Assembly: GCA_027604505.1 (NCBI GenBank) | Contig: JADIIX010000157.1 | Span: forward strand, 1-45,967 | Direction: 5' to 3' | Length of the DNA stretch: 45,967 nt | Origin: Gonapodya sp. JEL0774 | Taxonomy: Eukaryota | Shown here: piece after piece, positions 1 through 45,967 of the stretch | Layout: each line of letters opens with the position of its first letter | Numbering within the stretch: position 1 is the stretch's first letter | Notes under the pieces: generated by a model | What the model was told of the DNA's origin: nothing | The model's database searches: none | The model's input: only the letters and a program-made list of their open reading frames with translations | Translations under genes and position numbers: made by a program

Positions 1-955
1 GGTGCAAGCGAGCAGCCTCCCCGTGGCGCACCCTGGAAACGTTCTGGTTCCCAAGACCAGAACGGCTAATGCTCGCCTAGCTTCCTCCGAACAACATTCT
101 CAACAAACCATGGAAATCAATAGAGAATGTAAAGTTCCGCTGTTCGTTTACGTGAGTTGCTCTCAAATGCCGGTCTCCCATTCCTCACAGTCGAACTTGG
201 AAGTCACGTTGCCGTCTACTCCAATTTCTCTCACGCAAACAGTGTGAATCATAATTAGCTCAGCAGATTTAGTGCAGTTGCCGAAGGTGAGTTGAATACC
301 GTTGTGGTGGTGGCTGTGGTGCGATACAACTGGCGGTCGGAACCGAGTCTTCGTATATTCTCTTGAGTATAGAGTGATTGCGTCGGGGGATTGAACAATG
401 GGTACTGGGGAGGGTTGTGATCTGCGGCGTTGTCATTATTGAAGGGACGTGGGTTAATTGTCCTGTGATTCGATCCCGTTCATCTCAGTTTGCACTTAAT
501 TTGACATAATTGTTGTATTGAGAGGTCGTAATATATAGTTTTCATGTAATCGCGCTTGTTTAGCACCCCAAATGGGACGGAGAACAGCAACATTCATTCG
601 GTGTTCGCAAACTGTTGCTTGCCAATCATAGCCAAAAACCAAGAAGTTTATCTCCAAGAGTTGCATGTTGCAGTTCTTTGAACGTCATCAAGTGCCCGTT
701 TAAAACACCGGCTCCAGCGTTTCATGGTGTTCAATGCCTCTGAACGTCTGTCACACGCTTTAAACGCTGTTCAGAGTTCTTTATTAGCGTTTACATGAGG
801 GGAGGGGGCTGTTCAATGCCGCGTTCAGAAGTTTAATGGCGTGTAATGGCATTTATTGCCGTTTATTGCCGTCTTTTACTTTCCCGATAGTTCAATCTTC
901 AATTGGTAGCTTCTAGAACGCATCCCCTCTGGGATAAACTGAGATTACTTATGAT

Positions 956-3192
956 TTACATATGCCTAACTCTCTTTTCAGCTGGGTCTTGAGCATCTTT
1001 GTTCCCCACTTCATGCCCCTGTTTGTCTGTTCCACCTTCACTCTCATCTCGCTTCCGTTTCTCCGGGACAGTCGGAACCGCCGCGGCAGTTTGCCCACTA
1101 GTGCCACGAGTGGTGTCCTTTTCTGGGCTAGGAGTGGAAGTCTGAGGAAACATACAGAATCAGATTAATTACAGGAACTTCTTACTCATCAGAAACTCAC
1201 ACTTGGTTTGCTTTCTTGGCTTGGGCTTGATGGTGGTGTCTCAACAGTTCGATCTGGGAACAGTTCCATTACTTGCGGGTATCGATGGAAGTGAAAACGG
1301 TCTGAGAAAGTGAGTATAACATTAACACAACATAGTAACACTATCATAGATTGAGGCACTTACTGATATCGGCGTAGTTCACACACTGGTCATTAGTCAA
1401 AAACGCAATGAGTTTCCTCATTGGAATGCTCCCAGTAAACGCATCAGAAACGTAGGAAGCCTTAGCCCTGTGAAAGCATATATGCAATTATCTATCAGAG
1501 TGATTGTTATTGCTTGAAACTGTTACAGTTACCATTTCACTGGAACGAGCTCCTCGACTGGTTTTCCTCCCACCATCACCGTTCGAGATAATCTCACACC
1601 AAATGCGAGCCAATCAACAGTCTCTAAGGGCGCCTGTGGAGTAGTCGGCTGAGTAATAGCACCCTGGGTGCTGAGGTAGCCCATGAACCGACTGAAATCT
1701 CGTTGAGCCTACTCATCAGTGTCCTGACTTTAGAGAGCGGTCATTTTTTGTACCACCCAATTTTGATCACTTACCAGGACATCTTTGAAGGTTGTTAAGC
1801 ACAAGTAATCCCCCTCCAAAAGAAGAAGAAATTCCTGCGCCTGGTCTCTCGGGTCGCAGTACCGTACCACGGCTCTTCGAACACCATCTGTATTAGTCGA
1901 TCTTTTGCCCTTCACGACGAACGGTCCAATTTGCAAAAAGCTACGTAAAAAGCACTTATCAGTCTTAGTTAAGCGCATTGATCCAGAAACACGAACGGTT
2001 GAACTGACATATGGTCCCGAGTGTGTTGGATGATGCGCTCAAGCGGACCCTTCATACGACAGAAACGCAAAAAGCACCGAAGACTAAAAAAGCAAAAATG
2101 GCTCTTTACCGAGTGGCATAACCCCATCTGCAGGCAAGTTTGTTACTCACGCGCGCAGGGTCTCGTCAATCTCTGGCAGCGACGGGATTGCAAACCGTCC
2201 ATAGCTCGAACTAATTCATTTGAGTAAGAATATGTGATGAAAAAACTTCTTTACAAGACAACTTGTTCAATATTCACCTCGTGTGACCCGTGGCCGAACC
2301 CGTGTCGGCAAGTTGGAACTTTTGGTGATGCGCGCGGGCGAAGCTGGCAAGAGTGATGGTCAAGTTAAGCAGCTGCATCTCATACTTGTCGATGGAAACG
2401 TACCTTCCAGTGGTTTCGCTTAGCTCGACTGCTTGGGCGTTTGCATCCTCTTCTGTCATGTCAAGTAAGAAACCGCCATTCCCGTACCACCGTCCCACGC
2501 CAGCGCTCAGAAGGGATTGGACCACTTGAAACGACAGTCCATCCATAATAATACGATGTCCATGATGGGTTCCAATGCTGACCCCTAGAACCTCCTCAGC
2601 GTTGGGTAACGGAACGGTGGTGAGGAAATTGGCAGGTGCACTTTCCCTGCACCAGACCAGTCAAACTAATAATAATTTATTCTTCGATCGTCCGAGCAGT
2701 TCCTCACCTCGCTTCTTCCATCAACTCCCATAACTCATCTGCTGTCCGAAACTCCTGTAGCGGTACTAACTGGCAGCTTCGAATGTACTCAATGTATGGG
2801 AAGACGTGAAAGTCCCTTCTCGGGTGCGGAAGTGCACTGGGGCGGAAGGAGCAACCAACGGGTGACGTCAGGTCGGAGTTTTTGGATGCATCGTTGCCCA
2901 ACGTTACACACATGCCCGAAAATCCGTCTCCAGACACGCTCACAAAGTCGGGGTATCTGCGCAAGTATGCCGAATGGTCGTTGAAAGGAACAGTCCTGCA
3001 TGAGATGTAACGGGGAAGTGACTGAGGCAATGGAGGGAACGGACTATCATGGTCTTTGAGCTCACGACATTGCACTGTGTTCTCGTCGTCTCGAAAGGGG
3101 TTCTGCAGCAAATTTGGAGCGAAGTTTGGGAATCGACGAATGCTCAGCACAACACCACCACGTCTTTTGTTTGCTGCAACGGCGCCGCCCAC
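956..3192 (-). pseudogene. Multi-exon gene of unknown function, probably pseudogenised
   Basis: ORFs 2704-3192, 2274-2546, 1730-1978 and 956-1153 can be linked through GT..AG introns (donors near 2707, 2278, 1531, 1363 and 1202). One apparent exon has two in-frame stops (TAA 1730-1732, TAG 1709-1711) but continues as protein-like sequence (AQRDFSRFMGYLSTQG...VPVKW) to a splice donor. No family recognised. Confidence 0.4.
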
Positions 3193-3252
3193 TCACAGTC
3201 TTTTGTTAACGCAAACGCCGCATTGATGACGTATGTATTGAAAATCAAGCAT

Positions 3253-3488
3253 AAACAAAGAGTTGCGTAGTATCACAATTATTTCATCCAAAAAATGGAT
3301 TCCAGTCGGTGTCATGGCGCTTGCAGCGTTTTCAAGTACGGACGCAGAGGGTTCGGGAGTTGAGTACGACGTGCTGAAACAAAGATTTGGGTAGTATCAC
3401 AATCATTTCTTCCAAAAAATGGATTCCAGTCGGTGTCATGGCGCTTGCAGCGTTTTAAAGCGCCGAGGCAGAGGTTCGGGAGTTGAGT
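3253..3488. repeat. Two-copy direct repeat (~112 bp unit, 124 bp period) with a downstream inverted copy of its end
   Basis: AAACAAAGA..GTAGTATCACAA..TCCAAAAAATGGATTCCAGTCGGTGTCATGGCGCTTGCAGCGTTTT..GGTTCGGGAGTTGAGT occurs at 3253-3365 and 3377-3488. TCAACTCCCGAACC at 3529-3542 is the reverse complement of the unit end. Confidence 0.9.
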
Positions 3489-3982
3489 GGGGCGTAGGAC
3501 CACCGTGACACAGGAGCTCTCCCCCTATTCAACTCCCGAACCGATGCCTCTGTACAGTGCAGTGATGCTATCCATCAACTGATGCCACACTGCACTCCAT
3601 AGATATGCTTCCAGATTCCAGCCGCGGTCTCATCATTCTACCTCTTGTTCCCAAGTGGAGTTCTCAATATATATTGCATTCGAAAAACATTATGGCGTTT
3701 TTTCGACGGTTCAAGTACCATGCTTATGGTACAGCTCACCACGTGCATCCCACAATCAGGTTTGTGCAAGTTTTTGTTACGGACTGTGGACTGTGTTGAG
3801 AGGCCACATAATTATGTCCCCATCTGCAATTCTGCAATCCCCGCGTTTTGGACATTTCATCTCAATCACGTTCATTCCTGATCGCTTATCGCGTCTTGTC
3901 CATCCATCCATCATTCATCGCCCTTTCATCGCCGTTTCCTGCCAATACACAGTCGAAAGTCTCGCCCATTGCGCGTTCACAA

Positions 3983-6564
3983 ATGCCCATGCTTTCCTTC
4001 CCATCGGTCTCGTTCTTTCTCATCGCCGCTTGCTCTTTCCTCGCCTTCTGTTCCTCGGCGCAAAACTCAACTTTCAACGCGTCCATCTCCACCGGCCTGC
4101 GAAATGAAACTGGAAGCTTCGCCTGCTCGCCTGTCTCCATCCAGTTCAACCTTCTCAACCTGACCGCAATCAGGAACGACACCACCTCGTCATGGACCAA
4201 CACCAACTCAACAAACGTCACAATCTCAAACGAAACAGTCTCTCGTGTCTCTGATGATTCGACCTTCTCCTTCACCTTCTCGGATCTCGTGTGGTCCGTC
4301 TCGTATGGCAACGCGTCGCTCTCCATAATGAACCCGATCACGAACGAATCGAGCCCCATTATGAGTGGAAGCGCTCTAAACGCCTCCAACGCGACATCCG
4401 TGAAGGCTCCATCTGCTACATCCGTCACTGTCCCGTTGAGTAACGCCACCCTTACCCTCGGATCAAACACCACGTCCACCACTCCCACAAGCACAATCAC
4501 CACCCTCAGCCTCGGATCCAACACCACTTCCACCACTCCTTTGAACGCAACTACCACCACCGATCCCGTTCCGACCAAAGCCCTCCACATCACTCTTTCC
4601 CCACTCGGAAACCTCACCATCACTTCCACAAACGCCTCACTCTTCACCCTCCTCCGCGCCACCTTGTTCCTCCAAGGCCGCGTCCAGATCCTCGGCCTCC
4701 GAAACGGGTCCACGGTCGCCACCGTGTCGATCGGTGCTGATCCGACGGTGCCCGTGTGGTTCCCAAACGACACGTTTACAAACGTAACCACTACGACAAA
4801 CGTGTCTGCCACAGCGACGTCGACAGCAAGTGCAAACACCACAGCACCGCCGTCTACCATCTCCAATTCCACCTCCAACCGCACCTCTACAACGTCCCTC
4901 CCACCTTCATCACCCTCAACCTCCCCCATCTCGGTCCCTACAAACTCGGTCGACACAACCACCTCCACGTCCACCTTCACATCCACCCCATCCCCATTCC
5001 TATCCCCAGCATGGTCCACCTACACTTTCACCTTCGCCTTGCCCCCCGTGGACACCGTTGTCTTTTTACCCGACGGGACCGAGTCCAACTCGACCTCGAC
5101 AACTGTGACGACCATGAACACGACGAATACCACCATAGAGATATACGGACTGGAGGTGTGCTGGTGTGACGCGGGGTGCGATGGGACATGGAACGGGACA
5201 CGGGGGAGCAACGTGAGCAATGGGACCAACGGGACCAACGCCACCGTTCGCGCGACGGCGACAGCGACCGCGTCGGGTGGATTGAACGCGACTGCCACCG
5301 CGAGTTCGTCCCCCAGAACATCCACGTCCCCGACAACCGATTCCCCCGCCGCAAACGCAACAGCGACCACCACCTCCAACAACGCCACCTTTGCGACCAC
5401 CACCGTTCTCCCTGTAAGTTGTGATAAAGGCGTTTTGTTTCGGGCCGTGTTCCAGAGGTGCAGTGATGACCCCTGACCGATCCGGTGTTGCTCCCGTGAT
5501 TCGCCCCGACAGGCCATTTCCACCAGCGTAAGTGACTTTGAATTCGAGCGTTTGACCGCCTCAATCATCTCGGACACAGATAGACTCACATTGAATCGTG
5601 TTCCCACACAGAACGCGTCGCTGGCTACCACCACCATCGTCGTCTCGACGCCCACGGGTTCGGCGAGGGACGTGAACGCCACGAGCACGGCGGTGAACGT
5701 GAGTGAGGGAGCGACGATTCAACGATCCGATTGATGGATCGTCCCGGTCGAGACTGTGTGCTCCTGTGGCTCACCTTGATTTGTTCTTGTGACTTGGGAA
5801 CCCGTAGATCACCTCGACACTGATTGCGGATAGGCCGGCGACAACAATGGTGAGGAATATGAGCGACGAGGAGATCTTCTCTCATGCCGAGCGAGCTCAC
5901 CAAGCTCACCGCACGTCCACAGCTCTCCACCGCAATGGCCAACCAAAGTCTCACCACGACGATCCCACTTGCGAGTACCAGTATCTCGATTGGAGGGAAC
6001 CAGACGGGCACCACTCTGTCCACCGGGAACACGACCGAAACAGGCACCTGGTCCACCGGCAGTCTTCCGTCCAACACGCAGTCCGCGCTTTCGAGCACAA
6101 CCAACTCCAGCGCCACGGCCACCACGGCACAGGCGGGCAACTTTACGGTCACGGTCTCACCTGCGGCCACGTCCTTGGCGACTATCGGGCTCGGGTTCGT
6201 GGACACCACCACGGCAGGGGTGGCCAACACCACTGCTCGGAACGGCGTTGCGGAGAGACCGACGGCTTCTTCTTCTCCTTCTCCCACGACGTCGGGTTCC
6301 GACCGAACCTCCACCACGACGGACACAGACCCGAATCCGTCCACCCCGCGCGACGTGCCCGTCTCTTCCACGCTCGCAACACAAGGGTCAGGTTCCGGCG
6401 CAGTCGTGGGCTCGTCGTCGAATCTGTCGGTGGACCCTATGGCGCTCGGATTGGCGGCAGGTGGTGGGGTGAGTTTTGGTGTGGATGTCACTCTGGCGGG
6501 TGGTTGTGGTTGTGGTTGCGGTTGCGGTTGCGAACGGGGGCGGGCGATCGCTCGATTTGATTGA
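3983..6564 (+). CDS. Secreted Ser/Thr/Asn-rich mucin-like glycoprotein
   Basis: Signal peptide MPMLSFPSVSFFLIAACSFLAFCSSA, extreme S/T content and dozens of N-x-S/T sequons. In-frame exons about 3983-5413, 5513-5527, 5612-5698, 5808-5849 and 5923-6564 with GT..AG introns. C-terminal GCGCGCGCGC. Confidence 0.75.
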
Positions 6565-7105
6565 TTGATCGCGATCTTATCTTTGTGTCAATTTAGGCCA
6601 TCGTTCTTGTCGCGGTTGGAGTGATCGCGGGTGCGTATGTGCGGCACACAAATAATGTTGCAAGGAGGCAGACCAGGAACCAAGCACTTGTGGTGTGATG
6701 TTCATCGAGCCCAGGAACAAAGGGGGGCCAGAGGGGCAGAGATCACATTTGAAGAGAATTTTACTCACTTAATTCACTGCGCTAGAGACCAGTAGAGTTT
6801 TCTGATTTGGGGGTACTGAGAAGTGGTTGCAGCACATCTTGCATTGGCATACCTAAAATACATCTGACAGCAAATACATACTACATATACAGACGCGAAC
6901 CTAAGGGTTAGTAGGGAAGAACGATGGGAACGAGGCCAACCCCGAGTAAAAGGGATGGAAATTGTGCACGAATGGTGACAACCTGTTGAGAAAACTCTCA
7001 TTTGGGCGGTGCGAATAAATATGAATTATTCCATCATGCACCTCTACGAGTTTTCCAAACAGTGCCGCAAAATATGTACATAATACAAAGAACAGGGTCC
7101 TAATA

Positions 7106-9670
7106 TCACCTTTGATACATGAGATGACCACTCCCACCTGCTAGAGACTTCATTCCAAACGGCACCGCCAAAATTTCATCCAACAAACTATCGCGGTGGT
7201 TTCCGTGCTGATTGTCCGACTGAACAGGCCAATGGCCCGCGATCATGCCCGGGGAAATGTTCCCCGACGATATCGGAATAGTGTTACTCTTAGAATCAAG
7301 ACGAGGAGTCCACAAGTTTACGCCGCTTATGGTTTGCATAGAGAGATTGGAAGGTGCTGACATGGTGTCAGATCCAGGCAACTGTGACCCGAGGGAGAGA
7401 GAGTTTCGGTGCGAGACAACGATACCTGGGGCGGATTGAGGTTGGGGAGACGGGGTGTTGTTGATATGGATGTGCACAGGGTTCGGCGGAGTGTACTGAA
7501 TGCCTTGGCTCCCAACATTTGATGATGCGATGATGAAGTTGGATCCTCCGCTAGGTACATTCACTCGCTGAGGAACAGCTCCGACATGTTGAGTGGACAC
7601 TGGCATCATCGTCTGCAGTACAACTCTGGTGCCACCTTGCTGCACGACTGATGGAACAGAGGAAACGATGTACTGTTCCGCGTTTGAAGTGCTTGAAGAT
7701 GTCCGTCGGCTCGGAACCGCGGTTGCAGTACTGTTCCAGGAAGGGTGAAGTGTCGATTGATAGGGGCTGTTGGTTACAACCCACGAAGGCGCGGTTTGGT
7801 ATCCAGCGGTCACAGAAAGTTGTGGTAGGGTGAACTCAGCCTTGGATGGTATCGCAGCGAACTGCGCGGACGGTAGCTGAGACTGCGAGTACTGTGCCTG
7901 GCCGAACCGAGCTTGCAAGTACTGGGGAGTATGTGCTGGCTGAGGTACGGTGACAACTGCACAGACCGGTGCGGGATCTTGTGTCCATGGTGCGACTTGG
8001 TAGTGTGGTACGGCAACACTTGGTCTGCTGGAAAACTGAGTTGTACGCACTCGTTGGCTGCTTCGCGGGTCATTGTTAACATTGACAGTGAGTTGGGGGA
8101 ACGGACTTGAAGGGGAGTGGTGACCTGCATGGTGTGTGACCGAACGATCAGGAAGACCTGCGGAAGAATTGCTCATTTGCCTGCAGCTTACCGGATCCAG
8201 AAAGTACGGGCGAAGGATAATATGATCGCACATCCGTTTGCGTAGCGGGAGGGCCACCCCACAACACTTCATCCTGAATCGGAACAAACAAACGTCAGCA
8301 ATCGACGAAGTGGAGAAAACAACACATGGTGTTATCGAGCTCATATACAAACTTGAATGTCACTTGTCTGTTGCTGTGAGCGAGATTGGTCCTCGTCAAG
8401 GCTAAAGTCCGTAATCTCAAGTGTTACCTGGTCCCCGAAACGGATCGAGTTTGCATCTCTCCGGACATTGTCCAGAGACGACGAGTGAACGAAGGACGAG
8501 TCTGTTTCCTGTTGTTCCGACTGTGACTCGTTCATTTTCCGCTTTTTCGAAACAGTAGTGCCCTTGCCCATCCGAACTTGATACTCCTCTGGTGGGGAGA
8601 CAGATTGAAGTGCTGCCACGGCGTGTGTTGGCGTCCGGATAGCGCCACTTGCAAGATCGGAAAGCGAATAGTACGAGACAAGGTGGTAGATGACGTCGTT
8701 CAGTGAGATGGAAATAGTCTTTTTGATGAGGCCGTCCGGCTGCGGGAAAGGTGGATGCAAACAACCAAAGATCAACATCAATCAGAGCACAACACGGATA
8801 CTAAAGTTCTAAGCTACAAAGACTGATTACTGACCTTGTATAGAAAGGTATTGGCGCTTGCCCCTAGAAATGGCAACGGCATGTGCATTTCAGTGAGGGT
8901 TGCAAGGTCCACACCGGTGGCCCGTAGGCTCTTCTTTCTCCGCATCGCTCCGTCCGACAAATCAAAAAGGCCTTCCTCGGTAGTTTCTACTTGCGAGTGC
9001 GGCGACGGCAAGGACAACGGCAGCGTGGGGGGTGCAACAGGACTTCCCGAGTCGGCGCTTGATGGTGCTTCTCCTTCGCTCAAGTCCTCGGCGTAGTCCT
9101 TGGGTTCATGGTTTCTCAGGTTACGTTTCGGGTACATCGATGCTTGCTCGGGTGACATTGTATGTGGTGCCTCGGTTGAACCCGCTTCAGCCGGGTCCAC
9201 CACGTCGCGCGCTTGATCTCCAGGTGGGGGTCTTCGACGATCTTCACGGTGTGGGGTCACGGATACGGATATCGGGTGCTTCCGTTGAAGTTCACGGTAG
9301 ATGAGGAATTGGCCGAGGACCCGTGATGGTGACCAGGTACGACCGTCAGTCCACCGTTTGATGTTGGATTCCTATCGAGAGTCACGTGATTACCACGAAT
9401 TCTCAGTCCCACAAGTGGGCCAAGATAACTCACTTCTTCATTAAAAACAAACACTGATCCACTGCGGATGCCAACTCTCTGCGTCTCCGTCAGGCGAGAG
9501 GTGACTCGATTCAATAATCCGTCGCGGCATCCCTGCAAGACCAATAGACAGTCCTCCACAGTGTCCACAAAACCATAAAGAGTCTCGAGCTCTTCAATAT
9601 CAATGTCTGGGTAGACACAATTGTCCTCGTCGTCGACGGCCTTGCGCTTTCGTGCACTCGGGATGCGCAT
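7106..9670 (-). CDS. Gti1/Pac2 (WOPR-domain, Wor1/Ryp1-like) transcription factor
   Basis: Spliced WOPRa reads ETLYGFVDTVEDCLLVLQGCRDGLL...IRSGSVFVFNEE|ESNIKRWTDGRTWSPSRVLGQFLIYREL. WOPRb reads PDGLIKKTISISLNDVIYHLVSYY. Exons about 9670-9434, 9371-8835 and 8739-8353, then a Q/S/P-rich tail. The 3' end is uncertain and may splice on to about 6901. Confidence 0.9.
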
Positions 9671-10533
9671 GCCTGCAGGAAAATAGTGCTACCACAAGTG
9701 AAGAAAAAGGGTAAGACAATGATATAAAGAAGCGAAATGTGGGGGTGATTTAAGTTTCTTTGACGGAAACCCCATTCTTGATGGCGGTGAAAGTAGGCGT
9801 GAGGAAAGGTTGTCACTTTACTCCCTGACCGGCGGATTATCGTCACCATGCCACTTGCCAACCATTCATAAAATATTCACTAATATCATTGATTCCATAC
9901 CCCACGGCCAGAAAATCGCTCCGTTGCGATGATTCAGTGTCGGATGCTCCCTATACATGCACGCAAAACTTGCCCGGATATCCGAGCTCCGGTAAGCAGC
10001 TTCCAAATGATCAAGCAAGCTTCGTATCGTCCTGCTTCCCGCAGTTGATACTCTCCGACAGAGAAATTGCTGGGACACTTGTAACATCGGAGAAGCCCGT
10101 TGGTGGATCAGCCTGCGACCCCATCGGTAATCCACAGAGAAGAAGTCCAGGCGCAGTAGCCCAGTCCGAAGTTGATCGTCGTTGAAACCGAGGAAGTAGC
10201 CTTTTCTCTGTCTCAGCTACTCACGTTGAGAGTTTGTGTTCTGTCGAGAATAAGGTCCGGCCTGGATCCGTTTGTGCCTCACGTCGATATGAAATTTTGC
10301 CTTTGCCATTCCAACATCCACAAAGCCAGAAACTAACAAAGGCACGAATAATATTTCTGACTGCTATGAAGGAGAAAGTCGCCAAATTCCGTTTTTCTCT
10401 CTCGTACTTAGGGATTGGGGACCAATCAACTTTGTCTCCGAATTCATTGCGTCATTGAGGGGTTGCGCCTCTTCATGTGGGGCACTCACCCGTCCCAATC
10501 CTCAGTTTCCAGTCACCACAAATGTTATATGTA

Positions 10534-11218
10534 CAGTCGGATTCCGCTAGCTGCAGGCCCTTGGGAGAGAGAAACTGCCTGCAGATACAGCGAAGCTGCA
10601 GGTGGCAAATGTGATCCAGCTGTCAAAAAAAAATGCTTTATACTCTACACCATTGAATTAAAATTTTTAGATGTATTTGGGCCACTTACAGGTGAACAGA
10701 ACAAATTGTGTGTTGAGATGATGTTTCATGGGTTAGGCCGACGGCATAGTTCCAGGTACGAGCAATAGATGGCTTGGAAAAGTCACATAGAAGGCTGGTA
10801 TTAACACAATCAAGACATGTGCAATTGCAAAAGATGTACGCAAGGTTGAGTGGCGGTTCCAACAGGTTTGGTTGTGCGGGAGGTCGGGCGGGTGGAACCG
10901 TGCGGCTTGGTTAGAAATACCACTCACGGCACCGGAAATGTGGAACACTGGAGGTCTGCTTCATAGTTTAAGTCTGAGATCAGATTTACTTACTTTCTAC
11001 CAGCCATAACATGCGGAATTACCCAATAAAAGGCTCCCATGTCGCTCTGGCAGACTCCCACTGACTGCAAGTCCCCCTTCTAAACCTTGAGTGGGCCTGC
11101 AAATGGCAGATGCAGGTAAAAGCTGCAGATGCCTATTCAACCATGTCGGAAGAACAGAGGTGGCTGCAGTTATGGCGAAGCTGCAGATATTGGGCCTGCA
11201 GCTAGCGGAATCTGACTG
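10534..11218. mobile_element. Non-autonomous Tc1/mariner/pogo-type element (MITE), 685 bp
   Basis: 27-bp terminal inverted repeats CAGTCGGATTCCGCTAGCTGCAGGCCC (10534-10560) and GGGCCTGCAGCTAGCGGAATCTGACTG (11192-11218), one mismatch. TA on both flanks (10532-10533, 11219-11220). Subterminal GCGAAGCTGCAG/CTGCAGAT motifs recur. No transposase ORF. Confidence 0.9.
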
Positions 11219-11461
11219 TAGAACAATATCTTATATATCGTCATATTCGACTCCTCCATCTTGACCAGCGTAGTAAAGAAGGATCATCTAATTGGCATTC
11301 GGGTCGGTTCAACATTGGCAACGAGTGCAATGCTCTTTGGTCAGTGGAATGTCCTTGGTCATTCTCAAGCAGAGAGACGGCGGCGGCAATGCAAGAGAGT
11401 TACATATTAATTTTTTCGAATTGTTACAACGGCATACCACGTGGTCACACTAAAATTTTAC

Positions 11462-13993
11462 TCAAAACTTCGCCTTCACATCATCCCCATCCACGAAGCT
11501 GTCATCGTCGTCGTCGTCGTCCAGATACCCAGCGACCAGTCCACCTTTTCCCTTCTTTTCCACTTCTTCCGTTGCGTTGGTCACCTTGGACGCAAGGTCG
11601 TGCAGAGACGCGGCGTTGGTGGGAGTTGCACCCCGGTCTGGAACATAGCCGTAGAACGTCGTAGCGATTCGGGAATCCGGTCCAGATGTGGATGAAAGGG
11701 TCGACCGCCGGTGAAGGCGGGGGCGCGAGGATCCGGGCACCCTAAATTAATTGGTGAGGGTGTTGAGGCATCATCAAAACACGGTGACCCAAATACGACA
11801 CTGATCCAGAAGTTGCAGTCAAAGAGTGAACAACGCACCATGTACCACCTCCAGAAACGAGATACTTGCGGCTCCACTCGCTGGGGGTCATTTTGGTAGG
11901 GAAGGACTCTCCGTCCGGTGCACGCTCCATGTTTGGCTCAGTCATCTGATGCAAGGCAGCTGCAACGCATAGACAATGAAAAATGTTCCAACAAAGATGA
12001 CGAGCACGTGAGGTTTCAATTTGCAAGAGAGACGCAAACTCCGATTTAAATCCCTTGATGCCAGGCCAACCACCCACCTGGGTTGAACGTCGTGGTCACT
12101 GGACTGCCGACAATGGGACCTCCCGTCACCGCAGAGGTCGCGCCTACTGACGCCCCAAAACTCGGATAGCTCGACGGGATCACCGATGGAGTTTGAGGCG
12201 TGAATCCAGAAAGAGGACCGAAAGAGCTGGCTGAACCAGATCTTTGCAGTGACGATGGGATGTTAACGCCGATGCTTATTCCCAACGAGGGACGGCGAGC
12301 AGTGTATGGCGGTGGAGGAACCCCAGAGGGAGCAGAAACAGGAGAGGCAGGAGCGATAGTGTTCCCGGTTTCCTCCGGAGTGGGCCCAACCTGAGGTGAG
12401 GGCACGGGCCTCTCCTGAGCGATGATACCGTCAAACATTTGCTTCATCTCCACAAAGTAGCTGCGAAGCGGAGTAGCCCGACGCCCCGTCCAGTTCTTGA
12501 CTTCGGGGGTTGTGTAGGCCCACTCCCCTCTTGCGACTGTCTCGAAGTACCCGCAAATGGTTTCGACCTCTCGCGGAGTACGAGCAATACCGGTGGCGAA
12601 GATTACCTTAGCAAAGTCAGCAAGAGGTAATGCGGCGAAGCGGATGGGGTGGGCGATACCGGTGGAGATTTGTGAAACGAGCTGGACACCCGACAGAAGG
12701 TCCGGTCCGGTCAGTTCTGCATCCAAATATGAACACAAGAGTTTTGTAAGAAGGTTCGTCGGTTTCAAAGTTTCGATGCAATGGAAATGATGACTCACCC
12801 AGCGCTTTGTTCATGTGGACTGAAGGGTACTCTAGGAAGAGCTTTCCTGCAATCTCCGCCATGTCCCTCACCTGCCGTTCCCAATGTCCAGTTTTCACAA
12901 GCCGGAATCATATTTAATAGTTTAGTTAATCAAAACCACATACACTATGTCGGAGCGGCAAACTCACATCCAATGGCGCAAAGGTTCCGTCTCTCATGGG
13001 CAATCTCACCGTTGCGATGCCCAGCCCGGAATCCTGGCACGCGTCCTTGACTGCCCTTTCCACAATCGGAACCAGTGAATGGTGGAAGGGAGGACATCTG
13101 AGAACAGTATATGGAATAGCAGCCCTCCCTACAAGTCGCTCCATTTCGCGAGACTCCGTCTGGTACAGGAACTCAGGGGTAGTCTGGGAGATGGAGGACG
13201 AAACGCGACGAGATGGGAGGGTAGAGAGGAGGACGAGGTAGCGGACGCGACGGTGGCGGAGGGCGGCTTCAAGGAGGGCGGAAAGGTACTGGACCCGATT
13301 GTTGGACTGGACGGGCACTGTAGGGGACGTACAAAGCGTGAGTAAATTGCAGAGGGCTAGAAAGGCAAGTAAGGAGGCATACCGATGAAGAGGTAGTCGA
13401 TTGGGCCAAGCCTGTGGAACGCCTCATCGATCGTGTCGGGGTGGTCATAGTCACTGTCACACAAAACATAAAGAGAAAAAGAAGTGGACATTGACAAATG
13501 ATAAAGAGAATATTCCACTCCACGACATCTTTACCATTGAAACTCACATGTGCACGGCCCTTTCCACGTACTTGAGATTTTGGAGGACATGGGCCTTGGA
13601 AACTTGGTTATAGCCGGCAATTATGCGAAGCGGAAGCCCCTTCTCAGACACTGAGTTGCCCGAATCGTTTGACACAGTGCTTGTAGAAGGTGCATCGGTG
13701 GTAGTACCGTTAGACAGTACTGGCGTAGCGGTGACAGTGACGTTGGTGGTGGCCAGGACCGGAGCCGCTACTGATCCGTGGGAGTGAGAGCCGAGTCGTC
13801 CGAGTCCAGAGAGGCCAGAGAGGTTGCTGAGAGGTTTTGGCACGGCAGCAGCAGCAGTGGACGTCTGAATGGGTGCTTGTCGCGAACTGGCGAAGTTTCG
13901 TGCATCCTGGGAGTGGAGCCAATGAAGGAGAGCGAGCCCCGTGTGGGAGGTGCTACCGGCAACGAACAGAGTAGGTGGGCGTGAGGCGTCCAT
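11462..13993 (-). CDS. NmrA-like NAD(P)-binding Rossmann-fold protein with low-complexity insert and C-terminal extension
   Basis: N-terminal LFVAGSTSHTG (degenerate GxxGxxG), VRYLVLLS, MERLVGRAAIPYTVLRCPPF, FAPLDVRDMAE and LTGPDLLS are typical of atypical SDR/NmrA proteins. Multi-exon. The 3' end is approximate. Confidence 0.7.
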
Positions 13994-15206
13994 TTATATT
14001 TTAGAACGGAGATGACCTGCTGAGGTCAGTGCGAGAGTCAAGTCAGTAGGTGGCTTTGAGTTTTTGAGCGGGCAAATATCACAGAATGTGTGAGTTCCGC
14101 TTCGGCATAAATTCCCTAGTGATCTTGATCCCAAGAACAGGTGTAGGACGAAACTTGACATGCTCATATCACAACCCTTTTCGCAACATTACGTCCTTGC
14201 CATATTGAAAACGAGGACCACAGAATGACTGACGGAAGAGAGCTGCTCTTCCACTGGCTCGCTTTCATACGTTCCAGTCGTCTTGCTACACACCGTCACC
14301 TCCTTCTCCTCCGCCCGCATCCCCTGAGACAGACGATTATAAATCTTATCTTGACTACACTCAAGCATTTGCACGTTGAAAACGTCCCGACGCAGAGATG
14401 TCTCCTGCCGTAGCTGTGTTTGTACATCTTTACCAAGACGGACCTTAGACTCAATCCGGAAGCTAATCCAACCCTTTGAACGAAAAAAAGTAGCTGATTG
14501 AATTGGGGGGATTGATTCGCTTTTGCCAGCCGAAATAGAGAAGGGAAGAACAAAGTTCAGAAGGAACTCGGCTTCACCTGGAAAATGATACTGCGGTCAA
14601 GTTTTCCAGCAAAGTTGCACGAACACTCGCAACACTTAAATTTGACAGATTTGTATTCACGAGCTCCAAATTTCACCGCAGAGTTAGCTCACAGTACGGT
14701 TGTAAGTATGTCTGGATGAGAGAAAAGCGGATCACATGGTTCATGACGTAGACGGGCGAGGTTCTTGACCGTCTGCAGGACTCTTCCTCTGCCGAGAGCA
14801 ACAAGTTCTCGTCGGGTTGAATAACATTTGTAGCATCCGCTTCAACGCTTCTCAACGGGTGGGAAATAGTGAGACCTCCACAACCGAGGTGGCAATCGGA
14901 GATATGCGAGGCAATGTGCTGCGTTTAGTGCATCAATCTGTTAGTTTGTTCCCATTCTGACCCCATTTTTCGTTTCCATGCGGATTGCTGTTACAAAACG
15001 TACAGATTGAGTGCTGCAATTCATGGTGAGACTTCTGGTTTAGTTGGTCATTTGAATTCGTGTTCTAAATCGTAGCCGGCCACACCTACCAGACGGCAAA
15101 CGAGCGCCCCACACCGTCAATTCCACTTCTAAGTGGGCTTGGTGAGAACCTTAGTGTAGTCTTACCTCCTCTTGTTCATGGACAGTCTTCGTCGCGATAC
15201 GGAAGC

Positions 15207-18200
15207 ATGGATTCCAGAGAACGACGGCCGGAGGAAAACACATACACCCAGAGAAGGCCGCCCTCTGTGGTGACGTATGTTGCTCCGCCGCCGATAGGGC
15301 AACCGGTTATGGTACCACCTCTACCGACGCCACCAGTGCTACCCCACTTCTTTTCGCCCTCCAGCGGTACACGGACGGTCACATCACAGTCATGGAGCTC
15401 GCCTTCCACTAGTCACGCAAGACCACTACACATGCCACACACGTATCCATCAGTGTATTCCACCTCCTCGTCGCACATCGCGCGCTCCCGAAGGAAACCG
15501 CCTACCCCATTGAAGGCGCATTTTGCCTTCACATCAATTCCACCAGTGCCGCAGGTTGTCTTACCCAAGCATCACACCTCCACCTTTATGAAGGGCTCTG
15601 CTGCCGCCAGTACAGGTGGACTGGGAACGCACCTCCTTGTTTCAAATCGAGACAGAGACAGGGCAACAGGGAACAAGGTTGGGACTCTTGTCGGTTCGTC
15701 GGCAGAATTTGGAGGGCTGATAAATGCCGGCGATGCAGACGGCGAGGTGGGTTCCTCTGGTCAGCGAGCATGAACCTCGGATAGCGCTTACTCGAACTGG
15801 AACTGGAGGTGCTCCCAGCAAACGTGATCTCGCTAGGGATGCACGTTGGCATTGTGTTTGCGATTGAGAAACTTCTAGCACCCATTCCGGATGTTGTTGG
15901 GGGCAACTAAATCGCAACAGATGAGCAATCTCAGCTGAATGGCAGAAATATCAGGCACGAACTTCGGAGCATGTCCATTCTTGCCAACTATTCGCTTGGG
16001 GACCTCACGAGTCCTTTTCCTGTCCCCATATATGTCTCGCAGTTCACCGTCGTTATTCACCCCGGTTCTCGCCTTCTCCGAGTCGGTCGGGCTCAAGATG
16101 GTATACCAAAACTTGTCCACAATGTTGTCGCTCGCAGAATTGACACGATCGGCCTGCTGCGATCTTTGCGGCTAAAATTTGGGACACTCTCCGGGAGCCT
16201 TCCTAACTTTTCCATCGAGGAATTGGCGAAGATGGTAGGTTGGAGCGAAAGCTGGGAGGATGCTGGGGATGAGTGGTATGCAGATGGGGTGACGGCAGGA
16301 TGGAACGACGGAATGAGTGATTCCAAGGGTGGAGTGGTGGTTGAAGGAAACAACGGCTATGGAGAATCTGGCTATGCTGCTGGGAACAAGAAGTGGAAAG
16401 AAAGCGACGTACAATATGGCTCTATGGACGTCGATGGACCCACTGAAAATGAAGGAGAACCTAATTCACCAACCTCAAATGATAATCCGAAATTTCCAAC
16501 GCTCTCCATCCATCACCCTACCTATCCTGCCACCCTCGCTGACCTTCATAACCATCTTCGCAATCGTGTGCGTGATCTGCGTGCCTCTGGTGTACAAGGT
16601 GCCCAAGAGAAAGTCTTGGCAGCAAACGCACGAGCAGAGACGGAATTCACAAGTATACCCGAGCTCAGTGATCGAAGAGCTGTTGCATGGACACGTTGGG
16701 GGGTCGGTGTGAGGGCCGATGGGTCTGTAGTTGGAGACGGTGGAGCTAGGGATCTGTCTACTCCAACCAAAGTGGGGGAGAGAAAGGATCGAGGGCCACC
16801 ACCAGATGTTGTAGTGGGGATCTCCGCTCTCAATCTCCCTCAATTCTCCCTCCCTCATGATCGTGATGCCGCATTTCGGGCCCTCCATGCGGCGCTCATT
16901 TCAGAAGAGCCCGAATCCCGCCTGGAATTGGTTCCGCCACTGTATGTCCTTCGCCGACCGATTCGTCATGGTGCACTCAATGCAACTTCATATGCGAGCC
17001 TTGCGCACCTCACTGGCGACATCGAGGCTATCTGGCGGAATGCCGTCACCGAGGTTGGAGTCTCGAGGAGAGATTTGAAGCGTTACAACCTGGTACTCGT
17101 GATACCAGACAAGTGCGACAAACTTTATGTGCAAACTATGGTACGCGTGGCCATGGACTTGTGTTTCCCTGCGGTGTTGTGTGTTCAGGAGAGTGCTGCT
17201 GCTTGTTTTGGTGCCGGTTTCGGGAATGGTACCTGCGTGGTCGACGTTGGAGCTGAGAAGAGCTCAGTGAGCTGCGTAGATGAAGGGATTGTGGTACAGA
17301 GCACAAGGTGAGTTGTTCACGAAGGTGGTCTGGTTGATCATTGTTGGATAAACGTGGAATCTAGCGCCCACTTCCTTTGCTTCCTTACAGAATCAACCTT
17401 AAGTACGGAGCCGATGACGTTACCTGGTATCTTTCTCACCTTCTATGGGCTTCTCACTTTCCTCATCGCTCTTTCGATCCATACCGGGTGCTCTCAGACT
17501 TCCTTCATGTCGCTGAACACGTCAAGGAGACAAACGTGAATCTGGACTTCGGAGAGCTAATCTCAACTCGCAATATGACTGTTGAAGTAAGGTCACCGGG
17601 ATGTGACGCGAGAGTGTGGACTGTCCGTTGGTGGGATGAGGGTATCTTGGCAGCAATGGTGAGAGTCTATCCACGTTTCTTTGCGGGAGAGTTTTCGACT
17701 CAGGACATTTCTTTTCAGATTTTGTTTTATCCTTCTATTATCAATCACTACCAAAAGCTGCGCGGGCTTTTGTATCCGAGATACTTCGCTGGCGGATCCT
17801 TCCCGTTGAAGGTTACGAACGATGAGGATGATGCAGTTGTCAAACTATCCGTTTTGCCGAACTACCCACCACCTTCGGTTGAACTTCTCAGTGTCGATGA
17901 GTGGGTTGCAGGTGTTGGTTCGCAGGCTCTTGGGGGTTCACGCTCTCTGAAGGAGATCGTTGAACAAGTCCGAGACTTAGCGCGCACTGCAAAGCGGAGA
18001 AAGATCAGTGAAACTCGTGAACTCGGCGTAGTAGAGTCCAAGACGGAAGATAACCGACTGGAAGGTGTGATGGCAACTTCGGAAGCGTCACACGCCGATT
18101 TGGCCACAGGGGACGAGCTGAGACCCGAGCGTACATCCTCCTCTAGCAACTCTGAAAGCCACAGATCAGCGATGCAAACCAAACCGCTTGATCTGCTTGT

Positions 18201-19086
18201 TGCGGCTCAAGAGCCTCTAGATGTCTCAATTGCACGGAGTCTCCTTCTGTACCATCGAGCCATGGCTCAATCACTGGCGGCTGGTGATCCCGCATACATC
18301 CCTGACCCAAAGCTATCCGCTCAAGTACAGATGCCCAACGCAGAACCATTTCCTGGGCAACCGCCTACTCCCCTGCATCCTTTCGCGGATGAACTTCTCC
18401 GTCGCATTGCGTCAACGGTGTTGCTTGCAGGGGATGGTGTGCAGACATCCCGCCTTTCCGAAACTTTACAAGATCGTGTGCAGCAACGCCTCAACGAAAT
18501 GATTGCAGTGCACTTGCCGCACTTATACTGGAGCGTACCACTGGTGAACCGAGATGAATGGGAGCTAGAGGAGGCTAAGGCGCGGGCGCCTGCTGAGAAT
18601 GGACAACAAAGCCTCACTTCCGAATTTCGACCTGGTGTTGTGACTGGCGTAGAAAAATCGATTGAAAATGTGACCACGTCTCTTGCCTCCAGTACCTCAA
18701 ACGGCCTTTCCAATGCGCCAAAATCAGTAAGTGCGCCAGGGGCGACACATGCACGTGGGACTGAAAGGGGTCGTGGCCGCGGCTCACATTTGAAGGGATC
18801 CAGAGGGACTTCGTCCAGTGCTAACTCATCGAAAGCGGCTGGGAACGGTGGCTACAGTTCAGTTGCAAAACCATCCGTTATTTTAGGTCCCCCGAAAGTA
18901 CTTGTTATATACCCTCCACCAAGAGACATTCCTCCAGGACATCTCGTATGGAAAGGGGCATCGGTATTGGCAAGATTAGAAATCGCGAGAGAGATGTGGA
19001 TTGGTCGAAGTGAATTTGAGAACGCCGGAATAGCGAGAGTTTGTCAGGTGGGAGTCCGGACTATCATGAAGTTAGAACAGAATTGA
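15207..19086 (+). CDS. ARP8: Actin-related protein 8 (INO80 complex subunit)
   Basis: TVVIHPGSRLLRVG; VLVIPD..KLYV; VQESAAACFGAG..TCVVDVGAEKSSVSCVDEG; INLKYGADDVT; PPRDIPPGHLVWKGASVLARLEIAREMWI. N-terminal FTSIPPV motif. Multi-exon, and a small last exon may lie beyond 19086. Confidence 0.88.
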
Positions 19087-19388
19087 GAAACGCTAAGTTG
19101 TGTGTTTTGTTGGTTCCTTTGCGGAATTGTAGGCAAAGTGGGGTAAGTTCAAAGACAGAGATTTCCGATGGGAAACTAAGTACCAATCCCCCGCTTTTGA
19201 CCTATTGCGCCATATCAGGAATAACCTGGGATCCCTCGTGAGGAAACTCCCGGGCACCACTGGTTCAATCTATGTTTTGCTGTTCTGTGTTTATACTTAC
19301 CACTAGTCGCATTAAATGAATAACACTGCACTCATTATTGTGAACATATTGGTGTCTCTATTAACACAATCTAGACGAAACTACAGGT

Positions 19389-22300
19389 CTACAGTTTGGG
19401 CCGAGTCGACGAAATGCCTTTTCTCTGTTTCTCCTCTTCCCATAGCCTTGCCACATCCTTCTTTAATAGACCCTTCTGAACCTTCCCATTTGGATTCCTA
19501 CAGCGGATGTCAAATGCGTCAGAGGAGAACTTCTGTTCGTTGTAGTGAAATCTCATACGAACCGAGGAATATCCTCGAACTGTATGTGCACAAACACGGG
19601 GATTTTGAATCCCGCCAGCTTGGGGCGCAAGTGTGCTAGAATGTCTTCAGGAGAGAGTTTAACATGCGTGGGCTTGGGAACAATTATTGCTGCAGGTTCT
19701 TCGCCGAGGATGCTAAAGGTGGGGGTATCGACATTTGGATACTCTTCCAACTTGTGAGAAGTAATGAAGCTTACCGATGTGGGACGCCTACAATCTGGCG
19801 CGCAGAAGGGGTGTGTGAAAAGTGAGCTTTCCGGGCAGTACAAGATCGCGAACCAAGGATATCCCACCGTGCAGTCTAGTACACCTCTATCCAATCGGAT
19901 TCCATAGATGGTGTGGCAAGTCAGGGCATTGATAGAAACAACGTCAACGAAACATATACTCACGGGTGTGTGAAAATAGCATCCTCAATCTCCTGACAAT
20001 AGATGTTTTCGCCTCCACGAATGAGCTAGAAGGATGTCCGTGAGTCAAATGTATAGTTGTCCGAGTGACGTGATCACACACCATGTCCTTGATTCGATCC
20101 TTAACAAGTCAAAACCGGGTTCCGGTAAGTTTCCGCGACACAATCTTCGATCGAGGTGAGTGAACGTACCTTGATGTAAACGTAACCGGTTTTCGCGTCA
20201 ATATACCCCACTTGAAGATGATAATAAAGCTCTCAATGACATGGCAAGATAACAGCGATTAAACAATACTGCGCATTACCATCACCAGTGCGATAGAATC
20301 CATTTGGTAGGAACGCCTGTTTCGTTGCATCCGGGTTTCTCCAATATCCTTTGATGATGTTCACTCCTCGAATCAACAGTTCACCAACTTCGCCTTTTGG
20401 GACCTCCAGCAAAGTGTCAGGGTCTTGATCCCAGCGTGGTAAGTATCGGTGGAACTTAATAGGTTTTAGCAAGTGCAAAAGGCTCACCGGCAATGATTAC
20501 TTCATTCAGAGGATGTGGTATACCTGCCGAGTCAGGGTAGTTTATATAGTCCATACCTGTTGTTTTAGGCGGTTACACAAACTTGCGCTACGAATGGTAG
20601 GTCAGAAAAACAATAAGCCTCAAAAATCTCACCAGAAATGCTAGTTGCGACAGGCGAAGCTTCTGTCATTCCCCACGCCTAGTGTTTCAGAGTTTCACGA
20701 AAACCGTCTTAAATATGAGAGAAACACTTGTACATTGCTGTAAAGCGAGCTATTCACCGTTCCTGGAGAACCTTTGAAAACCTTTGCAAAGTTCACAGCG
20801 AGCTCTGGGTGTGCGGGCGCTCCGCCGTACCCAGCCTTCATATTATCTGTCAGACGCGTAATCGCAGATTTTTCGGCTAAGCCAAGACTCACTGAAATAA
20901 AACTGCTCAAATCACGTTTGCCATTCCTTGCGTCGGGGTGTTCCACGAGCATCATGATAATTGCGGGAACAGCACTCATACCGCTCACTCTCTCCTTCTC
21001 AATCACCCGCAGAGCATCACCAGCTTCAAACTGGGAAACGGTAGGACCAAATTCATTCAGTCCGGTGTTATCTCGGACAGTCTCATTCGGCAGATCATAC
21101 CTTGTAAACCATGACAAGTTTCCCACCATGTAATGTGGTCCCTCCGAGAATGGAAACCGCGGTGACGTGGAACAGTGGAACAACGAGGAGGTTCACGCTT
21201 TGTGGGTCTTCTGGGCCCAATGGAAGTTTCGGGACTGGCATTCCCGCCCGAACTGACGAGGTAATCACATTGAACATTAAGGTCGGTGACATTGGGGTGG
21301 AGAAATGAACGGATTTCTATGCAAAAAGTAGCCATCTCACTTAAGCCGCGAATTGTCCCGAGCATAGCCACCCATTGGTTAGTGATGAAATTGCGGTGGC
21401 TGCCCAAAGCAGCTTTAGGCCGGCCAGTGGTTCCGCTGGTAGACCATTCACTATTCAGACAATGCAGCTAAAAAGAGCACCTGGTGTACACATCTCCTAC
21501 CTGGTGAAAAGGACTGACGAACCAGGCCGAAAAACGATGAGGTGAATCGTAGCAAGATTGGCTCCCATGACAGTACACTCACTTGTGGCATCGTCCTCTG
21601 GCAAAATGTTCACCGGGGTCAAGAAGTTCCTGTCTCTCTCCCCTGAGTATTTGCTCAAAACAGTTTCCCACGTTACGGTTCCAGGATACGACGCACTACG
21701 CGACGCGGGTGGTTGGGACAAAGAGCGCGCAAGAATAAATTCGGAAACACCACCGCGCTTGAGATCGGGGATGCGAGAGGCGAGACGCTCGTAACGTTCA
21801 GGATCCTAGTTGGATAAGTTCGCTGTTTACACAGATGTATGCGGAAACAATGGGGGGAGGACATCGAGAGACATACGATGATAGCAACTTTGGCGTCGGC
21901 AAGAGTGATACAGTAAGAGAGTTCGTCCGTGACTAATCGTGGGTGATAATTTGTTGGTTGGAAGTCTATTTGCGGAAAAGGCGAAAAAAAAAAAGTACCT
22001 AGCCAAGCGTTGACTGTGCCAACAGCAAAATACATTGGATGTTATTCTGTACACCGGACCAATGCGACAAGCAACAAGAAACGCTCACCCATGGCCGGGA
22101 TGGCACCCAACATTTGAGAAGCCCAAAATGCGATAATCCACTCCCTTTTGTGACACACATCAACATCATCCACAGTGCGTTGTTTGGAGGTACACAAATC
22201 TTTACTGAAGAGATTCTTCAAAGAATATTCCAGGACCATCACTTACGGGTAGTTCCTCATCGCAATGGCGATTCTGTCGCCCTTCGCGACACCATACTCC

Positions 22301-22833
22301 TTGCTGAGAGCGTTCGCCAACATCCGAACCTTCTCCATGGTTTGGTTGTAGGTTAAACGGTCTTCAATTTTGGTGTGGGGACATTCGTAGATGAGGTACT
22401 CCCGGTTGCCGTGCTTGGCAACTACATCTTCCCAGTATTCACGGAGATTGCTGATGGAGCGTTTGATAGGAAGAACATTGGCGGCGAGAAGATCAGTGAA
22501 GGCGAAAGCACACCGTGTGGAAGTGCCCAAGGCAGTTCAGCAGAGAGATATGCCGGTCGGAATCGTCACATTGCGAGTAAGTAGATTGATCCCCACCAAA
22601 CCGCTTCCAGTATCTCAGACGGATGCCCCACTCGACGGACCCATTTCTCGATGAACTCACGTGTAGCAGTTTTTGAATGTTCTGAACCACAGTTTTCGCC
22701 CGGTGTGCCATTGAATCTGCTCAAACTGCGTTTCACACACTCCTCCAACTTCTTCCATTATCTGACGGTGGCATTGGTCTAGCGAAGGAACTTGGGGAGT
22801 TGGCTCAACGGCAACGGAGTTCGCCTGAGCCAT
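19389..22833 (-). CDS. AMP-dependent acyl-CoA synthetase (long-chain fatty acid-CoA ligase-like), probably peroxisomal
   Basis: KGDRIAIAMRNYP; spliced ILFTSGTTGRPK; VPLFHV; YGGAP; WGMTEAS; GELLIRGVNIIKGYW; FYRTGD; DRIKDMLIRGGENIY; AGFKIP; PRNPNGKV. Ends ...STRPKL* (PTS1-like). Many short introns. Confidence 0.92.
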
Positions 22834-23201
22834 TGTCAGTTGGTTTTCCGGTGTCACTTGATCTGCAAAGATTCGGCCCAAGGAATCCGATTCCGAGAGG
22901 ACCGATCCCCTCTGGTGTGATCGGACTCGAACTCTTTCTGGTAACACAATCTAATGAACCACTGAGTCGAATAAAAGGAGTTCAATTGAAGCAAGACAAA
23001 TAACATAGCCCGCATTCCAAAATGGGAGGTGAGGTTCAAGTGTTGAAACGCATGGGACCTTGTGGCTCAATCATTTGCTAATCCGGAGCGTGAATTCGAT
23101 GTTGTATTGGACTTATGTATGTGTTTTAAGTGTATAATAATATACCAGGCATTGGCGACTGCTCACCAAACCCACAAATGCACACCCAACAACACAAGCG
23201 C

Positions 23202-26032
23202 ATGTCACCGTCGTCCAAAACACGAGCCCCACGCTTACTTCCGCCAATCCGTCGATCCACAGATGCTTTGATACCATCGGCTGATCAATTCCCCGATCGA
23301 AAGGACGAAGCCAAAGACAGTTCCAATCATTGTTCTGTGATCCCAAGAATGAACAAGGCAAACTCGGCCATTCTGAGTGACTTGCTGAGGGATCTGAATT
23401 TGCATGCTCGAAGTCCGCTGCTCCGAGTGGGCAGCCCAACGGAGACCGTAGCCGCGACGGCAAAGAAGAAGCCACCATTAACTTACCTCGGATCATACGA
23501 AGACCTGTCAAAGCGGAAGAAGATATCGAAACCCCACAAGGGCGAGGTGCGTAACGTGGTGATTCATACGGGAAGATGTCTCGGAATGAACTGATTGAGT
23601 GGTTGGTCTCCGACAGAATGCCCTCCTTCGAATACTCCTCTCTTCTATCGCAGGAGCAGATGTCTCACCATCGAACTTTCTCCGAACGAACCTCCACACT
23701 CCATCCCGAACGACCACTCCCCACCAAAACCTGTTGGTTGACCTTCCTGCTCCGACATTACACCTTGCTCGCGTTCTCGTACGTCAAATAGTCCTGACCT
23801 CTATAAAAACGATCGAGAATGAATGGTGTGTGGCGTTTCGATGTTCATCTCAACAACCACTGGAAGGAATATCACCTCCAACAACTTCCACCTCGGGGGA
23901 TGATCTCGGCGCCTTGGTCGAGCAGGAAAACAACTCTTTCTTAGTGGCGCTCCGCAAAGCAAAGCAATCTGACGTAGCTAAGGTCGTTGAGGTACTTGTG
24001 TGGTGTTTGACTGAGGAGGCTTTGCCATCCGGACACGTTGTGGCAGAATTGGAGCGGAAAGTTTTGGATGGTGAGCGGATTTGAAATGAATACCTCATTA
24101 TGTCTCGATCCATGCCCTATGTTTTCATCATTGTTTTGTTGTGACTGAATTGATAGCGACCGTTCTGCTTCTGACCACTCTAATCCAAACTCTCACGTCA
24201 AACTCCATATCCGACCGTGCTTTCCCGTTCCTCTGCTCATCTCCAGGCTTCATCCATCTCTGCCGCTCATCTGCAGAGTCTCTTGTAGATGAACGCCTCA
24301 GAGTCAGTACCATTGCCAGGATCCATGCTGCCGGCAAGTGTGCAGCTCGGGCTCTGGCATTTGCTGATGATGCGGAGGCTCTGGAAGGATGGCAGTGGAT
24401 ATTCTCAAATCTAAGACGTGGAACGCTGGCGGGAAAGTCTCCCTTGCGACCAAGCTCCACGACCGGAGATCGACTCCAATCCTCACGTAATTGTGCAATA
24501 TCCATATTTGCGCAACATATCGCAAATGATCAAAATACGTCCACAACATTCGAGATTCCTGCATCACCCCGCATCAAATTGCTAAATGCCCTCGTGGAAG
24601 ATATCTTTCCGCCGTCGTTTTCATTGAACCCCCTTCGCCCAATGGAGTCCCTTGACAGGACAACATCCACTTGTTGCCTGTCGGTAGCTAAGGCTGCTGC
24701 TCGGTGCGCTGCGGTACTGGGGAGGTCACAAAACGATGAAAAATCTCTATGGAGCGATCGCCTCGTCCCTCGAAGAGTTCTGGATTGGGCACTCTCGATG
24801 CCGATTATGGTCGCAGCTGCAGGGGGACCTGTAACTACAGTGCTGAACAACAACCATAAGCCTGAGAAATTGCTTAGCGATGCTGGGAGAATCAGTCAGG
24901 AGCAGGTGACGAATAACACGGATGGGGTCGACCTGACAGAGGAGTGGTTCGGCTTTGCGGTAGCTGTTCTTTCCCATCCTGCCCCACCTGCCTATCTCCC
25001 TACCACTCTTCTTGCATCGATAGCGGCAATAGCTCCATGGATATCCCCAAGTGCTAGTCGGACTGCGGCGATATGTCTCGCCCCCTGTCTGTTGAGATAT
25101 CGACAGCTTGCGACTGGCTGGTGGAGATTAGCGAGTGTGGGAGGAGTGGACCTAGTAGTAGATGGGCTAGTTAGTGGTACGAATGCAGGTGCCAGTGCGG
25201 AACGTTTTCTGGATGGTAGAGCAGTCCTGGGAGACTCGAGGTGGCGGTTCAGTGTTGCAATGGGAATTGCGAAGACAGTGAGTGGGAGCGAGAGAGGTTG
25301 AGGGCTCGGTGGCGTTTTTGCTCGACGGTTGACCTTGCAATGGCTAGGTAGTTCCCCGTGCAAGTACTCTTGAGTGTCCGAAACCTGCCCTGACCTCATC
25401 CGCCTTGCAACTTCTCTCCCGACTCTCCATCCTTGAACCAATGTCACAACCATTCGCTCCCCAAACATTTGACTCGGTCCAAGCGTATCCTACTCCGTCT
25501 GAATGGTCGACCTTGCAATTAGTTTTCTTACCTCATTTATTTCATGTACTGGCACGCCCATATGACGATGAACGGGCATTCATGGGACCCGACCTCGAAT
25601 GCAGAGTAAAAGATGCGGAAGTTGCGGTCGATATGATCGCGAGGATCTGTGCGGGGTGGAGAGTCGCGGCGGAGGAAAGTCGAGAAATCCAAGAAATGGT
25701 CGTGAAGGTGGTTGGTGAAGTAAGTTCATTCTACCCGCAACTGATGACTATGTTGTTGGCCGTGGTGACGTTTTCTACCATCCTTTGTTTTGCAGGTATT
25801 GCCCGTTTCCGTTGTCACAATTTTGAGGATTCTATTCCGACCAGCCGCACCACCTCAGGACCCGCGGTCGCGACTTTCTTCTTCAATTCGACGAGGAATA
25901 GTGGATCCTTGTTTGCAGTGGTTGAAACGGCAGAGTTTCGACCTGGAACTCGTTGAGTCCAGGACGCTCGAAGATTGGAGAACTTGGGGAGAAAGATTGA
26001 CAAAAGAACTCGCGGTAGAGCAGGGGTGGTGA
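23202..26032 (+). CDS. Hypothetical helical-repeat-like protein
   Basis: Successive long + strand ORFs (23130-23594, 23599-24084, 24141-25301, 25405-25956, 25790-26032) are separated by intron-like gaps and have Leu/Ala-rich helical composition. No family recognised. Confidence 0.55.
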
Positions 26033-26494
26033 CTGAATTTATTGTTATATTCGGAGATACGCATTGTCTTTTAGTTATTGCTCTAACTTACTTGCCTAAG
26101 CTGGTTGGCAGCCGCGGTACACACCTGTGCAAAGCCGGAGAGTAGCAATGACTGTGCAATCGATCCCACCCGATCTGCCGACATTGGCGTCCGCCAAATC
26201 AGACTATGACTTGCCCTGTTTTCACCTCACATTCAGATGACACGGAGACTGTCATACTGAATATTTTGGTTGAGAAGTACTGATATCATCTGTTCGTCAA
26301 GTGATGTACTTATTATACACAGCAACACCCAATATGCAGTCAACTTCACCCTCAAATTCGCCGCGCCGTGACGGTTGCCCATCACGCCGACTTCAGGGCG
26401 TTGAGGCCACAGTGGAAGTGTCCGTCCGTGTACTTTGAGAACAACATATAAAATTCCCCACGCTTTGTATGTCTTGGCACGTCACCCAAGTCCG

Positions 26495-28502
26495 ATGGAA
26501 GAACAGGTCATCGAGGTTGCTGAATCAGAACAAGGAGTATCCAACGAGACATCGAATGGATTGACTTTTGATTCCGGTCAAGAACATTCTTTAGGAAACT
26601 CGATCAAAGCTGGAGAAGGGCTTGCAAAACCAGTTCTTTCACCCCTCCTCTCGTGGATCCTGGCTATTCTTTCTGGTGCTACTGTCGCCAATTTGGTGAG
26701 CTCCCTCGCCCCATTTTTGCCTCCGACTCCCAGCTTCTATCGTACAGCAACACCACTGTATTACTACAGTACTACGCAAACCCCATTTTGGAAATCTTGA
26801 AAGCGGAGTTTGATGTTGACACTCAAAGTATAGCTTCTGTTAACGCCCTTCTCCAGGGTGGCTACTGCGCTGGACTGTGAGTACACAGAAATCATCAATA
26901 GTCGCCTAAGCTGTTGTGTAACAATATTTCCAACCGTTTGATATCCAAATCATGAAGCATTTTTGTCACTCCTCTTGGCGACCTCCTTCCTCGAAAGCCG
27001 TTCATTCTTGCTCTCGTCTATCTTTGCAGTATCATCTCGTTCGGACTCTCGTATGCCCCATTTAGGATTTTTCAGACACTATGCTTCCTAATGGGGGTGG
27101 TAACAGTCGCACCACAAGTCATTGTCCCTCTGGCTGCTGATTTAAGCTCGGCAAAGTCCATGGGAAGCAATGTCGGCAAGGTGCGTGATGACTGAAATGG
27201 TGGGTGGGTGGAATGGTTGGTGGCGGCGGTGGAGTGCTGGGTGGAATGGTTGGTGTTGGCGATGGTGCTGGTGCTGGTTTGGCGACTTTCTCTGCAACTG
27301 CTGGGCCAAGCTGAACTACAGTTGTTCCTATTATCTGTCATTACGGTAGATCCTTAGCGGCATTCAAATTGGCGTTCTTCTTGCCCGGGTTCTCTCCGGT
27401 ATAATCGCAGATCACCTCTCATACCATAGTGTCTTCCTTCTCGCCGGCGGGACACAATTGATGCTTGGACTCCTTGTGATGTGGCTAATGCCCAACGTAC
27501 CCCGCAACAATGATGGAATTAGCCTTTGGGAGATTTACAAGAGTTGCTGGTATTTGCTGAGAACCGAGACCAAGTTACAGCAGTGCTCCATCATTGCCTT
27601 TCTATGCTACACAGCTTTCAGTGAGAATCAGCATTCCTTCTCAAATCTCAGCGTGGAGGATCCTGTAACTAGATGATCTTCCTCCATTGCACACAGCAAC
27701 ATTTTGGACGACATCCACTTTCCTCCTCGCCAGTGCCCCCTATTTCTACCCTTCAACAACGATTGGCCTGCTCGGCCTCGCTGGAATTTCAGGGACTTTG
27801 GCGGCTCCTCTGGGTGGCAAACTCGCCGTGAGTATATCGTCAGCACCATGTCTGTTCTGCAGATCTAAACGTTATCTACAAAATCCCCTCCTTGCTTCAC
27901 AGGATCATTTTGGGGGCTCCTTCTTCGTGATACTCGTCGGTATTGCGATTATGACATTGAGTTGGATTATCAGTGTCTCGCTAGGGAAGGTTCACATTGC
28001 TGCGATTGCAGTAGCAGCATTCTGCCTCGACGGTGGGCGACAGATGCAGCAAGGTGAGTGACGAACAGGACATTGCTATTGATCGAAGCTGTTTCCATCT
28101 TGGAGTATATCGACTAGTTGCAAACCAGCTCCGGGTTTACACCATATCTCCGACATCGCGATCCCGAGTTAATGGTGTATACATGATTATTGGTGAGACT
28201 TGCATAATCCTACAGGAATGTTGACCTTTATGCAGCTGATCAATGAGTCTGCATAACTTGGTGGTCATAAAAATTCCCTAGCATATTCAGGAACGTTTGT
28301 CGGGTCCCTTGTCGGCACCCAGTGCTGGGTTGCAGACGGCTGGACGCTCGTTTGTGTCGCTGGGTTTTTCGCCGTGGGTCTGGCGTCTCTCACTTGGGGA
28401 ATGTGGGATCTGCAGGGAGATTTTCGAATAGCCAAGGCGTTTCGATCAAATACCCGATGCGATGGCGGTGGGGACGAGGTACGGAACACTTTGAAGGGGT
28501 AA
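26495..28502 (+). CDS. Major facilitator superfamily transporter
   Basis: Spliced WILAILSGATVANL|YYANPIL...LLQGGYCAGL|IFVTPLGDLLPRKPF...TVAPQVIVPLAADL...GSNVGK|ILSGIQIGVLLARVLSG; FWTTSTFLLASAPY; SRSRVNGVYM. Multiple TM segments. The 3' end is approximate. Confidence 0.88.
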
Positions 28503-28962
28503 ACGAACATAAGCAGAGTGCTGCATTCGGGAATCAGACATAATGGAGCGCGGAAAGATTACGCGTACGCAGCAGACGTTCACAGCTCGTGATAGAAAAG
28601 CTAACTTTGAAGGATTGTCGCCTTCTGTGACGAGAGGATTTATCACCCAAACCACCGGCCCGGCGAGAGTCGCATTTGGAGAATGCAGCTCTAAACGGAT
28701 AGCGTATTGTCCATATTAGACACTTCCATGTGTGGTGGCTCTTCGGAAGAAATGGTCGGAACCTAACCTGTGGCTGAACGGCAATGATCAGTTTCATTTA
28801 TTCGTCTCATACTTTTTATTTTCTCCTTGTCTCAAACGAAAATGCATGAACTGCACGTGTGCACGTACATACATATTTTGATGGGAAGATTGGATATATT
28901 ATGTAGGTGAGCCAGTCGTGCTGAAACGGGCGTGGCGAACGGCATCACATTGGTGGTCAACC

Positions 28963-30598
28963 ATGTCTATTCCATTGCTCACCACCAAAAACCCATACCT
29001 TCTGATTACTAGAAGCGGCTTCGATCCATCAATCCATGTCCCGCCGGCTCTTCGTCTCCGAAGAGCACGATGGTGGATTGACCCTGGCAACACAAAGAAT
29101 TCTCGCTTCGCAGGAAAAGGGAATGAGGAGGAAGATATTGAAGGCGCACCTGTCGAAATATTAGTGACTGTGGCGGTGCATGGTAACGAGCAGGTTGGTT
29201 CCATGTACATTTGAAGCACGATCGTCGGCGATCGGGGTCCATCAGCCAGCATCACCCCGTCAAAATATGATTGAAAACATTTGTAATCATTTGCTTTCAT
29301 TTTAGTGTGGTCTTCGTGCCATAAACCACTTGCTCTCCTCTCAATTCTTCCCATCCTCTGCCAACATCAGGCACTTCCAACCCGCAGAACTGGCAGCCGA
29401 CTTTGATCTCCTGGCGTCTGTCGATGGTGATGAGACCGCTTTCCTCGCTATTGCTTCACGGACCTATTCCGTTTTGGAATCGCCCGGCCTATCTGACTGG
29501 CCGTTCGCGTGGGACTCTCTGACTGTTGTGCTCGGCAATCCTGCAGCGGTCCTTGCCAAAAAGCGATTCGTGGACACAAATTTAAACCGCACTTTCACGG
29601 CAGATATCATTGCGGATGCCGTGAAGAAGGAAGGCCTGCACTTGGCGAGCCCTAAAGCGTTTCGCTTGATCGGAGTGCCTGACCCATTGTCCACCAAATC
29701 TTATTCTCAACCTCCAATCCCTGTGGCTGAGCGCTCACTAGTCCCTCCCATCGCATACCTTATCTCCCACTCCACGTCTCTCCTTGACATCCACTCTACT
29801 AGCTCCCCGACTGCCGCGTTCTCAATTCCACACAACCACCAACTGTCACGCGCCATGTGTGCCGGATTGCCCGTGCCGTTTGTAGTAGAAGGAATGCTCG
29901 ATGTACAGGAAGGGACAACTGGGTGCTGGGCGAGGGAGGTGGGGATGGCGAAAGCCGGGGGGGTGGAATGTGGACAGCATGACGCGGAGGAGGTATGTTT
30001 CGAAACCTGACAGTTTGCGATTAAATGGGGAGCCAATGTGCAGAATCAGTTTTTGGAGACATACGAATCACAGTTTGATATTTGCCCGAAGGGAGTTGCG
30101 CGCGGAGCCCCAGAGGATCCAATCGGAAACCCAGGGTCATTGTTCCGTAGAACTTGGCTGAGAGGCTGTTATTGACAACAGAGGACATTAGATAAAACGT
30201 GTCAAGAACCTAACCACAGGATTCAGACGTCACTGTTTTATCTCACAGTCTCTTCTTTCTCCGCTTCCTATCAGTCATTCCAGAAAGCTGTAGAAATCCT
30301 CACCCACTTGCTTTTCATCGACTCCCCAGTATCTCCATCAACCACAAACACGCCACCCCGTGTTCTCCACATTTCATCATCGGTTTTCTGCCGTTCCAAT
30401 TTCCGCTACGTCAAATCTCCACCACCACCTGCATTCGCTCACATTGCAGAGGGGGAAATCGTAGCAGAGGATGAGCGAGGAAAGATTCTCTGTGATGTCA
30501 AAGGTGGAGCGTACTTGGTAATGCCTGTGGCAGAACACTTAGTACACGTGGGAGAAGAAGCGTGGGTGTGGGGCGTCCAGAAAAAGGACGTCAACTGA
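28963..30598 (+). CDS. Succinylglutamate desuccinylase/aspartoacylase (AstE/AspA, M14-like zinc hydrolase)
   Basis: VAVHGNEQ|CGLRAI (intron about 29194-29305), GNPAA...KRFVDTNLNRTF, LLDIHS and GGVECGQH contain the Zn ligands, substrate Arg/Asn and catalytic Glu. C-terminal barrel-like segment GEIVAED...YLVMP...VGEEA. Confidence 0.85.
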
Positions 30599-30741
30599 TC
30601 ACATATAGAAGAGTAGGGTATGGTCAGCAATTTTGGTGGTGGAATTCATCTCCCTAGAGGACCTGAGAGGGGTATACAAATAATACATTGCGACAATGCA
30701 ATAAATAATAGTGGAAATGGAATGTTCTCAATCTTGCTTCA

Positions 30742-31452
30742 GTGATTGAAGTGCACATAGAATACATAATGCTCTTGTTCCTCTCACTTCAAGTGAAACG
30801 GAAAACTTTTGTGGATTGGTTTGGAGCTTTGCTTGTAGTGGCCTCGGAGCTCCTCTCTGTCAGCCTCACCATTCAATTATTAGCCGACAGAGATAAAAAT
30901 CAAGCCCTCGACTGGAGCTCCCATGCCCGTTCATCCTTTAACAAGATCGCACGAAGGGATGGACGTGGACAGGCGAATAGGCGAGGAGAAAGGAGCACAA
31001 GTACCGACACCGATATTGACGATGTTGCCCGGGGAGTAAGTTTTAAGAGCGATTGGAAGGCTACGATACAAAATCAGGAGATTTGCAGAAACAGGGAGGA
31101 GGGGGTGTGGGGGGCACTCATTTTTGTCGATGATCTTTGGCAATCTGCGTTCACCATCATCCGAACTTCTTCCCCACGCACACTCATCCACGAATATTTA
31201 CCTGCAATTCACACAATGCGGCATACTCCACCAATGATACCGCTCCTCTGCAAGACTACTTCTACCGATCGCAGGTTATCTAAACCCGCGCACATACTCT
31301 CATCTGATGTGTTCCTCGAAGTCACTTCATCGACACCTCTCACCTACACAAGCGATCGCACGGTATTATCTGTGCAGGTTTGGTGCACCATCGGCGCTGT
31401 ATTATGCGCTCGTGACAGTACCGAGAAGGCATCTGACACGCAACTTGGTTGA
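30742..31452 (+). CDS. Possible hypothetical protein
   Basis: 236-codon ORF with an internal GTAAGT donor-like site near 31036. No recognisable motif. Confidence 0.25.
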   Translation: MIEVHIEYIMLLFLSLQVKRKTFVDWFGALLVVASELLSVSLTIQLLADRDKNQALDWSSHARSSFNKIARRDGRGQANRRGERSTSTDTDIDDVARGVSFKSDWKATIQNQEICRNREEGVWGALIFVDDLWQSAFTIIRTSSPRTLIHEYLPAIHTMRHTPPMIPLLCKTTSTDRRLSKPAHILSSDVFLEVTSSTPLTYTSDRTVLSVQVWCTIGAVLCARDSTEKASDTQLG

Positions 31453-31826
31453 TGCACTGCTGGCCGTGACATCACTCGCAAAAGCAAGTGCGAGTCGTCG
31501 GATTATGATTTTGTCGGAGGCGTCTCCACACAGATGGGATGCCAGTGTACACTTGGAACACCAGGATCGCCATGATCACCATGGCTCAACCACTCAACTT
31601 CCACTCGCATTCGTGAGGAGAGCTCTTCCAGTACCACGGATAATCATGCAGTTTGGTGGGTATAAGAAGAGAAGGTAGCCAGATGAAATTTCGGATCAAA
31701 ATTACTCATGATAGTCTGTCCCTCTGGAAAGTCCACTTGAAGCAAAGTGCTTCACTCAGCCCTCCACTACCACCGAACACTCAGTCTGCTCTATCCGCTC
31801 ATTCCCATACTCATTTTGCCACTGTC

Positions 31827-34089
31827 ATGGATACTACTTACTCCAGACTATCTGATCCGACGTACGAGGAAGTGGATCCTAAGACAGTTCTGCCGTTCAT
31901 CCCATGGCCAGTCTATGCGCGTCTCCTCCGGCTCTCTCTCGACCAGCAAGCCATTGCACGACCTTCCCAAGCCCAAGCTCCTGCGCCAGATTCGCTCAGT
32001 TCAACGTCGTCATCTGCCGCGGCTGCGCTAGGCGTCTTCACCGGCACACCAATAGCTCCCGACGGTGACCTCAATCTCTTGCCTCGACCTTCACCGTTGC
32101 TCCTTCGTCTTGCCGTAGCTCTCGACGAAGCGTGCGAACAGGTTGAACGAGCACAAGCTGCATTTCGTTCGTCATCAATAGCCGAGTCGGGCTCGTTCGA
32201 CAAACATTCGACTGGCGACACTGACAACCAAGGGCGGACCAATCTATTGCTGGATTGGACAACTGGCAAACAACTAACAGTGGACGAAACAGAGAGGCGA
32301 AGAGACAACATGGAAATCAAATTGATGACAGCTGTAGCTGTAGATGGTGAGTTTAGAGGTTCATCGGGAAGACTTTAGACAAGAATTTGTTTTCTCACCA
32401 CGGATAATGTTTGCTCCCGTGGCATATGCTTGTTCCTCAACTGCATACTTTCACTTCATATCTCTTCCAGCATCCCGCCATCCACAATATCGCGCGTCCC
32501 CACTTTCATCACTTTCTCCGGCGACAGCGGATGAAACACAATTTCTGCGTCTCGTCCGACTCCATCCTCTGACATCCATCTTTGAACCTACCCTGCAGTC
32601 CATGCACATTTCCTCCCATCCTCATTTCCCGCCAGGCCAACAGGTCCTTAACCCCACTTTGATGCACCAAGGTTCGCGGCGCACCACCCCACTCGCGTGT
32701 CTCCTCGCCCTCGTCCATCAATATGCATTTGTCCCATCACTCATTGCACCCAATCGTCTCGTCCGAGCCTGTGTTGATCTCCTCGCAAACTGCGGCAGTG
32801 GATTGTTTGATCTGGTGATTAGGGACAAGGGTTTGGAGCTGCGTAAGTTCAATACTGGATGGAAGGAGGGTGGAGATATGTGGACGGTGGCGTTAGGTGG
32901 CGTTGGGAGATTGAGGACCGCAGCCGTTACGGGAGGGAGCGGGTCGAGAGCGGAGGAAACGCGACAGCTCCTCGCAGAACTCGCAAACCAATTCAGTATA
33001 CCTGATCCATCAATGCTTGATCCGCCTCCACCGCCACCTCGAGGCGCATCGTCTATCACAGTCGCTCGCCATACTGTAGCAAATGTGATGGTACCTCTTC
33101 GTGACCGAGGAGTCCGGTTCTCGACTTTACATGTGGTTCGCTCTCTTATTCGCTCACTAGCTGGGAACTCTTCCAGAGATGAGGTAACGGACTTACTGGC
33201 GGACTTGGAGACGATGGGTTGGACTTTGCGGGGCGACGACGGGTTTCGAGTGTGGCGAAGTTTGGTCACATTTGTGCTCGAGCGATGGTATGAAGAGCCT
33301 GCGGCACAAAAAATGGCGAGAGATATGGAAGGTGGCTTTGGTTATGGGAGGCCAGGTGCTGGCGATGGTTGCTCAAAGGAGAATGAACGAACGTTGCGTC
33401 GCATTGGAACCAGAGCACGATATGTGGTTGAGATGCCACCTCCACATGTAATACTAAGTTCAGAAGGGGCTCTCAGAGCAGGTTGGTGGGCAGCGAGTGG
33501 TGGAGTTGTAGGGAACAGCTCCGAATCTGAAGAGGGACTGCACCACTCTCATCAAGGCGACTCTGGAACGAATGGTTCAACGCCTTTGCGGAAGTGGATC
33601 CGGTATCCCGTGCTTGTGGCACGATTTCCTCTACCTCACATTCTCGAAAGGCAAGGTGTGGACCATGTCACGGATGCGTTTCGATCTGCGACAGGGGAAC
33701 TCCTTGAAGCCCTTAGCGAACATCTCGTGGCGCTGCAGCTAGACTCAGCGTCGCCAGCCTTGGTCCAGAGCGTACTTCAAGAAATGTCTACAATTGAGAT
33801 GGAGTTAAACTCCCTGGTTGTGGAGGTTACGGAGCAGGATTCACTGGGGGATTTGGCGCCCGCAGCAGAGCCACCTTTGACTGTGCAATGCGGTGTTGTG
33901 CCGACACCTTTTACAGAGCATACTGCATTGCGCATGATTGCCGTGGCGGCCGAGCGTGGGGTAACAGTGCGTGACAAGGTTTTAGACGTCATTATGGAGT
34001 TCGTGCAGACTGTGCATGCGGAAGATGAAGGCGGGCAGACTGCCGGAACTTTGGATGTTGTGATGGAGGAGGTCTTGAGTATGGGATGA
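31827..34089 (+). CDS. Hypothetical protein (~700 aa)
   Basis: Two long ORFs (31653-32378, 32344-34089) joined by a GTGAGT..CAG intron at about 32348-32470. Likely start MDTTYSRL at 31827. No family recognised. Confidence 0.65.
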
Positions 34090-34530
34090 AATGGTGTCTT
34101 GAGCTATAATCGAGAAACTGTGACGGTGGAACATTCGTTGATCGGTGTGGAATGGGACTTCACGGGGTGACACTTGAGACGCTAGCTTCAAAGAATATGG
34201 ATCTCCACGCAATGTTCCATTGTACATACATGATAACGTAGCTAGAGAAATTGGGGCCCACTTGTATGTCCCATTTTACAGAGACGCAATACATGTGGAC
34301 ACCTGCATGGACATTTTCATCGACTCTTACCACTGCACGGACCTAGGCGACCGGGACCTGCCGTTTTTCCGTCAACAGGACACAATACCCGTCTCAAAGT
34401 TGCTTATAGGTTTCTAGAGACAGGCTATAGCTTCTCCCAGTCTATACCTGTTTTAAATATTGATACTTTTGATGTCTGTGTGAATCTTTCGTGCTGTGGT
34501 CTATCCTGTCCATTCCCGATCCCAGCCGAG

Positions 34531-36272
34531 ATGGCATCCACGCAGCGTGAAGCACCCTCCTCATCGTTCTATTTCGATCAGTCTCGCCCTCCACGCCATG
34601 GTGTCTCCCCCGTCCTTCTCCCATCCCCGATGCCTCCATGGGTTTTCACAATCATTGCCGGAGCGAGTCCTTCCGATATCCTTTGGGACTTGCCCATTCC
34701 TGCGCCAGCTCCAGCAAGTCTCTCACACATGAGGCCCGAGCTTCAAAGTCCTGGTATCAATCTCGCAGCTCCGTACGACCGCATTCCATTCAAACATACC
34801 ATGCGAACCACTTGTGTTTGGCCAACATTACTTCATCCAAGACGCATCGCCCGCTATTTCTCTGTCGTAAGTCAATCGAATCGACGAGGCCAGGTGGAGG
34901 GCGTTGTTGCATTCGGGGACTGGGCTGCCGGGAAACGAAACACTGTTCAAGGGGGTTGCACGGGGACCGTTTTAATTCAGGTGAGTCCGACCGGACGCTT
35001 TTCTTTCTGGTTTTGACTTACTCCCATGTGCTTGGCAAAATTGAACTTCTTTCAAGGCCATGGGGGACTCTCGTGATGCATTCAACAGTACACTCCGTCA
35101 TTCTCTGTCCGGAAAGGGAGCTCGCCTCCACAGCATCACGGTTGCTTACAAGAACCCTGTTATACCTAACTCGTGGGCGAGAACTCAAGCTTATGTAACA
35201 TCTCATGGCGAGGGAATCTGCCACACGGTTGCACAACTTGTGGACGCAGAAGGAAAACTTCTTGTGGAAGCAACAGGCACCTGGATCGAGACGTTTAGAC
35301 ACTCAGACGAGAAGCAAGCGAAGTTAATTTCTTCTCTCGCTAATTTGCAGCTGGATCCAGACTTGGTTCCCATCAGCCAGATACAGTTCCCACCCATTCC
35401 GCCGCATGTTGTGCAGCTGACGGACCCGTCCCTCGTCAGCAGCCTTAATCCACTGTTTGTTTCCAAGCAATCGCATTCCAACCGGTCTGAAATGTCGTCT
35501 GCAGTGATCAATTTCGGGGGACTTGATCCCCTTGTCCCCCCACACGAACATCTGCTGAACATCTATTTCATCACCGAGTGCTTATGGGGAGGGGACAAAA
35601 TTACTCGTGGAGGCTTTGCTGCAGCGCAGTGGAACTTGTTGCCTTCAGCACAAGGCTCCGAACTTTCTAGTACCAGTGCAGGCTCTCCTCTTACTCACAG
35701 GACTGAATTTTGGGGCGAGTATGAACTGGGAACTGGAGGTTTCGGAGTGGCAGATCCCGCCACGGCAAGGTGGACTTCAGACGGTGCACTTGTCATGGAT
35801 ATTCATCCTGGATTCCTGTTTACTTTGGCAGAGTGAGTCAGTTTCGATTGATTCTGCGAAGTATGCGAAATGCTAACAACAACTTCTTCTAAACTCCAGC
35901 ACCAGTTTCTCAAACATGAACGAGACTCTGATTGGCACAGGTCCTACTGGCACGTTTTCATGCAATTTTCCGGAGACCGAAGAGGTGGTTATTAGAACCA
36001 TCCCCAGCACGCAGTTCTCAGGGCCATGGATTTCCGTTCGGTCGTATCACGAACGTCAAGAAAATCGTAAGGCCTTTCTGAGTGGGGGCATATTTGTGTC
36101 TGGAAAGGAACTCCTTAAGGGTGCGGGCGTATGGATTCATTTGAAGAATGATTCGGGACGGGCTGGCTTAAATGGTGGGATGGGAGTGGATCTTGGACCG
36201 TTTGCCACGATTATTCGAAACGGAAAGACCGTTCAAAAGGCACCACGTTCACAGAGTACAGCGAAGATTTAG
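34531..36272 (+). CDS. Double HotDog-fold thioesterase-like protein (THEM4/PaaI-like)
   Basis: First fold VAFGDWAAGKRNTVQGG...ITVAYKNPVIP...LLVEATGTWI. Second fold DIHPGFLFTLAE...KELLKGAGVWI. Ends STAKI* (PTS1-like). Confidence 0.65.
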
Positions 36273-36370
36273 TACACGAAGATTTTAGCACACCGTGTTT
36301 ATTTGTACATAATGAATCCATTAGACTAAACACCACTTTATTATGAGATTCATACCAGGAGTGGCTGATT

Positions 36371-39300
36371 TCAGGGGAGAACCATAACGCAGTCTTGGTA
36401 GTTGAGAGCCAACAGGACATCTAGGATCTGATCATTTAGCACGTGATTGCCTGACACAATAATTCTTGTTTCGTTACTCGGAACTGAATTGTCTTCATCG
36501 AGAACTCTCAGCATAACTGGTTTAGTCGCTGAGGCGACCAAACTCGGTGAACGCGACATCCTATTCCCTGTCAGAGGAGACAGCAAGGGAGTTCGCCATC
36601 TGCGAACGAGCTCAACCTTTTCATTTCATGAGCTCACCTGCGGCTGCGAAGTTCAGAGCTGATTTCGTAACCTTGGGTGGTGGTGGTAGATTCGATGAAA
36701 GAAGTTCATTGTCGATTGTTTCCTTTACGTCGCTGACCCACGGAAGCTTGGCACCATCTAAATGGCGAATCACAACCTTCAGCGATAAAGCGGACCCCAA
36801 TGTTGCAACATGCTCTTCAATCAATTCGCGTCCCACAACATCCTTCTCGGTCTCGAAAATGGCGGTGAGCCACAGCTTGAAGGCCGGCGTGCCATTCTCA
36901 AGACGGGGACCATTCCTTGTGTAATACTAGTAATGAGCAAGTAATGATGGTATCAGAAAGTCAAACGCAGCGAGTAATGAAAACGACAAGACGTCTTGAA
37001 TTGAGAATACCCACGTCAATGAGTTGCATCATAGGAGTTATACCTATTCCCGAGGACACCATTCCGACGTTTCCAAAGCACAGGGATGGATGCGATAAGT
37101 TGGCCATCACAGGGTTCCGACCATCTTCACCGCCTCTCATGAACTTCACACGAATGTTGCTACCGGCCTCGGTTCGATCTAGTAAGGGGGTGAACTCTCC
37201 TTTGGTACGTATACGTACAATAAACGGTATTGATCCTTTGCAAAGACTTTTAATTGGAGTGTACGGCCGCTCGATTAGCTTCCCTTCGGCAGAAGAAAGC
37301 TGGATAGAAATGTGATCGCCAGGTGCAAATGTCACCTCAGCGCTAGGATTTGGCAGTGCAAGGGAGCATTGATAGACTTTTGATGATGCTGACGGCGAGC
37401 TTAGGACCTTCTTTTCCTTCAGTGGCAGAAGTCGGTACGCGTGATTCAGAAGCTGTAAGAGCGGCACGTCACTTGTAGTAAACGAAGGTGTCCTGGCAAC
37501 ACGTCCAGTTTCTTCTGCGAAAGACTTCGTTTTTACCACAGAAAGTCTTGCAATATCCGCTCCGGACAGATTGCCGGCTGGATCGACCTTTGCAAAAGCT
37601 TTGATCCTGCCACAGGCCAGGCCCTTAAGCCTGAAGTACTCGATGGTGAGAACAGGAAATGCCGGAGACAACATGAGAAACTCACTGAAACTCCGCGACA
37701 CGCGAGTGATTGTGCCGGCGTCCTGCTCCTGGTAACTCGTCACCGGTGAAGTATGGAGTACAATCAGTTCCAACCACTGCTTGTAGGATGCGCAGACCTC
37801 CGGGATGGTGGTTCATCCAGTCGTTACTCGCTAAATCATATACAACGTCCTTAATGACGATGTATTTCTTGCCTTTCGTCGATAATCTAACAAATCAGTC
37901 CGGACTCCGGTGAAGATTTGCTCATGCATACCCACCCTGCGCGATTTGGTCGTTGAAGTCCTTCCAAGTCATTTCCACGAGTTTTGCTATAACGGGATCT
38001 ACTGCGTTCTTGATCTTGTGCTTGGTCAGCTCGTCGTCATTAACTGCACTTTGAGTTCTCCCCAAACGCTCGTAGACCTTTCGCCGATGACCGAACATCA
38101 TCATGAAAACAGGTACAGAAAGCACGGATATTAAGTATAAAGCTTGTGCAGCCGCAACTTGCGCTGAGGTGGTCGAGATTGAATGTGTGAGCAAATCTGT
38201 GACTCCCAGGTAACCGTTCGTGAGTGCTGTGAAATAGGCAAGGTAACCAGCAACTCTAGAACGCAAAAGAAAAGATGGATTGAGTTTAATGAGAGCTTGA
38301 GGGAGCGGAGCAACACGCACATGTGAAGAGTTCGAATGTACGCTTGAAATCTTGCCAATAACTGGCCCAGTCGCAGAATTCGCACGTAGTGTACAATGAC
38401 GTATCCGGAAAGTACCGACCACGTAGTAACTCCTAATAGAATCAACCCAATTATAGGGTGAATCGACAGTTGGCCGTTTGCGATCTTCCCAAAGATGGCC
38501 AGCTTGAAGCACGGTATCAAATCGTTACCAAAATGAGTCCGCAAACAATCCATCGCGAACGTACCACACCCGATATAAATACTTCAGTATAAATAAAAGC
38601 GCACACTTGCTCGTGAAGTTCTAGCCACTTTTAAAGGATCAGGATGGTTGGAGGCCCAATCCTCAGGCAAACGTGCCGGTGCCTACATCACTCACGTTCG
38701 AATACGTGGTTGAGTTTCTGGCAACGAAAATGGCGAATGGCATCAGGACTCCAAAACACAGTAGCATCAGAGCTGTTTTGCAGATTGGCGTAATCGTCGG
38801 TACCTGATATCTTGAGCTTTAGCGACAATCACTCACATCCGTGAATAATTTGCAGCACTGGGAGCGGATCCATAGTATCGTTCGTTGACACATAAGCGCT
38901 GAAGAAATCTATTTCCATTTTCGCCTTGTTGGGACCGTGGTAAGCGATACTTCTGTGTGATAGCGACCAAGCATACCTATCACAGTAAGGGATGGGATAA
39001 TCAACCAGTGCATCATACACTCAAGATAGTGATCAGTACTTACGTGACCGTAGTGATTCCTGGAGAAATATCGTTGTCGTTTGGATCCCCTGTCACTAAC
39101 TTTCGGGAAAATCCAACGACCTTGAGCCACGTCGTGTCCCCCTTCTTAGAAGTAAGGTCAACGAAATTCTCGACACTGCTGGAACCACCGAGATCAATGT
39201 CCTGGGAAGGAACTGCAAACGCCGTTGACTTGCGATCACTGATTCCACCAACTCCATTGTTCAAATCTGGTTCGTAAGCATAGATATCTTGAGAAGGCAT

Positions 39301-40891
39301 GCCGCTACCAATTCCAAACGCGAACCATCCTAAGAAATTTACAACTCAGTCAAAGTGTTAACTCGATAAAACAGACACCGACTCGCCTGTTGTCGCTCCA
39401 TATACCTCGAAGTCAATGTACCCGGCGGCCTCATGTATCTGCCATCGCAACATAATGTAACTTCCTAGCCTGACTGATTTCCAATCACCATCCGTTTCAA
39501 CAGTCAAGGTGGCGTCCAAGGCCGAGCTCAGACGTCGCACGCGAGAAGTTGCGTCACCAACGACAGTCACATTATTGGCCGAGTTCAAAGTCGCGCCCCG
39601 CTCCAAAAGCTTCTGATAAGCCGAAGTAAAATCTTGGTAGAATAAGCTGTTGTTTGCTGCATATTGTAATGATATTTCACGATAAATCGGGTCTTGCCAA
39701 AGCGCGTAGTCCGAAACAAGCATCATTAACGTGTTATCAGAGTTATTGTACTGAACTTTGGAGTTTGGATTAACCACTGCGGTCCAATTACTATTGGAGC
39801 TCACAAGCAACGTAAAGAACTCGTTTGTGAACCTAGAGAAGGTCGGGTGCTCTGAAGTGGCGAACTCCACTCCCTTTGACGATGGACTCACCTTAGCGGA
39901 TTGTGTGTCCATGGACTGAAGAAAGCGAAAGCGAAGACAAATTCATAGGAGATCACCTGCATCGACTGAGGGACAACTTACCCAATGTAACCACTTCAGA
40001 TGCTTATGTGTGTCAGTGCATTCATAATACCCGAAAACAAACTGGGAGCAGCATTTACCTTCGATCGTAATGACACCGACCCAGTGCGTGACCACCGCCA
40101 ATGACGGCCACAACCTCACGATCGTTCAATCCCATACGAGCAAAAGTCTTCCGAATTTGAGTCGCATTGTTCGCACCCGATGGTAATCGACCAGCATTCA
40201 TCGACGAGTTGTATTCTCCGGGACTTGGACGGAGGGAGAAAATTGGCACAAGCCACCCAGACGTAGTTCTTACATAGCTCAACGACATACTTGTAGTCGA
40301 TCCTTCCGCAGCGAAATGGAACTACGGGTCCACCACTTGGTTATCAAGGGTGCGGTCGCAGATGGGTGGTGTGGACGCAGCATTCGTAGTGCTAGAATCC
40401 ACCATACCTTTCATATACCGCAACCGTCCCAGCAAAAGCCCACAAATCGGCGTAACCAATTGATGGATAGGACTCCTTTATGAGTTCCAATGCGTCAATC
40501 GAGTTTTGGAGAGATACATGACCTCCGCTAGGGGGAACCAATTTCAGAGTACCCCGAGCTCCACCGGTACCGTCAACAATACTGTACGTTCCAGCGTCAG
40601 CCCTAATTGTATCATGAGTGATGGGGTTAGTATGTTCCAACTACGGTCTTGCGAACAGACATCGTGAGGCAATCCTCACGCCAGTCAAATCAACACTCAC
40701 CATGCAAGACGTACGAGTAGCGGACCCCATCCAGCGGCCACCATCCCTGCCAGACTGTTCCGTAACTCCATCCATTCTTGAGCTGACAGACCGCATATGG
40801 ACGCGCCATCCGTAAGAGTAGGTATCAAGATGACAGCTGTAAGCAAAGTTGCGATGAGAGCAATATCCCAACGGGAGTGATGCATTGTCAT
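36371..40891 (-). CDS. Five-domain redox fusion: signal peptide, class I heme-peroxidase fold, DOMON, cytochrome b561, cytochrome b5, FNR-type (cytochrome b5 reductase-like) flavin reductase
   Basis: Peroxidase: [143 protein letters not shown]. b561 His: QIIHG, WLELH, SIHPIIG, RTLH. b5: [45 protein letters not shown]. The linkers that could be read are in frame. Confidence 0.85.
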
Positions 40892-41181
40892 CGATTAATT
40901 GAATTGATGAACGTTCAAAGTCAGATCCCTAGGCCAGGTACACAGGGGCCCAACCAGGTGTATTATTGGCGAAATGGTGCCAAAGAAGGCTCCCTCGGAA
41001 GGGTTCTTACCCAGGCATCAAGACCAGTTCATTACCGCATGTGTTATGAGGCCACCCCTCCACAAAACTGTGAAGGTTCACTCAAATTGTTATTTCCAAT
41101 GCAATTTGCGAGTCCGAGGCACAGGTGCACTACATCTCCTCTCCGAGGATGGCTGTCACCTCTGTTTGCGCCCCCGTTTGA

Positions 41182-41925
41182 ATGAAAGTCGCTGAAGCCA
41201 CCTCAAGCCCTCCTGCTGCTAATATGATTGGCACCAGGGATGGGATGGACGTCGATCTCACAACAAATGAAACGATGATGAGACCTCGTCCACGGGCCAT
41301 GCCTGCGCTCTCAATCGACGTTACAAACGCAGTAGCACAAGCAAAGGCTCGGAATGCGCTACAGAAGGCGTTGGAGGACAATCGGTCACCAACAACCATC
41401 AATACCCTCATCAAGCAACTGCAACAAACAAGCGCACCAGCCACAAAACTTTCGTCCCTCTCTGTGCTTTCAGGCATCCTCAAGCGTAAATTTGATCCCA
41501 CCAAGTACGAGATAAACACTAGGGACCCACTGCGCTCATTGGAGTCGGTTGCAGACGCACTTCAGTGTCTTGCACCTGAGATAACCGATAATGAAATCGC
41601 AAAGGCACTTGTCGAATGCTTGCCAAATGAACTAAGGGCAAAGTATGACAAGGGTAGCATGCCTATAAGCCACTACATTGACAGGCCTGCAAGACCAGCA
41701 TCGTTGGACGATATGATACACTGGGTCATGGCACATTGCTACAACCCAGCAATAGAGCACTACTTCCAGAATGCCAAGGTGCACGGAAGTTGGCCATCAG
41801 ACAAACAAGGCAATATTGTACCAACACCAGATGTGCTTGAGGACCTCATCCACTGGCACAGGGCGATGCTCAAGTATTGGACTCCGCTTTACAATAAGAC
41901 AGCCCCCAGAGAAGCTGTTCTAAAC
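41182..41925 (+). mobile_element. Possible retroelement gag/capsid-like ORF remnant
   Basis: Intronless, A-rich ORF with a capsid-like helical pattern (DPLRSLESVADALQ...EIAKALVECLPNELRAKYD...LDDMIHWV). It switches abruptly to GC-rich unrelated sequence at about 41927. No pol or LTR seen. Confidence 0.35.
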
Positions 41926-41926
41926 C

Positions 41927-42979
41927 ATGCGGCGATCATTTCGCGCGCGCCACAACACCAACAGTGGCACCTTCGACCGCTTCGCGAACGGCGACGTGCA
42001 CCACGTGGACGGGACTCCTCCCAGAGAGTCTCACTCAGCCGCATGGCTCCGCCCTCTGCTCGACGGGTGCTGGTCCCACGAGTCTGGCGTCGTCAGGGAG
42101 CTTTGGAGGCACTTCGTGCTGTTCGCCAGCTGCGCCTCCATCTCGAACCCCTCCAAGATCCCCGACTCGCAAATTGGTCAAGTCGCAGTTTTTGAGGCCA
42201 AGGGATTCAATCGGCAGGAGGCCGACGAACTGGAGGATGCGGACAAGTTCCTGTACGCGCAGGCGCTGAGTCTCCCAAGAACCATTCGCGCATAGATGAC
42301 CATCGGTTCGTCGTCCACACAATCCAACTCTTCCGCTCGGCCCTCACCGTCCACCACCTTTTCGAGGCCGGCCCCATCAAGGGCGGCAAGTTCCCAGTGG
42401 CAAGGTTCATGGACTTCCAGCTTGATCTCCCCACGGCGAGGAAGCCCGCTGTCATCAAATCCCCAACGATATCCTATGATGAGGACATTGCCGTTGTGAT
42501 GGCCGGGCATTGGAAAGGGAGGATCTCCTTCATGTCCTTCTCGAGGAAGCTGGCGCAGTCCTCGAGGACGTCAAGCGGAGAAAGTTTCATAAAGGCCCCT
42601 GACCCACGCTACTATCAAAAGGAGTATCCAGGAGCTGGATACCAAGCTGACGCAGGTCTGTCTCGACTTCCAGTTAGCAGCATTTCTCAACATCCAGGTG
42701 TGAGCGGCAGAGAACAAGGACGACGCACGTTCTGCTCAGGCTGGTATCCCGCAGAGAATGTTTACTTTCGAAGTCAGGTGTGAAATCAACAAATGCGACC
42801 AGAAGGCGATTCTCAGATTGCACCTTGCGACAAACGCCCGACTCGAGGCATTGAAGTCCCCCCAATATGAAAAAAAGTCTGAGAGTAGGCGCAGGTCTGG
42901 CAATGACGCTGTGCGGAGGCACGCTCAAGCGCAATTTAACCTCGGGGTGTGCTGCGAGCAAGGCAGGGGCGTTGAGTGA
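41927..42979 (+). pseudogene. Mosaic of broken gene fragments including a truncated Sel1-like repeat
   Basis: GC-rich coding-like segment with an apparent frameshift near 42270. It is followed by ATIKRSIQELDTKLTQVCLDFQLAAFL with an in-frame TGA at 42701, and by HAQAQFNLGVCCEQGRGVE* (Sel1-like consensus) at 42920-42979. Confidence 0.5.
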
Positions 42980-43291
42980 GTCAAGCACACGTGTGGTACC
43001 GAGAGGCCGCATTCCAGGAGTTCGAGGATGCCCTTCGGAAGCTTGGAGCAAGATGATGTATTGTTACGCAGGAACATAGGAACCTTGTAATGGGATAGGA
43101 AGGAGGGGGACGAGAATTAAATAGCATAAAGTGAGTGGAAGAAATAAACACCGTATACACATGCAAAAACGCATAAAACACAGTATTGAAGGAAGATGTA
43201 AGGTAAGGGATTGAGTGGAAAAGGATGATCGCAGTTTTACGGTGCAAGGACTCTGAGCAAACAGTTTTAGCTCCTGCCAGTCTTATCCAAT

Positions 43292-44840
43292 CTACAGCTT
43301 TAATACGGTCTTTTGAGATGCCTTCCATCCATCCAATACGTTGTTTTTGGGATTGTCCAGCCTGGCCTGGGACGCTTCGTACAGCCTTGGAATACCGGTA
43401 CTCTTGAAGTCTGCGCCTTCCATCACCATTGACGCCACACCCTTTGCGGATAAAAAGATCTGCGGCATGCCATGGCCGGTGAACCCGGCAAGCATAAACT
43501 GGTTTTGTCTCCCGGGAACGACTCCAACATGCGGTGTTGAGTCCGTGGAGTAACCCATAACTGAGACACACCAACGTTAACAACGATCTCACAACGGTAG
43601 CCAAGATAGATTGACTTACTTCCAGTCCACACCTTGTCCGTGTACGCGCCGGTATCTTCCCAACCCTTGAAGACTTTTTGCATGTACCCATCAAAGTAAT
43701 GCTTCGCCTCCTCAATCAAATTATCGTCATTGACATTGCCATACCACTTCTCCAGGTCATGGTAGTACTCTGACCTCGCACCTCCCACAACAATGCTGCC
43801 GTCCAGTCTAGGGATGAGGTATTCATACTTACTTTCCGACCATCGAATGATGTAAGAGTACGGCAGCAACGGAGCGGGAGTCTTGCCAGGGTGGATATGA
43901 CTGCATATTCCCCGCACAGGAACAATCTTTTCTGAGAACTCAGGCAGGATCGACGAAGTGTAGCCGTTGGTGGCGTACACAATGTTCTTAGCGCGCACAG
44001 TTCCCCGCGGCGTTGTGAGAGTGAGGAATCCATCTGCATCGGGCTTTTCTGTGACATTGGTCACCGGTGTGTGTGTTTGTAGGTTCACTCCAGCGGCGAG
44101 TGCCTTTTCGAGTAGCCCGATAACAAGCTTGTATGGCCACAGGTGACCGGCTGTGTATGAGAGACAACCTTTGGCTCCCTTGACGCCTGACAGCTGGTTC
44201 TGGTCAGCAATCTAAATTGACGTGATTTAGACAGGCTAACTTACTTGCTCCGCCTCTGCACCTTTTGCAAAATACACATCGCCCATCAATTTGACGCCAT
44301 GTTTCCTCAGCAACTCAACTCCAGACCTCATCTGCTCGCAGATGGACTCGGTCATCAATGCGTCGACAGCACGTGTATACACCAAGTCACAGTCAAATCC
44401 CTCAGCTTCAATAGCCTTCTTCACAGCCGCGAGGTTCTCGGCCTCGAAGTTTGCGCACTCGCCGGCAACCTCAACGCCATGGGTCAGGGCAAGAGTTGAA
44501 GGCCGGTTGTAAGGGTCAGGTTTCAAATGGCCACCTACATCAGCTCGAGATTAGCATTGGATCGATATGAAATATGCAAAGAAGTACCATTTCGGCCAGT
44601 AGCCCCAGAGCAAGCCTCTCTCGCCTCAAGAATCACAATATTCGGTGGCGGGTTCCCCTTTGCCTTGCAGATGTTGAAGATGTGGTAGACCGTCGAGACG
44701 CCTGCATATCCGGCACCAATGACGGCAATGTCGACTTGTGAGGGGATGTCAGAGGTAGACCGGTGATTGTCGAGTGGATGCGGACATGACCTCCAGAAAG
44801 AGGTCGTGGAGTTCGGAACCGGGAGCGGGGAGGGCGGCAT
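43292..44840 (-). CDS. FAD-dependent oxidoreductase, DAO family (PuuB-like)
   Basis: TTSFWR; DIAVIGAGYAGVS; ILEAREACSGATGRNG|GHLKP; AGHLWPYKL; VYATNGYT; IVPVRG; EYLIPRLDGSIVVGG; WTG|IMGYSTDSTPHVG; LAGFTGHGMP. Exons 44840-44588, 44534-44245, 44193-43620 and 43560-43292. Confidence 0.93.
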
Positions 44841-45615
44841 GGCGCTTATCCGTATCCAGAGTTTCTTAATTGGAGAGGGATACAACGAAGCAATGTGATG
44901 TGGCGAAGCTCTCATCAAAGCCCCCTGACCTGCTGTAGTAAGGACGCCATCCCCGCTTGCTAAATGTAAACCCGGCTTCACCCGAGGTTGCCTGGATTGG
45001 TTGGGTACAGGTTTCGTTCTTCAGTGGTCAATATACATTGTCCTTCATTTCCTGTCAATTGCGGATGAATTGTATTCAATCAAGACCCCAACTCGCTCCC
45101 TTGCCTACCCAACCACCCCACACTTTTGACCACTCTCCTGCTAATAGAAATTGTCAAGAGGCAATTAGGAAGTACTGCAAAACTTGTTAGAAAACTGTGT
45201 AGCGATGCATTTCAGTCAGGAGACAATTCAATTTAAGGTACAGTAGGTCGAGGAACTGAAAATGTGTGCGAGGAGTAAGTTGACGCACTTTTGCTCGGTG
45301 TAATGCCAGAAGAGGGACTGGCCTAAGCACAAGACTGGTTGTGTTGCGCCGGATGCGTGAACGGGATAGCAGTTCGCGCGGGCGTCGTCGGGACAGGACT
45401 TATAGAGAAGCATCGTTACCAGGGAGCACATCTATAACCTGTACATAGGTATGCATCGAGATACTACGAAGATGTGCGAGAGATTTCAAAAACTGGGGCC
45501 GGAGATATGTGGAGAGACTCGGAAGTCCCAGCAGAACGTACGAGGGTGTTCGAGACCAACACTAATCAACAACCGTAACCTTTTACCACGATATCAACAC
45601 TTATCGAGATCAACG

Positions 45616-45670
45616 GGGGCAGTAGACGGAGACGGGGTAGCAAAGGGGGTAGTAGACGGAGACAGGGGAG
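45616..45670. repeat. Two-copy 30-bp-period tandem repeat
   Basis: GGGGCAGTAGACGGAGACGGGG and GGGGTAGTAGACGGAGACAGGG. Confidence 0.75.
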
Positions 45671-45967
45671 GATAAGGGTGGACATGGGGGAACGCTGCAC
45701 CGGGAAAAGTGCAACATCCCTCCAGACCCTTCCCGAGCCCCCCGGAGCGACCCGGAGCGTCGGATTTGACTGGCTGCGGACCCCCTTTCCGGATTTCAGA
45801 TAGTAAATCCGGATTGACTTATGGTGCTCTCTGGAGAGAGTCAGATACAGCTCGGTTTGGTCTAGATTTGACCATCTCACATCTGACTTGCGGACTCAAA
45901 TCCAGATTATGTTCTGTATTTCCATGTATCTCTAAAGATGCGCCATGCACAATTACATAAATGCCCT

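What the first reader, a model, noticed from the sequence alone, without database searches (positions are those of the whole stretch)
36371..40891. Single-chain trans-membrane electron wire: peroxidase-fold, DOMON, cyt b561, cyt b5, flavin reductase
Seen: motifs of five redox domains lie in order on one strand and join in frame by GT-AG splicing. The peroxidase end (QKLLERG) runs into the DOMON start within one ORF (39358-39912), and the b561 end runs into the b5 start within ORF 37922-38512. Known: DOMON-b561 (CYBDOM) proteins move electrons across membranes, and b5 plus FNR modules draw them from NAD(P)H. Inference: a signal peptide plus about 5 TM helices puts the peroxidase fold and DOMON outside the cell or in a lumen, with b5 and FNR in the cytosol. 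That gives NAD(P)H > FAD > b5 > 2 b561 hemes > DOMON heme > terminal heme. I know of no characterised protein with a CcP/APX-type domain wired to its own reductant this way.
Basis: partly seen in the sequence, partly recalled or inferred. Interest (0 to 1): 0.95.

Follow-up and report, generated by a model that had tools for sequence, protein, structure and literature searches.

The report
Fungal electron wire with swapped peroxidase
This fungal gene joins five redox domains in one predicted membrane protein that likely passes electrons from inside the cell to a peroxidase-type haem outside; relatives in many fungi and protists carry an unrelated peroxidase at the same spot, and this copy lacks the usual catalytic histidine.

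Summary
The fusion is real. Seventeen exons give one open 1,144-residue frame: signal peptide, cytochrome c peroxidase (CcP) fold, DOMON, five-helix cytochrome b561, cytochrome b5 and b5-reductase. Every domain junction lies inside an exon. A paralog has the same order, and a Gonapodya prolifera fragment (77% identical) confirms the peroxidase splicing. One intron is GC-AG.

First, the wire belongs to a wide family in chytrids, blastoclads and protists: 56 of 156 rows carry an animal-type peroxidase at the tip, and only the two Gonapodya paralogs carry a CcP fold on the full wire. Two unrelated peroxidase folds thus cap one wire. Second, the distal histidine is Ala here and Val in the orthologue, while the proximal haem site is intact; the paralog keeps it.

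All eight wire haem ligands are conserved, and charge bias and shared sequons support opposite-side topology. Best guess: NAD(P)H-driven reduction of extracellular peroxide (0.45). Rivals are O2 activation, DUOX-like ROS use and ferric reduction. No transcript or activity data for this gene. Seven paper searches found no description. The scan noted the same five-domain design earlier in Basidiobolus.

The parts
36371..40891 (-). Whole gene, 17 exons, 1,144 aa. Exons: 40891-40701, 40602-40408, 40335-40291, 40223-40059, 39993-39982, 39915-39892, 39832-39387, 39329-39044, 38976-38837, 38772-38696, 38627-38565, 38502-38321, 38255-37936, 37872-37686, 37630-37015, 36926-36638, 36567-36371
   Evidence: open frame, splice signals; paralog and orthologue agreement
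40805..40891 (-). Predicted signal peptide, residues 1 to about 29
   Evidence: hydrophobic stretch 9-27; cleavage site judged by eye, no predictor run
39595..40783 (-). Class I (CcP-type) haem peroxidase fold, residues about 37-290. Kept: Arg61, Trp64, His189, Trp205, Met247, Met248, Asp252 (yeast CcP Arg48, Trp51, His175, Trp191, Met230, Met231, Asp235; yeast numbering recalled). Five N-glycosylation sequons
   Evidence: model of the orthologue P0008 pLDDT 94, TM about 0.9 to yeast CcP
40599..40601 (-). Codon at the distal His position reads Ala65 (Val in orthologue P0008; His in paralog P0002)
40518..40520 (-). Codon at the position of the distal Asn (CcP Asn82) reads His92, also His in P0008
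39330..39386 (-). GC-AG intron (57 nt) within DOMON
   Evidence: the 33 residues it preserves align with P0002, while the public model P0001 drops them
38901..39486 (-). DOMON domain, residues 327-480, haem ligands Met370 and His468
   Evidence: paralog model matches dopamine beta-hydroxylase DOMON, Z 16.6, rmsd 2.2, 139 aligned
38090..38870 (-). Cytochrome b561-type domain, five membrane helices, His500, His532, His563, His608
37600..37972 (-). Cytochrome b5 domain, residues about 704-788, His738 and His771
36374..37437 (-). Cytochrome b5 reductase-type FAD and NAD(P)H domains, residues about 843-1144
   Evidence: paralog model vs yeast Cbr1 Z 27.0, rmsd 2.2, 242 aligned

Best explanation
The window holds one 17-exon gene whose predicted membrane protein likely carries electrons from cytosolic NAD(P)H through FAD and four haems to a CcP-fold haem outside the cell, where they would reduce peroxide to water. 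Shown: the frame, domain order, all cofactor ligands, five helices in the paralog model. Inferred: topology (peroxidase and DOMON outside or lumenal; b5 and reductase cytosolic); route FAD > b5 > inner b561 haem (His532/His608) > outer haem (His500/His563) > DOMON haem (Met370/His468) > peroxidase haem, with DOMON standing in for cytochrome c at the Trp191-type entry. The paralog, which keeps the distal His, would do this with H2O2. This copy, with Ala and His at the distal His and Asn positions, would be slow with H2O2 and more likely handles another oxidant (organic peroxide, peroxynitrite) or uses a rearranged pocket.
For: Eight wire ligands present in 73-76 of 78 rows each, all eight in 64 of 78. 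Family mean Lys+Arg per loop: 2.2, 4.1, 3.3 on the predicted inside against 0.8, 0.6, 0.4 outside. All 5 peroxidase-domain sequons shared with the orthologue and 3 with the paralog; mean 1.1 per domain in 54 other class I domains; none of 4 cytosolic-side sequons shared with the paralog. Two non-homologous peroxidase folds sit at the same position on the same wire, and the animal-type version is on one assembled transcript in Rigifila (P0043). The CcP-type proximal Trp and Met-Met pair, the entry path for electrons from a haem protein (recalled), are kept. Recalled redox potentials: b561 and DOMON haems about +80 to +190 mV readily reduce Compounds I and II but not ferric CcP (about -190 mV) or O2.
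Against: The distal His, described as invariant in the superfamily and needed to deprotonate H2O2 (PMC5571214, passages), is absent here and in the orthologue. In the animal-type relatives only 20 of 44 keep His at that column, against 38 of 44 for the proximal His. The proximal Trp is not specific (61 of 63 class I domains). Some members have no peroxidase at all (P0004, P0058), so the wire has another outlet. The Cys of the reductase's C-terminal motif is Ser in both paralogs. Redox potentials are recalled from other proteins, not measured.
Confidence: 0.45

Rival explanations
1. O2-activating enzyme. The wire reduces the terminal haem to ferrous, O2 binds, a second electron gives the peroxo state and then Compound I, which oxidises an outside substrate; P450 logic across a membrane, needing no distal His.
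For: Distal His lost with proximal His kept in this gene and its orthologue, in 24 of 44 animal-type tips, and in class I domains of DOMON-bearing proteins P0024 and P0028 (Gln or Arg), against 50 of 54 His in class I domains without DOMON. An apolar CcP pocket raised peroxygenase activity 34-fold in a triple Ala mutant (PMC3733812, passages).
Against: Reduction of ferric CcP by a DOMON haem would be uphill by about 0.3 V on recalled potentials. The paralog and P0138 keep the His. Ten of the 44 animal-type tips have a His one residue earlier, which may substitute. The losses are few independent events; kinship was not corrected for.
Confidence: 0.2
2. DUOX-like. The wire makes superoxide or H2O2 at the outer or DOMON haem, and the tethered peroxidase uses it to oxidise or cross-link wall or adhesive material; no direct electron transfer to the peroxidase.
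For: Same overall layout as DUOX (PMC3591440, passages), and most relatives carry the same peroxidase superfamily as DUOX. [quoted passage not shown]
Against: Characterised b561 and CYBDOM proteins reduce ferric chelates or monodehydroascorbate; their recalled potentials are too high for efficient O2 reduction. A His-less peroxidase would use released H2O2 poorly.
Confidence: 0.15
3. NAD(P)H-dependent ferric (or other metal chelate) reductase of CYBDOM type, with the peroxidase fold as an accessory haem-binding or structural domain.
For: CYBDOM proteins are ferric reductases. Peroxidase-free members with signal peptides exist, one being the sister of the two CcP-tipped proteins (P0004). Human DUOX1 keeps a haem-free peroxidase domain (PMC7794343, passages).
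Against: The domain keeps distal Arg and Trp and the whole proximal triad and is 77% identical between two species, unlike the DUOX1 domain that lost its haem ligand. No iron permease or ferroxidase appeared among the 22 window ORFs scanned, a weak point in a fungus.
Confidence: 0.15
4. Separate neighbouring genes, or a decaying copy.
For: The orthologue P0008 is recorded only as a partial 233-residue peroxidase, and its wire half was not found. The distal His is lost.
Against: All four junctions are inside exons with no stop; a paralog on another contig has the same order; the His loss is shared by two species with different residues.
Confidence: 0.05

Closest known systems
Dual oxidase (DUOX1/2, C. 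elegans BLI-3)
   Same: One chain with an outside peroxidase-type domain, a two-haem membrane domain and a cytosolic FAD/NADPH domain (PMC3591440, PMC7794343; passages).
   Different: DUOX uses an animal-type peroxidase, a six-helix ferric reductase domain and EF hands and releases H2O2. Here the parts are a class I fold, DOMON, five-helix b561, b5 and a b5-reductase; no EF-hand or ferric reductase Pfam hit.
CYBDOM proteins (Arabidopsis CRR and HYP1, mouse SDR2)
   Same: Signal peptide, DOMON with Met/His, five helices with four His (PMC10784552, passages).
   Different: They draw on ascorbate and end at DOMON. This protein adds its own b5 and flavin reductase inside and a peroxidase fold outside.
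Yeast cytochrome c peroxidase and trypanosomatid hybrid A APx-CcP
   Same: Fold (TM about 0.9, 38-42% identity; best sequence hit E 4e-50), distal Arg and Trp, proximal His-Asp-Trp, Met-Met.
   Different: Those are intracellular single domains with distal His and Asn. This one has a signal peptide, five sequons, Ala and His at those positions, and a fused donor chain.
NCB5OR (b5 reductase 4) and the b5/b5R end of nitrate reductase
   Same: b5 followed by a b5-reductase fold.
   Different: They are soluble and cytosolic; here the module is fused to a membrane cytochrome.
Hybrid B fungal peroxidases
   Same: Secreted PF00141 domain with a C-terminal fusion, present in chytrids and Gonapodya (PMC5571214, PMC4232752; passages).
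   Different: Their fusion partners are carbohydrate-binding domains; their distal His is invariant. No reference hybrid B sequence was in my tree.
Unnamed animal-peroxidase/DOMON/b561/b5/reductase family (found here)
   Same: Same wire, same ligands; 56 of 156 rows; ESM Atlas cluster of 179 members, score 0.80, a lead only.
   Different: The tip is PF03098 there and PF00141 here. No paper on the family was found in my searches.

Membership tests
Class I peroxidase (CcP) | Peroxidase-catalase fold | tested here: met
   Pfam PF00141; orthologue model TM about 0.9 to yeast CcP
Class I peroxidase (CcP) | Proximal His, Asp, Trp and the Met-Met pair | tested here: met
   His189, Asp252, Trp205, Met247/248
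Class I peroxidase (CcP) | Distal Arg and Trp | tested here: met
   Arg61, Trp64
Class I peroxidase (CcP) | Distal His with its Asn partner | tested here: not met
   Ala65 and His92; orthologue Val and His; paralog keeps the His
Class I peroxidase (CcP) | Intracellular, unglycosylated, no signal peptide (PMC6937255) | tested here: not met
   hydrophobic N-terminus, five conserved sequons
Class I peroxidase (CcP) | Haem binding and H2O2 turnover | not testable with these tools
   needs protein
CYBDOM | DOMON with Met and His ligands | tested here: met
   Met370, His468; 74 and 75 of 78 rows
CYBDOM | Five membrane helices with four His | tested here: met
   paralog model, mapped to this protein; His in 73-75 of 78 rows
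CYBDOM | Structural match to a solved cytochrome b561 | tested here: inconclusive
   fold lists were filled by the reductase domain
CYBDOM | Ascorbate-dependent ferric reduction | not testable with these tools
   needs assay
Cytochrome b5 / b5 reductase | Two b5 His ligands; FAD motif Arg-x-Tyr-Thr; glycine-rich NAD(P) loop; fold | tested here: met
Cytochrome b5 / b5 reductase | Cys-Gly-Pro motif near the C-terminus | tested here: not met
   Ser-Gly-Asn in both paralogs; Cys in 28 of the 36 rows that reach the column
DUOX | Animal-type peroxidase domain (PF03098) | tested here: not met
   PF00141 instead
DUOX | Six-helix ferric reductase domain and EF hands | tested here: not met
   five helices of b561 type; no such Pfam hit at E<=1
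DUOX | NADPH-dependent H2O2 release | not testable with these tools
   needs assay
Hybrid B peroxidase | C-terminal carbohydrate-binding domain | tested here: not met
   C-terminal part is a redox chain
Hybrid B peroxidase | Placement in the hybrid B clade | not tested
   no named reference sequences in the tree; best PDB hits are CcP and hybrid A

The most novel reading that the evidence does not exclude
An undescribed family of eukaryotic surface enzymes delivers cytosolic NAD(P)H electrons directly to a peroxidase-fold haem, and has done so with two unrelated peroxidase folds. Copies that dropped the distal His, such as this one, activate O2 at that haem and act as self-sufficient extracellular oxygenases: a P450-like enzyme spanning the membrane, built from a CcP scaffold.
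Probability: 0.2. Interest if true: 0.92.

Novelty: new variant of a known kind. Interest (0 to 1): 0.7.

Why it matters
Secreted haem peroxidases normally rely on diffusible H2O2 and diffusible donors. A peroxidase wired to cytosolic NAD(P)H would be a new way for fungi and protists to control redox chemistry at their surface. The same wire capped by two unrelated peroxidase folds, or by none, is a natural experiment on what the wire is for, and a convergent parallel to DUOX. The pair of paralogs, one with and one without the distal His, makes the terminal chemistry directly testable. It also supplies the b561 field with a case where the donor is fused rather than ascorbate.

Tried and rejected
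No whole genome was held. RNA search: no RNA holder listed; not evidence either way, so no reads were laid. Search for a shorter wire half of the G. prolifera orthologue: none among 7,996 candidates scored; that search is word-limited. Complex prediction of the orthologue's peroxidase domain with the paralog's DOMON and two haems: no answer, score 0.00, alignments not used. Fold searches of the full paralog model did not list a cytochrome b561 chain, and a sequence search with P0039 gave no PDB match; neither excludes the fold. The peroxidase part of the full model was not predicted (pLDDT under 50) because the alignment held the other peroxidase there. ESM Atlas with animal peroxidases excluded gave no usable hit. 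The default tree did not finish and was replaced by FastTree and a 20-row IQ-TREE run. Strict nesting of the CcP-tipped proteins inside fungal animal-type ones was not established (AU p 0.20). A 45-nt version of intron 13 was dropped for the 63-nt one that agrees with P0001 and P0002. The public model P0001 was rejected as the gene structure: it lacks most of exons 3-6, 33 DOMON residues and exon 17. A review sought by a recalled PMC id was not held. A likeness to Leishmania pseudoperoxidase (distal His lost) is recalled only; it was not among the listed PDB rows and no primary paper was read (listing only).
Full report
Observation. The region 40891-36371 on the minus strand is a spliced eukaryotic gene. 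From the sequence, three-frame translations and candidate acceptors I built a 17-exon model. It gives one frame of 1,144 residues with a single stop (a first version with a shorter intron 13 gave 1,150, and searches use that numbering, six higher after residue 716). Introns are 55-98 nt; 15 are GT-AG and one (39386-39330) is GC-AG. All four domain junctions lie inside exons, so a split into separate genes would have to cut within a domain.

Independent support for the model. A public gene model of this very locus, P0001 (992 aa, labelled by its source as a Gonapodya protein), also joins the domains but is mis-spliced in places. A paralog on another contig, P0002 (1,069 aa), has the same order; it aligns with the DOMON residues kept by the GC-AG intron and with exon 17, both absent from P0001. 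A partial G. prolifera protein, P0008, matches residues 56-290 at 77% and so confirms introns 1-6, including two micro-exons. P0008 is not shown to be fused. No transcript evidence exists for this gene.

Domains and ligands. Pfam gives peroxidase, DOMON, Cyt-b5 and FAD_binding_6, with b561 weak; b561 is matched by 24 of 44 aligned relatives. DOMON Met and His, four b561 His and two b5 His are each present in 73-76 of 78 wire sequences and all eight in 64 of 78 (misses include fragments). An AlphaFold model of the paralog shows DOMON, five membrane helices, b5 and reductase at good confidence. Its reductase matches yeast b5 reductase (Z 27.0) and its DOMON matches dopamine beta-hydroxylase (Z 16.6). 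The His spacing agrees with the pairs reported for Arabidopsis CRR (PMC10784552, passages).

Topology (inferred). A hydrophobic N-terminus and five helices put peroxidase and DOMON on one side and b5 and reductase on the other. Across the family the loop after helix 1, the loop after helix 3 and the tail average 2.2, 4.1 and 3.3 Lys+Arg, against 0.8, 0.6 and 0.4 for the other side. All five peroxidase-domain sequons are shared with the orthologue and three with the paralog; 54 other class I domains average 1.1 sequons.

The family. A profile search of 1.84 billion representatives returned 150 rows; with five cluster members and my model that made 156 rows. Of these, 56 have animal-type peroxidase, DOMON, b561, b5 and reductase; 10 have the four-domain wire with no peroxidase detected (some are fragments); 3 have a class I peroxidase on the full wire, namely P0001, P0002 and my model (own profiles; checked by Pfam on 34 rows). 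I looked up names for 30 of the 150. Animal-type carriers include Polychytrium, Cladochytrium, Spizellomyces, Lobulomyces, Blyttiomyces, Boothiomyces, Blastocladiella, Sorochytrium, Hyaloraphidium, the alga Chrysoparadoxa and Rigifila, the last from an assembled transcript. Clustering at 50% identity could hide close CcP-tipped orthologues.

History of the tip. On the wire tree the two CcP-tipped proteins group with P0004, a G. prolifera protein with a signal peptide and no peroxidase (SH 100; 100/99). This trio joins chytrid animal-type rows at 84/90 in the 20-row tree (58 of 78 rows left out), but a tree with the trio as their sister is not rejected (AU p 0.20), and the root is assumed. Since distant protists carry the animal type, parsimony favours loss of that tip in the Gonapodya line and later gain of a CcP duplicate. 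G. prolifera is listed with 8 CcP genes (PMC6937255, table row). The order of events is inference.

The missing histidine. The peroxidase domain has the CcP fold (orthologue model pLDDT 94; TM about 0.9) with distal Arg and Trp and the full proximal set. The distal His is Ala here and Val in the orthologue, and the Asn that orients it is His in both. One review calls both residues invariant in the superfamily (PMC5571214, passages). The paralog keeps the His. Of 63 class I domains, 52 have it: 50 of 54 without DOMON, and 2 of 9 among DOMON-linked domains plus P0008 (one of the nine is truncated there). Among 44 animal-type tips, 20 have His at the distal column, 10 have a His one residue earlier, and 38 keep the proximal His. 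These counts are sequences, not independent events.

Mechanism. The wire most likely runs NAD(P)H > FAD > b5 > two b561 haems > DOMON haem. For the outlet I favour reduction of peroxidase Compounds I and II, i.e. an NAD(P)H peroxidase working across the membrane (0.45): recalled potentials make that step downhill and make reduction of the ferric haem or of O2 uphill, and the CcP-type electron entry is kept. Against it, this copy should react slowly with H2O2; CcP triple mutants including His52 do so and gain peroxygenase activity (PMC3733812, passages). Rivals: O2 activation at a wire-reduced haem (0.2), DUOX-like ROS production (0.15), ferric reduction with an accessory domain (0.15), split or decaying gene (0.05). 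None of this chemistry is shown.

Comparison and novelty. It works most like DUOX in layout but fails DUOX membership; it meets the sequence features of CYBDOM but extends it at both ends; its tip fails CcP membership at the distal His and by location. Seven full-text searches aimed at the architecture listed no paper describing it. I read passages only of PMC3591440, PMC9524095, PMC5571214, PMC10784552, PMC3733812, PMC4232752, bioRxiv 10.1101/851881, PMC6937255 and PMC7794343; no supplements were opened, and these or RedoxiBase may list the peroxidase domain. Subscription papers, including the original DOMON surveys, were not searchable.

Verdict. Real, well supported as a single-chain wire, and unusual: a new variant of the peroxidase-on-a-trans-membrane-chain kind, within an apparently unstudied family.

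Noticed in passing
P0138 and cluster members P0156-P0159 (Chytriomyces): Signal peptide, class I peroxidase with distal His, DOMON-like domain and one membrane helix, but no b561: a second CcP-DOMON fusion in chytrids. Its peroxidase falls near the Gonapodya domains (SH 89).
   Followed up: partly
P0024 (Prymnesium parvum) and P0028 (metagenome): Several class I peroxidase domains interleaved with DOMON domains; the distal His is Gln or Arg. P0024 also has a multicopper oxidase piece and a b561 hit and may be a merged gene model.
   Followed up: partly
P0005 (4,632 aa), P0006, P0093, P0110: Arrays of up to 20 DOMON domains, in P0005 ahead of b561, b5 and FAD domains: possibly a long extracellular haem wire.
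   Followed up: no
P0010 (1,958 aa): Animal-peroxidase wire followed by a protein kinase domain; may be a real fusion or a merged model.
   Followed up: no
window 41182-42195 (+) and 42196-42783 (+): Intronless 337-aa ORF head-to-head with the wire gene, 290 bp from its start, then a 195-aa frame; no Pfam hit. Unexplained; a mobile-element remnant is a guess.
   Followed up: no
window 43423-45020 (-): FAD-dependent oxidoreductase of the DAO family.
   Followed up: no
window 8814-9688 (-): Gti1/Pac2 family regulator.
   Followed up: no
window 15911-19086 (+), 20695-21467 (-), 29306-30010 (+): Actin-related protein, AMP-binding enzyme, and succinylglutamate desuccinylase/aspartoacylase-type domain.
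   Followed up: no
window 3812-6564 (+): Long Thr/Ser/Asn-rich, mucin-like frames with strong C skew; no Pfam hit.
   Followed up: no
P0001 and P0002: Both public gene models are mis-spliced around the peroxidase micro-exons; P0002 also lacks an N-terminal signal peptide in its record.
   Followed up: partly

Follow-up and report, generated by a model that had tools for sequence, protein, structure and literature searches.

The locus and its gene

The window, that is, the whole stretch of DNA analysed here from the aquatic fungus Gonapodya sp. JEL0774, comprises 45,967 nt. On its reverse strand, at 36371..40891, lies a gene of 17 exons, delineated by tblastn with the deposited model and a paralogue, which encodes 1144 amino acids without an internal stop. 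In gene order, the product consists of a predicted signal peptide, a class I peroxidase domain, a DOMON domain, a cytochrome b561, a cytochrome b5, and an FAD/NAD(P)H reductase. The peroxidase domain, or head, is N-terminal, which is the sense in which the initial annotation of this DNA called it 'terminal'; the part behind it is referred to below as the wire.

The neighbouring genes include an actin-like gene (15911-19086), a Gti1/Pac2 gene (near 8817-9371), an AMP-binding enzyme (near 20698-21192), a desuccinylase-like gene (29306-30010), and, on the reverse strand at 43292-45020, a spliced gene for an FAD-dependent oxidoreductase (Pfam DAO). About 300 bases from the start of the gene, the forward strand carries two long, GC-richer reading frames of 337 and 195 amino acids (41182-42783), which have no match in Pfam and are possibly the remnant of a mobile element. 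No redox gene cluster is evident around the gene within the window.

Fifteen introns are of the GT-AG type and one (39386-39330) is GC-AG, with lengths of 55 to 98 nt. All exons are on the reverse strand. The putative signal peptide in exon 1 (40808..40891, hydrophobic residues 9-27) was recognised by hydropathy. Exons 3 and 4 (40059..40335) encode the proximal His189 (40090-40088), His195, and Arg198 (40063-40061), the last at the position of APX Arg172. They are followed by two micro-exons, namely exon 5 of 12 nt (39993-39982) and exon 6 of 24 nt (39915-39892), which includes the proximal Trp205 (39911-39909; Trp191 of yeast cytochrome c peroxidase, CcP). Exon 7 (39387..39832) holds the end of the peroxidase, with Asp252 at 39711-39709 (CcP Asp235), a linker, and the start of the DOMON domain. 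Because this single exon spans both domains, the fusion is independent of any guess about splicing. The deposited NCBI model, HDU93_002149, skips exons 3-6 with the proximal His and Trp, the DOMON start, and the last exon (36567-36371), so that databases present the head without its haem ligand. The peptide encoded by exons 3-6 is independently contained in a protein of a second species, G. prolifera KXS21765.1 (P0014).

The first splice junction

Exon 1 (40701..40891) closes with the codons R-L-A-W, in which the distal Arg61 occupies 40711-40709 and Trp64 is split by intron 1. This intron (40603..40700, reverse strand, 98 nt) has a GTGAGT donor at 40700, a TACTAAC at 40632-40626, and, as the first AG downstream of it, the AG at 40604-40603, after which exon 2 continues as W-A-D-A-G-T-Y. 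Every junction coordinate in the initial annotation is borne out, and the protein reads R-L-A-W-A-D-A-G. The codon GCT at 40599..40601 (reverse strand) places Ala65 where class I peroxidases have their catalytic distal His (CcP His52), with which it aligns without gaps.

It had also been considered that a different splice or a hidden micro-exon might restore the His. None was found among the GT/GC-AG paths tested, which comprised every single-intron path and, for two introns, every combination in which the micro-exon did not exceed 40 nt and neither intron was shorter than 20 nt. Eighteen single-intron paths leave the frame open, and only that with the 98-nt intron keeps R-x-x-W-x-D; the two-intron paths, within the same limits of micro-exon and intron length, gave no R-x-x-[W/F/Y]-H. 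Retention of intron 1 leads to a stop directly after Trp. An in-frame His-Asp is present in the 3' part of the intron, where it is reached only by splices that remove the Trp. The deposited model has the same junction between exons 1 and 2. As read from the genomic sequence, the splice junction without His is confirmed as real.

An artefact, whether a sequencing error or a wrong splice junction, is scarcely credible. Any His codon is two base changes away from GCT, no alternative splice path supplies one, and an independently deposited species also lacks His at the site, although its residue likewise comes from a gene model. A sequencing error is very unlikely in particular, since the G. prolifera counterpart has Val there.

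The peroxidase head

The head matches PF00141 at 39.4 bits against a cut-off of 27 (Pfam, with the truncated deposited model), and an atlas search returned PF00141 clusters only. The initial annotation had listed the haem-site residues that are kept, and correctly so: the distal Arg61 and Trp64 are in place, and the proximal His189, Trp205, and Asp252, within GGGHALG, GPW, and VSD, are present in the genome. The PF00141 fold, the proximal His-Asp-Trp triad, and the distal Arg and Trp of class I peroxidases are therefore all found, and the catalytic distal His is missing. According to the available text of PMC4232752, that residue is present in all characterised members of the class, and because it is absent here we do not count the head among the catalytic class I peroxidases. 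On its sequence, it is a class I homologue rather than a canonical catalytic member.

KXS21765.1, a partial model of 233 amino acids, is identical to the head at 179 of 233 positions (77%) and carries Val at the distal His site, a residue that rests on the gene model. The distal Arg and Trp, the proximal His, Trp, and Asp, His195, and Arg198 are identical in the two proteins. The AlphaFold model of its domain (pLDDT 91.8) has the CcP fold, with TM 0.93 (Foldseek; TM 0.89-0.94 to CcP). A word-limited, and weak, search for a C-terminal partner of KXS21765.1 found none among the 7995 candidates of near length and 7991 shorter ones that were scored.

A homologue search among 1.84 billion representatives yielded 45 class I domains, which have at the distal site His (34), Gln (5), or Arg, Val, or Ala (one each), three being cut off there. 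Once the Gonapodya, DOMON-fused, and two near-duplicate rows are excluded, 31 of 31 reference domains have His in this column. Columns kept in at least 90% of these references are more often identical between the two Gonapodya species (42/47) than are variable columns (70/99; Fisher p 0.012), which argues that the head is still constrained. The head of the window retains 41 of these 47 conserved columns, near the minimum for the references, which range from 40 to 47. The loss of the distal His is, we judge, very probably real and maintained. Whether the exchange of His for Ala is conserved in the fused forms, as the initial annotation had asked, has a divided answer: the site is Ala here and Val in KXS21765.1, but a fused paralogue, HDU93_009172, retains His (R-L-T-Y-H), although in it Tyr replaces the Trp and Thr the Asn.

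In a quick tree, the head clusters with chytrid class I peroxidases that possess the His (SH-aLRT 92), several of them with hydrophobic N-termini, and G. prolifera has eight CcP-class genes according to part of PMC6937255. On these two grounds, recruitment of the head from a local expansion of class I peroxidases appears plausible.

A second change, absent from the initial annotation, lies at 40520-40518. In a shortened loop, His92 (40518..40520, reverse strand) occupies the position of CcP Asn82, the residue by which the distal His is oriented, and KXS21765.1 has the same loop with the same His. This companion change in both species favours a working H2O2 peroxidase, in which the part of the distal His would be taken over by His92, by a water chain, or by an external base, as do the grouping with His-bearing chytrid enzymes and the paralogue that keeps its His. 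We nevertheless regard such a peroxidase as quite improbable, given that the reference domains retain the distal His without exception. In CcP, moreover, His52 is the acid-base catalyst that removes a proton from H2O2 and supplies one to the leaving oxygen, and its mutation strongly lowers the catalytic rate (PMC9125774, in part). The initial annotation held a conventional H2O2 peroxidase to be unlikely, and the loss of the His from a site whose haem-binding side is kept supports this. The head is likely to bind haem and to be wired to the domains behind it, as its retained residues predict.

Compared with yeast CcP, ascorbate peroxidase, and the trypanosomatid APx-CcP hybrids (all PF00141), the head is alike in fold at about 40% identity. 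It shares with class I peroxidases the distal Arg and Trp, the proximal His, Trp, and Asp, and an Arg at the APX ascorbate site; it differs in having Ala at the distal His, His at Asn82, and Ser at the Gly84 position, and in the addition of a predicted signal peptide and a fusion to a multi-haem flavin wire.

The predicted electron wire

The domain bounds given for the haem-binding parts of the wire are approximate, and all lie on the reverse strand. The DOMON domain (38837..39490) has the predicted haem ligands Met370 and His468, in the ligand pattern described in part of PMC10784552. The cytochrome b561-type membrane domain (38080..38850; a weak Pfam match, E 0.036) supplies His500, His532, His563, and His608 within five predicted helices, four of which exceed the hydropathy threshold. 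The cytochrome b5 domain (37686..37990) contributes His738 and His771, and the gene ends with FAD- and NAD(P)H-binding domains like those of cytochrome b5 reductase (36371..37480), which have both the R-x-Y and the G-x-G-x-x-P motif. Of 49 family rows, 46-49 have any given one of the eight haem ligands of the wire, and the window gene encodes the full set. The chain from which the initial annotation would draw electrons for the head is intact in sequence, with every haem and flavin ligand kept. The predicted structure of the paralogue HDU93_009172 has five long helices (pTM 0.49, with low-confidence linkers), and the best matches of its reductase are NADH-cytochrome b5 reductases. In the window protein, seven glycosylation sequons lie ahead of helix 1 and five past helix 5, a distribution that gives no indication of the topology.

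The middle of the protein has the pattern of the CYBDOM proteins, with Met and His in the DOMON domain, four b561 His, and five helices. According to the available text of PMC10784552, CYBDOM/SDR2 ferric reductases have the same ligands and helices. They differ from the Gonapodya protein in their electron source, which is ascorbate there and appears to be built in here (cytochrome b5 and reductase), and the latter has an additional haem head.

Relatives with the same wire and other heads

The wire is widespread among the matches, and its usual head is unrelated to class I: an animal-type peroxidase head (PF03098) sits on the same wire in 27 of the best 34 of 150 matches listed. Carriers of the wire include Polychytrium, Cladochytrium, Thoreauomyces, Synchytrium, and Lobulomyces, together with Entophlyctis, Chytriomyces, Phlyctochytrium, Borealophlyctis, and Sorochytrium. 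One animal-type head matches lactoperoxidase-like and DUOX1 structures. Alignment of 53 such heads left 44 that could be scored (eight were gapped and one near-duplicate was dropped). With the sites labelled by the myeloperoxidase motifs, both His are present in 20 of them, only the proximal in 17, only the distal in two, and neither in five. The paralogue and 22 of the 44 heads thus keep the distal His, which implies that apparently competent peroxidases, too, are used with this wire.

Trees were built from the wire only (49 rows, 761 columns; FastTree and quick IQ-TREE, no bootstrap). A 21-row chytrid clade (FastTree 0.996; SH-aLRT 98) takes in both Gonapodya fusions with class I heads and a G. 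prolifera paralogue without a head; eight of its rows have cut or unscorable heads. Among the scorable animal-type heads of the clade, the distal Gln and His are absent in 10/10 and the distal Arg in 9/9, the proximal His is kept in 10/10, and a new His stands one residue earlier in 9/10. FastTree and IQ-TREE disagree on whether Gonapodya is sister to that clade or nested in it, and no root is inferred; the direction of the head swap is taken from the animal-type head being the majority state. A tree joining Gonapodya to the His-bearing Sorochytrium pair, a group chosen after the tree had been inspected, was rejected (p-AU 0.0098).

Nine heads (P0019, P0021, P0027, P0016, P0020, P0008, P0037, P0032, and P0051) have W-G-x-x-x-H-x-D/E where the usual heads have Q-x-x-x-H-D. 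On their motifs, these chytrid heads, with the proximal His kept and the distal Gln and Arg lost, are taken to be a pseudoperoxidase subfamily of their own. The headless G. prolifera wire paralogue, KXS22503.1 (P0006), has a hydrophobic N-terminus directly ahead of its DOMON domain, and no peroxidase head was detected in it.

The new His near the lost one in both types of head, namely His92 in the two Gonapodya proteins and its counterpart in nine of ten animal-type heads, bears on an alternative in which the head is a relay. It would then extend a ferric reductase in the manner of a cytochrome, possibly with a haem six-coordinated by His92, or serve the acquisition of iron or haem; its acceptors might be Fe(III) chelates, quinones, or extracellular enzymes. 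The existence of the headless paralogue agrees with a relay, and DOMON-b561 proteins are ferric reductases, the CYBDOM proteins being so without any head at all (PMC10784552, in part). We consider a relay unlikely. The domain P0130 has His at the Asn82 position yet retains its distal His, and ferric-chelate reduction needs no low-potential haem. The Asn82 position of CcP, furthermore, lies far from the iron, which counts against His92 as a ligand.

That the head is catalytically inert or in decay and serves as a scaffold, in the manner of the DUOX peroxidase-homology domain or plant APX-L, is less probable than a relay. It is consistent with the variation of the distal residue by species (Ala or Val) and with the loss of both His in 5/44 animal-type heads, and it has precedents in the Drosophila DUOX, which is without both histidines (PMC4654585, in part), and in APX-L, which binds no haem according to part of PMC8069737. 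These precedents, however, lose the proximal side too, whereas the proximal His, Trp, and Asp, His195, Arg198, and the distal Arg and Trp are identical in both Gonapodya species. The APX-like proteins (APX-L/TL29) are natural class I domains that likewise lack the distal His (PMC8069737, in part). They have lost all catalytic residues; the head has lost the His and its Asn only.

A possible haem-terminated extracellular oxidase

The reading that we favour, at a probability of about 40%, is that the intact CcP-type fold uses electrons from the wire to reduce O2 to superoxide or H2O2, and would not consume H2O2. In the sequence, the distal His is replaced by Ala, and the distal Arg and Trp, the proximal His, Trp, and Asp, and the ligands of the wire are kept. 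The signal peptide and the five helices predict that the head and the DOMON domain lie outside the cell or in a lumen and that the cytochrome b5 and the reductase are cytosolic. By homology, electrons would pass from NAD(P)H to FAD, the b5 haem, two b561 haems, the DOMON haem, and finally the haem of the head. There, O2 would be bound by Fe(II) and held by Arg61 and Trp64, whose CcP equivalents, Arg48 and Trp51, hydrogen-bond iron-bound oxygen (PMC9125774, in part). Since the acid-base His is absent, cleavage of the O-O bond to Compound I should be slow, so that reduced oxygen would be released as superoxide or H2O2, and a head of this kind would leave its own product undestroyed. In CcP, mutation of His52 costs about five orders of magnitude in rate, and the H52Q variant reportedly oxidises H2O2 rather than reducing it.

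That heads of an unrelated fold on this wire have lost their His as well in other chytrid fungi, a parallel absent from the initial annotation, makes it likely that the haem end does a different job. The oxidase reading also agrees with the architecture of P0047, which carries multicopper-oxidase domains, an O2-reducing module, ahead of the same wire. The head keeps its distal Arg, whereas the animal-type heads have lost theirs, and the chemistry of the two may therefore differ. The main objection to O2 reduction is energetic. The Fe(III)/Fe(II) potential of CcP is near -0.19 V and that of DOMON-type haems is near +0.1 V, on which values the transfer from DOMON to head would be uphill; against this, the overall drop from NADH is still favourable. 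Reduction of a ferryl through the retained Trp would be downhill.

The retained ferryl-stabilising Arg and Trp and the equivalents of CcP Trp191 and APX Arg172 could also serve a detoxifier, in which the haem without His reacts with peroxynitrite, peracids, or hypohalous acid, or in which Fe(II)-O2 dioxygenates NO, the wire recycling the haem in either case. The former substrates require no base for their deprotonation. A class I fold without the distal His is also that of the Leishmania major pseudoperoxidase, which is not known to be fused to a reductase. This haem protein, which was absent from the rows of homologues listed, decomposes peroxynitrite (PMC12398798, in part), and the roles of the four retained residues are described in parts of PMC9125774 and PMC9358470. 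NO dioxygenation by Fe(II)-O2 has its model in flavohaemoglobin, an NO dioxygenase in which a haem domain is likewise fed by an FNR-family reductase (PMC3820574, in part), with a soluble globin fold there and a peroxidase fold, predicted to be part of a membrane-spanning protein, here. A detoxifier is doubtful all the same, in that the animal-type heads of the sister clade also lack the distal Arg and that the organism is presumably a saprotroph under no obvious nitrosative pressure.

For the oxidase reading, the closest parallel in design is DUOX, in which an extracellular peroxidase-like domain without the catalytic His sits on a transmembrane NAD(P)H-flavin-haem chain (PMC3591440 and PMC4654585, each in part), and relatives of the Gonapodya gene match the DUOX1 peroxidase domain. 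The differences are substantial. The membrane part of the Gonapodya protein is of the b561 type, accompanied by DOMON and cytochrome b5, instead of a ferric-reductase/NOX core, and its head has an unrelated fold (PF00141, not PF03098) with the proximal His kept. Neither a ferric reductase nor an EF-hand family was detected in the window protein with Pfam at E up to 0.1 (truncated deposited model). In the available text of PMC3591440, DOMON and peroxidase-like domains are described on ferric-reductase cores only. The Gonapodya protein may work like DUOX but, by its domain composition, is not one.

Broader significance and other architectures

Class I domains without the distal His are known already, namely APX-L and the Leishmania pseudoperoxidase; natural ones that have lost the distal His alone are rare. 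Family surveys set such His-less sequences aside (PMC4232752, in part), and the G. prolifera protein may sit in the lists of excluded sequences of that survey or in curated peroxidase databases. Neither the fusion nor the substitution was found in the largely open-access literature covered on the fusion architecture, Gonapodya peroxidases, and pseudoperoxidases.

Maintenance of the loss in two species, together with a parallel loss in a non-homologous fold, suggests that the cell surface of chytrids hosts a haem chemistry so far unrecognised, for which the production of reactive oxygen species, NO handling, and iron uptake are candidates. We tentatively propose that early-diverging fungi possess transmembrane haem wires of a class not yet described, each a single chain driven by NAD(P)H, whose outer heads are interchangeable (animal-type, class I, or multicopper oxidase), and in which two unrelated peroxidase folds might independently have shed the acid-base His and kept the haem ligand, to become wire-fed enzymes that activate O2 or NO. 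If this is true, a DUOX-like oxidase has arisen anew out of b561 and cytochrome b5 reductase components. The small, soluble head makes the role of peroxidase domains without His, a question long open for DUOX, directly testable, and a control is at hand in the paralogue of the same organism that retains its His.

Further architectures were observed among the relatives. In two large proteins, Prymnesium parvum KAL1499200.1 (P0040) and P0061, class I domains, two or three in number, are interspersed with DOMON-like repeats, and all scorable ones lack the distal His, with Gln or Arg in its place. P0047, of 2338 amino acids, has DOMON, b561, and multicopper-oxidase domains ahead of the same DOMON-b561-b5-reductase wire. 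The longest chain is predicted for P0004, a protein of 4632 amino acids in which about 20 DOMON repeats are followed by a cytochrome b5 and reductase end.
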